From an uncultured Gemmatimonadaceae bacterium (GTDB lineage Bacteria; Gemmatimonadota; Gemmatimonadetes; Gemmatimonadales; Gemmatimonadaceae): DNA of 64,000 bases. Position numbers and translations under genes: made by a program. Location: NCBI GenBank assembly GCA_963817955.1, contig CAWFQK010000003.1:1-64000 (forward strand), written 5' to 3'. Numbering within the stretch: position 1 is the stretch's first letter; each line of letters opens with the position of its first letter. The notes under the pieces were generated by a model. The model saw only the letters and a list, made by a program, of their open reading frames with translations, did no database searches and was not told where the DNA came from. This document shows positions 1 to 64,000 of this stretch, piece by piece.

Positions 1-1102
1 TGTCTCGACGATGCGTGCACTTGCCCCACCGTCCCCGTAAGGGTTCAAGACCGTGGATAAACCCGACTGGAAAGCCGCAGAATAGAGGGTGTCCAGGGCC
101 GCGCTGATGGCGTGGCGATCGGGCTCGCAATCAATCACACTGGCCGCCTTCAGGCGGCCGCGTTGTCGGTCGCCAATGTTGATCGTTCCTTTGTGGAAAG
201 TCGGAACCTCGGCCAATCCGCTCGATGAATTGCCGACCACTCCATCTACGAACTGTAATGTCGAGAGGTAGCGCTGCTGGCCAAGTGAGGTGACCGCACG
301 GGCGTGCGGATGGTTGGCGACGAAGCGATGAATCTTGTCGAAAAGACCGCGTCCGTTGGTGTCGGCATTCGGCATCGTGAAAATCAACCCGGTGTCGCGC
401 AACTTGCCCAAGGCGGCCAGCAACTCATCCATCTGACGATCCGAGCTCGAAGGTTCGAGGGATACGGGATGAAACGTGATCAGCAGGTTGCGCGGCTGCA
501 GCTGAAAATCCAGCGTCGAACTCGAGCCCCTCGCGATCGAGCAGCGGTTGTCGGCGAATTCCGTCCACGCCAAGGCCACCCACCAAGAAGACTCTATCCG
601 GTTGTTCGCCGAGCTGGATCACGCGTCAACGGTACTCTTCCGCCGCCACGAAATGAAGATGAGACATCTTGGTGACTGCGTGCCGTATCGCTTCGTCAAT
701 GAGCCCTTCGGTGGCTTCCCCACCGTGTAGATGCGCGATTGGAATCCGCGCTATCATCGCGGCCGTCACGGCCGCGAGAATCTCAAAGCGATCGCCGAGC
801 ACGACCATGATGTCGGGGACGAGTTCCGCCAATACGTCGCCGAACCCGATCATTCCGAGCCCAATTGACTTCGACAGTCCCACTGCAGTATCGGAGCTAA
901 GAAGCATCTCAACTCTGCGATCGATCGTGAAACCGTCTCGTTCGATCTCGCGAAATGTCAGCCCGAACTCGGGCGACAGGTGCATACCCGTGGCCACGAC
1001 CTGCAGTGAGAGCTCCGGATGCTCCTGAATGCCCTGCATGACCCATCGCAGCAGCCCATACTCGGCACGTGTGCCGGTTACAACGCAAATGCGACGGGTC
1101 AC
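1..1102 (-). pseudogene. neuC: UDP/GDP-GlcNAc-type 2-epimerase, hydrolysing (NeuC/LegG family); in-frame TGA at 626-628, +1 frameshift near 520; runs off the window start
   Basis: N-term VVTGTRAEYGLL, LGDRFE, HLHGGE; continues in frame as EYR*RVIQLGE, then after the shift LLITFHPV...MPNAD...VGNSSSG...NIGDRQRGR...NPYGDG. Confidence 0.9.
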
Positions 1103-2103
1103 AGCTCGATGAATTCGTCGATGGCGAAGTCGCGCCGGGCGATGCGGCCGATCACATCATCCCACCGCATCGGCGACAGTCCTGTGCCGGGGCGCTTGAC
1201 CGCGAGGTCGGCCTCGTTCAAAAAAGTGCCGGCCGAAATGGCCCGCGCCGCTACAATCGACTTGCGGACCACCGCGCGGTTCTTTGTCTCGCTCGCGGAC
1301 GGCCGTTTCACCCCATCGCCCAGCGCCTGTTCGATATTGCGGATCGCAGATACCATCGCGATGAGTTCGTCCGGCTCTAGACTCGCTTGGTGGTCCGGGC
1401 CCGGCATCGAACGGTCGAGCGTGAAGTGTTTTTCAATCACGGTGGCCCCCAACGCCACCGCCGCAATCGGCACCTCAATACCCTTCGTGTGATCCGAGTA
1501 CCCGACCGCCACGCCGAACGCCTGCCGCATCGACAGCATCGCTCGCAGGTTCACCGCGATCATCGGTGTGGGGTATTCCGTGCTGCAATGCAGGAGTGTG
1601 ATGAGCGACCGATCAAGTCCCGACGCTTCCAGGGCCTGAATGGCGCTTTCGACATCACCGAGGGTGCACATACCACTCGATATGATGACTGGCTTCCCGT
1701 AGCTCCCGATCGCCCGCAGGTACGGAAGATTGGTGATCTCTCCCGAGGGCACTTTGAAGCGGTTGAGTCCCATCTTCGCCAGCTTCTCTACGCTTTCGAT
1801 GTCGAAACCCGTCGAGAAGAATCCGATATCCCGAGTACGACAATGCGCCAACAGCGTCTCGTGCATGGCGGCCGTGAGTTCCAGACGGCGCAACATTTCG
1901 TACTGGGTTTCGGACGCCACGGTCAATCGCGACTGGTACTCGGCCTTCGGCGCGCCCTTCGTCACCAGCCGGTCCGCATTGAACGTCTGAAACTTCACGA
2001 GATCCGCACCGGCGTCCGCGGCGGCATCCACCAGCGCCTTGGCTATACCGAGGTCACCGTTGTGGTTCACGCCCGCTTCGGCGATGATCAACGTCTTGCT
2101 CAT
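1099..2103 (-). CDS. neuB: N-acetylneuraminate / N,N'-diacetyllegionaminate synthase (NeuB/LegI family)
   Basis: IIAEAGVNHNGD, VKFQTF, LLHCSTEYP, GYSDHT, IEKHFTLD and C-terminal SAF domain KRPGTGLSP; intact 334 aa. Confidence 0.95.
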   Translation of the reverse strand: MSKTLIIAEAGVNHNGDLGIAKALVDAAADAGADLVKFQTFNADRLVTKGAPKAEYQSRLTVASETQYEMLRRLELTAAMHETLLAHCRTRDIGFFSTGFDIESVEKLAKMGLNRFKVPSGEITNLPYLRAIGSYGKPVIISSGMCTLGDVESAIQALEASGLDRSLITLLHCSTEYPTPMIAVNLRAMLSMRQAFGVAVGYSDHTKGIEVPIAAVALGATVIEKHFTLDRSMPGPDHQASLEPDELIAMVSAIRNIEQALGDGVKRPSASETKNRAVVRKSIVAARAISAGTFLNEADLAVKRPGTGLSPMRWDDVIGRIARRDFAIDEFIEL

Positions 2104-2729
2104 GTCGCGCGCAGTGAAGGAATCCGTTGCCCGTCGACGCAGTTCGCCAGCACTCGCTGGCCCATGCCGATCACGCAGTGGGCACCGATGGCGAGCCCCT
2201 GCCGCACGCTGCTGCCGCTGCCGATGAACGTACCACGCCCCACTTGTACTCCGCTGTTCACGGCGGCGTTGGTGGACACATGGCAGTGATCGCCTATCAC
2301 CGCGTCATGCTCGACGAGCGAATGGCTGTTGAGAATGCAATTCTGCCCCACCGCGGCGGCCGCATTCACAATCGCCCCGTGCATCACGATCGTCCCCGAC
2401 CCGACCTGCGCGTGCCGCGAGACGTAGCCGAGCGGCGAAACGATCGTCGGCAGCGCGCACCCGAGTTCCATGAGCCGTGCGAAGATCCGCTCGCGTTCAG
2501 CCGAGGTCTTGATCTGCCCCACGGCGACCAGGGCGTGACCGAATCGTTCCGTCAGAACTGGCAGATCCTCGTCGCTACCGAGTACCGGATACCCGAGCAC
2601 CGTGCTCCCGACCTCGCTCGCCAATCCGATGAGTCCCGAGACGGCAAACCGACCTTCGCGCTCGATCACGTCGATGCAGGCACGCGCGTGCCCGCCTGCG
2701 CCGACCAGGAGAATAAGCGGAAGGCTCAA
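2100..2729 (-). CDS. Sugar N/O-acetyltransferase, NeuD/PglD (LegH-like) hexapeptide-repeat family
   Basis: LLVGAGGHARACID, then left-handed beta-helix repeats (VEHDAVIGDHCHVS); TTG start at 2729 overlaps the upstream TGA. Confidence 0.88.
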   Translation of the reverse strand: MSLPLILLVGAGGHARACIDVIEREGRFAVSGLIGLASEVGSTVLGYPVLGSDEDLPVLTERFGHALVAVGQIKTSAERERIFARLMELGCALPTIVSPLGYVSRHAQVGSGTIVMHGAIVNAAAAVGQNCILNSHSLVEHDAVIGDHCHVSTNAAVNSGVQVGRGTFIGSGSSVRQGLAIGAHCVIGMGQRVLANCVDGQRIPSLRAT

Positions 2730-3934
2730 CGTGCCGTTCCAATGTTGCCGGTGGAACCGAGCGCCGCACTGCTGGGAATATTGATCAACCGCCGTTCCAG
2801 AGACTCGGCTACCGGCAGCGGCATCCGCGGGCATCCGCTGAAATGCGGCAGGCGGTGCATGAGCCGCCAAGCCGGACGAGTCATGATACCGGCGTCATTG
2901 GTGGCCGTGAGCACGGCATCGCGCTGGTCGGCGTGTGCTGAGTCCAGAAGGATGGTCTGCAGCCAATAGTTGCTGCGAGTGTCAACCGGTTCCCGCACTA
3001 GCGTAACGCCCGGCATGCCGGCGAAGGCCTTGGCGTACCGGGTGTAGAGGTGCCGCTTGGCCTGGATGAACGACGACAACTGCTCCAGCTGCGCGCAGCC
3101 GAGGGCCGCGTTCAGGTTGGGCATGCGGTAATTGTAGCCGACTTCATCATGAATGAACTCCCATCAATGTGGTACCTTGGCGGTCGTGCTGAGGTGCTTG
3201 GCCCGCCGCCCGAGCGCAGCATCATTCGTCAGGATGGCGCCGCCCGCCCCTGTCGTGATCGTCTTGTTGCCGTTGAAGCTCAGAGTCCCGAGCACTCCGA
3301 AGGTTCCAGTGTGTCGTCCGCCCACCGTGCTCCCCAGTGACTCGGCGGCATCTTCAACGAGCATCAGGTGATAGTCGTGCGCCACCGCCAGCAGTCCCTC
3401 GATGTCCGACGGATGGCCGAAGGTGTGCATCGGCACCAACGCACGGATGCGGCGGCCGGTGAGCCGGTTGAAGCAGGCGCCGCTCCTTCGCTCAACGATC
3501 GAGTCCAGATACTCGCGCAGCGCTTGCGGATCCAAGCCAAGGGTTCGTTCCTCGCTGTCCACAAAGTGCGGGATGGCTCCCGCATGGCTCACGGCGTTTG
3601 CCGTCGCGGCAAAGCTCAGCGCCGGCGTCAACACTTCGTCATCGCGCTCCACACCGACCAGTACCATCGACAAGTGCAGCGCGGTCGTGCCGTTGACCAC
3701 GGCCACCGCACGCGCGGCCCCCGTGATGGCTGCGAGCTCGGCTTCGAATCGGTCGACGAACTTGCCGACCGACGAGACGAAGGTGGAGTCGAGACACTCC
3801 TTCAGATATCGCAGTTCATTACCGCTGAACTGTGGCTCGTGCAATACCACCGGTCCCGGGCCAGTCACCAAACGGATGGCAGCGACAATTTCCGTCGCGA
3901 GCGGCGGGGCGGTTGGAATGGGCTTGGAGATCAC
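2726..3934 (-). pseudogene. legC: LegC-family PLP aminotransferase (DegT/DnrJ/EryC1/StrS) with one in-frame TGA at 3164-3166
   Basis: LHEPQF, FVSSVG, VPMHTFGHP, VEDAAESLGS, SFNGNKTITTG; reading continues in frame PH*WEFIHDEVGYNYRMPNLNAALG. Confidence 0.88.
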
Positions 3935-4095
3935 AGGTCGTACGCGTCCGTCTTGTAAGAGGCCAGTATGTGGGCTGGGACGAACGAGCTCACCAGTTCC
4001 TGAAGCGCGCCACGAAGTCCGTCGAGACTTCCGTACTGCGGATGACTGTCGAGTAGGTCAGTGGCCATGTACTCGCCCGCCGACAGCTTGCCTGC
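3931..4095 (-). pseudogene. Degenerate duplicate of the 3' end of legB
   Basis: DLLDSHPQYGSLDGLRGALQELV...LASYKTDAYDL aligns with the C-terminus of 5723..6721 (ELLDWHPQYGGLDGFRRGIQETV...LASYKADAYNM). Confidence 0.85.
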
Positions 4096-4176
4096 GGCTT
4101 GGACGACAGCCGCTGTGAGAAGCCACGCCGCGTTGTCGAAGACGAAGATGCAGTTCACTGACGCACAGAGTGTTAT

Positions 4177-5187
4177 CTACTTCGTGCCTGGCGAAAGCTG
4201 CGTCCCTGGAGGCCGCAAGGATGCACGATCATCTACGCCTTTAGTAGCCAGAATGTTCAAAGTAGGCCCGAAAGGCTTGTCCAACACCTTATCCAGGAAA
4301 CGGGGCAAGTACTTTCCGATTTTCGCAACATGGCTTGCGCGCCCGCCATTCTTCTCGACTTGCACCGTATGAAATGCGGAGAACATTCGTCTGCACTCAG
4401 CTACGGTATATGTCGTAGTCAGCGGATTGGTCAGTCCATTCGTTTCCCAGGCACTCTCGCCGGATAACCTGAGCAACTTTTCTTGAAGGAACATGATCGA
4501 CCACGTCGCGTAGAGCATGACGTATGCAGTGCCGCCAGGCTTGAGAACGCGAAATACTTCAGAGATAGATTTTGTGATGTCTTCTGAATGGTGCAAAACA
4601 CCGCTCGAGTAGACTACATCGACGGACGAGTCGAGCAAGGGAATGAATCGGGCATCTGCCTGAATGCCAACCCCTCTTCCCACTTTCCTGATCAGTAACT
4701 CGGCGGCTTGTGCTGCCGGAGCCGTAATGTCCATCCCAATGCAATAACTGGCTCCGGCTTCGACAAGCAGCAACGACTCGGTTCCCGCTCCGCAGCCAAT
4801 ATTCAAGGCTATAGTAGAACCGCGCCGAAGATTCTTGACCCGCGATATCAAGGAATTCTCAGCGCGATTTCTCGTGAGCAGTCTATCCGCGTATGCACGC
4901 AGAGCCGCCTTGTCAAGCTCGTAAGCGAACGCATGTTCTGGTTCAGCTAGTCGCTTTCCCCATCCATTTCCCCAAAAATCAATCACCTTCCGGGCATGCA
5001 AGAATGCCGATTCAGATGCATACATCTCCTTGCAAATGTATGATCCGATGCCGAAGTCGGTGTCGCAGAACTCAAGTTTGCATGTGTGACAGCGGCTGGC
5101 CAGCAGATGGGATTTGCAGATTGGGCAAGCGACGATGTGACTGAACTCTATCGTGTTTCCGTTGGAGCTGATGGAGTCGGTAGTCAT
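4177..5187 (-). CDS. Class I SAM-dependent methyltransferase with N-terminal CxxC..CxxC zinc-ribbon
   Basis: ACPICK...CHTC; LNIGCGAG motif I; ADARFIPLLDSSVDVVYSSGVLHH, RVLKPGG; visibly more AT-rich than flanks. Confidence 0.85.
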   Translation of the reverse strand: MTTDSISSNGNTIEFSHIVACPICKSHLLASRCHTCKLEFCDTDFGIGSYICKEMYASESAFLHARKVIDFWGNGWGKRLAEPEHAFAYELDKAALRAYADRLLTRNRAENSLISRVKNLRRGSTIALNIGCGAGTESLLLVEAGASYCIGMDITAPAAQAAELLIRKVGRGVGIQADARFIPLLDSSVDVVYSSGVLHHSEDITKSISEVFRVLKPGGTAYVMLYATWSIMFLQEKLLRLSGESAWETNGLTNPLTTTYTVAECRRMFSAFHTVQVEKNGGRASHVAKIGKYLPRFLDKVLDKPFGPTLNILATKGVDDRASLRPPGTQLSPGTK

Positions 5188-5726
5188 TCACGCCTCAAAT
5201 ACGTGGCCGAACAATTCGCGTTTGACTCCAAGACGAGAGACTCGGCGTTACGCGTCAGCAATTCACAGTCGCTACTTCTTCGCTTCCTCATCGAGTCCAG
5301 ATCCTCGCACAACGCCAGGGGATCCGCGCCAAGGGTTCGAGCCTCGCTGTCAACAAGGTGCGGCATAGCCGCGGCAAGGCAAATGGCATTCGCCGTAGCA
5401 GCAAAAATCAGAGGCGGCATCAGTAATTCGTCTCCGCGCTCCATGTCAGCCAGCACCATCGACAGGTGCAGCGCCGCGGTGTCATTAACCACAGCCACGG
5501 CACGCGCGGTCCGCGTGCTGCCCGCGAGCTCGGCTTCGAATCGGTCCACGAACCTGCCGTCCGACGAGACGAAGGCGGAATCGGGACACTCTTTCACACA
5601 AAGCAGCTCGTTGCCGCTGAACTGCGGCTCGTGGAGTACAGCTGTCCCAGGACCCTTCACCGAACGAATGCCGGCGACAATGTCGTTCATTGGCGACGAG
5701 TCGGCTGGAGCGGACGTAGAGATCAC
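5184..5726 (-). pseudogene. Truncated, diverged duplicate of the 5' part of legC (no PLP-lysine region)
   Basis: VLHEPQFSGNELLCVKEC...FVDRFEAELA...FAATANA...DSEARTLG aligns with 3164..3934, then diverges after about 160 aa. Confidence 0.85.
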
Positions 5727-6721
5727 ATGTTGTACGCGTCCGCCTTATATGAGGCCAGGTTGTCAGCCGATGTGAACCAGTTCACGGTCTCTTGAATGCC
5801 GCGACGAAAGCCGTCGAGACCGCCGTACTGCGGATGCCAGTCGAGTAGCTCCGCGGCCTTGACATTGGCCGCCCAGAGGCGCTCCACTTCGCTTCCGCTG
5901 GGACGCAGTCGCTGTTCATCTGTCAGGATTTCCAGGGGGCGCCCCATCACCTCGGCAACCAGCTTGGCTGTATCGCCGATGGAGATTTCAAAGTTGCTCC
6001 CGACATTGATCACCTGCCCTACCGAATTCGGCGACCGCGCCGCTGCGAGGAACCCCGCCACGGTATCCATGACAAAGTTGAAGTCACGCGTGGGCGATAC
6101 AGCACCCAGCTTCACCTGCTTGGCACCGGCCGCCAGCTGTGTGATGATTGTCGGTATCACGGCACGCGCAGACTGCCGCGGGCCATAGGTGTTGAACGGT
6201 CGCAGCACCGCCACCGGCGTGCCGAACGAACTGTGGAACGACATTGCGATCTGATCTGCCCCAATCTTGCTCGCGGAATACGGTGACTGCCCTTGCAGCG
6301 GATGCTCTTCGGTGATCGGAACGAAACGCGCCGTGCCATATACCTCGCTGGTAGAGGTGTGTACCACCTTCTCTATCCCGAGGTCGCGGGCCGCCTGCAC
6401 GACATTGAGCGTCCCCTTAACGTTCACATCCACGTATGTGTCAGGGGAGTGATACGAGTACGGGATCGCAATGAGGGCAGCCAGGTGCAATACCGTATCC
6501 TGCCCCTTCACCGCCGCCCGGACACCATAGGGATCTCGTATGTCTCCGGAGAACACCTCGAACTTGCCACGGACTTCCGGCATACAGCGGTCGAGCCAAC
6601 CCCAGGAATTGAAGGAATTGTACTGAACGAACGCTCGCACATCATACCCGCCACGCACCAGGGCTTCCGTGAGGTGTGAGCCGATGAATCCGTCGGCGCC
6701 AGTGACGAGAACTTTCTTCAC
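5723..6721 (-). CDS. legB: NAD-dependent NDP-GlcNAc 4,6-dehydratase (LegB family)
   Basis: VLVTGADGFIGSHL, HLAALIAIPYSY, TSTSEVYG, YSASK, RPFNTYGPRQSARAVIP, RLRPSGSEVERL. Confidence 0.92.
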   Translation of the reverse strand: MKKVLVTGADGFIGSHLTEALVRGGYDVRAFVQYNSFNSWGWLDRCMPEVRGKFEVFSGDIRDPYGVRAAVKGQDTVLHLAALIAIPYSYHSPDTYVDVNVKGTLNVVQAARDLGIEKVVHTSTSEVYGTARFVPITEEHPLQGQSPYSASKIGADQIAMSFHSSFGTPVAVLRPFNTYGPRQSARAVIPTIITQLAAGAKQVKLGAVSPTRDFNFVMDTVAGFLAAARSPNSVGQVINVGSNFEISIGDTAKLVAEVMGRPLEILTDEQRLRPSGSEVERLWAANVKAAELLDWHPQYGGLDGFRRGIQETVNWFTSADNLASYKADAYNM

Positions 6722-7768
6722 GAGCGTCTCCCGAACAGCCGGCGAACTGGCGAGGTCACGTCCGCATACAGGACGGCGAGGGCGGCCAGGAACTCCAGCA
6801 TTCTCGGATCGCCGTCAGCACGACGACGTCTGATGCTGTCGCCGGCCAGGACGAGCAGGCACCCCGCGAAGGTTCCCACAGCCAGTCCCATGAGTACCAC
6901 CTTCAGTTGACCGCGTGGCTCAGGAACCGCAGGAACAGCGGGAGCTTCGACCATGATGATGACGGGAGTATCGCGCACTTCGCGGAGGCGAACCTCTTCA
7001 TACGCCTGCGCCAGCGAGGTAACGACCTGCCGGTGGCGATCGAGCTCGGCCAGAAGTCGGTTGCGCTGTAGGCTCACGTCCGATGTCGCATCAAACTGAC
7101 GATTGCCTCGCTGGAGCTCCTGCATTCGGTCTTCCGTCGTTCGAAGCTCTTGAGTCGCCAGCGCTAGGCGGCCCTCGACAAATTGACGCTCTGCCGCCGC
7201 TTGCACCCGACGGCTCTCTTGATTGAAGCGATTGACGTTGCGAACCACGGCATCGACAATGGCCAACGAAAGACTCTTCCATCGCGTTGTCGCCGAGACC
7301 TCGATGATGCCAGTCTGACGCGAGACCGATGTCCCCACTATACCACGGAGGATGGCTAGTACTTGTTCCGATCGAAGAGGAGAGTCGGGACCGCTGAGTC
7401 CCAACGACTGCGGCAACTGTACCTTCGCCCGCCCGATCTCCCGGTACTTGGAACGAATCTCGCGCCACGGCGAGGAGCAGCGCCCGCGATGTGATCAACT
7501 TAGCGTAGTACTCGGGCGACGCCGCTTGACCAGTCCCCGGCATCGCAATCCCGAATTGTCCAGCTAGGCTAGCCAAGCCAGCTCGCCCTTGATCAGTCGG
7601 CTGTGATGCGAAGGATGCATAGGCACGAAAGAGGGGTGGACGAGAAACTACCGAGACTGCCGCCACTCCTCCTCCGATAACTGTACATATCGCAATCAAC
7701 TTCCAGCGCTGGATCAGCTGTGTCAGGATTTCGAGGATGGAAACGTCGCCTTCAATCTGATCGGACAT
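6718..7768 (-). CDS. Wzz/GNVR-type polysaccharide chain-length determinant (frameshift near 7440, extra G in a G run)
   Basis: N-terminal TM after SILEILTQLIQRWK, coiled-coil, EVRDTPVI...P..P.EPR and C-terminal TM; two overlapping ORFs join into one. Confidence 0.8.
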
Positions 7769-7962
7769 GGTTGTTGATAGATGGTTGGCAACGGAAGTGG
7801 TCAAGTACCGGCGATTGAGGTGGTCGCTCCCTCAGCGGGGAGTGCTAAGGCAGCGTAATTGGGGCAATGCGAGCCGGCGAGTTCGAGGAACTAGGCCGCT
7901 GGGCCAAGAGCGACCACTTTCCATCGGTGACTGACCCGACCCAGCAGCAAAGTTGCCGCCGC

Positions 7963-8505
7963 CTAGCCGATTCGCACCGGCTTGACCATCGCGGAGCCGA
8001 TCGTAAACGCGACCCCCCTCCCAATCTCAGCCACCCAGAGCACCAGTTGGCGCCCGCTCCTCCGCTCGCGCACGATTCCGCGAATTCCGCGGAGCACGCC
8101 TTCCTGCACGATCACTTCGTCGCCCGGTGTGAAGTCGACGCTCTCGGTAACAGCTTCGGGTGCAACGCCCTCGCGTCCGATCGCGTCGCGCAGAGAGGTA
8201 ACAAAGCTGTCGGCGAGAAGAGCCGGCTTCCCATGCTCTGTGATTACCGTAAGAACCCCTGGGGTCCGAAGAATCCGAGGCCAGTCGGCGTCGGTCGCCT
8301 GGGCAAAGAGATACCCGGGGAAAAGCGGACACTCGACTTCCCGCCAGCGGTCACTCCAGCGGTGACGCTCCTTCACGATGGGAAGCCACGAGGACAGCCC
8401 GAGCGCAGCGATTCGCTTCTCGACCTTCTTCTCCGCTCGCGATTCAGCCCAGATCACGAACCATGGACCAGTCTGAGCCTCGAGAGAACCGGTAGTCTCA
8501 ATCAT
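7963..8505 (-). CDS. UpxY/RfaH-like NusG paralogue, transcription antiterminator (copy 1)
   Basis: WFVIW...RAEKKV, RWSDRWREVECPLFPGYLF NGN domain; KOW PGDEVIVQEGVLRGIRG. Confidence 0.9.
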   Translation of the reverse strand: MIETTGSLEAQTGPWFVIWAESRAEKKVEKRIAALGLSSWLPIVKERHRWSDRWREVECPLFPGYLFAQATDADWPRILRTPGVLTVITEHGKPALLADSFVTSLRDAIGREGVAPEAVTESVDFTPGDEVIVQEGVLRGIRGIVRERRSGRQLVLWVAEIGRGVAFTIGSAMVKPVRIG

Positions 8506-8526
8506 GCGTACCCAAGTGCATGGTCA

Positions 8527-8541
8527 GTCACAGAACGTGAC
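8527..8541. promoter_or_regulatory. GTCAC-N5-GTGAC palindrome in the upxY leader (identical at 22561-22575)
   Basis: Perfect inverted repeat conserved in both upxY copies while the adjacent upstream DNA diverges. Confidence 0.45.
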
Positions 8542-8582
8542 AAACCACAGGAATTACCGCTACGAATCAAACGACATACGCC

Positions 8583-8915
8583 CTACTTTCCCGCGACTGC
8601 GCCCTCGCTTTCCTCTCGTAATCGCTCTATCTCGAGCCGGAGGGTATCGTACTCTTCGATCTTCCGTGCCAAGAAATGTCGCGTGAGCTCGGTCTTGGCG
8701 GCGACTCCCTCAGTAGTAAGGAGGTAGACATAGCCTCGCTTCTGCGAGCTCTTGTTGAAGTTCTGGACCTTGACGAACCCCTTGCAGAGCAGCGCCCTCA
8801 GCAGGTAGTTCGCTTTGCCGAGGCTCATCCCAAGCTCATGCGCCATCTCGCGTTGCGTGCGGCTGGGGCTCTTTCCGAGAAGCCGAAGGATACCCAGAAG
8901 CGAGGAATCGTTCAT
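8583..8915 (-). CDS. EPS-associated MarR-family winged-helix regulator
   Basis: TQREMAHELGMSLGKANYLLRAL..KGFVKVQNF...KRGYVYLLT.EG...K..LT.HFL.RK..EY..L. Confidence 0.9.
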   Translation of the reverse strand: MNDSSLLGILRLLGKSPSRTQREMAHELGMSLGKANYLLRALLCKGFVKVQNFNKSSQKRGYVYLLTTEGVAAKTELTRHFLARKIEEYDTLRLEIERLREESEGAVAGK

Positions 8916-8953
8916 CGGCCGCGGTTGGAGATGAGGGAGGGAGGGAGGGAGAG

Positions 8954-8996
8954 ATGTTCAACGCATGAACGTATGTAGATGGCTCGACGCAGTCAA
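8954..8996 (-). promoter_or_regulatory. sigma70-type promoter TTGACT-N17-TACGTT overlapped by palindromic operator ATGTTCA-N5-TGAACGT
   Basis: -35 at 8996-8991, -10 at 8973-8968, exact 17-bp spacer; same layout in the paralogous copy at 22644-24187. Confidence 0.7.
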
Positions 8997-9011
8997 GATA
9001 ACTGAAACCGC

Positions 9012-10620
9012 TCAGACGCCAGCGTAAATGCTGTCGAAGAGCGTGTTCATTCGTGAGCCACAGGACGTCATTGCCGATGGCAAACTCTCCCGCATCGACC
9101 TGACTTGTCTATTCCGGAACGAGATTGATGATGGAGCGACGGATCTCACCTGATGACCAATTCTCCTGCGCGTCGCGAATGAGATGCGTAACGCCATCGG
9201 CGTTCTCTTCGGGCGACCCGGCGCCTCGTGCACGCGGGATCTTCGGGTGCTCGGTTGGCGTCACATAGTCTCCCCGGAAGAAGATCTCCTCGAAGAGCTT
9301 CTACCGGGGCGGATACCGGTCAAGCGCACCTCGATGTCCATGTCGGGCTCGAGCCCGGAGAGGCGGATGAGGTCCGTGGCGAGATCGAAGACGCGCACGG
9401 GCTCACCAAAGTCGAGCACGAAGACTTCACCCTGATCTTCGATGGCAACTGCCCGCAGCACGAGTTGCATCGCCTCGGGAATCGTCATGAAGTACCGCGT
9501 CATGTCACGGTGCGCAATCGTGACCGGGCCGCCCTCGGCAATCTGTCGCATGAATGTGGGCACGACGCCACCACGGCTGCCCAACACGTTGCCGAAGCGC
9601 ACAGGCACGTAGCCGCCACCGCGCTGCGCGGCGCACTGGTGCACCAGACGCTCGGCGATCCGCTTGGTGGCCCCATCACACTCGTGGGACGCACCGCCAT
9701 GTCCGTGGAGATCAGGACGAGAGGTTCGACATTGTACTCGGCACCAGGATTCACGACATTTCTGGTGCCAAGCACATTGTTCAACACAGCGTCTGCAACA
9801 TTGGCTTCCATGATTGGCACATGCTTGTGCGCCGCCGCGTGGAACACCGAGTACGGGCGATGTGTGGAAATCACGCTCATCATGCGCCTGGTCCCGTACA
9901 TCTGCGATGATGAGTTCGATGAGAACCTTTGGAAAGGAGCGCGAGAACTCCCGGAGCAGCTCGAATATGGAATTCTCGCCGCATCCGCTCGGGCTGGAGA
10001 CGCGCCAGTTTGCCGACAAAGCTCACTGCCGATGGATCCTCCGGCGCGCGTAACTATGACGACTTTGCCGGTGACGAGCGAGCCAACCTGCGCGAGGTCC
10101 GTCTGAATGACGTCACGATGTCACGAATGGTCTGGCCAGAGGCTGAAGTCATCGCGATTCCGACGTCGCTCGCGTTGACTCTGGCGCCACTTCTGCGAGA
10201 GAAGCCAGCGAGCCGAGTACGGGCACGTTGTTCGAAGGCGAAGCCTGTCCTTAACCGGGACGTCGTCGAGTACGGCGACCGGAATCATACCGAGCTGCGG
10301 GTTCTCCACGAGCTCCTTGACGATCACTCCGCCTGCGACCCCAGCGGCAACGATGTATGCCCGCCGGTGCCCACGCTTCTGAGAGGGGCGGTCGCGCCGA
10401 GTCGACAGGCGCATTGCGATGCGAGGGTGGTAATCGCAACAGCCCCCCGGACGCGCCGAGAGGAGAACTACCGTATACGGCAGACGAGTCGCGGTGAAAC
10501 CGAGCGTAGGGAAGTAAAACACTCCCAGCACGGCGTCGATGACCGCGCCATCAACATCGTTCTTGGCAGCGCTGCATTCGGAGTATTCGCCCAGCCCTCG
10601 CTCCTCCCGGCGCCTCTTAT
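9012..10620 (-). pseudogene. Heavily degraded CapD/PglF-like NDP-sugar dehydratase (internal deletions, many frameshifts)
   Basis: Fragments VFHAAAHKHVPIMEAN, VLISTDMAVRPTSVMG, VRFGNVLGSRG, RYFMTIPEA, GIRPG in different frames. Confidence 0.85.
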
Positions 10621-10680
10621 CGGCACGATGTTACTGCACGGAGGCATTACGGGAAGGTGTAAACTCGGCAGCCGATGTAA

Positions 10681-11604
10681 CTACGCCGTCACGGCTCCTT
10701 CCATCACCAATTCGAGTTGGCGGTCCCAGGCTGGCAAGTGTAATCCGACCCGATTGGCCAACTTGTCGCAATTGAGCACGGACCACCGTGGTCGCGCCGC
10801 CGCAGTGGGGTACGCTAGCGTGGGGATTGAGACTACTTGGGCGCACCGGTGCTCATTCCGTCGCTGGTCGAGCGCAAGGATCGACTGTGCGAACGCGTGC
10901 CACGATGTAGATCCACTCGCCGCCATGTGATACGTACCGGCGTGTTCCCTCACGCCGCCTGCGTAGTCGCCGGATATCGATATCCGCGCGAGGAGCTGGG
11001 CAGTTGCAGTCGCAATTGACCGGCTCCACGTGGGCGATCCGACCTGATCGCCAACAATCCGCAGCTCTTCGCGCTCACGCGCCATGCGCAACATCGTGAG
11101 CAGGAAGTTATGGCCTCGGAGTCCATACACCCAACTCGTTCGCAGGATAATCGACGACCCACCGACGGCTTCGATCGCGCGTTCACCAGCTAGCTTCGAT
11201 TCGCCATACACGTTGATGGGCGCCGGGATATCCGACTCCAAGTATGGGATGTGACTGGCTCCGTCGAACACGTAGTCCGTCGAAAAGTGGATCAACGCCG
11301 ACCCGATGAGCTTCGCCTCCTCAGCCAGCACGCCGGGAGCGTGCGCATTTACCGTGAAGCATAACGCGCGCTCGGATTCGGCTTTATCGACCGCCGTATA
11401 CGCTCCCGCGTTGAGTATGACCTGTGGTCGCACGCGCCGCACGAAACGTCGTATGGCTGCGACGTCCGCGAGGTCAAGCTCGTCGCGCGGCGGCGCGACG
11501 ACGTCCCCGAGCGGAGCCAGTTCCCGCACGAGCTCGAATCCGACTTGGCCGCGGCCACCCGTTACGAGCAACACGGGGCGAGCAGCTTCGCGTCTCTCGC
11601 TCAC
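10681..11604 (-). CDS. rfbD: dTDP-4-dehydrorhamnose reductase (copy 1)
   Basis: LVTGGRGQVG, NAGAYTAVDKAE, STDYVFDG, YGESKLAGE, DQVGSPT. Confidence 0.95.
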   Translation of the reverse strand: MSERREAARPVLLVTGGRGQVGFELVRELAPLGDVVAPPRDELDLADVAAIRRFVRRVRPQVILNAGAYTAVDKAESERALCFTVNAHAPGVLAEEAKLIGSALIHFSTDYVFDGASHIPYLESDIPAPINVYGESKLAGERAIEAVGGSSIILRTSWVYGLRGHNFLLTMLRMAREREELRIVGDQVGSPTWSRSIATATAQLLARISISGDYAGGVREHAGTYHMAASGSTSWHAFAQSILALDQRRNEHRCAQVVSIPTLAYPTAAARPRWSVLNCDKLANRVGLHLPAWDRQLELVMEGAVTA

Positions 11605-11607
11605 GGT

Positions 11608-12165
11608 TCAGATTGCGTAACGGGGAAGTAGAGCCTGGTCGATCGCGTCGAGCGTCGGCGCTTCACGATCCTTCTGCGACAGCTCAACGTCGCTGATTGG
11701 CCACTCGACACCGAGCCGCGGATCGTCCCAGCGCACGGAGCGCTCCGTCTCGGGATGATAGTAGTCCGTGCACTTGTACGAGAAGAGCGCCGTTTCCGAG
11801 ATCACCACGAAGCCATGCGCGAAATCGGGCGGCACGTAGAGCTGCCGCTTATTCTCGGCCGAGATACTTGCGGCACACCACTTTCCGAACGTCGGCGATC
11901 CGATCCGTACGTCGGCGGCGACGTCGAAGACCTCGCCTTCGTATACCGAGACGAGCTTCGCCTGTGCGTGCGGACACTGGAGGTGCAAGCCGCGGAGTAC
12001 GCCGCGGCGAGAGCGCGAGATGTTGTCCTGGACGAACGGCCCGATGACGCCAATTTCGGCATACCGCGACACGCTGAAAGTTTCCAAGAAGAAACCGCGC
12101 TCGTCACCGTACACAATGGGCTCGATCAGGAGAACACCAGGTAAGTCGAGTTCCTTTACTTTCAC
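11608..12165 (-). CDS. rfbC: dTDP-4-dehydrorhamnose 3,5-epimerase (copy 1)
   Basis: [41 protein letters not shown]. Confidence 0.95.
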   Translation of the reverse strand: MKVKELDLPGVLLIEPIVYGDERGFFLETFSVSRYAEIGVIGPFVQDNISRSRRGVLRGLHLQCPHAQAKLVSVYEGEVFDVAADVRIGSPTFGKWCAASISAENKRQLYVPPDFAHGFVVISETALFSYKCTDYYHPETERSVRWDDPRLGVEWPISDVELSQKDREAPTLDAIDQALLPRYAI

Positions 12166-13048
12166 GGATGATTCGCCTCGGCGACCAGCCGCCGCAGGTA
12201 ATCGCCGTAGCCGCTCTTTCCGAGCCGGTCAGCCAGACGTTCGAGTTCTCCGTTCCCGATGTATCCCAGCCGCCACGCGATCTCCTCTGGCGAGGCGATC
12301 TTCAACCCTTGCCGTTTTTCTATCGTTTGCACGAACGACGTTGCGTCCTGCAACGAATCGTGAGTGCCTGTATCAAGCCAGGCTGTTCCGCGACTCATCA
12401 GCTGAATGTGTAGCGCGCCGCGCCGCAAGTACTCACGATTGACGTCGGTAATCTCGTATTCACCTCGAGCTGACGGCTTCAAAGAAGCGGCTATGTCAGT
12501 CACGCTTGGGTCGTAGAAATACAAACCTGTCACGGCGTAGTTCGACTTCGGCCGAGCAGGCTTTTCATCGAGACTCACGACATTGCCCGAGGCATCTAGC
12601 TCGGCCACGCCGTAGCGCTCAGGGTCGCTGACGTGGTACCCGAAAATTGTCGCGCCATCCGGGGAATCGGATGCGCGACGAAGTTGATCGACGAGCCCTG
12701 TGCCGTAGAAAATATTGTCGCCAAGGATCAGCGCCGAGCTGCAACCGCTCACGAATTCGCGACCGATGACGAACGCCTGCGCCAGACCGTTTGGAACCGC
12801 TTGAATGGCATACTCGAAACGCATGCCCCACTGACCCCCGTCCCCGAGCAAGGCGCGAAAACGGGGCAAATCCTCAGGTGTCGAGATGATAAGAACCTCC
12901 CGCAGGCCGGCGAGCATAGCGTCAACAGCGGGTAGTAGATCATCGGTTTGTCGTATACGGGCAGCAGTTGTTTGCTGACCACGAGGGTTAGCGGATGCAG
13001 CCGGCTGCCGGCGCCGCCAGCAAGGATAATCCCCTTCCGCCCACTCAC
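12162..13048 (-). CDS. rfbA: Glucose-1-phosphate thymidylyltransferase (copy 1; 1-bp deletion near 12918)
   Basis: [13 protein letters not shown]...[16 protein letters not shown] joined to MLAGLREV...LGDNIFYG...WLDTGT. Confidence 0.9.
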
Positions 13049-14103
13049 GTGCTTTCTCCGAGACCGAGTCGCTCTCCGCGGTACGCACCGGATTGAACGC
13101 GGCTCGTCCATTCTTGATTGCAAAGATACCACTCGACGCATTTGCGAAGGCCCGACTCGAACGTCTCCTGCGGCCGCCAGCCGAGTTCGCGCATTATCTT
13201 CGACGCGTCAATGGCATATCGCGAATCGTGTCCAGGACGATCAGTCACGAAAGCAATGAGTTCGGCGTGCGGCCGGTCCCAAGGGGACAGCTCGTCCATC
13301 AAAGCACAGATTCCGCGAACGACATCGATATTCCGCCATTCGTTGTCACCGCCGATGTTGTAAGTCTCTCCGGGAACGCCACGCTCGACCCCGGCTATTA
13401 GCGCGCGTGCATGGTCCTCGACGAAGAGCCAGTCGCGGATGTTCTCGCCGGTGCCATACACTGGAAGCGGTTTCTTCTCGAGCGCGTTCTGGATGATCAG
13501 CGGGATCAGCTTCTCCGGAAACTGATACGGTCCATAGTTGTTCGAGCAATTCGTCGTGATCGCTGGTAGCCCATAAGTACTGTACCATGCTCGTACCAAA
13601 TGATCGGAGCTTGCCTTGCTTGCCGAATACGGTGAATTCGGCGCGTACGCGGTTTGTTCGGTGAACTTTCCGACCGGCCCTAGCGAGCCAAACACCTCGT
13701 CGGTTGAGACGTGCACGAACCGAAATCTCGACTTGGCTGGCTCAGAGACAGAGCGCCAATGTCGCAGACTCTCTTGGAGCAGGACAAACGTTCCCTGCAC
13801 ATTCGTCCGAATGAACTCTCCAGGGCCGTCAATCGAGCGATCGACATGGGATTCGGCTGCCAAGTGGACAACCGCATCCGGCATGTAACGCTCGAAGCAA
13901 TCCCGGATCGCGTCCCCGTCGCAGATGTCGATCTCTTCGAACCGATGTCGCGGATGAAGATGCAGATCCGGAAGCGATTCGAGGTTTCCCGCATACGTGA
14001 GCTTGTTAACGTTGACGATCTCATGGGAGGACTCGCGCAACAGCATTCTTACGAGCGCCGATCCGATGAATCCCGCCCCTCCAGTTATGAGCAGTGTTGC
14101 CAA
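13045..14103 (-). CDS. rfbB: dTDP-glucose 4,6-dehydratase (copy 1)
   Basis: [49 protein letters not shown]. Confidence 0.95.
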
Positions 14104-14223
14104 TATCTTCTCCGATGTCGGTCGAGTTCGTACGCGCGCCGCAGAAATCTATGACAGCAGCGGCTCAGAGTACAAGAAGTGCCCACTTGCAGAGAACGAC
14201 TGTTCGTCATCATTTCCTCATCA

Positions 14224-16139
14224 ATGCGAAATCGCCATTTTCTTGTTCTCGACTTGGTGTTATTGGCGGGGCTGCCGTTTGTCGCGCTGAGCCTTCGATT
14301 TGAGTCCGTCATGTGGGCGCCTGATGTCGTCCACGGGGTTGCGATCTACGCCACGTTGGTCCTGCCGTTGCGAATTGCCGTCGCCTATGCGATGGGACTG
14401 TATCGCTGCATCTGGCGGCATGCCAGCATCAGCGAGCTCGAGCGCATTCTGTTCGCTGGTGCCGTCGCGGCGTTGGGTAGTATCCTGGTCGGAACGGTTG
14501 GACTCACGGGAAAGGTCTCGCCGCGACTCGGTTGCCTTACTCGGCGCTCGCCCTGGATGCGCTGTTGACGCTCTGCGCGCTGGCCACGCCGCGCTTGTTT
14601 GTCCGTTTCCAGAGCGCTCGAACGCATGGGTCGGCGAACGACCGGCGCGCGATCGTCGCCCGCGCCGGAGCGGCAGGCAAGCTGATTCTGCGCGAAACGC
14701 GCTTGAATCCCAAGCTGCACGTACATGTCGTCGCGTTCGTCAACGACGATCCATACAAGCAGAAGCAGTTGCTTGGGAATGTCCCGGTGCTCGGCACGCT
14801 CAACGACTTGGCTTCGCTCGAGTTGGTCGCCTCGATGCAAACGAGCTGATAATCGCCATGCCCGATGCGCGCGGATCGGTGATCCGCAAGGTGCTGCAGG
14901 CGGCAACCGACGCCGGAATTCCGGCGCGCACTGTTCCGGGGCTACACGACCTCATCTCCGGCCGCATCAAAGTGAGCTCGTTGCGCCGAGTTGAGATCCA
15001 AGACCTGCTGCGCCGCGATCCCATCGTCACCGACGTGGATGCCGTGAAGGCACTCGCGACTGGACGCACGGTGCTTGTCACGGGAGCAGGCGGGTCGATC
15101 GGCAGTGAATTGTGTCGCCAGATCGCCGCGATCGAGCCGGCGCGGCTGATCGCCCTCGACACAGTGAAAATCAAGATCTTCGAGATCGAGGGCGAGTTGC
15201 GGCGGCACTTTCCGTCGCTCGATGTCGTCGGAGTAGTTGCCGACATCCGGGATGCTGCGCGCATCCATGCAATCGTTGAACAGTATCGCCCCCACGCAAT
15301 TTTCCACGCTGCCGCCCATAAGCACGTGCCGCTGATGGAGTCCAATGTTTCAGAGGCGATCACCAACAACATCCTCGGTACGCGAAACGTCGTCGATGCC
15401 GCTCTGGATGCCGATACGGAGCATTGGTAAACATCTCGACGGATAAAGCCGTACGCCCTACGTCCACGATGGGTGCAACAAAGCGGGTGGCCGAGCGGGT
15501 CGTGCTGCACGCGGCGATGACGGAGAAACGGAATTTCGTCTCCGTCCGGTTCGGGAACATCCTTGGGTCGCGCGGATCGGTGATTCCGACCTTCTTGCGC
15601 CAGATTCAGGAAGGCGGCCCAGTTCTGGTCACGCATCCGGAAATGCGCCGCTTTTTCATGACGATCCCCGAAGCAGTGCAGCTGGTGCTCCAGGCAGGCG
15701 CGCTCGGTAAGGGCGGTGAGCTGTTCGTGCTGGACATGGGCGAGCCGATCAAGATTGTCGACCTCGCGCGCGACCTGATCCGGCTGTCGGGGCTCGAGGA
15801 GGGAGCCGACATCGAAATTGCCTACACCGGTGTGCGGCCTGGCGAGAAGCTCTACGAAGAGGTCTTCTTCGGCGGCGAGGACATTTGGCCCACGAACCAC
15901 CCAAAGGTGTTACGGACTGTCGATCAGATCGACGATCCGGAGTTCATGCCCCTGGTTGACGATCTCTGCGGCGACGCGGGGCCGGACACGTGACGAACGA
16001 TCGTGCGCTGCGCGACGCGCTCAGAAGACTCGTTCCCGAGTATGCGCGAGAAGACGCCCGCACGGATCCTCGGTCTCATCCCGCTGTATCTGGATCCATG
16101 CGAATGAGCGGAGAGGGATGGCCTACGTTGGCGAAGTAA
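14224..16139 (+). CDS. CapD/PglF-like membrane NDP-sugar 4,6-dehydratase, divergent copy, several frameshifts
   Basis: MRNRHFLVLD TM start, LVTGAGGSIGSELCRQ, HAAAHKHVPLME, STDKAVRP, RFGNILGSRGSV, RPGEKLYEE spread across 4-5 frames. Confidence 0.82.
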
Positions 16140-16203
16140 CGCGTATACTCCCACGGGCACCTCTCCCCCCCCCCTCGGCGGTGACGCGTTTAGCCCGCAG
16201 CCG

Positions 16204-16866
16204 CTAGCCGATATCCAGCAAGACCTTCACGGTCCGCAACACGATTCGCAGATCAGCCGTGAGCCGCCAATTCCGGACGTAGGACAACTCAATGTCACAC
16301 CGCTCCGGATACCCCACGCCGTGTCGTCCACTCACCGCCCATGCACCCGTCAGTCCAGGGCGCGCGGACAGCAAGAGGTCAACCGAATTGCCGTACATGT
16401 GCAACTCGTCCTCGACAACCGGGCGAGGCCCAACGAGCGACATGTCCCCCAGAAGCACGTTCCAGAGCTGGGGGAGCTCGTCGAGACTGGACTTGCGCAA
16501 GAACTTTCCGAGTTTCGTCGTGCGCGGGTCGCGATCTTCGGGAATCTTGAAATGGTTCCGTCGGTACTCCTCGTACAGCGCAGGATCGCTCTTGAGCTGC
16601 TCTTCGGCATCGATCGCCATCGTTCGGAGCTTGAGACAATTGAACAGCTTCCCGCGATAGCCGCGCGGCGGTGGGCGAAGATCGGCCGGCCGGGCGACTC
16701 GAGACATATCAGAGCGGCCAGCACCGCTATCACCGGCGCGGCCACGATCAGGCTCGCGCTCGCACCGGCCACGTCGATGATGCGTTTCAGGGCCAATGCC
16801 CATCGCCGTTGCGGGATCCTCGTGAGCTGAACGATCGCTCCTCCCGGCGCTTCGTATCGGCACCAT
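16204..16866 (-). pseudogene. Phosphoglycosyl (sugar) transferase, Bac_transf domain, 5'-truncated copy 1 with frameshifts
   Basis: KLRTM...DPRTTKLGKFLRKSSLDELPQLWNVLLGDMSLVGPRP...PGLTG; near-identical to 21331 and 26380 copies. Confidence 0.8.
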
Positions 16867-16918
16867 GTTACTGCTCGGAGGCATCTTCGGGTGAGTGGAA
16901 ACTCGGCAGCCGATGTGA

Positions 16919-17824
16919 CTACGCCGTCACGGCTCCTTCCATCACTAATTCGAGTTGGCGGTCCCAGGCTGGCAAATGTAATCCGATCATATTGGCCAAC
17001 TTGTCGCAATTGAGCACGGACCACCGTGGTCGCGCTGCCGCAGTGGGGTACGCTAGCCGTCGGGATTGAGACAACATGGACGCACCGGTGCTCATTCCGC
17101 CGCGGATCGAGCGCGAGGATCGACTGTGCGAACGCATGCCACGATGTAGATCCGCTCGCCGCCATGTGATACGTACCGGCGTGTTCCTTCACGCCGATTG
17201 CGTAGTCGCCGGAAGCTGATATCCGCGCGAGGAGTTGGGCCGTTGCAGTCGCAATTGACCGGCTCCAAGTGGGCGATCCGATCTGATCACCGACAATCCG
17301 CAGCTCTCTGCGCTCTCGCGCCATACGCAACATCGTGCACAGGAAGTTGTGTCCGCGAAGTCCATATACCCAACTCGTTCGGAGGATGATCCACGACCCG
17401 CCAATGGCTTCGATCGCGCGCTCTCCAGCCAGCTTCGATTCGCCATATACGTTGATGGGCGCTGGATATCCGACTCCACGTATGGGGTGTCACTGGCGCC
17501 GTCGAACACGTAATCCGTGGAATAGTGGATCAGTGCGGATCCGATCAGGCGCGCTTCTTCGGCGAGGATGCCGGGGGCTTCGGCGTTGATCGCAAAACAG
17601 AGTGCTCGCTCGGTTTCCGCCTTGTCGACCTCCGTGTACGCTCCGGCATTGACGATCACAGCGGGGCGGATCTGGCGAACCGCAGCACGAATGGTCTCCG
17701 GGCGAGAGAGGTCGAGCTCGGATCGCGGCGGGGCGACGACGGTGCCGAGGGCGGCGAGCTCGCGCAGGAGTTCGAAGCCGATCTGGCCGGTGGCGCCTGT
17801 TACGAGGATGAGCGGACTGGGCAC
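16919..17824 (-). CDS. rfbD: dTDP-4-dehydrorhamnose reductase (copy 2, two frameshifts)
   Basis: LVTGATGQIG...STDYVFDG; 3' half almost identical to copy 1. Confidence 0.85.
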
Positions 17825-17838
17825 GGGGGCGGTTCGAG

Positions 17839-17958
17839 GGATCCTTCGGGTGCTTCGCACCCTCAGGATGACAGGGGAGGGATTCGCACCCTCAGGATGA
17901 CAGGGGAGGGATTCGCACCCTCAGGATGACAGGGGAGGGATTCGCACCCTCAGGATGA
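17839..17958 (+). repeat. 29-bp tandem repeat (TTCGCACCCTCAGGATGACAGGGGAGGGA) x3.6 derived from a REP-like GGATCCTTCG..CTCAGGATGAC element
   Basis: Units start at 17854, 17883, 17912, 17941 with no spacers; complementary half GTCATCCTGAGCAAAGCGAAGGATCT at about 46105-46130. Confidence 0.9.
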
Positions 17959-18508
17959 AGGGGCGGGAGGAGGTCTGGCGGGATCGAGTCTAGAAACGGG
18001 GCCTCTCGGTCCTTCGCCGAGAGCTCGACGTTGGATGATGGGCCACTCGATGCCGATGCGGGGGTCGTCCCAGCGCAGGCTTCGCTCCGACTCAGGATGG
18101 TAGTAGTCGGTACACTTGTACGAGAAGAGCGCGGTATCCGACGTGACGACGAATCCGTGAGCGAAGCCGGTCGGAATGTAGAGCTGCCGCTTGTTGTCCG
18201 CCGACAGATACTCGCCGCACCACTGCCCGAAGGTCGGCGAGCCGACGCGAATGTCGACCGCGACGTCGAACACCTCGCCCTCGAGCACCGACACCAGCTT
18301 CGATTGCCCGTGCGGGTGCTGGAAATGGAGTCCGCGCAACACGCCCTGCCCGGAGCGAGAAAGGTTGTCCTGCACGAACGGCTTCACGAATTCCGATTGC
18401 CGCGTAGCGAGCCACGCTGAACGTCTCCATGAAGAACCCACGGCCGTCGCCGAACACCTTTGGCTCGATCAACCGCACGCCGGGAAGGCTCGTCTCTGTG
18501 ACCTTCAT
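17892..18508 (-). CDS. rfbC: dTDP-4-dehydrorhamnose 3,5-epimerase (copy 2, frameshifted; reconstructed stop lies in the repeat array)
   Basis: [28 protein letters not shown] joined to [30 protein letters not shown]. Confidence 0.85.
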
Positions 18509-19393
18509 GCTCGGCCGCGCTCCGCGACGAGGCCGCGCAGGTAGCTCCCGTATCCGCTCTTGCCCAACCGCTCCGACAGCCGCTCGAGCTGCGCGTCGTC
18601 GATGTACCCGAGCCGCCACGCGATCTCCTCGGGTGAGGCGATCTTGAGCCCCTGTCGCTTCTCTATAGTCTGCACGAAGGCCGACGCATCCTGAAGCGAG
18701 TCGTGGGTGCCCGTGTCGAGCCAGGCCATCCCGCGGCTCATGAGCTCCATGCGAAGCTGCCCGCGGCGCAGATACTCGAGGTTCACATCGGTGATCTCGT
18801 ATTCGCCGCGTGCCGAGGGTTTCAGTGCCGCGGCAATGTCCACGACGGCCTCGTCGTAGAAGTACAGCCCGGTAACGGCATAATTGGACTTCGGGGTCGC
18901 CGGCTTCTCCTCGATGGACAGGACACGGCCCGCCGAGTCGATCTCGGCGACGCCGTAGCGTTCCGGGTCGGTGACGTGATACCCGAAGACCGTTGCACCA
19001 CTGCCCTGCGCTGACGCTCGGCGCAGTTGCTCGATGAGACCGGTGCCGTAGAAGATGTTGTCGCCGAGGATCAAGCGCCGAGCTCTGGCCGGCGAGGAAC
19101 TCGCGCCCGATCACGAACGCCTGGGCGAGACCGTTCGGCGTGGCCTGTTCGGCGTAGGAAAAGCGCATGCCCCACTGCGCGCCGTCGCCGAGCAGCTCGC
19201 GAAAGCGCGGCAGGTCGGCCGGCGTGGAGATGATCAGAATCTCCCGCATTCCCGCCAGCATCAGCGTGGAGAGGGGATAGTAGATCATCGGCTTGTCGTA
19301 CACCGGCAGCAACTGCTTGCTGACGACCAGGGTGAGCGGGTGAAGGCGGCTCCCCGCGCCGCCGGCCAGAATGATTCCCTTGCGGCCGGTCAC
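18505..19393 (-). CDS. rfbA: Glucose-1-phosphate thymidylyltransferase (copy 2; frameshift near 19075)
   Basis: [13 protein letters not shown]...[11 protein letters not shown] joined to ILGDNIFYG...[10 protein letters not shown]. Confidence 0.9.
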
Positions 19394-20448
19394 GCGTCCA
19401 CTCCGAGGCCAAGCCGCTGGCCCTGGTAGCCGCCAGACTGTACGCGCGCCGCCCACTCCTGGTTGTCGAGGTACCATTCCACCGTCTTGCGCAGCCCGGT
19501 GTCGAAGGTCTCGCGAGGCGCCCATCCCAACTCGCGCGCGATCTTCGTGGCATCGATCGCGTAGCGCGCGTCATGGCCAGGGCGATCGGTGACGAAGGTG
19601 ATCAGCCGCTCGTGCGGCACATCGTGCGGATCCAGCTCGTCCAGCAGCGCGCAGATGCGCCGGACGACGTCGATGTTCCGCCATTCATTGTCGCCGCCGA
19701 CGTTGTACGTCTCGCCGGGAATGCCGCGCTCGAGGACGGTGCGCAGCGCACGCGCGTGGTCGTCGACGAACAGCCAGTCGCGCACATTCTCGCCTGCGCC
19801 ATAAACCGGCAAAGGCTTCTTCGCCAGCGCGTTCTGGATGGTGAGCGGAATCAGCTTCTCCGGGAACTGGTACGGGCCGTAGTTGTTCGAGCAATTGGTC
19901 GTGATCGCCGGCAATCCGTAGGTGTGATGCCACGCCCGCACGAGATGGTCGGAGCCGGCCTTGCTCGCCGAGTAGGGAGACTTGGGGGCATAGCGCGTCT
20001 CTTCGGTGAACCGGCCGTCGCGTCCCAGCGAGCCGAACACCTCATCGGTGGAGACATGCACGAAGCGAAAGGCGCCCTGCGCTGAAGTTGGGAGCGACCG
20101 ATAGTGCCGAAGGCTTTCCTGCAGCAGGACGAATGTTCCGACGACGTTCGTCTGGATGAAGACGCCGGGTCCGTCGATCGAACGATCGACGTGGGACTCC
20201 GCCGCGAGATGAATCACAGCATCCGGGCGGTGGCGCTCGAAGCAGGCGCGCATGCCCGACGCATCACAGATGTCGAGATGCTCGAAGCTGTATCGCGAGT
20301 CGAGGTCGGCACCGGGAAGCGATTCCAGATTGCCGGCATAGGTAAGCTTGTCGACGTTGACGACGCGATGGCTGGTTTCGCGTAGCAGCATGCGCACGAG
20401 TGCGGAACCGATGAATCCAGCCCCTCCGGTAACTAGCCAGGTTGTCAT
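19390..20448 (-). CDS. rfbB: dTDP-glucose 4,6-dehydratase (copy 2)
   Basis: [33 protein letters not shown]; same length as copy 1. Confidence 0.95.
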
Positions 20449-20461
20449 TGCACTCGCGGGG

Positions 20462-21331
20462 TCATAGCGGGGAGAACGCGCCTTCGAGGAGCGCGCGGGC
20501 ACGGCGCCAATCTGCTGTCGCCACGTACCTGACGAGATGCACCATGCGCGTAGGATAGAACCACGCGGCAAACCTGAAACGCTCGATAATTCCGTAATGC
20601 CGCGCGACCACGCGCCGGCGATTCTTGTCTCGTAACCGAATCTGGTTCGGCGTTGGCGGTGCCGCGCGTCCAATCCGGTGCAGCACGCGGGCGGACGGCT
20701 CGTACAACAGCGAATAGCCTGCCCGGGTCAGCCGCATCGAGAGTTCGACGTCCTCCACGTATGTGAAGAAACGCTCATCAAATACCCCGACGGCCCGCAA
20801 CACGTCTGCGCGAATGAGAAAGCAGCAGCCACAAACAAACGTCACAGGCATGCGCTGTTGCGTGGGGTCGCTCGGTAGGTTCTCCAGGAAATGTGTCGGC
20901 TGAACTCGTGTCGGAGACACCGTGCCGCCGCCGTACCAGACGATATTGGGCTCGTCGTAATACAGGATCTGCGGCGCCACCGCGGCGGCACCCGTATCTT
21001 CCGCCGCACGTACCAACCTGCTGACACACTCTGGATCGATCTCGGTGTCGTCGTTCAGCACAAGCAGGTACTCACTGCCGCGCGCCAACGCCCATTCTAT
21101 TCCGCGGTTGTTCCCGGCAGTGTACCCGCCATTGACCGCAGCTTTCAGGAAGCTCGTTGCCGGAAAACGGGCATGCAGCCGGTCACCCGAGCCGTCTGGC
21201 GATGCGTTGTCCACCAGCAACACCGTGAGGGCATCGTAGTCCGACTTGCCCAGCGACTCGAGACAAGCCGCGGCCTCGGCTTCGTTGCAGTAGGTGAGAA
21301 CTATGGCGGTGACGCGTTTACCAGCAGCCAC
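20462..21331 (-). CDS. GT2-family glycosyltransferase (rhamnosyltransferase-like)
   Basis: [44 protein letters not shown]. Confidence 0.9.
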
Positions 21332-21924
21332 TAGGCGATATCCAGCAAGACCTTCACGGTCCGCAAGACGATTCGCAGATCAGCCGTGAGCCGCCAGTGA
21401 CGGACGTACGACAATTCAATGTCACAACGCTCCGGATAACCCACGCCGTGCCGTCCACTGACCGCCCATGCACCAGTGAGTCCAGGGCGCGCCGACAGCA
21501 AGAGGTCAGCCGAGTTGCCATACATGTGCAACTCGTCCTCGACAATCGGGCGCGGCCCGACGAGCGACATGTCCCCCAGCAGCACGTTCCAGAGCTGGGG
21601 AAGCTCGTCGAGACTGGACTTGCGCAGAAACTTTCCGAGTTTCGTGGTGCGCGGGTCGCGATCTTCGGGAATCTTGAAATGGTTCCGTCGGTATTCCTCG
21701 TACAGCGCAGGATCGCTCTTGAGCTGCTCTTCGGCATCGAGCGCCATCGTTCGGAGCTTGAGACAATTGAACAGCTTCCCGCGATACCCTACGCGGCGGT
21801 GGGCGAAGATCGGGCGGCCGGGCGACTCGAGGCACACCAGAGCGGCCAGCACCGCGATGACCGGCGCGGCCACGATCAGGCTCGCGCTCGCACCGGCCAC
21901 GTCGATGATGCGTTTCAGGGCCAA
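21331..21924 (-). CDS. Phosphoglycosyl transferase, 5'-truncated copy 2 (Bac_transf domain intact and in frame)
   Basis: LKRIIDVAGA TM, then KLRTM, SLDELPQL, SLVGPRP; homology to the full copy begins abruptly near 21935. Confidence 0.82.
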   Translation of the reverse strand: MALKRIIDVAGASASLIVAAPVIAVLAALVCLESPGRPIFAHRRVGYRGKLFNCLKLRTMALDAEEQLKSDPALYEEYRRNHFKIPEDRDPRTTKLGKFLRKSSLDELPQLWNVLLGDMSLVGPRPIVEDELHMYGNSADLLLSARPGLTGAWAVSGRHGVGYPERCDIELSYVRHWRLTADLRIVLRTVKVLLDIA

Positions 21925-21951
21925 CGCCCATCGTCAGGCGACCAACGCTGA

Positions 21952-22539
21952 TTACTCACTTGCTGAAAAGAGCGCCGCAGTAGTTCTGATGGCCGGCTGC
22001 TTGACCTTCGCGGCCTTGACCAGCGCCGACCCAATTGTGAACGCGACCCCCCGCCCAATCTCAGTCACCCAAAGCACCAGCTGGCGTCCGCTCCGCCGCT
22101 CGCGCACGATCCCGCGCACTCCGCGGAGTACGCCCTCCTGCACGATCACTTCATCGCCCGGTGCGTAGTCGACGCTCTCAGTAACAGCTTCGGGCGCGGC
22201 ACCCTCGCGTCCGATCGCGTCGCGCAGTGAGGAGACAAAGCTGTCGGCAAGAAGCGCTGGCTTCCCGCGCTCCGTGATCACAGTCAGAACCCCTGGAGTC
22301 CGAAGAATCTTATGCCAGTCCGCATTGGTAGCCCGGGCAAAGAGATAGCCCGGGAAAAGCGGACACTCGACTTCCCTCCAGCGGTCACTCCAGCGGTGAC
22401 GCTCCTTCACGATGGGAAGCCACGGGGACAGCCCGAGCGCCGCGATCCGCTTCTCGACCTTCTTCTCGGCTCGCGATTCGGCCCAGATCACGAACCACGA
22501 GTCAGTTTGAGCTTCAGGAGAACCGGTATTCTGAATCAT
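21952..22539 (-). CDS. UpxY/RfaH-like NusG paralogue (copy 2)
   Basis: Highly similar to 7963..8505. Confidence 0.9.
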   Translation of the reverse strand: MIQNTGSPEAQTDSWFVIWAESRAEKKVEKRIAALGLSPWLPIVKERHRWSDRWREVECPLFPGYLFARATNADWHKILRTPGVLTVITERGKPALLADSFVSSLRDAIGREGAAPEAVTESVDYAPGDEVIVQEGVLRGVRGIVRERRSGRQLVLWVTEIGRGVAFTIGSALVKAAKVKQPAIRTTAALFSASE

Positions 22540-22643
22540 GCATACCCAAGTGCATGGTCAGTCACAGAACGTGACGAACCAAGAAAAATACCGTGACGAA
22601 TCCAGCGAGGTACGCCCGGGCCGCCGCTGGAGCTGAGGGAGGG

Positions 22644-22676
22644 ATGTTCAACGCATGAACATATGAAGCTGGCTAG
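22644..22676 (-). promoter_or_regulatory. Perfect operator ATGTTCA-N5-TGAACAT and -10 (TATGTT) of the IS-split promoter; -35 TTGACG displaced to 24187-24182
   Basis: Removing the IS and one CTAG restores TTGACG-N17-TATGTT. Confidence 0.7.
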
Positions 22677-24173
22677 CACTACTCTGCCATGCTCATTCAC
22701 GCTGTGATGGCAATCGAGTATAGCAGTGCGGGCAGTGCGTGAAGCGGCGATGAAAGTTTGCCACGATCGCTTTGCGGAGCGTGGGGAGCGTCGGTTGCGG
22801 TGGCGGTCCGTGGACCAGGGCGTCGAGAGGGGCTGGTTTTTTCCCGCGGCGCGTGCAGGGCCTGCAGGCGCCGATGTTGGAGATAGGCAAAGGCGATCAT
22901 CGTGAGCAGCGCGTGATGATGCAGGCCCAGCCAGCTGCGGCCCTCAAAGTGATCGAGCCCCAGTTCCTCCTTCAACTGTTGATGGACTTGCTCGCAGACC
23001 CAACGCGCTTTGATCGCCCGGGCCAGCGTCAGGAGCGAGGTCCGCGGCGGATGATTGGTCAAGTAGTATTTCTGCTCGCCCGTGGCGCGCCGTTCGCAGA
23101 CGAGCCAGGCCGCGTCCCCGGGGAGGTGCCGCCCGCTGGCCATGCGCGGCCCATCGGCGACGCGCACTCGCACGGCCGCGAATTCGGCGACGAGCAACCC
23201 TTTGGTCCCGCGCCGCCACGACACTTTGCGAAACACTCCTCGACGAGGCCCGCGTCCACGTGGCGTAATCAGGGCCTCAATCCGCGCCTTGGCCGAGACG
23301 CTGGGTGCGGTCGGCACGGGATGCTTCTGGGGTCGCCCCATGGGCCCTTGGCTCGGCGCGACGAGGGCCACGTCGGCCGGATAGACGTGCTGCGTCGCAT
23401 CCACGCCGACGGCCCAGCGGAGGCCGCGGGTGTGAGCCCGGCGCGAAACTCGGGGCTTTTGCCATAGCCCGCATCGGCGAGCGCGAGGCCAAAGCGCACG
23501 CCGGCCGCCAACACGCGGTCCACCTCGACGAGAGCAAGCTCGCCTTTCGTGTGAAACGCGATGTCGTCCGGCACTTTCGCCCGCGCACGCCGCACCGGAT
23601 CATTGGCCCAGGCCTCGGGCAGGTACAGCCGGAGGGCCAGCGGCACGGGCACCTCACCACGCGCCAGCGTGAGCGAGACCAAGGCTTGGCAATTCGCCGT
23701 CTTGCCGAGCGCGCCACAGTACTGCCGTGCCACGCCCACCGAGTGGCGGCCCTGCTTCACGAGACTCGTATCGTCGATGATGAGCACCGCGTCCGGGCCG
23801 CCGACCAACGAATCGGCCTCGTGCGCGAGCACCGTCTCGAGCGGCTCGGTGGCCCAGGGCGCCGCCGCGACGAAGTGATGCAACTGCTGCGTCTCGCCCG
23901 GGCAGACGCGCTCCGCCATGGGCTCGACACTCTTGCGTTCACCCGGGCCGAGCAACCCTTTGAGATAGACCGGAGCCCAACGGCGCTGGGCCGCCCGCTC
24001 AAAGGCCTCCGAGAAGGGTGCGAGCCACCGCTCGAAGTCCGCTTCCCACGCCGCGCTCGCTGCCTGCGCCGCGTCTTTGCCGCTCCGCTCGACCGTCCTG
24101 CTCATAACTCCCACTCCCCAGCGAAGGTCCGCGTGTTCTTACACCGCGCCGGCCACGGGGTGGCAGAGTAGTG
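22677..24173 (-). mobile_element. IS701-family insertion sequence, 1497 bp, 13-bp perfect TIRs, CTAG target duplication
   Basis: CACTACTCTGCCA (22677-22689) / TGGCAGAGTAGTG (24161-24173); CTAG at 22673-22676 and 24174-24177. Confidence 0.95.
22697..24105 (-). CDS. IS701-family DDE transposase (1-bp frameshift near 23430)
   Basis: ERKSVEPMA, LIIDDTSLVKQGRHSVGVARQYCGALGKTANCQ, ADAGYG, RWVCEQVHQQLKEELGLDHFEGRSW. Confidence 0.92.
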
Positions 24174-24223
24174 CTAGCCACCGTCAAGATAATTGAAACA
24201 CCTCAGACGCCAGCAACCGGCCA

Positions 24224-26197
24224 TCAAGTGCCACTCGCCGCCTTTGCCCCGCGCCTGATGGCGAGATCAGGCATCAGCCAGGCTTCTGGTACGCGCGCCT
24301 CACGAGACGGCTCGGCCAGCTTCGGCTGCAGCATCATTGGCTGATATTCCGGGACGAGCTTCTTGATCATCCGCCGCAACTCGGCTTCCGGCTCACGACG
24401 CCGAGCGGCTTCGATGAGCTTGTCCACGTATACGTCGAGCTCAGTCGATGAGTTGCTGTCACGCGCTTGCAGGATCTTCTCGTGCGTCGTCGGCGTCGCG
24501 TCCTCTGGCCCAAAGAAGAGCTCCTCGTAGAGCTTTTCGCCAGGGCGCAAGCCGGTGTAGTGGATCTCGATATCGTCGACCTCGAGACCGGACAGGCGGA
24601 TGAGATCTTCAGCGAGGTCGGCAATGCGAACCGGCTCACCCATGTCGAGCACGAACACCTCGCCACCCCGTCCAAGTGCCGCGGCTTGCAGCACCAGTTG
24701 CACCGCCTCCGGAATGGTCATGAAGTAGCGCCGCATCTCAAGATGCGTGATCGTGATCGGCCCGCCGGCGGCAATCTGTCTCAAGAACGTGGGGACCACG
24801 CTGCCTCGGCTGCCCAGAACGTTCCCGAACCGAACGGCCACGTAAGGTCTGTGCGTGCGCTCGGCTACCGAGCAGACCGTGCCTTCGGCGATCCGCTTCG
24901 TGGCACCCATGATACTTGTTGGGCGAACGGCCTTGTCTGTCGAGATGAGCACCATGCGCTCGACATTGAATTCGGCACAGAGCTCGGCGACGGTCCGCGT
25001 GCCCAAGACATTATTGAGGATCGCCTCGTCGACGCTTGCCTCCATGAGCGGAACGTGCTTATGCGCGGCGGCGTGGAAGACCGTAAACGGTTTGGACGCC
25101 TCGAAAACGGCGCGTAGGCGCACACCGTCACGCACATCCACGATCGCCGGCGTCACCGGAATCTGCGGATAATTGATGCGCAGCTCCTCGATCAGCTCAA
25201 AGATCGAGTTCTCTCCACGGCCGACGACGACCATTCGAGCAGGAGCAAGTTGAGCGAGTTGTCGGCACAGCTCGCTGCCAATCGAACCACCGGCGCCGGT
25301 CACGAGGACCGTCTTGTGGGAAACGAAGCTGGCAACCTGGCTCGAGTTCGTTTCGATCGGTTCGCGGCGCAACAGATCTTCGATCTGGATGGGGCGCAAG
25401 GCACTCACGGCCTTGGCGCCCGACAGGATCTCGTACATGCCGGGAACGGTGCGATTGCGAACACCGGCGGCGGCCGAGCGCTGCATGATGTCGCGTATCA
25501 CCTTCCCGCGCGCCGAGGGCAGTGCGATGATGACCTCGTCTACCGCCTGGGCCAGAACAACTTCCTCGAGGCTGGAGATCGGCCCGAAGACGCGGAGCCC
25601 GTGTAGATAGTGACCGTGCTTCGTTCGGTCGTCATCGAGAAAGCCAACCGGCACCAGGCCAAGCTGATGATGGTCGAGGAGTTCTTTGGCAATCATGCCA
25701 CCGGCGTCACCAGCGCCGGCGATCAGCACCGTGCGCGTCTGGCGTGCAGCCCCGCCGTGTACCGATCGCCCATAGTCCCTTCCTAGGCGGGCGCGCTTGT
25801 GTCGCGTCGCAACGCGCAGCAAGAGTCGAGACAGCGTGACCGCGCCGGCGGTGAGTATAGCGTCCATGAGCAGGACGCCGATCGGCACTCGCTGGTGCAC
25901 GAAGCCGAGCAGGGGCATTGCGACCAAACCAACACCGAACGAGACGATGATCCCGAGTAGGCAGGCGATCAGCGCTATTTCCAGATCGGCAACGCTGGCG
26001 TACCGCCACAGGCGACTGTAGAGGCCCACGCGCCAGAACAGAACGATCTTGAGTGGAATGGCGATAGCGGCATAGCCGATCGCAATACCAGCCATTGTCG
26101 GCCACCATCCCAATCCTTCAAATCGTGCGGTGAAGGATAGGAGCACGGCCACTGCAGCCAGCAGCACATCGAGAGCAAGGAAAACCCGGTTTCTCAT
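24224..26197 (-). CDS. CapD/PglF-like membrane NDP-sugar 4,6-dehydratase (intact copy)
   Basis: 4 TM N-terminus, IAGAGDAG, VTGAGGSIGSELCRQ, HAAAHKHVP, STDKAVRP, RFGNVLGSRGSV; 657 aa. Confidence 0.93.
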   Translation of the reverse strand: MRNRVFLALDVLLAAVAVLLSFTARFEGLGWWPTMAGIAIGYAAIAIPLKIVLFWRVGLYSRLWRYASVADLEIALIACLLGIIVSFGVGLVAMPLLGFVHQRVPIGVLLMDAILTAGAVTLSRLLLRVATRHKRARLGRDYGRSVHGGAARQTRTVLIAGAGDAGGMIAKELLDHHQLGLVPVGFLDDDRTKHGHYLHGLRVFGPISSLEEVVLAQAVDEVIIALPSARGKVIRDIMQRSAAAGVRNRTVPGMYEILSGAKAVSALRPIQIEDLLRREPIETNSSQVASFVSHKTVLVTGAGGSIGSELCRQLAQLAPARMVVVGRGENSIFELIEELRINYPQIPVTPAIVDVRDGVRLRAVFEASKPFTVFHAAAHKHVPLMEASVDEAILNNVLGTRTVAELCAEFNVERMVLISTDKAVRPTSIMGATKRIAEGTVCSVAERTHRPYVAVRFGNVLGSRGSVVPTFLRQIAAGGPITITHLEMRRYFMTIPEAVQLVLQAAALGRGGEVFVLDMGEPVRIADLAEDLIRLSGLEVDDIEIHYTGLRPGEKLYEELFFGPEDATPTTHEKILQARDSNSSTELDVYVDKLIEAARRREPEAELRRMIKKLVPEYQPMMLQPKLAEPSREARVPEAWLMPDLAIRRGAKAASGT

Positions 26198-26229
26198 CGT
26201 TCACGTCTGCATTGTTCGCCCTAGACCAT

Positions 26230-26380
26230 GGATCGACGCGATTCCAGAACCAATCTGTGCGCTCCGCCCTGACGAGGTGCACCATGCGTGTGGGATAGAA
26301 CCACGTGGCAAACCGGAAACGCTCGACAATTCCGTGCAGTATGTGAGAATTACGGCGGTGACGCGTTTACCTGCAGCCAC
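26230..26380 (-). pseudogene. GT2 remnant with about 0.7 kb internal deletion
   Basis: 26336-26380 matches the 5' end and 26250-26335 the 3' end of 20462..21331, fused at aattccgt|gcagta. Confidence 0.8.
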
Positions 26381-27436
26381 TAGCCAATATCCAGCAAGAC
26401 CTTCACGGTCCGTAAGACGATTCGCAGATCAGCCGTGAGCCGCCAATGACGGACGTACGACAATTCAATGTCACAACGCTCCGGATAGCCCACGCCGTGC
26501 CGTCCACTGACCGCCCATGCACCAGTGAGTCCAGGGCGCGCGGACAGCAAGAGGTCAACCGAGTTGCCATACATGTGCAACTCGTCCTCGACAACCGGGC
26601 GAGGCCCGACGAGCGACATGTCCCCCAGCAGCACGTTCCAGAGTTGGGGGAGCTCGTCGAGACTGGACTTGCGCAGAGAACTTTCCGAGTTTCGTCGTGC
26701 GCGGGTCGCGATCTTCGGGAATCTTGAAATGGTTCCGTCGGTATTCCTCGTACAGCGCAGGGTCGCTCTTGAGCTGATCTTCGGCATCGAGCGCCATCGT
26801 TCGGAGCTTGAGACAATTGAACCGCTTCCCGCGATACCCTACGCGGCGGTGGGCGAAGATCGGCCGGCCGGGCGACTCGATGCACACCAGAGTAGCCAGC
26901 ACCGCGATGACCGGCGCAGCCACGATCAGGCCGGCGCTCGCACCGGCCACGTCGATGATGCGTTTCAGGGCCAACGCCCATCGTCGTTGCGGGATCCTCG
27001 TGAGCTGAACGACCGGGCTGTCGCCACTCCACACCACTCGTGGGTCGTGGTCGGCCAGGACATCGGTCGGCATCACCGCGAGCAGCTCGCAATGGTGGAG
27101 CAGTGCCAGGTCGGCAACGACACGCATGACGGAAGGCCCCACCGGCCCGGCCATTAGCATCGCATAAACGCCGCCCTGCCCGAGGAGCTCGGATACGCGA
27201 GCCGCGACGTCAAATGCATCTTCTGCTCCTACGTCCACGGCCAGCGCGACGTCAGCCGCGAAACGCCCATCTGCGATTGCCGGATGATCCAACGCGCGCG
27301 GAATGTCCGAAGGAGCACCGATCACCACGATTCGCCGCTGCGGTTGGCGCAGTGGCGGTACTGGAGCGCGTTGAGCGGTTCCGCCCGCCGTCGCCCGTTT
27401 CCCTCGCGGCTCGGCAAGCGTGGTCTTTGGAGTCAT
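26380..27436 (-). CDS. Full-length phosphoglycosyl transferase (WcaJ-like C-terminal domain), copy 3; 1-bp frameshift near 26678
   Basis: Extra N-terminal RIVVIGAP domain, LKRIID TM, KLRTM, SLDELPQL, SLVGPRP. Confidence 0.85.
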
Positions 27437-27517
27437 CAAGATTGCGTTCGTTCGTTCTGGCGCATGATCACCAATGCGAATGTACTCACACAATGGCTGT
27501 GATCATAATCCGCACCA

Positions 27518-28501
27518 TTACCGCTCGACAGCCGAGTATGTCAACTGCGTGCGCCCGAAACTCCCGGCGATGGGCGACATAGCGCCGGTTACGATTGCAC
27601 GGGCTCTTGGCCCGTCGCGTCGCGACAGGTACCGCACCAGATGGATGGCGCGCGTTGGATAGAACCAGAGCGCAAAGCCAAGCCGCTCAGCCACGCTGTA
27701 GTGTCGCCTCACCATTCGGCGCCTGTTCGTATCGCGGAGCACGATCTGTCGCGGCGTGGGCGGCGCCGCGCGGCCTATGCGGTGCAGCACGCGTGCCGTC
27801 GGCTCATACAACAGTGTATACCCGGCGGACTGGAGACGAATGGAGAACTCCAGGTCTTCGACATATGTGAAGTAGCTCTCGTCGAACCCTCCAACAGCCC
27901 GGAAGACGTCGGCATGCGCCAGAAAGCAGCAGCCGCATGCAAAGGTGATTGCCATGCGTTTCTGCGATCGATCAACGGGTTGGTTCTCCCGCAGATGCGT
28001 GCCCATCGCGCGCAGGCGCGAATAGATGCCGCCGGCGTACCAGACGGTTTCCGGCTGGTCGAAGTACAGGATTTGTGGGACTACCGCCGCGACACCAGTA
28101 TCAACGGCAGCCTGTACCAATCGGCTCACGCAATCAGGATCAACATCCGTGTCGTCGTTCAACACCATGATGTAGTCGGCATCATGCGTGAGCGCCCACT
28201 CGATGCCGCGGTTGTTCCCGGCTGTGTAGCCACCGTTCGTTCCCGCTTGGAGGTGTACGACGTTTGGGAAGCGCGCCCGGAGTCGTTCGGCAGAATGGTC
28301 GGGGGAAGCGTTGTCCACGACAACGACAGTCAGCGCTCGATATGTCGAACGGGCAAGCGATTCCAGGCAAGCGGCCGCTTCGGATTCGTTGCAATACGTG
28401 AGAACTATGACGGCTACCCGCGGAAGCGCACCTTCGAGCTGGGAAACGCCTTCAGTACGACGCGACGCGGCTACCAATGAGAATTCTCCTGGCTGCTTCA
28501 A
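27518..28501 (-). CDS. GT2-family glycosyltransferase, paralogue of 20462..21331 (start uncertain)
   Basis: [47 protein letters not shown]. Confidence 0.88.
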   Translation of the reverse strand: MKQPGEFSLVAASRRTEGVSQLEGALPRVAVIVLTYCNESEAAACLESLARSTYRALTVVVVDNASPDHSAERLRARFPNVVHLQAGTNGGYTAGNNRGIEWALTHDADYIMVLNDDTDVDPDCVSRLVQAAVDTGVAAVVPQILYFDQPETVWYAGGIYSRLRAMGTHLRENQPVDRSQKRMAITFACGCCFLAHADVFRAVGGFDESYFTYVEDLEFSIRLQSAGYTLLYEPTARVLHRIGRAAPPTPRQIVLRDTNRRRMVRRHYSVAERLGFALWFYPTRAIHLVRYLSRRDGPRARAIVTGAMSPIAGSFGRTQLTYSAVER

Positions 28502-29489
28502 TGACTTGGGACGGTGTGATGCTGCTCAAACATACGTTGGCCGAGCAGCGAGCAAAGTCGCGGCCATCGTGGCACGGGCGGCAGGCGAGGTGTTCGCCGC
28601 CCCACAGCACCGTAACCGTTTGGTCCATCGAAAGAACCTGGGCTGGAATGGTTGGACCGAACAACGCGAGGAGAGGCGTTCGCACGAGTCGCGCCAGGTG
28701 CATTGGACCCGTGTCGTGGGAGATGGCAAGATCGCTGTTCCGAAGCAGTCCCAACGTCTCCACCAACGATAATTCCCCTATACGGTCTGTGGTTTTTATG
28801 CCCGCGAAGGATTCGCGCACCCAGGTATCGTGCGGCGCTCCAATAAGAACGACATCGCAGCCGTCCGCCACGAGTGCCCGGGCTGTCTCGGCGTAGTATT
28901 CCAGCGGCCAGCGGCGCAGCGGGTCGTCGCGCAGGGCATTGCGCGCACCACCAGGCACCACCATCACCCGCGGTCTCGTACGCCTCGAGTTCGCCGCAGG
29001 CACGATATGCCGCAAGTCGGCCATCGAGAACCGGCGCTCGATAGGACCGACGTGCTCGCGACCGCCCGGGCCCGACAAACGGGCGTACTCGTCGCCGAGA
29101 AACCGAGCCGGCACCGGATTCATGGCGCCGTGCCGCGAGCGCGACAGAGAGGCTTTCGGAACGCCGATCAGGTGCAGAACGAGTAGCTGATATCGTGGAT
29201 CGGGGTGCAGCACGATTGCACGGTCAAAGCGACGGCCGAGGCGCCACCATAGGCCGACGATCTCTCTGGCTCGTGCGATGGCGTTTCCATGATACAGCCG
29301 CTCCTGATCGACCGTGACCGTACGTGCGATCCCCTGGAACAACCGAACAACGGGCTCGGCGGAAGCGCCGCACACCCAGGTGATCTCGGCGTTCGGTTGT
29401 TCGGCACGAAGTCGCTCGGTGACGGTGGACGCCACCGCCGCGTCGCCGATGCCTGCCACGTGAACGACCAGGATTCGCTCTCTCAGCAT
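28452..29489 (-). CDS. GT9-family glycosyltransferase (heptosyltransferase-like)
   Basis: ILVVHVAGIGD, RRWPLEYY, ISHDTGPMHLA, ALFGPT, LACRPC. Confidence 0.88.
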   Translation of the reverse strand: MLRERILVVHVAGIGDAAVASTVTERLRAEQPNAEITWVCGASAEPVVRLFQGIARTVTVDQERLYHGNAIARAREIVGLWWRLGRRFDRAIVLHPDPRYQLLVLHLIGVPKASLSRSRHGAMNPVPARFLGDEYARLSGPGGREHVGPIERRFSMADLRHIVPAANSRRTRPRVMVVPGGARNALRDDPLRRWPLEYYAETARALVADGCDVVLIGAPHDTWVRESFAGIKTTDRIGELSLVETLGLLRNSDLAISHDTGPMHLARLVRTPLLALFGPTIPAQVLSMDQTVTVLWGGEHLACRPCHDGRDFARCSANVCLSSITPSQVIEAARRILIGSRVASY

Positions 29490-29539
29490 GTTCCGATATT
29501 ACTTTGCGACACTCGATCTCTCGACCGTTTTGGAGGCAC

Positions 29540-30295
29540 ATGGGGCTGGCGTTCGACATCGTCAAACGCGTGAATGCAGTAGCGCGGGCATCGGGAGCCG
29601 CCGAGTCCGTCCTCCAGTTTGAGAATCTGGGCACGCTGTCTCAATATCGCACGCCCTACATGTTAACCGAGCAACATGTTGCGAAGGGCGACCGCGTGCT
29701 GGACTGGGGGTGCGGAAACGGTCATTTCAGCTTGTTTTTGGATTCGCTTGGTGCGTCAGTCACCGGCTATTCGTTTGAGCCACCGCCGCGGGTGATGCAT
29801 TCCTCACGGACCTTTCGGTTCGTGCCGGGAAGCCCCTCTGATCCGCGTGCGCTGCCCTTTCCCGATGGCAGCTTTGACGTGGCGGTGAGCGTAGGGGTGC
29901 TCGAACACGTCTGGGAAACGGGCGGCGACGAAGCGTCGTCGCTATCTGAGCTGGCTCGCGTGGTGAGGCCCGGTGGCACAATCCTGATCTTTCATTTGCC
30001 GAGCGAGACGGGGTGGATAGAGAACGTGGTGCGGGCGCTACATCTGAACAAACATCTGCACGGTCGCCGCTATGGATCGCCATGGATTCGAGAGCACTGT
30101 GCAGGAGCGGGGCTGACGATTGCCGACATAGGCCGCTATAACACACTGCCTCGTGCCGAGTTGAGACTGGTGCCGGGGGTGCTACGACACAGCGAGGCAT
30201 TCGTTTGCGCGTACGACGGCCTTGACAATCTGATTGCTCAGGCATTGCCGAGTGTCTGCACCAACTACTATGTGGTGGCCCGGAAACCGGTGTGA
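29540..30295 (+). CDS. Class I SAM-dependent methyltransferase
   Basis: VLDWGCGNG, LPFPDGSFD, GVLEHV, RVVRPGG; GGAGG SD before ATG 29540. Confidence 0.85.
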   Translation: MGLAFDIVKRVNAVARASGAAESVLQFENLGTLSQYRTPYMLTEQHVAKGDRVLDWGCGNGHFSLFLDSLGASVTGYSFEPPPRVMHSSRTFRFVPGSPSDPRALPFPDGSFDVAVSVGVLEHVWETGGDEASSLSELARVVRPGGTILIFHLPSETGWIENVVRALHLNKHLHGRRYGSPWIREHCAGAGLTIADIGRYNTLPRAELRLVPGVLRHSEAFVCAYDGLDNLIAQALPSVCTNYYVVARKPV

Positions 30296-31578
30296 CAGCG
30301 TCGTCGCCGCTCGCCCAACCCACCGGCGTCGCCGACCGCGCTGACGGCCACCAAGGGATTTACAAGAAAGCGAGCGCGCTGTTCGGAGCGCAGGCGATTG
30401 GTCTGGTAGTGCCGCTCATCAGCATCCCATACCTGGCGCGCGTTCTGGGTCCAGACGCTTGGGGTCCGGTGGTCGTTGCTCAAGCGTTGGGAAATTGGCT
30501 GATGCTGCTGCTCGAATTCGGGTTCGAGCTGTCGGGCACCCGCGCTGTGGCGCGAGCGCGTGCTGCGCCGGGTACGATGGCGGAGGTGGTACACGGCGTA
30601 CAGAGCGCGAAGACACTCCTCGTCATGACCATGGTTCCGCTCGTTCTCCTCGCCTATGTCCTCATTCCGGCGCTACGGGCCGAGGCAGCGTTGATCGGGT
30701 GGGCCGTTGTGTATGCTGCGCTGCGCGGATTCAGTCCGCTCTGGTTCTATCAGGGCATCGAGCGGCAGAACGCAGCAGCCTACGTCGATATGGTCACGCG
30801 GGCGCTCGCGGCGCTCGGCGTCTTCGTGGTGGTACACGGTCCATTGGACGGCGTTCGGGTGTTGCAATTGCAGGCCGGTTTCTCCGCACTCTCCTTGCTC
30901 GTCCTGACCGCCGGAATGACGCGACACGTGGCGCTCCGGGCACCGGCGATGGGGCCGGCGTGGAGCACGCTGCGAGAGGGATGGAGCATGTTCGCCATGC
31001 GGGCCTGGAGCGGTTTGTACATTCAGGCTAATGCACTCATTCTGAGCGCAATGGCGAGTGCCGCGACGGTGGCGTTCTACGGTGGCGCTGAGCGTATCGT
31101 GCGAGCGGCAATCAACCTGCTGCAGCCGCTGACTCAGGTATATCTGCCACGGGTCAGCTATCTGCACGCCGCCGATCCTGCAGCGGCGCAACGGATGATC
31201 CGCCATGCGATGGTGGTCGTTGGGGCTGTGGGCCTGGCCATGGGCGTGGCCGCATTTGCCGGAGCGCCGCTTCTCGTACACGTCATTCTCGGCGCGGGAT
31301 ATGAGGCGGCCATTCCGGTGCTTCGATTATTCGGGCTGCTGCCCTTTCTCGTGGCAATAACGACGGTGCTCGGGATCTACTGGGCACTTCCCTTCGGCCA
31401 CGAACGTTCCGTTCTCACAGCGATCATCGCCGCGGGACTGGCAAACGTGGGACTCGCACTCGTGTTCGTTCCTCGGTGGGGCGCGGCAGGGATGGCGGCG
31501 GCGGCGATTCTCGCCGAATGTGTCGTGCTGGTTTTCCTGGGCACGCTGTATGTTCGGCAAACTCGCCGCCGCGCATGA
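30292..31578 (+). CDS. wzx: Wzx oligosaccharide flippase
   Basis: VPLISIPYLARVLGP..WG, EFGFELSGTR, PLWFYQGIE, about 12 TM. Confidence 0.88.
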   Translation: MTASSPLAQPTGVADRADGHQGIYKKASALFGAQAIGLVVPLISIPYLARVLGPDAWGPVVVAQALGNWLMLLLEFGFELSGTRAVARARAAPGTMAEVVHGVQSAKTLLVMTMVPLVLLAYVLIPALRAEAALIGWAVVYAALRGFSPLWFYQGIERQNAAAYVDMVTRALAALGVFVVVHGPLDGVRVLQLQAGFSALSLLVLTAGMTRHVALRAPAMGPAWSTLREGWSMFAMRAWSGLYIQANALILSAMASAATVAFYGGAERIVRAAINLLQPLTQVYLPRVSYLHAADPAAAQRMIRHAMVVVGAVGLAMGVAAFAGAPLLVHVILGAGYEAAIPVLRLFGLLPFLVAITTVLGIYWALPFGHERSVLTAIIAAGLANVGLALVFVPRWGAAGMAAAAILAECVVLVFLGTLYVRQTRRRA

Positions 31579-32804
31579 GTGAGGTACTGTTGGCGCTCTG
31601 GATTGCGCTGATCGGCGCCGATCGCGTCGATTTCGCGGGCGGTCACGGGCCATTCGTCGTGACGCCCTTTCTGGCGCTGACACCCATAGTCATGGCGTCG
31701 GAGCTCTGGCGACACACTGTGCGCCGGCAGCCAGTTACGGTGTCGCGTTCCACGCTCAGCTACGCTGCAGCTGCCGCGGCGCTGGCTGCCGTGACGCTGG
31801 TCTCGGTGTTCCGCGCCCAAGAGATGCCGGTGTCCGCTTCGCGCACGATCTTGTTGATCGCCGACGTGGCGGGAACGTTTGGGGTGGCGTTGCTCTGCGC
31901 CGACCGGCGTAATCTGTGGCGCATACTTGCGTGGGGGGCGATAGGCAGTCTCGCACTGTACGCGGCGTTCGACGTCATGCAGGCCCTGTGGTTCGCGGGC
32001 CGCGGGCCGGAGCTTGTGCGGGTTGCAACCGCGACGGCGCGGTTCAACGCGCTGCAGAGCATAGGCCCGCTACCGCGCCTGGCCGGCCCAGTCGCCGACG
32101 GCAACCGCGCGGGTTTCGTGCTGCTGTTCTATATCGTCGTGATTGCCGGCGCGGGTCTGCGGCCGGCGACGCGGAGAACTGCTCTGGGCGTCGCGATCGT
32201 GCTGCTGGCGGTGACACTCTCCCGGTCCGCGAGCATGGCGGCATTGGCCACCGGCGCCATGGCACTGATCGCACGGCGGCGGCGTGTATCGCCCGCGCTG
32301 TTGTTGGCTACTTTGACAGGCATCGTGTTGACAACGGCTTATCTGTTCGCGTACCCCGAGACGCTCGAGCGGATGCAGAGGGTGGTACAGTCACCGGTCG
32401 CCAGTCGGTTATCCACCAATGAAGGGTCGGCGCAGGGACACCTGCACCTGATCGTACGAGGAATGGAGGAAGCCACACAGTCGGTGCCGCGCGCGACGAT
32501 GGGGTTGGGATACGGGAACGCTTATCTCGTGCTACAGGACGTGTTTCCGGCGAACCGGTATGGCAATTTTCACTCGCTGTATGTCACGATGTTCGCCGAA
32601 GCCGGGGTGTTTGCGCTGGTGCTGACGCTCGTATTGATGGGGGTTCCCCTCGTCATGGGCGGACCATGGCGCGCGCTCGTGGCCGGGTCGTTCGCGTTCA
32701 ATGTTTTTTATCAGACCACTACGGAGCCGGTGTTCTGGTTCTTGCTGGCGTTGGCTTGGATGACGATGCCGCGTTGGCGAGGTCGCGCCTGTCATCGTGA
32801 GTGA
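31575..32804 (+). CDS. Wzy polymerase / O-antigen ligase-like membrane protein
   Basis: Multi-TM, RLAG..DGN, TLSRS, GLGYGN, NFHSLYVTMFAEAG. Confidence 0.8.
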   Translation: MSEVLLALWIALIGADRVDFAGGHGPFVVTPFLALTPIVMASELWRHTVRRQPVTVSRSTLSYAAAAAALAAVTLVSVFRAQEMPVSASRTILLIADVAGTFGVALLCADRRNLWRILAWGAIGSLALYAAFDVMQALWFAGRGPELVRVATATARFNALQSIGPLPRLAGPVADGNRAGFVLLFYIVVIAGAGLRPATRRTALGVAIVLLAVTLSRSASMAALATGAMALIARRRRVSPALLLATLTGIVLTTAYLFAYPETLERMQRVVQSPVASRLSTNEGSAQGHLHLIVRGMEEATQSVPRATMGLGYGNAYLVLQDVFPANRYGNFHSLYVTMFAEAGVFALVLTLVLMGVPLVMGGPWRALVAGSFAFNVFYQTTTEPVFWFLLALAWMTMPRWRGRACHRE

Positions 32805-32810
32805 TGACGA

Positions 32811-33467
32811 TCAGTTCTTGTGCACCACAAACAGAACGTTCGTCGTTCCGCCATTCGTCACACGGAATCCATCGAGCACATTGAAGCCGCGACCCTGGCC
32901 GACGGTGTAGCCGAAGGGTGGGTTGATGCGCACGCCGAGTTCGTAGGCGCAGGGCACGCCGGTAAATGTGATGGTGCCGTTCGCGCCGCTACGGTCGAGC
33001 TCGAGCTCCTGCAAAGACGTATAGAGGACGGCAGTGACCACGGCGACGGGCGCACCCGTCTGGTCCACTATCTTCGCGACGACAGTTCCGGCACACCGGC
33101 TGAGTGTAAAGGTCAGCGACGCTTGCGAGCCCGCGTCGACAACGATGTTGTCTTTCGTCGAATATGGGGAGTCATTGGCGACGACGAAGTCATGAAACAA
33201 CAGGGGGCGGGTAACGGTCACGCCGTAGTTACCCTGCGGCACACGGACGAACGTAAAGCGGCCAGAGGAGTCCGTTGTGCCATAACCCATGGGGCGTTGG
33301 CCAGTGTACAGCACCAGCGACGCGCCGGGGATTGGAGAACCGTTGGGCTGCGACACCAGCGCTTGGACGGTGTTGTAGCGCGAGGGCTTGGTGAGCCAGG
33401 CGTCGCAGCCTGCACCGAGCGTGGCGGCAACCATTGTCGCCATGAGGAGCACGTAACGTTTGATCAC
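32811..33467 (-). CDS. Lipoprotein with carboxypeptidase-regulatory-like (transthyretin-fold) domains
   Basis: Lipobox LGAGC; GSPIPGASL..TTDSSGRFTF..VPQGNY; second repeat IVDQTGAPV. Confidence 0.65.
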   Translation of the reverse strand: MIKRYVLLMATMVAATLGAGCDAWLTKPSRYNTVQALVSQPNGSPIPGASLVLYTGQRPMGYGTTDSSGRFTFVRVPQGNYGVTVTRPLLFHDFVVANDSPYSTKDNIVVDAGSQASLTFTLSRCAGTVVAKIVDQTGAPVAVVTAVLYTSLQELELDRSGANGTITFTGVPCAYELGVRINPPFGYTVGQGRGFNVLDGFRVTNGGTTNVLFVVHKN

Positions 33468-35023
33468 GTGCGCCAGAGTTCCAGCGCAAGACCGAGCGCC
33501 AACGCTGCCGCCATGCCAAGGACGATACCAAGCACGATCATCACCGCCTTCTTTGGGAACGCCGGGTCATCCAGGTTCGCGACGCGCGGCGCGTCCACGA
33601 CATGCACTCGATCCTGTCGCAGCACGTCGGTCAACTCAGCTTGCTTCAACTGCTTACTGAGCGCGAGAAATATGGCTTCGCGCAGCGTCCGATCGCGCAC
33701 GAGCTGGCCGTAGCGCGTGGCTGCCGCGGGAAGCGTCTGGAGGGTGTCGATGAGTGCAGTGACTGTTTGTGCCGTGGTCGCCAGCTCCTGGTCGAGACTC
33801 TCCAGGTACTGCGGTCCCAGCCGATAGAGCTGCCCTTCGATCTCCGTGATGCGGGTGGTGAGTTGCCTGTACTCCGGGTTCGCCTCGGTGCGCGTGACGC
33901 CGAGCACGGCACGTTTGTTCTCCAGATCCACCAGCGCCTGTAACAGATCTTGAATGGCGCGGTTGCTGATCAGCGACGGAAAAGTGGCAAGCTGGCGGTA
34001 GGCGGTGGCGTCGGCGCCGCCACGCGACCGCGCCTCAATGATCGCCAGCATCTTCGCGAGCGCGTTGCGTTCGGAGCTGATGGCATCGACGCGCGTGCTG
34101 ATGGCGCTGATTCGTTTGACCTGCGCCGACGCTTGGTCCGTGGGCGAGATGAGACGGCTCTGTTCCTCGAACGCTCGGAGCGTCATTTCCGCCTCGGTGA
34201 GTTGGCGGGCGGTGGAATCGGCCTGTTCTCGAAGCTGTACGACGGCCACGGTGTCTTGCGTCCGTTCCATCCGATTGGAGTACGCGATGTATTCGTCGAT
34301 GATGCGTTGCACCACCTGCACCGCGAGCCGCCGATCCGGGTCCTCGTAGCCCACTTCGACCAGGCGCGATCCTCCTTCCTGTCGTTCGATAATGAGCCGC
34401 TTGTCCAGGAGATCGTGCACCTTGTACCGCGGCAGCACGCGAACAGTGATCTTGCCCGGGCCGCCGCGGCTGAGATCCTGGGACAGCGTGATCATCGCGC
34501 CGCCAACGCGCATGGAATCGCCAGCGGCGATGGACCTAGGCAGATAGCGAACTTCCTCGAGCCCGGATTTGTCCACCCGGTAGTGGCCGGCGCTTTCCTG
34601 AGTGAGCGTCAGCTGGCCGTCGGCATCAACTGTGGGATCTACCACGCGCACGTTCAGCAGGCGCGCGCGGTCACCGGCCGGCGTTCTTAGCTGGAAGGCG
34701 AGGCCGAGCGCGTCGATCGCCGCGTCGCGAACCCGGTCGCTGCGCAACACGGCCACTTCCGTTTCCAACTCGTCACGACCCAGACCAAGCAGTGCGGCAC
34801 CGGGAACCGCGGACATCTGATCGGTGAGCGCAGACCCAGCCGAATTCTTGGTGTCGATGCGAAGTCGCGCCCAGCTCTTGTACCGCGGGGTGGCGGTGAA
34901 GGTGTAGATCGCCACCAGCGTAAAGATCGTGGCAAATACACCAAGCAGCAGCCAGCGCCTGGCGGCAATTCGGCGCGCCAGCTCGCGGAGCGTGAGCTCC
35001 TGGGGGGATGGCTCGCCGTTCAC
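33464..35023 (-). CDS. GumC/Wzc-like polysaccharide co-polymerase without kinase domain
   Basis: ELTLREL..RRWLLL TM, TPRYKS, ETEVAVLRS, coiled coil, VHVVDAP..P.FPKK TM. Confidence 0.82.
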   Translation of the reverse strand: MNGEPSPQELTLRELARRIAARRWLLLGVFATIFTLVAIYTFTATPRYKSWARLRIDTKNSAGSALTDQMSAVPGAALLGLGRDELETEVAVLRSDRVRDAAIDALGLAFQLRTPAGDRARLLNVRVVDPTVDADGQLTLTQESAGHYRVDKSGLEEVRYLPRSIAAGDSMRVGGAMITLSQDLSRGGPGKITVRVLPRYKVHDLLDKRLIIERQEGGSRLVEVGYEDPDRRLAVQVVQRIIDEYIAYSNRMERTQDTVAVVQLREQADSTARQLTEAEMTLRAFEEQSRLISPTDQASAQVKRISAISTRVDAISSERNALAKMLAIIEARSRGGADATAYRQLATFPSLISNRAIQDLLQALVDLENKRAVLGVTRTEANPEYRQLTTRITEIEGQLYRLGPQYLESLDQELATTAQTVTALIDTLQTLPAAATRYGQLVRDRTLREAIFLALSKQLKQAELTDVLRQDRVHVVDAPRVANLDDPAFPKKAVMIVLGIVLGMAAALALGLALELWRT

Positions 35024-36687
35024 CGGCGCCACGCCGCAGTTGAAAGCGTCACGGACAGCGTGTTGTTGATCAAGTCGATACCGGCTGTCTCCACACCAAT
35101 CCCGACGACGTACGCCTGAAACAGGTAATTGAACCGCGCCGCGTGAGCAAAGTCCACGAGCAGATCGACATCGCGCCATGATCCTCCGGCACGAAGGCCG
35201 GCCAACATGGTCACGTCCTGACGCTTGAAGAACGGGACGATGGGCTCCTCGAGCGTTCCATTGTCCCAGCGAATGCGTTCGAGGTACGGACCGATGCGCC
35301 AATTCTTGGCGAAGAGTTCTCCGGCGAGCCATTGGCTGGAGGCACCAGGACCGATCGCCGCACCCAGCATCTGGCCGCGTTGAGTGAATCCCTGCGGCAC
35401 CGCGCGGCTTGTGTATGTGACGGCCGTGGGTCGAAGGCGCAGCGACGGATCGGGCTCCATGTACGATGCCTCGCTCTGCAACCGGAAGCTGCGCTGCCCG
35501 CGGGTGGAATGAGCCCATTGAAAGCCCAGCGTGTACCCCTCCGAGTGGCCGGGGTACTCGAGGAAATCGCGCAGGGAGCGCGGCTCCTCGAAGCGCGCCC
35601 ACTCCACGTATGCCTCGAACCCGGCGTCGGGAACGAGCCAGCGCGCAAAGAAAGAGGTGATCTGGTCTCGCGCATGCTGTGGAACTACGACGTTGGTATC
35701 GACGTTGAGGTGCCCAACCGTACCGAACACATTGAATGCGGCGCCGACGGGAAACGCCGTGCCGCCTTGCGAACCCATGACGAGGCGCGCAACACCCAGC
35801 GTCAGTGTACTGTCGAACGGTGTGGTCCAGGTGGCAGCCATGCCGGCGAGTGAGCGCTTGTTGTTTGAGGTGTCGGCGTCGAAGTAGTCTGACTCGGAAA
35901 GCTGGCCGACGATCCACTGCGCATCGAAAGTGCCGAAATGCGTGCGCAGGGGCTGCTTGGTCTGCAGAAAGAGATGTGGGAATCCAGGCGCGTTGTTGCT
36001 GAGCGTGATGGCGTTCCGGATACCGGGTCCCCACCAGAGGTTCTCGGTAGCAGCTCCAAACGACGCCGCACCCGCGTCGATGGTCAGGCTGCTCTGCCCT
36101 GGATCGAGACGTTGGAGCCGCCGATCGCCAAAGCGAAGTGGCAGATCGATCGACTCCGGCAGTGGATGGAAGGGATTCGCCCAGACGTTGCGCGGCGACG
36201 CCACGTCCTGCCGAAAGGGAATGACCTGAAAGAGCTCGTTGTCCGATGAAACGAGTGTTGGCGCAATTATCAATCGAACGGCGCCCGCGTGAACGGCAAG
36301 TGCCGCCGTTGCGGACTCGTTCCAGCCACGACCGGCCCAGAGTGGGCCGTCGTTGAGCGAAAAGGGAATTCCGGAGTTCCTGAGGGCGCGAATTTCCAGC
36401 AGACTGGCGCCGAACTGCCAGGCAGACGACGAGTCGTGCGCGGCCGCCATGCGCGATGTGGAACGCAGCAGCAACAGCGCTCGTTTTGTGGAATCCGTGA
36501 GCGCATCTAGTCTGAGGCGCTCGTCCGCGTCGCTGCCAATGTTCACGAGCGGCGCGGTGACAAAGTGTTGCGCGTCAACGCGTGCGGCGCCGCGCCCGCC
36601 GCCGAGTAAGGCCAGCGTGATCGCCAGGATGGAAATCCGGGGTGGTCGCGCGATCGCGGCTCTCGCGGTAGGAAAGGTGGCCCTCAT
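35020..36687 (-). CDS. Capsule-assembly Wzi-like outer-membrane beta-barrel
   Basis: Signal peptide; ENLWWGPGIRNAITLSNNAPGFPH; YTSR..PQGFTQRGQMLGAAIGPG. Confidence 0.72.
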   Translation of the reverse strand: MRATFPTARAAIARPPRISILAITLALLGGGRGAARVDAQHFVTAPLVNIGSDADERLRLDALTDSTKRALLLLRSTSRMAAAHDSSSAWQFGASLLEIRALRNSGIPFSLNDGPLWAGRGWNESATAALAVHAGAVRLIIAPTLVSSDNELFQVIPFRQDVASPRNVWANPFHPLPESIDLPLRFGDRRLQRLDPGQSSLTIDAGAASFGAATENLWWGPGIRNAITLSNNAPGFPHLFLQTKQPLRTHFGTFDAQWIVGQLSESDYFDADTSNNKRSLAGMAATWTTPFDSTLTLGVARLVMGSQGGTAFPVGAAFNVFGTVGHLNVDTNVVVPQHARDQITSFFARWLVPDAGFEAYVEWARFEEPRSLRDFLEYPGHSEGYTLGFQWAHSTRGQRSFRLQSEASYMEPDPSLRLRPTAVTYTSRAVPQGFTQRGQMLGAAIGPGASSQWLAGELFAKNWRIGPYLERIRWDNGTLEEPIVPFFKRQDVTMLAGLRAGGSWRDVDLLVDFAHAARFNYLFQAYVVGIGVETAGIDLINNTLSVTLSTAAWRR

Positions 36688-36712
36688 TGTCACATCGATA
36701 CTAAGCTTAGGA

Positions 36713-38376
36713 ATGTCGACAAAGCAACTACGTGGGATCCGGCGCGCGGCGACGGTGCTGGTGCTCGCGGGTACCGAGCTGTTGGCGGGTTTCCATTCAG
36801 CCGTCGCGCAGGTGTATTCTCGGCTCGATCTGGGTTGGTCGATCGAGGTGGGGGGTGAAGCCGAGCGATACGCGCGCGTTCTACAGCTCGCCGGCGCTGT
36901 GCCACTCACGCCGTGGAGCATCCAGCCCTTTTCGCCGTCGCAAGTGCGGGCGATGCGGCCAAGGCAGGGGCACCCGTGGGCAGGGCAGTTTGCCGATAGC
37001 CTTCGCACCGACTCGGGCAGCCTTCGCGTGCTGCGGCCCATGGCACGCCTTATCGGCAACTCGACATATGCCTACCAGGTAAGCGGCGGACCGACGTGGG
37101 CAGGCAGGGGCCTTACCGCAGACGTGCAGGGCGGCGTGGCCTGGGCATGGAAAAGCGTCTATGCGGAAGCCGCACCGGTGGCATTCGTGGCGCAGAACGC
37201 CGAGTTCCCGTTGGCACCGAATGGTCTGTCGGGAAACGGGCAGTACGCGGACGCGCGGTTCCCTAGTAAAATCGATGCCCCACAGCGCTTTGGTGCCGGC
37301 GCGTACTCAGGTGTGGGGGCCGGCACGTCGTCACTGGTGTGTGGACTCGCACAACCTGGTTCTGGGCGTGTCGTCTGCCCCTCAACGGTGGGGGCCGCAG
37401 CGGGACTACCCGCTGGTGCTCGGACCGAACGCCGGCGGGTTTCCGGCAGTCTTTTTCGGCAGTAGCCACCCTTGGAATTTCTGGCTGTTCCGCGGCCACG
37501 GACGACTGGTATATGGCGAGCTCGGGCAGTCAGCCTACGCGCCGCCCGATACAGGGAACACGAAAGCGTCTAGGGTCGGGCATCGTGGTGGTTGCCGAGC
37601 CACGTGGCGCGCCAGGACTGGAGATCGGGTTGGCGCGGTTCATCCATCGGCCCTGGGGTGATTTCTCCGCGAACGCCCTCAGCCGGCCATTTTCTGGGGT
37701 CATCATCACCAACACCAACGGCTCACTGAACCAGGCAGCGGAGAACCAGACGGCGTCCATTTTTGCGCGGTGGGCAGTGCCCCGGGCAAAGTCCGAGTTC
37801 TACGGTGAATTCTACAAAGAGGACTACCCCGGCGGCTTTCACCAAGCTGCGGGGAACCTGGTCGAGCAGCCCGACGATCTCGCCTCATTCGCGCTGGGGT
37901 TTCAGCGCCTGCTCATTAGTGACGCGCGTGTGATTCGCGTGCTTCGTGGCGAGTTGGTAAACGGACAGTCGTCGCATCAGGAGCGGTTGGAACGCGGATT
38001 CACGTCGCCGGATCCGCCTTATATCCACGGCGTGGAGCTACAAGGTCACACGTTGAACGGTTTGATTCTCGGCTCTCCGGAAGCGTATGGCGGCGCGGCA
38101 TGGCGGTTAGGCATCGACGAATTTACGTCCCGTGGCCGCCGATCGGTGAGCCTGGAGCGGTCGCTTCGCTTGGACTGGCTGCCGACCGAGCCCGCGGCGG
38201 CGGCGGGGGTGGTGCACCCCGACGTCATCTATGCCATCCGGGCGGAGGTCTTGAGCTTTCGTGGGCCGCGCACTGTTGGCGTAACGCTCATCCCGGCGGT
38301 GGACCTCAATCGCAACCTGGTCGCGCACCACGACGTGTTGAATGTGACCGCAGCCGTCAGCATGCGCGGATGGTAG
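36713..38376 (+). CDS. Second Wzi-like outer-membrane protein (two frameshifts near 37340 and 37560)
   Basis: GPTWAGRG, IDAPQRFG, QRWGP..YPLVLGPNAGGFP, YIHG...GHTLNGLILGS, terminal W. Confidence 0.65.
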
Positions 38377-38379
38377 CTT

Positions 38380-39027
38380 TCAACGGCGAATAATCGTGAC
38401 CAGGATGCCTGCCGCCGATACCAAGGTGGATGCAACCAGCGCCTGATTGCGTTCGAACCAGGAGCGCCGGTCAACAAAAATCTGATCGTTGGAATGCACG
38501 CCCGATTGGAGCATCAGACTTTCCACCGATGCCGATTTCACCACCGTCTGGCCGTTCCGGACGACGCGCACACGGTGCAGATCCCCGGTAGGCGTTGCGC
38601 CGCCCGCCAGCGCCACCAGGCCCGCCAAGCTGAGTGTAGGATCGGCGAGATATTGCCCCGGCTTGGTGACCTCGCCCAGCACTTGCACACGCCGCAGCGG
38701 GGTGAGCGTGATCGACGGGTTCTTGAGCTGCCGTTGGTATTCGGCGATGAGCGAGTCGCGGAGTTGGTCGAAAGAACGGCCCGCCACGTTCACAACGCCC
38801 AGCATGGGCAACGTGAGACGGCCTCTTTCGTCCACTTTGAAGTCGCCGGACAAGTCCTTCTCGCGCCAGACCATGGACCGTACGACGTCACCTGGCTCGA
38901 GCACCAGCGTCGAATCTGGCCGCGCCGCGGGAGCCTGCGCGCGCAGGCCCCCGGCTAGGCAGCATAGAACGCACGCCAACCGTGAAGCAAGAGATAAGAA
39001 GCGCATTGCCGACAGGGTTTGTGTCAT
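38380..39027 (-). CDS. Wza-type polysaccharide export protein (Poly_export + SLBB)
   Basis: LEPGDVV..VWREKDLSG.FKVDERGRLTLPMLG, VLGEVTKPGQY, LAGG. Confidence 0.88.
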   Translation of the reverse strand: MTQTLSAMRFLSLASRLACVLCCLAGGLRAQAPAARPDSTLVLEPGDVVRSMVWREKDLSGDFKVDERGRLTLPMLGVVNVAGRSFDQLRDSLIAEYQRQLKNPSITLTPLRRVQVLGEVTKPGQYLADPTLSLAGLVALAGGATPTGDLHRVRVVRNGQTVVKSASVESLMLQSGVHSNDQIFVDRRSWFERNQALVASTLVSAAGILVTIIRR

Positions 39028-39088
39028 GACCGCCGTTCAGGTATGGTAACCACATGAAACGCGCGCCGCTCGATCGGGACTACAGGGC

Positions 39089-40045
39089 ATGGTGACTGTC
39101 GACATCATCTGTTCGGTGCTCAACGCCGAACGGTTCCTACCCGAGTTTCTGGCGAGCCTGGCGGCGCAGACGCACGCCAGTTGGCGGTTGTGGCTGCGCG
39201 ACGACGGCTCGACGGACGGTACGGCGAGCATCTTCAGATCAGCGAGCGATGCAGACTCACGCGTGCGGATCCTTGATGTGGGCGGCCCCAGGATGGGGGC
39301 TGCGCAGAGCTTCGGTTGGGCGCTGGAGCGGGTTCCGGATGACAGCTCGTATGTAATGACTGCCGACGCCGACGACATCTGGCTGCCCACCAAAATAGAG
39401 CGCACGCTTGCCGTGATGATCGAGAGTGAGGCGTCGCACAGCCCAGCCATGCCCATCCTCGTACACACAGATCTCACTGTGGTGGACGCAGATCTCCGCG
39501 AGCGCCACCCATCGTTCTGGCGCCTTACCGATCTCAGACCTGAACCGCCGACGCTGCGCCGCGTCGTGGTGCGTAACGTCGCGACCGGTCCAACGATCAT
39601 GCTCAACGCAGCCCTTCGAGCGCGCATCGGCACAACACCAGCCGAGGCGACATATCAGGATTGGTGGTATGCGCTCGTCGCGGCAGCAGTGGGTCGCGTG
39701 GTGGCGATCCACGAGCCCACTGTGTTGTACCGCCAGCATGGAGCCAACCACGTTGGGGCGCAGGCCCGAGAGCCTGTGCGCTTTTCGAACCTGCCGGGTG
39801 CGATTCGCGCCGGCCTGGCGCGGAGCGGTCAGTTCCGAGCGGGTATTCGCAAGACGGCGGCGCAGGCAGGCGCGCTACTCGCGCGATACGGCGACCAACT
39901 GACGCCAGAGGATCGACAGTTCCTTCTCGACTACTCGCGTATTCCGGACCGGAGTTTTGCTCGGCGGAAGCTGGAAGTGCTGAGACTGAGGGCGCTGCCG
40001 GAGTATGGGCTCGTACGCACTCTGGGAGCGCTGCTGCGCGGTTGA
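39089..40045 (+). CDS. GT2-family glycosyltransferase (RgpB-like rhamnosyltransferase)
   Basis: RDDGSTDGT, DADDIWLPTK, LVHTDL.VVD, QDWW, LYRQHGAN. Confidence 0.88.
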   Translation: MVTVDIICSVLNAERFLPEFLASLAAQTHASWRLWLRDDGSTDGTASIFRSASDADSRVRILDVGGPRMGAAQSFGWALERVPDDSSYVMTADADDIWLPTKIERTLAVMIESEASHSPAMPILVHTDLTVVDADLRERHPSFWRLTDLRPEPPTLRRVVVRNVATGPTIMLNAALRARIGTTPAEATYQDWWYALVAAAVGRVVAIHEPTVLYRQHGANHVGAQAREPVRFSNLPGAIRAGLARSGQFRAGIRKTAAQAGALLARYGDQLTPEDRQFLLDYSRIPDRSFARRKLEVLRLRALPEYGLVRTLGALLRG

Positions 40046-40085
40046 CTACGCTCACGGCATTTCCGAATACCGCGGCGCGGCCGTG

Positions 40086-41249
40086 ATGCTGCCGTCCAAT
40101 TTGAGAATCGCGATCGTCCACGAATGGCTCGTGACCTTTGGCGGGTCGGAGCTCGTGCTGCGCGAACTGCTCCGGCTTTTTCCACGTGCCGAGGTGTTCA
40201 CGCTGATCGATACCATGGACCCCGATCAGCGCGAGTTCTTGGGTGTGCAGCGAACGAAAGCGAGCTTTCTCAACCGAATACCTGGTGTGGAAGGGCGCCA
40301 CCGTTCGCTGCTGCCCCTCTTTCCTGCCGCCGTGCGGTCGCTCGACGTGAGCCAGTTCGACGTAGTGATCTCGAATTCGCATGCGGTGGCAAAGGGAGTG
40401 CGCACCCATGACCGGCAGCTCCACCTCTGCTACTGCTTATCGCCAATGCGGTATGCATGGGATCTGCGCGAGCAGTACCTGACGGAAGCCGGACTGGCCA
40501 CGGGCGTGCGTGGGGTACTCGCGCGAAGTCTGCTCGAGGCCCTCCGCCGGTGGGATCGCCGGAACAGCCGCGGGGTGGACGCGTTCTCGACGCTCTCGCG
40601 CTATGTGGGCGACCGGATTCAGCGTGCATATGGCCGGCAGTCGACCGTGGTGTACCCGCCGGTGGACACCGAGTTCTTCACCCCCGTCCCGGCATTACGC
40701 GCGGCGGCTGAGTACTACGTGACGGCGAGCCGGTTCGTGCCGTACAAGCGAATGGACCTGATCGCGCGCGCGTTTTCGCTGCTGCCGGATCGGAAGCTGG
40801 TGGTGATTGGCGACGGGCCGGACGCCGCCAAAGTTCGCGCAGCGGCTGGTGCCAATGTTACGCTGCTCGGCCATGTAGACCGGTCCAGACTGCGCGACGT
40901 GCTTCGCGGAGCGCGGGCCTTTGTGTTTGCCGCCGAGGAAGATTTCGGCATTGCGCCCCTGGAGGCGCAGGCGTGCGGCGTGCCCGTGATCGCCTACGGG
41001 CGGGGCGGCGCGATGGAGACCGTGCGCGGAATTGGCTCAGAGCGGCCGACTGGATTGCATTTCAGCGAGCAGACTGCGGAGTCGATCGCGGCTGCAGTGG
41101 TGGAGTTCGAGCGAGTATCTGGTTCATTCTCACCAGAAGCGTGCCGTGCCAACGCCGAGTGCTTCAGCGAAGCAAGGTTCCGGGAGCAGTTTGGCGAGTG
41201 GGTCGAGCGCGAGTGGCTAGTGTTTACTTCTTCACGATTGCCGCAATAG
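40086..41249 (+). CDS. GT4-family glycosyltransferase (WbaZ-like mannosyltransferase)
   Basis: IVHEWLVTFGGSE, SHAVAKG, PMRYAWD, YPPVD, EEDFGIAPLEAQACG. Confidence 0.9.
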   Translation: MLPSNLRIAIVHEWLVTFGGSELVLRELLRLFPRAEVFTLIDTMDPDQREFLGVQRTKASFLNRIPGVEGRHRSLLPLFPAAVRSLDVSQFDVVISNSHAVAKGVRTHDRQLHLCYCLSPMRYAWDLREQYLTEAGLATGVRGVLARSLLEALRRWDRRNSRGVDAFSTLSRYVGDRIQRAYGRQSTVVYPPVDTEFFTPVPALRAAAEYYVTASRFVPYKRMDLIARAFSLLPDRKLVVIGDGPDAAKVRAAAGANVTLLGHVDRSRLRDVLRGARAFVFAAEEDFGIAPLEAQACGVPVIAYGRGGAMETVRGIGSERPTGLHFSEQTAESIAAAVVEFERVSGSFSPEACRANAECFSEARFREQFGEWVEREWLVFTSSRLPQ

Positions 41250-43663
41250 CAACGAGCGAGCCGAGGATGGACGTGAACGTTGCGGTGATCTGCATCCAGT
41301 CGCGTTTGTCGGTCGAATCCTTTTCCGGCACGAACACCATGCTGCCCGGCTGCGGTCTTGGCTCCGACGTGAAACCAAACACGTTCCGGTGGTTCGCGTC
41401 TACCTTGCCGTTGGGCTGCGTCACGTATGCGTGCCCACGGTCGCCCTTGATCGACTCGCCGCCAGCGGACCGAATGTAGTAGTCGAGATTCGCTCCTGGC
41501 ACGTACGCGACGCCCACCTGCGAATTCACGGCGCCACGCACCGTTACGACCGGTGTATACCGCGGGATGAGTACCGCATCCCCATCCACGAGCTGAAGAT
41601 TGTCGATGTAGCTCGGGTCGCGGAGCACGTGCGGCAGATCGACGCCCACTCGGCCAATGGAATTCTGCTTACGAACGAAGACGATTCCGTCAGGATATGC
41701 CGCAGTGGTGAGCCCGCCGGCGCGAGCGATGATGTCCGACAATTTTTCGGTTTTCCGAACGAGCGAGTATGCGCCGGGATATTGAACTTCGCCCTCGACG
41801 GTCACCGTTTGCAGCAACTGCCACTCCGGCTGACGCTTGATGAGCACGGCGTCGTAGGGCTGGAGCAGGACCTCGGGCGCTTTCGCGGTCGGCGCCGCAA
41901 AGCCTGGCGGTCCATGGTACTTACCGTCCGCCCCAAGATCCAAGAGATAGCTGGAATCGAGCGGAACGATGGTCGTTACCGCGGTGACTCCCGCCGCCCG
42001 GCTTTCCGGCAGGCGCGCGATCTCGGCGTTGGTGAGCAGAGCGCCCTCCTGCATGCCGCCGGCAAGCAGCACGGCATCGTGCAACGTCATGCCCTCGCGA
42101 AAGGGAATCTGACCCGACTGCCGAACCGCTCCATTCACGGTGATGTAGCGGACGGGCCGAAAGTCAGTGGTCGAGAACACGCTGATCTCGTCGCCATCGG
42201 CGAGACTGAGGTTGTTCACCGGCCGGCCGATGGTGTCGTACACGGCGGTGCGCAGCATCTGTCGCCTTGAATCGGCCGTCAGCCGCGTGACGAGCACTTC
42301 GCCGAGATAACTGTCCGGCTTGAGACCGCCGGCGCGGTGAAGTGCGTCGGATAGTGTCATGCCAGGCGTGAACGCCATGGCGCCAGGCGACCAGACGTTG
42401 CCTGTGACAGCGATGCGATTGGAAACGTGCGGCGCAATCTCCAGCACGTGCACGATATCGCCCGGCCGGAGCGGCTCGGTCGAGTTTTCCAGGGAGCCGG
42501 ATGCGACGTCGAAGAGCACACGGTCCTTGCCGGCCGCGGTGCGCTGTTCAGGCGGCACCACTCGGTCGATCTGCAGGCGCCGCCGGTCGGCCTCGGCGCG
42601 GAATCCGCCAGCCATGCGGAGCAGTTCTCGCAAGGTTTCGTTCGGCTTGAGCTCGTAGGTGGCGGGACGAATCACGGCGCCAGACAGACGAACGCGCGCC
42701 CCCCGCGGCGGCACGAAGACGATGTCTCCCGTCATCACGCGCAGATCGTTGGAGGCATTGCCGGAGAGGAGATAGTCGTAGAGATCGAGCGTGCCCGCGG
42801 TCTGACCTGCACGCCGCAACTCGATGTTGCGCATGTCGCCATTCTGGGTAGGGCCCGCCGCGGCGTACAGCGCACTCATGATCGTCCCGAGCTTGGATAC
42901 GCGATAACTGCCAGGCGTGGCGACGTCGCCGAGCACCGAAACCTGGCTGGTGCCGAGTCGCGAGACCGTCACGTCGAAGTGCGTTGATGCTCCCGCCCCG
43001 CGCCGCACGCCCGAGTACGCACGGCCGAGGCGTGAATACAGCAGATCGTCCAACTGCTGCATGGTGAGGTTGGCGACAGCAACCTGGCCGACATCGGGAA
43101 TGACGACGTAGCCTTCGCGCGTAATAGGTGAGGTTGTACGCTTTCTCGACGTCGCCTGTGAGGATGAGCACGAGCTCGTCACCCGGGCCAACACGATAGT
43201 CGCTCGGCACTGGTCCGGCGAGATTGGCGTCGAACTGCGTGGTCTGGCGGTGAAAGACGTCGATGCCGAACAGCGAAAGACCACTATCGGCCTGCGCCGC
43301 TGTGATGGGCACGGCGGCGAGTGGAGCGTTGGAGAAGTCGGTGGCGGTGCTGAGCCCAATTTGCGTACGGCTTCGAATACGTCAGCAGACATCGCCGTGG
43401 TCGAATCGGCAGTTCCGCCCGGCAGATAGGCGTCAAGCAGCGATGCCGAATACCCCTCCGCTTGCAAACGGGACCGAATCTGATCGGGCGTCATGCCACT
43501 GGCTTGCAACTGTGCCTGGAGCTGGGCGATCGTTTGCGGCGTGGCGCCGCTGATGAGCGCCTGGGCTTGCGCCGGAGTCGGGCGGGTTCTGAGCCAGGGC
43601 GGCCGGTGCGCAAAGAACGAGCAATGCGCCTGAAAGCCAGCCGCGCACGCGAGAAGCGATCAT
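41224..43663 (-). CDS. Large multi-SLBB polysaccharide export protein (KpsD-like OPX), frameshifts in the 5' third
   Basis: Signal peptide at 43663; LFGIDVF, PVPSDYRVGPGDEL, DLYDYLLSG, repeated V.G.V..PG SLBB motifs. Confidence 0.82.
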
Positions 43664-43744
43664 GTGTGGATTGGACTTCGGGAGGAAACGGAATGGGGCA
43701 GGTATGAGGAATGAATAATGTAGGGCGGGAGAGGGGGTGTCTAC

Positions 43745-43832
43745 GGGGGACACGGGACACGGGACACGGGACACGGGACAGCAGCGGGCGGGACGACGAC
43801 TGACAACAACCCACCACCGATCACTGACGACC
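43745..43832 (+). repeat. Heptamer tandem repeats (GGGACAC)x4-5 plus degenerate heptamers
   Basis: gggacac gggacac gggacac gggacac gggacag; related heptamers at 54955-55055 and 57265-57290. Confidence 0.8.
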
Positions 43833-43887
43833 TCACCCGCTGTCTTGGTCGCGCGATCTATGGCCGCCGGCCTGCCGGATTCGTCGG

Positions 43888-45330
43888 TCAGGATCCGCGG
43901 TAGAGTCGTTCGAGGTTGATGAGCTGGACGTCCGCACGGGAGCGCCCGAGCCGCTCCATCTCGGCTGTGAACGCCGGGGCGAACAACAGCAGCTGTGCGC
44001 CGGCAGCCCTGGGCCCGAGCGCGGCACGTGCTTGCTCGAGGTGATGCAGGTGGCCCGAGCCTATGGTCTCGCCTGATTTCGCCTCGCCGATTGCGAGCAC
44101 ACGTCTGGCTGCCGGCTCGGGAGCGCCGCCGTCCGCCGCGACGACGACGTCGAGCTCGTGTTCGACGCCACTGATGGTCACGCTCGACGGCCCGACGTGA
44201 TCCGGCTCGCCCCCCAGGGTCTCTGGGCTTGCGAAGCGACGGACCCAGAGCCGCGCTTGCTCCTCGAACACGGGCCCGCGAACGCGAGCGTCGAAGACCG
44301 TCGCGAGCCGGCGGTCCCAGCTCGCGCGCGGATCGCGATCGCGCAGCAGCGTCGCGTGTGGCTCGAGCACGGCGTAATGGAACTGCAGGAATGGATCACT
44401 GAGCGCGTACGTGGGTCGCCGCGCGCGCACCGGGTCCTCGTGGCGGACGACGAAGCCTGCGGCAACGAGACGTTTGAGCGCCGGGTCCAGGTTCGGGACT
44501 TGGCGGCGGAGCTGGTTCGCGATGGTGCCCGCCGTCACGGCGCCGTTCGCGATCACCGCCAGCAGGCTGTGGTGGAGCGTTTGGCTTGCCGCGGCCAGCG
44601 TCGGATCCTCGGCGAGGAGCGTGGTGGCCTCGTGATGCAGCGTCGCGGCAGGGGACAGCACGCGCTCGGCAACCCAGCGGGGAAAGTCATCCAGGTCGCG
44701 GGGCAAATCGTCATCGACCATGTCGGTGGCATACCCGACCACGCCGTCGATGACGGCGAACACGCGGGCCGCCAACGTCAGGTCGGGATCGTTCCCGAGG
44801 AGCGCGGCAGCCCGCCGGTAGTCAAATGGCTGCATCACGAGCTCGAGGCCTGCGCGGCCGCGGAGCGGTGCTTGTCCGTCCGTCAGCTTGCGCATCATGG
44901 CGATCGCGGACCCGCAGAGGATGAGGCGCGACCGGCCGCCCGCGCCGCGCCGCGATGGCCCGAGGAGCGTCGCGATGATGGAATCGAGCCCAGGCTCTGC
45001 TTCGAGCAAGTAGCCGACTTCGTCGAGCACGACCGGTGTGGCGCCGGCAGTCCCGAGCTGGAGGAGACGCGTGAGGGCGTCCTCCCATCCGGTGAGCGCG
45101 AGAGGACCAACGCCAAGATGGGCACCGAGCGCCTCACCGAGGCGGGTGAGATGGATGGCGGTCTCCGCGCGCGTCGCTTCCCAGTAGAACCCGCGACGCT
45201 CCTTAGTCAGGGCCGCGAGGAGCGTCGATTTGCCAATCCGGCGGCGCCCGTAGACGAGGGCGAGGGTGTGACGATCGACCTCGCTGTCGAGGAATCGGGT
45301 CAGCGGTTCTGTGGCGTGGCTGATGTCCAT
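43888..45330 (-). CDS. COG1672-like (archaeal-type) ATPase with wHTH and C-terminal DUF234/PD-(D/E)xK-like nuclease region
   Basis: VYGRRRIGKSTLL Walker A, VVLDE, LILCGS, PLRGR, Y.LSDPFLQFH, GPVFEE, ELDVV..IGEAK. Confidence 0.82.
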   Translation of the reverse strand: MDISHATEPLTRFLDSEVDRHTLALVYGRRRIGKSTLLAALTKERRGFYWEATRAETAIHLTRLGEALGAHLGVGPLALTGWEDALTRLLQLGTAGATPVVLDEVGYLLEAEPGLDSIIATLLGPSRRGAGGRSRLILCGSAIAMMRKLTDGQAPLRGRAGLELVMQPFDYRRAAALLGNDPDLTLAARVFAVIDGVVGYATDMVDDDLPRDLDDFPRWVAERVLSPAATLHHEATTLLAEDPTLAAASQTLHHSLLAVIANGAVTAGTIANQLRRQVPNLDPALKRLVAAGFVVRHEDPVRARRPTYALSDPFLQFHYAVLEPHATLLRDRDPRASWDRRLATVFDARVRGPVFEEQARLWVRRFASPETLGGEPDHVGPSSVTISGVEHELDVVVAADGGAPEPAARRVLAIGEAKSGETIGSGHLHHLEQARAALGPRAAGAQLLLFAPAFTAEMERLGRSRADVQLINLERLYRGS

Positions 45331-45373
45331 GGGCTTGGATGCGTAGGGTGCGGACCAAAGTACACCATGGCCA

Positions 45374-45529
45374 ATACTATTGCCAACAATAGTATCTAAT
45401 GCGATACTTTGCCCAAGCGGTCAGTAGAAACCGGGCTCGGAGCCCAACCCACGCCTCACGATCGCAGCGTCGTCGTTTATAATGCACATTTGTCGTTTAT
45501 AGCAGACAATTGTATGTTATAGGCGACAA
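45374..45529. promoter_or_regulatory. AT-rich operator region: 9-bp IR ATACTATTG-N4-CAATAGTAT and three tandem 20-bp quasi-palindromes
   Basis: IR 45374-45395; units 45470-89, 45490-509, 45510-29 with consensus TTGTCG-nn-TATA-nn-CGACAA. Confidence 0.6.
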
Positions 45530-46103
45530 GGCTCGATCTGCTCGAACAAACGGGCATCGTGACCTACGTCGGCGCCGGTCGCCAGCGTCAGGTCCAATTC
45601 CGCCGCGACCACCCGCTCGCGCCGGCACTCGAGGCACTCTTCACCGCAGAGAACACTACCTTCGCCGAGTTCCTCGATGCGCTGCGTGCGGCTGCAGCGA
45701 GCATCCCGGGCGCCACGGCAGTATGGCTCGAGGGCCCCCTCACGACCGGGACCGACACGCTGAGCGAGCCGGTGGCGTGCTTCGTCATCGGAGCGCCTGC
45801 TCGACTACCGAGGATATCCACGGAACTCCGGGACGCGTTCGCTCCCATCGAACGCATGTACGACGTGACGATCCCGATCCATGGACTCACTCGAAGCGAG
45901 CTCGCGACGCGCGATGAAGGAGGCGTGGAGTCGCTCCTCGATGCGATCCTTCTTGCAGGCACACCCCCTGCCGCATTCCACCCGATCGCCCGCGAACGAC
46001 TTGCGCGGCAGAGCCGCATCACGGGGCACGGCGATCACGATGCCCACGCCCTCGCGACTGCATCGGTACTGGCCGATCTGGTGGCGACGGGACACGAGAT
46101 GCC
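45530..46103 (+). pseudogene. Fragment of a wHTH + nucleotidyltransferase-like antitoxin/regulator, truncated at both ends
   Basis: LDLLEQTGIVTYVGAGRQRQVQFRRDHPLAPALEALF (end of a wHTH) followed by AVWLEGP..; no proper start; ends at the REP-like element. Confidence 0.45.
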
Positions 46104-46131
46104 TGTCATCCTGAGCAAAGCGAAGGATCTC
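46104..46131 (+). repeat. REP-like half element TGTCATCCTGAGCAAAGCGAAGGATCTC
   Basis: Reverse-complement relative of the element at 17839-17872. Confidence 0.65.
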
Positions 46132-46174
46132 TGTGACCGGCGGGCCGACCGGTCGCGATAACCGCCCGATGGCG

Positions 46175-46280
46175 ATCCCGCTACTTGTCCATCGCGGCCA
46201 GGTCGGCCGCCTCCCGCTTCCGCCGCGGCGATGAGTTGGGAGAGCTGCGTCTTGGCTTTGTGGATGGTAACGGGTTTCAC
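46175..46280 (-). pseudogene. Phd/YefM antitoxin remnant
   Basis: VKPVTIHKAKTQLSQLIAAAEAG is the typical Phd N-terminus; decays afterwards, no toxin follows. Confidence 0.65.
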
Positions 46281-46330
46281 TGTGCTCCCGAGTAGATGCG
46301 CCCTGAGCGCTGAGGGTCGGGCAACCCTCG

Positions 46331-47617
46331 TCAACCGAAGATCAAGCGACTCCGGCCGGAAAGGGCGTACTCAATCTGCGCGTTTTTTACAGGTCGCCGG
46401 GGGAGGACGAGGACGTAGCCCTCGGCAACGAGGTAGTTCACGATCTTGGATGCGGCGCTCTGGCCTAACCCCCACATCGCGCGGAGTGTGGTCTGCGTCT
46501 GCGTCGCGCCCGGCGCCCTAACTCCCCACGTCCTGAGGTGGGCCGCCCACCCTTTCTCGCTGATGCCGGCGAGCGCCTGGTCGTACCGGCGCTGCAGGAT
46601 CGGTCGCAGCTGCTCAAGCCCGAGGGGACGGGCCGGCTCGACGAGTCCGAGGAGCGGTTTCACCCCGTCCTCGAGCGCGCGCAGGAAGCCGCGGAGATCA
46701 CCGCCAAAGAGGTCGTAGAGCGCCTCGACCGCGACAGACTCGACCGGCGGGAGAACCGGCTGCCTCGAGTCCGCCCGAAGATACGTGTAGCGAGCCGTGA
46801 GTAGCGCGTGGACCTCGGCGACATGCAGGGGCTCGAGGTGGAGGACGCGCGCGTGGTTTCGCACCTGCTGGCTCCCAAGGGCGGTGTTGACAGCGTCAGT
46901 CGTGCCGACCAGCACGTAGTGCAGCCCGTTGTGCAGCAGCATTACATCCCGAAGCGTCTTGAACATCTCGCCGGCGCGCTTGGCGTCCGGGTCGCTCAGG
47001 TTTTCAAGGTTGTTGAGGTGCAGCAGAACCCCGCGCGCGTCGGACTCCGCTACGATCATGCGCATGAGATCGCGCATGACGCGTGGTCCGTCGATCATAA
47101 GGTCCTTCGGCGTGACGACACTTGTCCCCCGGGAGCCACCGATGCCGCCGATGCCGGGGATCGATAGACTGACACCGACTGAGGAGAGGCGCGTCGCGCG
47201 TACGAGGATCTGAGCGTCCTGCATCGCTCGGTTGTCGCCTGAGTACGGGCGGTTCGCCAGGATCGTGTCGTACAGCCCGCCGAGCACCCGCGCGAAGAGG
47301 GTCTCCGGCGTATCGGTCTGCAGGACTGGCACGATCGAGTCGGTGGTGAGGAATCCGTCCTCCTGCGTCTGCGCCTTCAGCTCCTTCACGAGCGTCGTCT
47401 TCCCGACGCCGAGGGCGCCGGCGACCCCCTGCACGCTACCGTCATCCCCGGCATCCCGGATTGTCCCGAGCAGTTCCTTGAGTTCGGCGGCACGCCCGAC
47501 GAACAAGCTCAGCGGTCGGGGAGAGTTCGACCCTGCTTCCAGCTCCCGCTGGAAGAAGGGGGACTGGCTCAGGTTGAAGATGCTCCAAGTGGTCGGAAGC
47601 GGGCGGTGGTCAGCCAT
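46331..47617 (-). CDS. P-loop AAA+-like ATPase with C-terminal winged helix
   Basis: LFVGRAAEL, GALGVGKTT, Walker-B-like LLHLNNLE, VLVGT, GDLR sensor II, TQTTL..WGLGQSAASKIV..L..EGYV. Confidence 0.78.
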   Translation of the reverse strand: MADHRPLPTTWSIFNLSQSPFFQRELEAGSNSPRPLSLFVGRAAELKELLGTIRDAGDDGSVQGVAGALGVGKTTLVKELKAQTQEDGFLTTDSIVPVLQTDTPETLFARVLGGLYDTILANRPYSGDNRAMQDAQILVRATRLSSVGVSLSIPGIGGIGGSRGTSVVTPKDLMIDGPRVMRDLMRMIVAESDARGVLLHLNNLENLSDPDAKRAGEMFKTLRDVMLLHNGLHYVLVGTTDAVNTALGSQQVRNHARVLHLEPLHVAEVHALLTARYTYLRADSRQPVLPPVESVAVEALYDLFGGDLRGFLRALEDGVKPLLGLVEPARPLGLEQLRPILQRRYDQALAGISEKGWAAHLRTWGVRAPGATQTQTTLRAMWGLGQSAASKIVNYLVAEGYVLVLPRRPVKNAQIEYALSGRSRLIFG

Positions 47618-47783
47618 GGTATTCCCTAGACGATCGGAAAGGCGGAATGACACTACGGTATTCCATGTAGGCGGAATACCGCCACGGAATGACGTCAGAT
47701 CGGCTGGTTCTGGAATATCCACATGTGGACGCGGGTGTGGGGTCCAGGTTTCCGCGAACACTAGGATAATCGCATTCGCCGCA

Positions 47784-48653
47784 CTACCGGCGAACTCGAC
47801 GCCCCACCGCCGCCGTAATGCGCCCTACGAAAACAGCCGTAGCCACGCCGAGCAGCGCACCCGCGATCATGTCCACCCCGTAGTGGAATCCGCCGTAGAC
47901 CGCGCCCACGCCTACCAGTAGCGCTACTCCCCACACCGCGTACGACACGCTCCGCTGCCAGCGCCAGGCGAGCATGGCTTGCGTGACGGTCACCGCCATG
48001 TGCGACGACGGGAACGCCGCGCCGCGAGAGGAGCCGGCCGCAAGCAGGTGCGTCGCGAGCGAGCGGAACGGGCCCTGGGGGATGCCAGCTGGCTGGGTCC
48101 ATAGGTACCGAGGGCCCTGCACGGGGAATAGCGCAAAGATGGTCCAGCAAACGGTGTAGGTCACCGTGAGCGCCAGAATGGTCTCGCCGAGGGCTTTCCG
48201 ATTGCCCTTGAGAAAGAGCAGCAGCGGCGGGACAAAGATGACCGGGTAATACGCGAGGTAGCCGGCGTGGAGGAGCTCGCTCAGAGCGGTGAGCGGTAGA
48301 GCGGGCGCCAGGGTGTGGGCAGGCTGGGTGTGGAAGAGGGCTAGTTCCCAGGCCTGAATCAGGGTGTCGTGGTAGGTGGTGCCGAGGGTGGTAATGAGTT
48401 GGGGGAGCTCGGCATAGAGGATGGGGCAGACGAGCAACGGGACCAGGGTGGCGAGGCTGTTACTCTGAGCCCCGCCTGCACTCAAGACAACTGCGAGTAC
48501 CAACAACGCCAGGTGGACGAGCGCCAATATGGCGTGCCCACCAGCGGCCAAAACGCTCCCGGACAGGGCCAGGTAGCCCGCCAGCCAGACGAGGGCCAAG
48601 CTGCCTGCGTCAGCGCTGATTTCGCGTAAAGTCGTCTCGCTCCCTACATTCAC
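47784..48653 (-). CDS. PAP2-superfamily membrane enzyme, Aur1/IPC-synthase-like (start uncertain)
   Basis: ELLHAGYLAYY, FPVQGPRY, AAFPSSH, VYGGFHYGVD; multi-TM. Confidence 0.78.
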   Translation of the reverse strand: MNVGSETTLREISADAGSLALVWLAGYLALSGSVLAAGGHAILALVHLALLVLAVVLSAGGAQSNSLATLVPLLVCPILYAELPQLITTLGTTYHDTLIQAWELALFHTQPAHTLAPALPLTALSELLHAGYLAYYPVIFVPPLLLFLKGNRKALGETILALTVTYTVCWTIFALFPVQGPRYLWTQPAGIPQGPFRSLATHLLAAGSSRGAAFPSSHMAVTVTQAMLAWRWQRSVSYAVWGVALLVGVGAVYGGFHYGVDMIAGALLGVATAVFVGRITAAVGRRVRR

Positions 48654-48657
48654 CCGC

Positions 48658-49800
48658 GTGTCCGTTGAAATCATCCCAGTAGAGTCGTCGCGCGACCTGC
48701 GCCGGTTCGTGGATCTGCCCTGGAAGATCTATAACCGGAAGGACCACCCGCAGTGGGTCCCGCCGCTTCGCATTGCCGTCCGCGATGCGCTCGACAAGAA
48801 GAACAATCCGTTCTACCGCGACGCCGACCGGCAGCTCTTTCTTGCGCTGCGGAGCGGTGTGCCGGTGGGCCGCATTGCCGCGATCGAGAACCGGGCGCAC
48901 AACCGTTTCCACAACGACCGCGTCGGCTTCTTCGGCTTCTTTGAATGCCAGGACGACCAGGAAGCAGCCACCGCGCTCTTTGCGTCGGCCGAAACATGGT
49001 TGCGAAGCCGAGGCCTGAACATAATGCGCGGGCCGACGAATCCGTCGACGAACCACGAGTGCGGCCTGCTCGTGCGCGGCTTCCGCTGGCATCCCATGAT
49101 CATGACGACGTGGAATCCGCGCTACTACTCCACGCTGGTCGAGGGCGCCGGCTTTTCCAAGGCAAAGGACCTGCTCGCGTACTTCTTTCCCATGCAGGGC
49201 GAGCGGGCGTTCGAGCTGCCGGAACAATACCGCCGCCACGCCGAGCGTGCGCTCAAGGGCGCCAAGCTCACCTTCCGCGACATCGACCTCAAGAAGTTCG
49301 ATCCGGAGGTGGAGCGCTGCTGGGAGATCTACAATTCAGCGTGGGATGACAATTGGGGATTCTTCCCCATGTCGCACGAGAGCTTTCTGCACGAAGCCAA
49401 GGTGCTCAAGTACATCTGTCTGCCGCAATTCACCTTCATGGCGGAAGTGGACGGCGAGCCGGCAGGCTTCATGATCATTGTGCCCGACTTTCACCACGCG
49501 TTCAAAGCGGTGGGAAATGGACGGCTGTTCCCCACCGGCCTGCTCAAGATTCTGGCGGCCAAGCGCCGGCTGCGCTCGGGCCGAATCATGATCCTGGGCG
49601 CCAAGGCCGAGTTTCGATCGCGCGGCATCTTTGCGCTATTCGCGCACGAGATGTTCCGCCGAGGAAAGGCCTACGGGGCAGTTGGCGCCGAGGCGTCGTG
49701 GATTCTCGAGGACAACGACAAGCTGGTGAAGCCGATAGAGGCGTTGGGGGCAAAGGAGTACAGGCGGTGGCGGTTGTACGACCGGACGATCGCGCGTTAA
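48658..49800 (+). CDS. YghO-like GNAT-fold protein; candidate bacterial ceramide synthase
   Basis: FVDLPW.IY..P.WVPPL, GRIAA, GFFGFFE, RGP, E.GLLV.GF, YN.AWDDNWGF.P, SWILEDN; directly upstream of spt. Confidence 0.75.
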   Translation: MSVEIIPVESSRDLRRFVDLPWKIYNRKDHPQWVPPLRIAVRDALDKKNNPFYRDADRQLFLALRSGVPVGRIAAIENRAHNRFHNDRVGFFGFFECQDDQEAATALFASAETWLRSRGLNIMRGPTNPSTNHECGLLVRGFRWHPMIMTTWNPRYYSTLVEGAGFSKAKDLLAYFFPMQGERAFELPEQYRRHAERALKGAKLTFRDIDLKKFDPEVERCWEIYNSAWDDNWGFFPMSHESFLHEAKVLKYICLPQFTFMAEVDGEPAGFMIIVPDFHHAFKAVGNGRLFPTGLLKILAAKRRLRSGRIMILGAKAEFRSRGIFALFAHEMFRRGKAYGAVGAEASWILEDNDKLVKPIEALGAKEYRRWRLYDRTIAR

Positions 49801-49832
49801 TTGATGACATGCTTTGCCAAGGGTGACAGATT

Positions 49833-51032
49833 GTGAGCATCTTCGATAAATGTGAGGGTTATACGCTGGCCCGGGACCACGAAGCCGTGGGCCTGTATCC
49901 GTATTTCCATCCGATCGAAGAAGCCACCGCCACGGACGCGAAGATTCGCGGCGAGTGGAAGATCATGGTGGGCTCGAACAATTATCTCGGGCTCACACAT
50001 CACCCCAAGGTGCTCGAAGCAGCGCGCGCCGGGCTCGCGAAGTACGGTAGCGGTTCCACGGGCAGCCGTTTTCTCAACGGCACGCTCGACCTGCACTACG
50101 AGCTCGAGGCGCGGCTCGCCGCGTTGTTTCGCAAGGAAGCAGCGCTCGTGTTCACCACGGGGTATCAGGCCAGCATTGGCGCCATCGCGCCACTCGTCGC
50201 CCGCGGCGACCATCTCTTCCTGGATCGCCTGGACCACGCGTCGCTCGTAGACGGTTCGCGTCTATCGCATGGCGAAGTGCACCGCTACGGGTACAATGAT
50301 TTCCTGTCGCTCGACAAGCAGTTGGCGAAACTTCCGGCCGGCGCAAACAAACTGGTGGTGAGCGACGGTGTATTCTCGATGGAAGGGAGCATCGTCGATC
50401 TGCCGAATCTGGTGAAGGTATCGAAGCAGCACGGCGCGCAGGTAATGGTCGACGAGGCACACGCGCTCGGGGTGCTCGGCGACGACGGAGCGGGAACGGT
50501 GAGCCACTTCGGGCTGCACGACGGGGTCGATCTCGTGCTTGCCACGTTCTCCAAATCGCTCGCCTCGGTGGGCGGTGTCGTTGCCGGCTCCGACATGGTG
50601 ATCCACTGGCTGCGTCACCATAGCCGCGCGCTCATGTTCACGGCGAGCATGCCCCCGGCGTCCGTCGCCGGCGCACTTGCCGCGCTCAGTGTGATGCAGG
50701 ATGAGCCGGAACGGCGCCTGCGATTGTTGGCGAACACCAATCGGGTGGCCGAAGGGCTACGATCCCTTGGGTTCGACATTGGGCAGACGCAGACGCCGGT
50801 CATCCCGGTGTTGATCGGCGATCTGGAGAAGGTGCTGCAGGTATGGCGCGCGTTGTTCGACGACGGGATTTTCGCTCACCCGATCGTGCCACCCGCGGTG
50901 CCAATGAACGCGTGCCGGATCAGGATCTCGATGTCGGCGGAGCACACGGACGAGCAGGTGGACCGGGTGTTGGAGGCGTTCGCGAAGATTCGATCGGCGT
51001 TGGGCGACGAACGATGGGCGTTGTCGTCCTGA
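49833..51032 (+). CDS. spt: Alpha-oxoamine synthase, most likely serine palmitoyltransferase
   Basis: GLYPYF..I, GSNNYLGL, GSRFLNGT, DHAS, DGVFSMEG, DEAH, TFSKS (PLP Lys); N-terminus resembles Bacteroidota SPT rather than BioF/Kbl. Confidence 0.78.
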   Translation: MSIFDKCEGYTLARDHEAVGLYPYFHPIEEATATDAKIRGEWKIMVGSNNYLGLTHHPKVLEAARAGLAKYGSGSTGSRFLNGTLDLHYELEARLAALFRKEAALVFTTGYQASIGAIAPLVARGDHLFLDRLDHASLVDGSRLSHGEVHRYGYNDFLSLDKQLAKLPAGANKLVVSDGVFSMEGSIVDLPNLVKVSKQHGAQVMVDEAHALGVLGDDGAGTVSHFGLHDGVDLVLATFSKSLASVGGVVAGSDMVIHWLRHHSRALMFTASMPPASVAGALAALSVMQDEPERRLRLLANTNRVAEGLRSLGFDIGQTQTPVIPVLIGDLEKVLQVWRALFDDGIFAHPIVPPAVPMNACRIRISMSAEHTDEQVDRVLEAFAKIRSALGDERWALSS

Positions 51033-51042
51033 ACGGCATAAC

Positions 51043-52131
51043 GTGAAGGTCGCGCTCATCTGCGACTGGTACCATCCGCGCCTTGGCGGGATCGAGCTTC
51101 ACTTGCAGGATCTCGCGGCGCGGCTGACGGGGGCGGGACACGAGGTGGTGGTGATCACGCCCACGCCCGGGCTCAGCATGGTCGACGGCATCCGCGTGCG
51201 GCGAATAGATGCGCCCCGTGCGCCGAGATTCGGGTTTCTCGTCACGGCGGGCGGGGTACGCGCCATTGGCAGGGCACTCGCCCAGGAAAAAGTGGATGTC
51301 GCCCATTGTCACGTGAGCATTGTGTCTCCCGCCGCACTCGGTGGCGCGAGTGAGGCACAGCGGCTCGGCGTTCCGACCGTGTTGACCTTCCACTCCGTGG
51401 TTCCGCAGACGCGATTGCTGGCGCGGGGCGTTGGGCTCGCGATGGGCGCGGGGCGTTGGAATGCCTGCTTCTCCGCGGTGAGCAATCGCGTAGCGCGCGA
51501 CGTGCAGCCGATCGCGGGTGCCAAATCGATTTCGATCTTGCCGAATGGCATCGATGCAGCATTCTGGCGCGTGGAGCGTGCACCACGCCAGAGCGAGACA
51601 ATCGAGCTGATCTCGGTGATGCGGCTCAACCCTAAAAAGCGACCGATGGCGTTGGTAAACGCGCTGGCCGATGGGCAACTGGCAACGCGTGATGTTCGGC
51701 TGCGAATCGTTGGGGATGGGCCGGAGCGGGCGCGCGTGGAGCAGGCGCTTGAGCGACGCGGGCTGGGTGACCGCATTCAACTGCTCGGGCGGCGGACACG
51801 CGGGGAGATCCGTGCGCTGTTCGCGGAAAGCGACGTGTTCGTGCTGCCCACAGTGCGCGAATCGTTCGGGCTCGCGGCACTAGAGGCGCGGTGCGCCGGG
51901 TTGCCCGTGGTCGCCATGGCGGCATCGGGGGTAGCCGAGTTGATCGAGCATGGGCGAGAGGGACTGCTGGCGCGGAGCGACAGGGAATTTGCGACACATG
52001 TCGCCCGACTATCGGCTGACACTGATCTTCGCGGGCGGATTGCGTCGAACAACAGGGCGACCGTGCCGGCGTGCGAGTGGGGATATGTGATCGAACGGCA
52101 CCTGGCTCTCTACCGGAGTGCGCAGGCGTAA
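51043..52131 (+). CDS. GT4-family glycosyltransferase (PimA/PigA-like)
   Basis: DWYHPRLGGIE, LPNGID, IVGDGPER, ESFGLAALEARCAGLPVV. Confidence 0.88.
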   Translation: MKVALICDWYHPRLGGIELHLQDLAARLTGAGHEVVVITPTPGLSMVDGIRVRRIDAPRAPRFGFLVTAGGVRAIGRALAQEKVDVAHCHVSIVSPAALGGASEAQRLGVPTVLTFHSVVPQTRLLARGVGLAMGAGRWNACFSAVSNRVARDVQPIAGAKSISILPNGIDAAFWRVERAPRQSETIELISVMRLNPKKRPMALVNALADGQLATRDVRLRIVGDGPERARVEQALERRGLGDRIQLLGRRTRGEIRALFAESDVFVLPTVRESFGLAALEARCAGLPVVAMAASGVAELIEHGREGLLARSDREFATHVARLSADTDLRGRIASNNRATVPACEWGYVIERHLALYRSAQA

Positions 52132-52142
52132 GGCGTCGTCCG

Positions 52143-53825
52143 CTATCGCTGCGCCTGCCTATTGGCTCGGGTGCTGATCCGTTCGGCCACGTCGAAGACG
52201 CGCATCAGGGTGCCGATGGCATTCTCGATCTCTTGCTCGGGACGGTCGCGAACGTGCTCGCGTATGCTGGCCTCTACTACCTCGCGAAGGATCTGATACT
52301 CGCGATGAATCTGCTCCTCGCCCCAACCAAGCCGAGCGCGCTGGGCGCCGTGCAGCTCGCAGATGACCTGCTGAATATGCCCGCCGTCGCGCAGCAACGC
52401 AGGCGAATCAATCCGACTCTGCTCGTATGTCGACAGAGATTCCGCGATGTCGGCGAGGAGCGTCACGCCATGGTCCTTCAGATCAGCCTCGGTGAGCAGG
52501 CCCTTACCGGGGAAGGCGGGATCCTCGGCCATCCGCTGTGCGTGCCGCGTTATGATCTCGTCGGCGTTCGCTAACACCGTCAACATGACCGGCGCCAGCG
52601 TCTGCTGGGGCAGGAGCTCCGGCTCGGGGATCGCGGCCAGCTCGTCGGCGGGTTTCAGCGGCGGAAGCCAGAGCGTGAATGTGGAGCCCTTGCCCAACTC
52701 GCTCCGTAGCGTGATGTCGCCCCCCATGAGGCGGGCGAATTGCCGGCTGATCGTGAGCCCGAGTCCAGTTCCGCCGCGGGTGCGCTTGTGACCTGACTCC
52801 GCTTGCACGAACGGCCGGAACACCGCTTCCTGCTCGCTCGGCGCAATTCCAACGCCTGTGTCCTGGATGCTGACGAAGACCCATGGGCCTTCGCCGGTGA
52901 GCTGCGTCCGCTCCGGCGTCTCGCTGGTGGATCCACAGTCGATGATGATCTGTCCACCGCCTGCCGTGAACTTCACGGCGTTCGACAGCAGGTTCACCAA
53001 AATCTGCCGCACGCGATCCTCGTCGCCGCGGTAGACCATGGGGACTTTATCGCTGCAACGGCGCTCCACACGCAATCCCCGCTCCGATGCCTGCGGCCGC
53101 ACGAGCCCGAGAGCGGCGTCAACTGCGTCCTGCAATACGGCGCGCTCCGCCTCCACGGTGACCTGCCCCGCCTCCACTTTGGCCAGATCGAGGACGTCGT
53201 TGATCAAGCCGAGCAGGTGGGCGCTGCTCGAGCGCACACGCTCGAGTTGGTTGCGTTGCGCCGGGTTGACGGGCCCGGCGATTCCCATCTCCAGGATCTC
53301 GGTGTAACCGATGATGGCGTTGATTGGCGTGCGAATCTCGTGACTCATCATGGTCAGGAACTCGCTCTTGGCCTGGTTGGCCCGCTCGGCTTCCATCCGC
53401 GCCGCTTGGGCCTCTTGCAGCAGCCTCTGTCGATCAGTCACGTCCACCACCGTCGCCACCCCACCGAACACACCGCCGCCATCGCGGATGGGGAGCGCGT
53501 AGATGAGGACCGTGCGACGCTTGCCGTCGGCTGTTTCGAGCTCCACCTCCTCTTCGGCAACCATCTCCCCGGTGCGGAGCGCGCGGGCCAGAGCCCACTC
53601 GTGGGGCTGGACGGGTCCGCCGGAATTCGGCCGGTCAGCCTGCGGGTTGCCGGCTGAGCTAGTCCGTTCAGGGAACCGCAGATAGCCGTTCGAGATCACC
53701 TGCGCGGCGCGGTTGGCCTCGACGAGGCGTCCCTTTGCATCGCAGATGAAGACTCCGACCGGCAAGGCGTCGAGCACAGCGCGGAGCCTGCGGCGCTCCA
53801 GCTCGACGGGGGACTCCTGATCCAT
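52143..53825 (-). CDS. PAS sensor histidine kinase with a C-terminal helical RsbRD_N-like domain instead of a receiver
   Basis: PAS, FLTMMSHEIRTP H-box, QILVNLLSNAVKFT, DTGVGI, GGTGLGL; tail ending HGAQRARLGW..EQI.REY. Confidence 0.85.
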   Translation of the reverse strand: MDQESPVELERRRLRAVLDALPVGVFICDAKGRLVEANRAAQVISNGYLRFPERTSSAGNPQADRPNSGGPVQPHEWALARALRTGEMVAEEEVELETADGKRRTVLIYALPIRDGGGVFGGVATVVDVTDRQRLLQEAQAARMEAERANQAKSEFLTMMSHEIRTPINAIIGYTEILEMGIAGPVNPAQRNQLERVRSSSAHLLGLINDVLDLAKVEAGQVTVEAERAVLQDAVDAALGLVRPQASERGLRVERRCSDKVPMVYRGDEDRVRQILVNLLSNAVKFTAGGGQIIIDCGSTSETPERTQLTGEGPWVFVSIQDTGVGIAPSEQEAVFRPFVQAESGHKRTRGGTGLGLTISRQFARLMGGDITLRSELGKGSTFTLWLPPLKPADELAAIPEPELLPQQTLAPVMLTVLANADEIITRHAQRMAEDPAFPGKGLLTEADLKDHGVTLLADIAESLSTYEQSRIDSPALLRDGGHIQQVICELHGAQRARLGWGEEQIHREYQILREVVEASIREHVRDRPEQEIENAIGTLMRVFDVAERISTRANRQAQR

Positions 53826-53931
53826 CGGACGGCCATCTGGTTTTGGGTGACCCAGGGGGGTGACCAGAGGGAGGCTTTCGCAGAAAGCACACCAGTAGGA
53901 AGAGCGCGGTGGCAAGCGGGTGGAGGAAACC

Positions 53932-55023
53932 CTACCGCGGCACCGTCGCTCTCCGCCCCAGTGCATGCGCCGAGATGAACCCGTAGCCGATTCCAACGGC
54001 TGGCAGCATGAAGCAGACGTGCTGTACGAGTGCCATCGCCAGCGCTTGATCCGCTCCGACGCCGAGTTGTCGGTAGGCGAAGAACACACTCGCTTCGTAG
54101 GTGCCGAGGTTTCCCGGAGCCACGGGCAGCATTGAGGCAAAGATCATTGCGGCAAGCACGAGGAGCGTTCCGGCAATGCCGACGTCGACGCCGAACGCAT
54201 GTTGCACGGCCATGATCGCGAGGCCGGTGACAGCCTTCATCGCCGCCACCCAGCCCAGGGATAACGCTGAGCGCCGGACGCTTCGTAGCGCGTCGAGTCC
54301 TGCGGCCCATTTCGCGGCGAACAGGCGCAGGCGAGCGACTGTGCCGCGATCGTCAGATGTGGTGATTCGCTGGTGATTGTGCGCAACAACCACAAGAACT
54401 ACGAACAGCACCGCGACACCAATGCACACAATAGAGACAGTAGCACGCATCCAGACTGGCAACGGAACCAGCAGCGCGACGAGCAGGAAGAGGGTGACCT
54501 TCACGATCCCCTCTCCGAGTTGATCGAGTGCCAGCACGGATAGCGCGGCATGGTCGCCGATGCCGCCGCGCCGGGCGAGCAGGAAGACGGCAGACGCATG
54601 CCCGCCGCCGAACGGCATGGTGTTCATGAGCGCCGAGGAGGTGGCGGCGATCTCGAACATGCGGGGGGCGGGGGGGCGCGGAGTGGTGCTGGGGATTAGC
54701 GAGCGCCAGAGGCCGCTGAGGCACAGGAGGATGGTCGCGTTCGCGAGGATGGCGGTGAGAAGCCAGTAGGGGTTCGCCGCGGAGAGGGTGGTGGCTAGGC
54801 GAGACCAGGCGATCTGGCGCGCAAGGATGACTACGAGCGCGGAGGTGGCGAGCCAGGCGAGGAGGAGAGCGAGGCGGAGTCGGGTTGGGCTCCGGGTGTT
54901 GACTGGCTGGATGTCGCTGGCTGCTCCGTAGCGGTCGGCCCACCGGTCGGCGAGTTTCGGGTTTCCAGTTGTGAGTTGTGCGTTGTGAGTCTCGTGTCCC
55001 GTGTCGCATGTCTCGTGTCTCAC
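53932..55023 (-). CDS. LPG_synthase_TM (MprF-N/AglD-like flippase) membrane protein; start uncertain
   Basis: W..L..ANP.WL, MNTMPF.GG, D.L.E, LPVAPGNLGTYE; multi-TM. Confidence 0.78.
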   Translation of the reverse strand: MRHETCDTGHETHNAQLTTGNPKLADRWADRYGAASDIQPVNTRSPTRLRLALLLAWLATSALVVILARQIAWSRLATTLSAANPYWLLTAILANATILLCLSGLWRSLIPSTTPRPPAPRMFEIAATSSALMNTMPFGGGHASAVFLLARRGGIGDHAALSVLALDQLGEGIVKVTLFLLVALLVPLPVWMRATVSIVCIGVAVLFVVLVVVAHNHQRITTSDDRGTVARLRLFAAKWAAGLDALRSVRRSALSLGWVAAMKAVTGLAIMAVQHAFGVDVGIAGTLLVLAAMIFASMLPVAPGNLGTYEASVFFAYRQLGVGADQALAMALVQHVCFMLPAVGIGYGFISAHALGRRATVPR

Positions 55024-55055
55024 ACCCGTGTCTCGTGTCTCACACCCGTGTCTCT
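54955..55055 (+). repeat. Degenerate heptamer repeat tract (TCTCGTG/CCCGTGT/GTTGTGA)
   Basis: gtctcgtgtcccgtgtcgcatgtctcgtgtctcacacccgtgtctcgtgtctcacacccgtgtct. Confidence 0.7.
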
Positions 55056-55059
55056 TTAC

Positions 55060-55977
55060 TCACAGTCGCCCGTTCGCGGCATACCACCGGTACGTCTCCC
55101 CTAACCCTGACGCCAGGTCGATCTGCGGCGTCCAGCCGAGGTCCCGACGGGCTGCGGCGTTCGAGCAGAGCCAGTACTGGGGGAGACTCAATGCCACCTT
55201 GTGCGACGTGAGCAGCCCGGTTCGGCCCGTGAGCCGCGCATAGGCGTCACCCACGGCGGCGCCCAGCGCGACCATGGGGACTGGAATCTGGACGTCCATC
55301 GACAGTTGCTTGCTCATGCAATCTGCGACGGCGTGGAACAGATCGCCCCACGTCACCGGGGCGTCGTTGCAGAAAAAGAACGTCTGTCCAGCAGCGGAAG
55401 GCTCCTGTGCGCAACGAAAGATGGCGTCCACCAGGTCGCGCACATGGACGATCGCGAACTTCTGGTCGCGGTTTCCCGCATGGATCGCGATGCCGCGGCG
55501 GGCCAGCCGAAACACCGGCAGAAAGTCTCGATCGTAGGGACCGTAGACCGCGGACGGCCGCGCGATGACGTGCGGGACGTCTGAAGCACGCACGCGGTGC
55601 TCGGCGTCGAGCTTGCTGCGACCGTAGGCTTCGACGGGCGCTGGTAGCGTTTCTTCGGTGATCGGCGTGTCGGAAGCCGCCGGTCCGGCCGCGGCCTGGG
55701 ACGACACGTAGACAAGTCGCTTCACGCCACCGCGTTTCGCTGCCGCGATCACGCGCGAGGTGAGCTCGACGTTCGAGGTCCAGAGCTCGCGCTCGGTCGG
55801 CGCACGCGTCGCACCCGCAACATGCACGACGACGTCGGCGTCGTGGACGAGAGACTCGAGGCCGCCAGAAATGAAGTCAGCGCGCTGAATGGGGCGTGTC
55901 TCCCACCCCGCGCGGGCAAAAGTCTGCACGACGTGTCGTCCAATGAACCCGTTCGCGCCAGTGATTGCCGCAATCAT
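55060..55977 (-). CDS. Extended SDR, NAD(P)-dependent epimerase/reductase; candidate keto-sphingolipid reductase
   Basis: ITGANGFIG, VVHVAG, YVSSQAAAGP, YGRSK, RPSAVYGP. Confidence 0.8.
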   Translation of the reverse strand: MIAAITGANGFIGRHVVQTFARAGWETRPIQRADFISGGLESLVHDADVVVHVAGATRAPTERELWTSNVELTSRVIAAAKRGGVKRLVYVSSQAAAGPAASDTPITEETLPAPVEAYGRSKLDAEHRVRASDVPHVIARPSAVYGPYDRDFLPVFRLARRGIAIHAGNRDQKFAIVHVRDLVDAIFRCAQEPSAAGQTFFFCNDAPVTWGDLFHAVADCMSKQLSMDVQIPVPMVALGAAVGDAYARLTGRTGLLTSHKVALSLPQYWLCSNAAARRDLGWTPQIDLASGLGETYRWYAANGRL

Positions 55978-56158
55978 GCGTTGCAAATTCGCTGATTGTG
56001 TTGCGGCGGGGTAGTGCCGGGCTCGGGGGGGGGCGTGCGGGCTGTCAGTCATCAGTGACTGAGGACCCCGACAGCCCTCGGACTGATGACTGAAGACAGT
56101 CGGCTCTGTTCCGCTAAAGCGTTGGTCCGGGCGCCCATCCAGCAAAGCTTCAGCGATG

Positions 56159-56965
56159 TCAGCCCTTCCGGCCCCCCGAGCTAGGCGGCAGGTGCTCCCC
56201 TCGGCGCAAAGCATGTCGAAGCGCCTCCTGCTCCTGCAGGAGCGGTCGCCAGTACGCCTCGTCGGCCTGACGTTCGCGAGCCTCCTCCTCTTCCAGAGCA
56301 ACGCGGATCGCCATGAGCGACCCGCCCTGGGCCAGAGCCTGTACGGCGAACCCGGTCGCCTCGCGCCCAGCGGCCACTTCTCGCGCCGCATTCGGCGCCC
56401 GGCGCGCACAGTCCACGAGCGCTTCTGGGGTGCGCAGTTCGCGCAACCAGAACGCGATCCGGCTGTCGGTCGGCTCACGTGCGAACTCGGCGTAGTGTGC
56501 GTCTACGAGCCGACGGACCATGGGCCAGTCTTTGTCGCGGCGCGTCTTCTTGGCGGAGACCAAGTCCTCGAGCCCGATCACGTCTACCTCGCCGATCTCG
56601 TCGAGGATAGCAATGGTGCGCCGCGCCCAACACGTATCGAAGTCTGGTACGTTCCGCATGACCGCCATGATGTCGAGCCGCATGCCGTCTGCGGCTGCAC
56701 ACCGGAAGTGCACGGAGTGCCCGCGCTCCAGATATTCGCGCGTGAAGGGGGGTACCGCGGTGACGGTTGCGCCCAGCTCATCAAGTGCCGCCTGTAGGCG
56801 GCCGAGGTTCTCCGGGTGTGCGTAGATCGCGAGATCAACGTCTCGGCTAAACTCCAAGCCGCCGTAGAGAATGCACGCCTGGCCGCCCATGAGGAGGGCG
56901 CGGACGCCATGCCGTCGCGTCGTCGTGAGCACCGTACGCACCGGAGTCGGCATCGAAGTCGTCAT
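56159..56965 (-). CDS. Pol-beta-superfamily nucleotidyltransferase-like protein (AbiEii/DUF6036-like)
   Basis: LLMGGQAC..YG...SRDVD, RLDIM, DLVSAKKTRRDKDW. Confidence 0.7.
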   Translation of the reverse strand: MTTSMPTPVRTVLTTTRRHGVRALLMGGQACILYGGLEFSRDVDLAIYAHPENLGRLQAALDELGATVTAVPPFTREYLERGHSVHFRCAAADGMRLDIMAVMRNVPDFDTCWARRTIAILDEIGEVDVIGLEDLVSAKKTRRDKDWPMVRRLVDAHYAEFAREPTDSRIAFWLRELRTPEALVDCARRAPNAAREVAAGREATGFAVQALAQGGSLMAIRVALEEEEARERQADEAYWRPLLQEQEALRHALRRGEHLPPSSGGRKG

Positions 56966-57167
56966 GCAAGCGCCCCCCGAGCGCGTTGAACGTGACCCAT
57001 AGACGGCAGGACTCTCGCCACCGCGCGGCGGGGGTCAGGTGCATCCAGTCCGCGAACTCTTCGCCGTATATCCGTATCCAGTCCTCGCGCGTGAGCGCGC
57101 TGGGGCGCAGCGCCAGGACGGGCTCGATGAGCGTTGTCAGGGGGGACGCGGGGGGGCGTTCCGTCAT
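56847..57167 (-). CDS. Small hypothetical protein, putative partner/antitoxin of the nucleotidyltransferase
   Basis: W..LTPAARWRES..LW motif; TATCAT 6 nt before ATG; overlaps the downstream gene. Confidence 0.5.
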   Translation of the reverse strand: MTERPPASPLTTLIEPVLALRPSALTREDWIRIYGEEFADWMHLTPAARWRESCRLWVTFNALGGRLHDDFDADSGAYGAHDDATAWRPRPPHGRPGVHSLRRLGV

Positions 57168-57288
57168 GTCCTTATGATACCTGGACAAGCGGAGCCCTGC
57201 CAAACGCGGGCGACGCACCGGCTGTTGAGGGGTCTGGATGTCGCTTGCTGTTCCGTACCAGTCGCGTGCCCCGTGTCTCGTGTCTCGT

Positions 57289-58359
57289 TCAGAGCGTCAC
57301 CCGGAATACGCCTTTGAGTGCCGCAGCCATGATCGCCAGCTCGGCCACGAGCCGGCTGCCGGCGACGGCAGTCGTGTGCATTTTGGCCTGCTTCGCGGCG
57401 TGCGGGAACCAGCAGCGCCGAGGAGTGACGGTGGCCAGCGCAGCGGCCAGCTCGCGGCCACTGCGCCACCGGTCTGTGCGCACCTTCGCGAGACACCGCT
57501 CGATTGCCATGACGAGGCCTTCAGGGGCCGATAGAGCACGCGCCGACAGCGGCATGGGGGACTGGGCGATGTGCTTCGCGGCGAGCGCTTCGAATGTATC
57601 GGCGTCAAACGGAAGCATCCCCGACAGCATATAGAAGCCGAGCACGCCCAGCGAGTACAGATCGCTGCGGCCGTCGATGTTCAGTTCACCCACCGCCTGT
57701 TCGGGCGACATGTAGTGCGGTGTGCCGAACGCGCGCAACGAATCGGCGCGCACCGGATCGAGAGAGCGCAGCAGTGCGACGCCGAAGTCCGTGAGCATGG
57801 CACGTCCGCTCCCGCGCTCGAGCAGAATGTTCTCCGGCTTGAGGTCACGGTGGACCACACCATCGCGGTGTGCCGAGTCAAGCGCCAGCGCGAGGTCGCG
57901 CAACACACGCTGCACTTCCGCGGGCGGCAATCGTGGGTCGCGACGCAAGCGCTCGGCGAGCGATTCGCCATCGACGAACTTCATCACGATGTAGACGAGC
58001 GGCGCGGCTCGTGGATCGGCTGGATCGGCTGGATCGGCTGGATCGGCTGGATCGCCGGCGATCTCGCCAAAGCTGTGCACCGGAACGATGTTCGGGTGCG
58101 ACAACCGGGCTGTGGTCCGTGCTTCGCGGCGAAAGCGCTCGCGATGCTCTTCAGATGATGTGAACTCGCTGCGGAGCACCTTGATCGCGACGAGCCTGTG
58201 CAGCGCGATGTCGCGCGCAAGAAACACCACGCCCATACCGCCGCGTCCAATTTCGCGCACCACCTGGAACTGCGCACCCAGGTGCGCGACGAGTTGGTCG
58301 CGCTCTGGTGCGATGGGTGCCGCGATGGGCAGTGGACGATCAGCGAGATGCGTAGACAT
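57289..58359 (-). CDS. Hanks-type Ser/Thr protein kinase
   Basis: IGRGGMGVV, VAIK, HRDLKPEN, DFG, GTPHYMSPEQ, DLYSLG. Confidence 0.93.
   Translation of the reverse strand: MSTHLADRPLPIAAPIAPERDQLVAHLGAQFQVVREIGRGGMGVVFLARDIALHRLVAIKVLRSEFTSSEEHRERFRREARTTARLSHPNIVPVHSFGEIAGDPADPADPADPADPRAAPLVYIVMKFVDGESLAERLRRDPRLPPAEVQRVLRDLALALDSAHRDGVVHRDLKPENILLERGSGRAMLTDFGVALLRSLDPVRADSLRAFGTPHYMSPEQAVGELNIDGRSDLYSLGVLGFYMLSGMLPFDADTFEALAAKHIAQSPMPLSARALSAPEGLVMAIERCLAKVRTDRWRSGRELAAALATVTPRRCWFPHAAKQAKMHTTAVAGSRLVAELAIMAAALKGVFRVTL
58012..58054 (+). repeat. In-frame 9-bp tandem repeat (TGGATCGGC)x4.8 encoding (DPA)n in the kinase
   Basis: GDPADPADPADPADPR between HSFGE and LVYIVM. Confidence 0.9.
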
Positions 58360-58558
58360 GGGAATTTGATTCTTCAGACACCACTCGCTTCCAAAGGGTT
58401 TGCACAAAGGCTTTGCACAAAGGAAGCTTCGTGCCTCACACGGACGTCCGGGTGCGGCGCTTACACGGACGTACGGGTGCAGTTGGGAAATAGTTCCCTG
58501 GCGCATTCGTCGCCGATCGACGCTCTGGTATCTGTCGTGCAAAGCTGAGCAGTCGATC

Positions 58559-60151
58559 ATGGATGTCATACCCATCAGAGCGCCCGCCTGTCTTGCACTC
58601 GTGTTTGCCATCGCCTGTGCACCCGGCACGCCGCGAATTGACGGTGCGCCTGGAGCGCCGGCGGGACCGGCGACGTTGTGGCCGACTCCTGTAAAGGCAC
58701 GGACGCCGCCGCCGGACACGACTGTCCCCGTCGCACCCGAGGTATCCGGGGCTCTCGTGCATGATTCGCTCCCGGCGGGTTCGGTGCGCGCGTTGTCGCT
58801 CACCGACGTGATCGATCTCGCGTTACGCAACTCGCCAACGACGCAGGAGTCGTGGGCGACGGCACGCGCCGCGGCGGAATCGTATGGTGTGGCGCGCAGC
58901 GTGTTATATCCGACGATCACGGGATCGATCACCACGTCGCGCACGGGCAGCTCGGCGAGCGGACTTGGCGGCAGTGGCGGAACCAGCTCCATTCCCGGCG
59001 CTGCCGGCGACACGACGCAAGCCGGAACCGGTAGCAACACGGGGAACACGGGCGTGATCGGCGGCTCCAACTTCACCCGAACGACCCTCTCGCCGTCGCT
59101 ATCGCTGACGTACCTGGTGTTCGACTTAGGAGGCCGTGCTGGCACGATCGAGGTCGCCAAGGAGCGCGCCGTTGCCGCGGATCTGGCCCACAATTTCGCG
59201 GTGCAGAACGTCGTCTTGCAGGTGGAGTCGTCGCTCTTCTCGTTTCTGGCGACGCGGGCGCTCCGCGACGCGCAATTGGTGAACATCGCGGAGGCGCAAG
59301 CGGATTTCGCCGCGGCCGAGGAGCGGCACCGCGTTGGTGTCGCCACCCTGCAGGAGGTGCTGCAGACTCACACGGCGTTGTCGCAGGCGCAGCTCCAACT
59401 GGAGACACTGGAGAGCAACCTGCGCGGCGCGCAGGGAGCTCTCGCGGTCGCCATGGGCTTTCCGGCGAATCTTCGCTACGACATTCCCAACATCGTCGCG
59501 GCAGACTCCGTGCTGCAGGTATCGGCGTCGGTGGACACGCTGATCAATCGAGCGATCACCCTGCGTCCCGATCTCGCGGCCCAGCGTGCCGATGCCGCCG
59601 CGCTCGCGGCGCAGGTGCGTGTAGCGCGCTCGGCGGGATTCCCCGCGCTCACACTCCGATCGACCGGAAGCACCACCAGCGGGTTAGCGGGCACGTCGCT
59701 GAGCGCACGCAATTACTCGATTGTGCTCGGGCTACAGATCCCGATCTTCAACGGCTTCTCGACGCAGTACAGCGTGCGCGCGGCGCGAGATGCGTATCTC
59801 GCCGGGTTGGCGCACGTGCGAACGGTGAGTCAACAGATCTCGCTTCAGGTTTTCACCTCTTATTACGCGCTGCGCGCAGCGACGCAGCGAGTGAGCACGT
59901 CGGCCGAGCTCCTCGCGGTGGCGCAGCAATCGGTGGACATGGCCGCCGGGCGGTACCGTGGCGGCGTTGGCACGATCATCGACCTGTTGCTCGCACGGAG
60001 TGCGCTGGCGTCGGCGCGCGCCGAGTCGATTCAGGCGCAGTGGGAATGGCGGACAGCGCTGGTCCAGCTCGCGCACGACGCCGGCATGCTCGACCTCGGC
60101 GGCCATCCGGACCTGCCGCTGGGGGCGGACACAACGGGAATTCGCAGATGA
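58559..60151 (+). CDS. TolC-family outer-membrane efflux lipoprotein
   Basis: Lipobox AIAC; LSLTDVIDLALRNSP, YLVFDLGGR, LQIPIFNG, RYRGGVGT. Confidence 0.88.
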   Translation: MDVIPIRAPACLALVFAIACAPGTPRIDGAPGAPAGPATLWPTPVKARTPPPDTTVPVAPEVSGALVHDSLPAGSVRALSLTDVIDLALRNSPTTQESWATARAAAESYGVARSVLYPTITGSITTSRTGSSASGLGGSGGTSSIPGAAGDTTQAGTGSNTGNTGVIGGSNFTRTTLSPSLSLTYLVFDLGGRAGTIEVAKERAVAADLAHNFAVQNVVLQVESSLFSFLATRALRDAQLVNIAEAQADFAAAEERHRVGVATLQEVLQTHTALSQAQLQLETLESNLRGAQGALAVAMGFPANLRYDIPNIVAADSVLQVSASVDTLINRAITLRPDLAAQRADAAALAAQVRVARSAGFPALTLRSTGSTTSGLAGTSLSARNYSIVLGLQIPIFNGFSTQYSVRAARDAYLAGLAHVRTVSQQISLQVFTSYYALRAATQRVSTSAELLAVAQQSVDMAAGRYRGGVGTIIDLLLARSALASARAESIQAQWEWRTALVQLAHDAGMLDLGGHPDLPLGADTTGIRR

Positions 60152-61284
60152 GTAGAGCATCAGTTTTTAGATACGCGGCGCTCGTCCTCGCCGTCGCTGC
60201 CGGCGCGGCCTGTCACGGAACGCAGCAACCGCGCAAACAACCAGCGGTGCCGGTTCGCGTTGCGCGGGCAACGCGCGTCGATGCACCGATCAGCATTTCG
60301 GCAAGTGGCGTGGTCGATCCCATGCAGACGGTGTCGGTGACGGCCCAGGTGAGCGGGACGCTCCGCGACGTCCTGTTTCGCGAGGGCGATTTCGTGCGCG
60401 CGGGACAAGTGCTGTTCCAGATCGACCCTCGTACGCTGCAGGCAGCGGTCGACCAGTCGCGGGCGGCGCTCAATCGCGATCGTGCGCAGGCCACCGCTGC
60501 TGCACAGAACGACGTCCGATATCAGACGCTCGTCCATGAGGATTATGTAACGCGCGAGCAGGCCGACCAGATCCACGCCGCGGCGCTGGCGGCGGCGGCA
60601 ACGGTCGCGGCAGATGAAGCAGCGCTGCGGTCGGCGGAGGTCAGCCTGGCATACACCACGATTCGCGCGCCGATCGCCGGCCGTACCGGAAGCTTGCTGG
60701 TGCGTCGCGGCAACAACGTGGGAACGAACACTGGGCCTCTCGTCGTCATCAATCAGATCCAGCCGATCCTGGTTCGTTTTCCTGTTCTATCCCAGGATCT
60801 TCCGGTGTTGCAGGGTGCGCTCGCATCGCACCCGCTCACGGTGATCGCGACCAAGGCTGACAGCGGCAACGCTCTGGAAACGGGGCAGCTCTCCTTCCTC
60901 GACAATGCCGTGGACTCGCTCACCGGCACGGTGACGGGAAAGGCGCTCGTACAGAACAGGTCGAACATCTTCTGGCCTGGACAGCTCGTGTTCCTGACGA
61001 TCGACGTGGGCGTGCAGCGGAACGCGCTGGCGGTGCCGACCACGGCGGTGATCACCGGGCAACAGGGGGCATACGTGTACGTCGTAGACGCGCAGAAGCT
61101 GACGGTGAGGACACGGAACATCGTCACCGGCCGATCGACTGGTCCACTGACGATCGTCGCCAGCGGACTGCGCGATGGCGAGGAGGTGGTGACCGACGGC
61201 CAATCGCGGCTCAACCCGGGGTCGACGGTGTCGATCACCGGAGCGGTACGCGACACCATTGAAGGCGCGGCGTTGCAGCCATGA
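60148..61284 (+). CDS. RND periplasmic adaptor (MdtA-like)
   Basis: V.AQVSG.L..V.FREGD.V..GQVLFQIDP, TIRAPIAGRTG, DNAVD..TGT, GL.DGE.VVTDG. Confidence 0.92.
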   Translation: MSRASVFRYAALVLAVAAGAACHGTQQPRKQPAVPVRVARATRVDAPISISASGVVDPMQTVSVTAQVSGTLRDVLFREGDFVRAGQVLFQIDPRTLQAAVDQSRAALNRDRAQATAAAQNDVRYQTLVHEDYVTREQADQIHAAALAAAATVAADEAALRSAEVSLAYTTIRAPIAGRTGSLLVRRGNNVGTNTGPLVVINQIQPILVRFPVLSQDLPVLQGALASHPLTVIATKADSGNALETGQLSFLDNAVDSLTGTVTGKALVQNRSNIFWPGQLVFLTIDVGVQRNALAVPTTAVITGQQGAYVYVVDAQKLTVRTRNIVTGRSTGPLTIVASGLRDGEEVVTDGQSRLNPGSTVSITGAVRDTIEGAALQP

Positions 61285-64000
61285 AATTCTCCGAGCTATT
61301 CATTCGGCGTCCGGTGATGACGGCCCTCGTCATGATCGCGATCGCGGTGTTCGGTATCGTGGCGTATCGGTCGCTGCCGATCAGCGACCTGCCCACAGTG
61401 GATTACCCTACGGTGACCATCAGCGCCACGCTGCCCGGCGCGAGTCCGCAGACCATGGCGGCCGCGGTCGCCACGCCGCTCGAGAAGCAGTTGTCGACGA
61501 TCGCCGGTATCGACAACATGACGTCGAGCAGCTCGCTGGGCTCGACGCAGATCACGGTTCAGTTCTCGCTCGACCGCGACATCGACGCCGCGGCACAGGA
61601 CGTCGAGGCGGCGATCGCTAAGACACTCCGCCAATTGCCGCCGGACATTCAGCCGCCGTCTTACCAGAAGTCGAATCCCGCGGCATCGCCAATCCAGTTC
61701 TTTGCCCTGACATCACCCACGCTGTCGCTCCAGGAGCTCGACCGGGTGGGCGAGACGATGATCGCGCAGCGGCTGTCGACCGTGAGTGGAGTCGCGGCGG
61801 TGCAGGTGTTCGGGTCCACCAAGTATGCCGTGCGGGTGCAGCTCGACCCGGTCGCGATGGCCTATCGCAAGATCGACATCACCCAGGTGGCCGACGCGAT
61901 CAACGCACAGAACGCCAACCAGCCCACCGGTGTGCTCACCGGCCGCGCGACGTCGTACACGCTCCAGGCGACCGGGCAGCTCCAGAACGCAGCCGACTTT
62001 CGCGGGCTCACTGTGACGCAGCGCAACGGCGCCGCGGTCCAACTGGGCGCACTCGGCAAAGTCTTTGACGGCGTGCAGAACAACAAGGTGGCGAGCTGGT
62101 ACAACGGCACCCGTGCGTTAGTGCTCGCCGTGCAACGGCAGCCCGGCTCGAACACGGTTGCCGTAGCGCAGGGCGTGCGCGCCGCGCTGGATTCGATGCG
62201 CGTCGAGATCCCGGGCAACGTCAGCGTTCACACGCTGTTCGACCGCTCGGTGGGGATTCAGCAATCGGTGAACGACGTGAAGTACACGCTCCTGCTGACG
62301 CTGGTTCTCGTCGTGCTCGTCATCTTCCTGTTCCTGCGCAACATCTCGGCGACGATCATCCCGAGTCTGGCTCTGCCGATGTCGATCCTCGCCACGTTTG
62401 CCGTGATGTCGGTGCTCGGGTACAGCCTCGACAATCTGTCGCTGATGGCGCTCACGCTCGCCGTCGGTTTCGTGGTCGATGACGCGATCGTGATGCTCGA
62501 GAACATCGTGCGGCACATGGAAACGGGAAAGCCGCCGCTCGACGCTGCCGTCGACGGAGCGGCGGAGGTCGGCTTCACGATCGTCTCGATGACGATATCC
62601 CTCACCGCCGTGTTCATTCCGCTGCTCTTTCTTGGCGGCGTGGTGGGGCGGCTGTTTCGCGAATTTGCCGTGACCATTGCCGTAGCCATTCTCGTCTCCG
62701 GCGTGGTGTCGTTGACGCTCACGCCAATGCTAGCCGGCCGTTTTCTGCGGGCGCAACGCAACGCGCAACACGGCCGGTTCTACAACACCGTGGAGCGCGG
62801 CTACGACTGGATGCTCGCCCAGTACACGTGGACGCTCGCCTGGGCGATGCGCCACCGACGCGTGATGCTCGGTTTTTCGGCATTGATTCTCATTGGCACT
62901 TACGTGCTGTTCAAGCTCGTTCCCACGGGATTCATTCCCAACGAGGATACCGGCACGCTCAGCGCGACGACGGAGGCGGCGCAAGGTACGTCGTTCACCG
63001 AGATGGTGCGACGACAGCAGCAGGTGGCGGCGGTCGTCGGACGCGATTCGAACGTGGCGGCTTACATGTCGTCGGTGGGCGCCGGGACGTCAACGGCAAA
63101 CACGGGACGCATTCAAATTACGCTCAAGGAGCGGGGCCACCGTCTTCCGGCGGACCAGGTGGTGGCCGAGCTGCGACCGAAATTGGCGCGTATTCCAGGG
63201 ATGACCGTCTACATGACGCTCCCGCCCGCCATCCAGATTGGCGGCCGTCCGTCAAAGAGCCAATATCAGTTCACGATGCAGGCGGCTGGTATCGCGGTGC
63301 TGTATCCCGCGGCGGAGAAGTTGCTCGCGGAAGCGCGACAGTCCGATCTGCTACAGGATGTGACGAGTGACCTGCAACTCGACAACCCGCAGATCTCCGT
63401 GGACATCAATCGCGCACGCGCCGCGGCCTACGGGATCACGACGAGCGAGATCGAGAACACACTGTTCAGCGCGTACGGGTCGCGGCAGGTGTCGACCATC
63501 TACGCGCCGGACGACGAGTATTGGGTGGTGATGGAACTGCTGCCGCAGTACCAGCAGGATATTTCGGCGCTGAATTTTCTCTACGTGCGTTCGTCGAGCG
63601 GCGCGCTGGTTCCGCTGAATGCGGTGGCCACGCTGCAGAAGACGGCAGGTCCGGTGACCGTAAACCACTCCGGCCAGGTGCCGTCGGTGACGATGTCATT
63701 CAACCTGCGGCCCGGCGTTCCTCTGGGCAACGCGACGGCGGCCGTGGAGCAGATGGCGCTCCGGACCATGCCGGCCGGTGTCTCGACGGCATTCTCCGGC
63801 ACGGCGCAGGTGTTTCAGTCCACGATGTCGGGGCTGCTCGTGCTCGTGGTGCTGGCCGTGTTCGTGATCTACGTGGTGCTCGGCATCTTGTACGAGAGTT
63901 ACATCCATCCGATCACGATTCTGTCTGGACTCCCGTTCGCCGCCTTTGGCGCACTGCTCGCGCTGTTCATCACGCGGCAGGAGTTGAGCGTTTACGCATT
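61281..64000 (+). CDS. RND efflux permease (MdtB/MdtC-like), runs off the window end
   Basis: MKFSELFIRRPVMT, LPTVDYPT, LPGASP, ATPLEKQ, GFVVDDAIVMLENI, LYESYIHPITILSGLP. Confidence 0.93.
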   Translation, partial: MKFSELFIRRPVMTALVMIAIAVFGIVAYRSLPISDLPTVDYPTVTISATLPGASPQTMAAAVATPLEKQLSTIAGIDNMTSSSSLGSTQITVQFSLDRDIDAAAQDVEAAIAKTLRQLPPDIQPPSYQKSNPAASPIQFFALTSPTLSLQELDRVGETMIAQRLSTVSGVAAVQVFGSTKYAVRVQLDPVAMAYRKIDITQVADAINAQNANQPTGVLTGRATSYTLQATGQLQNAADFRGLTVTQRNGAAVQLGALGKVFDGVQNNKVASWYNGTRALVLAVQRQPGSNTVAVAQGVRAALDSMRVEIPGNVSVHTLFDRSVGIQQSVNDVKYTLLLTLVLVVLVIFLFLRNISATIIPSLALPMSILATFAVMSVLGYSLDNLSLMALTLAVGFVVDDAIVMLENIVRHMETGKPPLDAAVDGAAEVGFTIVSMTISLTAVFIPLLFLGGVVGRLFREFAVTIAVAILVSGVVSLTLTPMLAGRFLRAQRNAQHGRFYNTVERGYDWMLAQYTWTLAWAMRHRRVMLGFSALILIGTYVLFKLVPTGFIPNEDTGTLSATTEAAQGTSFTEMVRRQQQVAAVVGRDSNVAAYMSSVGAGTSTANTGRIQITLKERGHRLPADQVVAELRPKLARIPGMTVYMTLPPAIQIGGRPSKSQYQFTMQAAGIAVLYPAAEKLLAEARQSDLLQDVTSDLQLDNPQISVDINRARAAAYGITTSEIENTLFSAYGSRQVSTIYAPDDEYWVVMELLPQYQQDISALNFLYVRSSSGALVPLNAVATLQKTAGPVTVNHSGQVPSVTMSFNLRPGVPLGNATAAVEQMALRTMPAGVSTAFSGTAQVFQSTMSGLLVLVVLAVFVIYVVLGILYESYIHPITILSGLPFAAFGALLALFITRQELSVYA

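Follow-up and report, generated by a model that had tools for sequence, protein, structure and literature searches.

The bCerS-type acyltransferase and the CerR reductase of bacterial ceramide synthesis were reportedly defined in one earlier study, and the anionic head groups in Caulobacter are made by CpgABC. The YghO, Spt, and Epi proteins of E. coli BL21 have been equated with CC_1154, CC_1162, and CC_1164 of Caulobacter, and a PAP2_3 gene is absent from the five dihydroceramide genes listed for the latter (PMC9386255). CerR is periplasmic in Caulobacter, where the transporter that moves a ceramide intermediate across the inner membrane is still unassigned (PMC11087976). The PAP2-fold sphingomyelin synthase family (SMS1/2 and SMSr; 8ijq) uses a glycerophospholipid as the donor of a phospho-head group for ceramide, and in yeast Aur1, partnered by Kei1, is the catalytic subunit of IPC synthase. 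According to one report (PMC13133130), Aur1 is strictly PI-specific, mutation of its H255/H294/D298 triad abolishes activity, and the additional residues suggested to take part in catalysis by SMSr are not conserved in it; the PI specificity is attributed there to the shape of the pocket, on the basis of docking, and no sequence signature is given for it. In B. thetaiotaomicron, the AUR1 homologue BT_1522 carries out head-group transfer to dihydroceramide, and the role of the CDP-alcohol enzyme BT_1523 is confined to making the phosphatidylinositol-phosphate donor; deletion of BT_1522 leads to loss of the inositol sphingolipid alone, and its own gene alone complements in Bacteroides (PMC9246714).

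The window analyzed here is a stretch of 64,000 nucleotides from an uncultured Gemmatimonadaceae bacterium, in which a predicted Aur1-like gene of the Pfam PAP2_3 family lies beside genes for ceramide synthesis (Table 1). The gene is real, although the span given in the original prediction (47784..48660) falls 14 nt short at its 5' end. Close homologues of the protein begin with the same MISTDT, which makes the ATG at 48674 the likely start. From there the gene overlaps the divergent GNAT-fold acyltransferase gene, which starts with GTG at 48658, by 17 bp (48658-48674), so that the two starts, said to abut, are in fact even closer, and match coordinates give the same overlap in four other loci (L036, L037, L039, and L042). 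In a scan of 47500-49100, promoter-like sites were absent and a single terminator-like site came up, which equals the expectation from shuffled sequence.

Table 1. Coordinates of the PAP2_3 gene, its motifs, and the neighboring genes in the window
Feature	Coordinates	Strand	Details
PAP2_3 / Aur1-like membrane phosphotransferase (predicted)	47784..48674	-	296 aa, ATG start
FPVQGPR motif	48108-48128		residues 183-189 of the PAP2_3 protein
AAFPSSH motif	48000-48020		residues 219-225 of the PAP2_3 protein
GFHYGVD motif	47871-47891		residues 262-268 of the PAP2_3 protein
Predicted catalytic triad of the PAP2_3 protein			His225, His264, Asp268
bCerS-type N-acyltransferase, GNAT fold	48658..49800	+	380 aa, GTG start; weak Pfam Acetyltransf_1 match
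Serine palmitoyltransferase-like alpha-oxoamine synthase (Spt)	49833..51032	+	399 aa
GT4 glycosyltransferase	51043..52131	+	362 aa; Glycos_transf_1 110 bits, Glyco_transf_4 81 bits
PAS/HisKA/HATPase histidine kinase	52143..54140	-	Pfam; between the GT4 and flippase-like genes
MprF-type flippase-like membrane protein	53932..55023	-	363 aa; LPG_synthase_TM 111 bits, TIGR00374 51 bits
CerR-like NAD-dependent epimerase/reductase	55060..55977	-	305 aa; Pfam Epimerase 102 bits

With the PAP2_3 model the protein reaches 62.4 bits (E 6.4e-17; gathering cut-off 27), better than its 37.7 bits against PAP2, which is also above cut-off, while PAP2_C (23.6 bits) falls under its cut-off of 27. It is the only one of the six PAP2_3 matches in the genome to exceed the cut-off; there are also 13 PAP2 matches, of which 11 outscore the window gene on the canonical PAP2 model. 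The three motifs read earlier from the DNA, FP..GPR, AAFPSSH, and GFHY.VD, are all present in the open reading frame, and, given the Pfam score and the number of homologues, this is not due to chance. Across 34 aligned orthologues, which are 28-60% identical to the window protein, P184, V185, G187, P188, F221, P222, S223, H225, H264, Y265, and D268 never change, and R189 of 'GPR' varies (Y/N/W/E). Homologues are numerous, with 1374 at E<=1e-3 among 8000 candidates scored, and a search of 1.84 billion representatives places 923 clusters at E<=1e-30 in this branch of the Aur1 family. A partial homologue lies on a contig of 569 bp from Roseisolibacter sp. H3M3-2 (L094).

A single-sequence search of the PDB sequences gave only weak matches to the core (LpxE, E 0.021; PgpB, E 0.11), together with a collagen match due to chance, and a profile was therefore required to reach AUR1. 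Positions 21-275 of the 34-orthologue profile align to residues 46-311 of yeast AUR1 (9vj3_A, 9ivc_A), a match that is marginal by its E value (0.022); PgpB (5e-6) and LpxE (1.7e-5) have better values but over the last 53-66 positions only. The motifs pair as FPaaPPWY/FPVxGPxY, AFPSLH/AFPSSH, and HHYFVD/FHYxVD (AUR1/window family), and H255, H294, and D298 of Aur1 align with H225, H264, and D268, with the same 39-residue spacing between the histidines and with all three residues kept in 34/34 orthologues. The AlphaFold2 model of the protein (pLDDT 91.7, pTM 0.89) has about eight transmembrane helices, in agreement with the original view of a multi-TM protein. Aur1 takes the first two Foldseek ranks (9vj4_A, E 3.4e-5, TM 0.59/0.62 over 251 columns, then 9ivc_A), as against E 9.9e-3 over 167 columns for LpxE and rank 35 for SMSr. 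Likewise, VIA-align gives Z 19.4 and 19.1 for Aur1, with 255/296 residues aligned (about 26-296 of the model), compared with 17.3 for LpxE (162 aligned), 15.7 for PgpB (170), and 11.3 for SMSr. The three N-terminal helices of the model are matched by Aur1, so that the whole Aur1 architecture of N-terminal helices plus lipid phosphatase/transferase core is present, whereas the alignments with LpxE, B. subtilis PgpB, and G6PC1 begin near residue 100 and lack these helices. The identity to Aur1 in the structural alignments is 17-19%. Family assignment, near full-length profile alignment, and best structural match thus bear out the suggestion of an Aur1/IPC-synthase-like protein, as opposed to a generic PAP2 one. 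The sphingomyelin synthases, with which it has a C3-like HYxxD motif in common, are further away, given the PAP2_C score and the placing of SMSr. Aur1 itself differs in having 401 aa with a long cytosolic tail, which is missing in the window protein, in having H293 where the latter has F263, and in residing in the eukaryotic Golgi, while the window protein would be in the bacterial inner membrane, where a Kei1-like partner is not expected.

The divergent neighbor, previously named as a ceramide synthase candidate, turns out to be a bCerS-type homologue with 32% identity to YghO of E. coli BL21 (ECD_02850; E 6e-63) over 380/380 aa; an Atlas look-up returned generic 'GNAT family' clusters only, and it was the comparison with the BL21 cluster that settled its identity. 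The Spt scores 484 bits with the NCBIfam model SerpalmtaseCFB, below the cut-off of 640 and above the scores for bioF (388) and Kbl (353), and is 38% identical to BL21 Spt end to end (E 4e-93). The start of the CerR-like protein is likely Met168 of a long ORF (55060-56478) because of the position of the Rossmann motif and the starts of the alignments, and the protein is 30% identical over its full length to the ECD_02852 homologue of BL21 (E 2e-37). Hence, homologues of Spt, bCerS, and CerR all lie within 8 kb in the window, corresponding end to end to CC_1162/CC_1154/CC_1164 of Caulobacter and ECD_02854/yghO/ECD_02852 of E. coli BL21. Unlike those Spt/bCerS/CerR systems, the window locus has no AcpR/AasR-type genes in view, and the annotated BL21 ceramide cluster is without a PAP2_3 gene.

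The GT4 gene is the last of a bcerS-spt-GT4 run; a homologue is found in 18/80 named loci and adjoins spt in the window-type loci, and the enzyme may attach a sugar to ceramide or to the head group. The flippase-like gene, immediately downstream of the CerR-like gene in the window, has homologues in 22/94 fetched loci and lies directly downstream of the PAP2_3 gene in five of them (L051, L059, L060, L065, and L066), which makes its product a candidate lipid flippase for the ceramide pathway. In the clade of the window, the Aur1-like gene travels with both the GT4 gene (in the bcerS-spt run) and the MprF-type flippase-like gene. The histidine kinase is probably outside the pathway, and tblastn gave no match to it in the loci of window-type relatives at E<=1e-8. 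A 218-aa ORF at 54353-55009(-) was rejected as spurious, being Arg/Pro-rich and contained, in a different frame, within the flippase-like gene. The locus is rearranged in the window, and co-transcription of the PAP2_3 gene with the ceramide genes therefore cannot be assumed. A same-genus genome (G131) compared with positions 41000-60999 had no synteny in common with the window and matched in kinase-domain fragments alone.

The expected association with spt and the other ceramide genes is strong across genomes. The PAP2_3 protein occurs in 81/151 sampled Gemmatimonadota genomes and the GNAT in 96/151, including all 81 of those with the PAP2_3 protein, and 15 of the 96 have the GNAT without the PAP2_3 protein. 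In 73/81 genomes the two genes are ≤5 kb apart, and 71 of these pairs share a strand, PAP2_3 following the GNAT in 71/71; in the other 8/81 genomes it is located away from the GNAT. These counts, and the MIPS count across genomes given further on, include an unpublished genome (G057), and a second (G097) enters the GNAT count only; without the two, the values are 80/150 for the protein, 94/149 for the GNAT, and 72/80 adjacent. The usual gene order is spt-bcerS-cerR-PAP2_3, with all four on one strand in 9/14 fetched loci. Among 80 named loci, which include operons from Eisenbacteria (L107 and L110), the GNAT is present in 65, an Spt of at least 50% identity in 43, and the epimerase in 50; all three are present in 45/80 and none within the fetched flank in 12/80. 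The alpha-oxoamine synthase genes of 12 loci classed as 'SPT-like 30-50%' were not accepted as Spt; two of the 12 were checked, and bioF outscored SPT in both.

We propose that the PAP2_3 gene encodes an Aur1-type phosphosphingolipid synthase of the inner membrane with a periplasm-facing active site, a reading that we regard as probable. Hydrolases and transferases both have the His-His-Asp triad, which thus does not tell them apart. Canonical PAP2 phosphatases carry the motifs C1 (KxxxxxxRP) and C3 (SRxxxxxHxxxD), with conserved Lys/Arg. The window protein resembles B. subtilis PgpB (5jki), A. aeolicus LpxE (6ebu), and E. coli PgpB in its five-helix core, C2 His, and C3 His/Asp, but F180/G187 occupy the C1 Lys/Arg positions, G257/A258 align with the C3 'SR' of B. 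subtilis PgpB, the HxxxD being present, and there are three extra N-terminal helices. Aur1 likewise lacks the C1 Lys/Arg and the C3 Arg, and it has the same triad context and FPxxxPxY loop. Hence, where the original prediction had left the choice between a synthase and a ceramide-phosphate phosphatase, the absence of the hydrolase basic residues favors the former and weakens the latter, under a presumed rule that is based on the motif definition and on the comparison with Aur1. A dedicated lipid phosphate phosphatase of the pathway, acting on ceramide-1-phosphate or a sphingoid-base phosphate with the same triad and water as acceptor, is in our view unlikely. It would agree with the above-cut-off PAP2 score, the best PDB profile E values (PgpB and LpxE), and the closeness of the LpxE and PgpB Z values to those of Aur1, and the linkage to ceramide genes fits it equally well; moreover, three DAGK_cat lipid kinases in the genome could in principle provide a phosphorylated substrate. 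However, none of the three is on the contig of the window, the genome has 11 canonical PAP2 paralogues that could serve as phosphatases, the phosphatase matches cover the C-terminal core only while Aur1 covers 255/296 residues including the N-terminal helices, and the weak matches to the NCBIfam undecaprenyl-diphosphatase models (28.3 and 28.2 bits) are far under the cut-offs of 229 and 250. It is more improbable still that the protein is a PAP2-fold transferase or hydrolase whose substrate is an envelope lipid other than a sphingolipid (for instance a glycerophospholipid, a polyprenyl phosphate, or lipid A), its proximity to the ceramide genes reflecting a common envelope regulation. Such a role could draw on the large set of polysaccharide/LPS-type genes that the window carries at 27-43 kb (Wzx, Wzy, Wzz, Poly_export, GT2, GT4, and GT9), on the 12/80 loci devoid of ceramide genes in the fetched flank, and on the eight genomes with the gene away from the GNAT, but against it stand the presence of the GNAT in 81/81 genomes, the invariable downstream position in same-strand pairs, the recurrence of the operon in Eisenbacteria, and the ~4 kb with two STAND/AAA-type ORFs, not found in the loci of relatives, that separates the polysaccharide genes from the PAP2_3 gene.

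For an Aur1-type synthase, the product would be a phospho-X-ceramide in which we favor inositol as X, with ethanolamine or glycerol also possible. Inositol phosphate is a plausible head group in view of a PIP synthase gene in the genome (NF045883; 183.4 bits, cut-off 170) that immediately precedes MIPS, the pair being on a different contig from the PAP2_3 gene. BT_1522 is likewise a bacterial AUR1 homologue with the same proposed reaction, for which PIP synthase and MIPS are needed to make the donor, and the original contrast with the CDP-alcohol routes of Bacteroides does not hold, since the route described there is of this same kind (PMC9246714). The likeness, which is drawn from the published description, has its limits: BT_1522 is in an inositol-lipid cluster (PIPS, PgpA-like, MIPS) while the window gene is with ceramide genes, and BT_1522 is reported to be 26% identical to AUR1 (E 1e-15), from which the window family is more distant. 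A PE or PG donor used by the same mechanism, giving ceramide phosphoethanolamine or ceramide phosphoglycerol and not inositol phosphoceramide, is a sub-case counted within the synthase proposal, and we consider it the less likely form, though one with a real chance. One genome at 99% completeness (G027) has the full operon and no MIPS match, which argues against inositol as a universal head group, and both the low identity to the PI-specific Aur1 and the attribution of its specificity to pocket shape would leave room for another donor. On the other side, Aur1, the nearest among the solved structures, accepts PI only (PMC13133130), BT_1522, the sole characterized bacterial homologue, makes an inositol lipid (PMC9246714), and the genome holds the PIP synthase-MIPS pair. 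MIPS is present in 80/81 genomes with the protein but also in 142/151 of all those sampled, and its co-occurrence thus cannot discriminate an inositol head group.

In the mechanism proposed here, Spt would make 3-ketosphinganine, which would be N-acylated by the bCerS-type enzyme and converted to dihydroceramide by the CerR-like reductase, and the PAP2_3 enzyme would then add the head group to dihydroceramide. Specifically, His264, activated by Asp268, would attack a glycerophospholipid donor at its phosphodiester, diacylglycerol would leave with the phospho-head group remaining on the enzyme, and His225 would help the C1 hydroxyl of ceramide to take up the phospho-head group. Both ends of the protein would be cytoplasmic. 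The predicted cytoplasmic segments contain 12 Lys/Arg and the periplasmic segments three, which in the predicted topology puts the triad on the periplasmic side, in keeping with the finding that Caulobacter CerR is periplasmic (PMC11087976). It is conceivable, if doubtful, that the final lipid is a phospho-inositol ceramide with added sugar, equivalent in bacteria to the GIPC/MIPC lipids of fungi and plants, and that the flippase-like protein is the missing transporter of a ceramide intermediate or product.

The literature searched contained no enzymatic or lipid data on the protein, its orthologues, or the phylum, and no link between Gemmatimonadota and sphingolipids was found in a search that excluded the study defining bCerS and CerR. 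Gemmatimonadota are abundant in soils and sediments, and few have been cultured. The PAP2_3 enzyme is likely a further example of a known enzyme type whose reaction is known from yeast and Bacteroides, and the finding introduces no new principle. If our proposal is correct, about half of the sampled Gemmatimonadota genomes (81/151) would encode the synthesis of phosphosphingolipids by a branch of the Aur1 family, the 923 clusters above, for which this function is predicted, and Aur1-type head-group transfer in bacteria would reach beyond the gut Bacteroidota. This would also provide a small, single-subunit model of the fold of an antifungal drug target and would bear on the reading of environmental lipid biomarkers, and the recurrent flippase-like neighbor is a concrete candidate for a bacterial sphingolipid flippase.

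The open reading frame of the PAP2_3 gene is real, although its end was placed at 48660 in the original prediction, 14 nt short of the ATG at 48674, a start supported by the N-terminus MISTDT that is common to close homologues. The motifs FPVQGPR (residues 183-189), AAFPSSH (residues 219-225) and GFHYGVD (residues 262-268) are all present in the protein, with R189 of the first variable among orthologues. In Pfam the protein belongs to PAP2_3 (62.4 bits, E 6.4e-17, cut-off 27) rather than PAP2 (37.7 bits), PAP2_C is under its cut-off at 23.6 bits, and in NCBIfam only undecaprenyl-diphosphatase models are matched, at 28 bits where the cut-offs are 229 and 250. The family is sizeable, a search of 1.84 billion representatives giving 923 clusters at E<=1e-30 and 3631 at E<=1e-10, and the named homologues and loci are nearly all from Gemmatimonadota.

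Features of the window and of the genome it comes from
Feature	Coordinates	Strand	Details
Surface-polysaccharide gene set, large	about 27500-43500
AAA/STAND-like ORFs (two)	43888-45330, 46331-47761	minus	MarR-like winged-helix matches, all under Pfam cut-offs
PAP2_3 gene	47784-48674	minus	296 residues, ATG start
GNAT-like gene	start 48658	plus	380 aa, GTG start, divergent from PAP2_3 gene; E. coli BL21 YghO (380 aa), 32% identity, E 6e-63
Alpha-oxoamine synthase (Spt-like)	49833-51032		3' of GNAT gene; best NCBIfam model serine palmitoyltransferase; E. coli BL21 Spt, 38% identity, E 4e-93
GT4 glycosyltransferase	51043-52131	plus	10-bp gap after spt
Histidine kinase (PAS-HisKA-HATPase)	52143-54140	minus	between GT4 and flippase-like gene
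MprF-type flippase-like membrane protein	53932-55023	minus	363 aa; LPG_synthase_TM 111 bits; TIGR00374 match
NAD-dependent epimerase	55060-55977	minus	305 aa, likely start Met168 of long ORF; E. coli BL21 Epi (304 aa), 30% identity, E 2e-37
PIP synthase, then MIPS (myo-inositol-1-phosphate synthase)	G000:C4:16692-18799 (locus L035:7692-9799)		contig C4 of the window's genome; PIP synthase directly upstream of MIPS

The start of the PAP2_3 gene does abut that of the GNAT gene, the two 5' ends (ATG 48674 minus, GTG 48658 plus) overlapping by 17 bp (48658-48674) and thus leaving no intergenic promoter region between them; a scan of 47500-49100 revealed no sigma-70-like site. From match coordinates, the same 17-bp overlap of divergent starts occurs in the fetched loci L036, L037, L039, and L042. 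The Spt-like protein scores 484 bits with serine palmitoyltransferase, which is under the cut-off of 640 and above bioF (388) and Kbl (353). The reference for these neighbours was the ceramide cluster of E. coli BL21(DE3), for which yghO/ECD_02850, ECD_02852 and ECD_02854 are reported to correspond to CC_1154, CC_1164 and the spt gene CC_1162 of Caulobacter (PMC9386255). Since the GNAT, Spt-like and epimerase proteins match YghO, Spt and Epi of BL21, the locus carries the Spt/bCerS/CerR trio.

The association of the PAP2_3 gene with these genes extends across genomes. In a sample of 151 Gemmatimonadota genomes, with homologues of the PAP2_3 protein called at E<=1e-10, the protein is found in 81/151 and GNAT in 96/151, and all genomes with the former also have the latter (81/81). 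The two genes are at most 5 kb apart in 73/81 (median gap 1067 bp) and on the same strand in 71 of these 73 close pairs, PAP2_3 being downstream every time, while the divergent form is confined to the window's genome and one other, G077. These counts take in the unpublished genome G057 (and G097 in the GNAT count only), without which they become 80/150, 94/149 and 72/80. The PAP2_3 gene is distant from GNAT or on another contig in 8 genomes, and the protein is missing from 15 that bear GNAT. The expected co-occurrence with spt is also seen, with SPT, GNAT, EPIM (the epimerase), and PAP2_3 on one strand in 9/14 fetched loci. Among 80 named loci, all from public assemblies, GNAT is present in 65, Spt at >=50% identity in 43 and the epimerase in 50; all three ceramide genes are present in 45 and none in 12. 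The operon is colinear on two Eisenbacteria contigs, and a Vicinamibacteria contig has the epimerase and PAP2_3. In a FastTree phylogeny of 91 orthologues, rooted at the midpoint and with branch support values not considered, the window protein lies in a clade with the divergent form at almost all loci, and the window arrangement is therefore a rearranged version of the operon. In the window's own family the distribution is patchy (PAP2_3 protein in 3/31 genomes, GNAT in 5/31), and neither was found in the only other congeneric genome sampled.

A more distant synthase is present in 12 of the 80 named loci, and in the two of these that were checked bioF outscored SPT. In a sister clade (L046, L048, L052, L053, L055, L069-L072, L076) the synthase adjoining PAP2_3 is 33-38% identical to the window Spt, and for the two sister-clade enzymes checked the NCBIfam bioF model is slightly above serine palmitoyltransferase. 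This synthase may be a divergent Spt or an enzyme for another amino-acid substrate.

We propose that the PAP2_3 protein is probably a periplasm-facing Aur1-type phosphosphingolipid synthase, the main rival being a pathway-specific phosphatase, which we consider improbable. A profile of 34 orthologues aligns over positions 21-275 with yeast AUR1 46-311 at a marginal E of 0.022, the common elements being an FPxxxPxY loop, AFPSxH and HYxVD; the phosphatases PgpB (E 5e-6) and LpxE (E 1.7e-5) score better in the same search, but over the last 53-66 positions only. Residues H255, H294, and D298 of Aur1, each reported to be essential in vitro (PMC13133130), align with H225, H264 and D268, which are invariant in 34/34 sequences and have the same His-His spacing (39 residues) as in Aur1. 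With the AlphaFold2 model (pLDDT 91.7, pTM 0.89) as the Foldseek query, two Aur1 structures rank at the top (E 3.4e-5 and 1.4e-4, TM 0.59/0.62), ahead of LpxE (E 9.9e-3), PgpB (E 2.2e-2), and SMSr, a sphingomyelin synthase relative, at rank 35. VIA-align gives Z 19.4 and 19.1 for Aur1 with 255 residues aligned, compared with Z 17.3 for LpxE (162 aligned), 15.7 for PgpB (170) and 11.3 for SMSr. As modelled, the structural difference between Aur1 and the phosphatases is one of coverage, in that Aur1 pairs the three N-terminal helices and the alignments of LpxE, B. subtilis PgpB, and G6PC1 start near residue 100.

The defining marks of PAP2 hydrolases include basic residues, the Lys/Arg of C1 and the 'SR' of C3. 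The PAP2_3 protein has neither: the C1 positions are F180 and G187, and in the alignment G257 and A258 stand where PgpB has 'SR'. The host assembly (4.53 Mb, 9 contigs, 94% complete) has six matches to the PAP2_3 model, the only one over the cut-off being the PAP2_3 protein itself. On the canonical PAP2 model the genome has 13 matches, 11 of which score above this protein, so housekeeping phosphatase roles seem to be taken care of by other genes.

A synthase facing the periplasm is in accord with the predicted topology. Lys/Arg residues number 12 in predicted cytoplasmic segments and 3 in periplasmic ones, which, in this prediction, places both termini inside and the triad on the periplasmic face. 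This fits the report that in Caulobacter CerR is periplasmic and Spt and bCerS are cytoplasmic (PMC11087976).

Other genes of the window may bear on the lipid product. The GT4 protein, which has a homologue in 18/80 named loci, could add a sugar to ceramide or to an inositol head group, and among its weak family matches are BshA, MshA, monoglucosyl-diacylglycerol synthase and PIGA. The flippase-like gene is directly downstream of the CerR-like gene in the window, and its homologues, in 22/94 fetched loci, lie beside GT4 in window-type loci and are immediately downstream of PAP2_3 in L051, L059, L060, L065, and L066. These positions hint at a candidate bacterial sphingolipid flippase and, taken with GT4, at a glycosylated product. 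The kinase probably starts at Met106, near 53825, because its first ~105 residues look non-coding (Cys/Trp/Arg-rich). The AAA/STAND-like ORFs just downstream of the PAP2_3 gene were not found in relatives' loci and so seem specific to the window's genome. The polysaccharide set contains GT2, GT9 heptosyltransferase-like, methyltransferase, Wzx-type flippase and Wzy/O-antigen ligase-like genes, and further a Wzz/GNVR chain-length protein, GT2, GT4, and a Poly_export/SLBB exporter.

The observation behind the original prediction is thus confirmed and its Aur1-like reading supported, but it is wrong in setting the route apart from the one in Bacteroides. In B. thetaiotaomicron, BT_1522 is reported to be an AUR1 homologue (26% identity) whose deletion abolishes only phosphoinositol dihydroceramide, the donor lipid being made by the CDP-alcohol enzyme BT_1523 (PMC9246714). 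The PAP2_3 gene is likely an additional member of this Aur1-type kind already known. The literature searched, with the paper defining bCerS/CerR outside its scope, showed no link between Gemmatimonadota and sphingolipids. A CDP-alcohol transferase of the genome scores 183.4 bits on the PIP synthase model NF045883 (cut-off 170), and its pairing with MIPS makes phosphatidylinositol a plausible donor. MIPS does not discriminate the head group, since it is present in 142/151 sampled genomes, and G027 has the operon with no MIPS match. Given this wide occurrence of MIPS, inositol lipids may be common to Gemmatimonadota as a whole.
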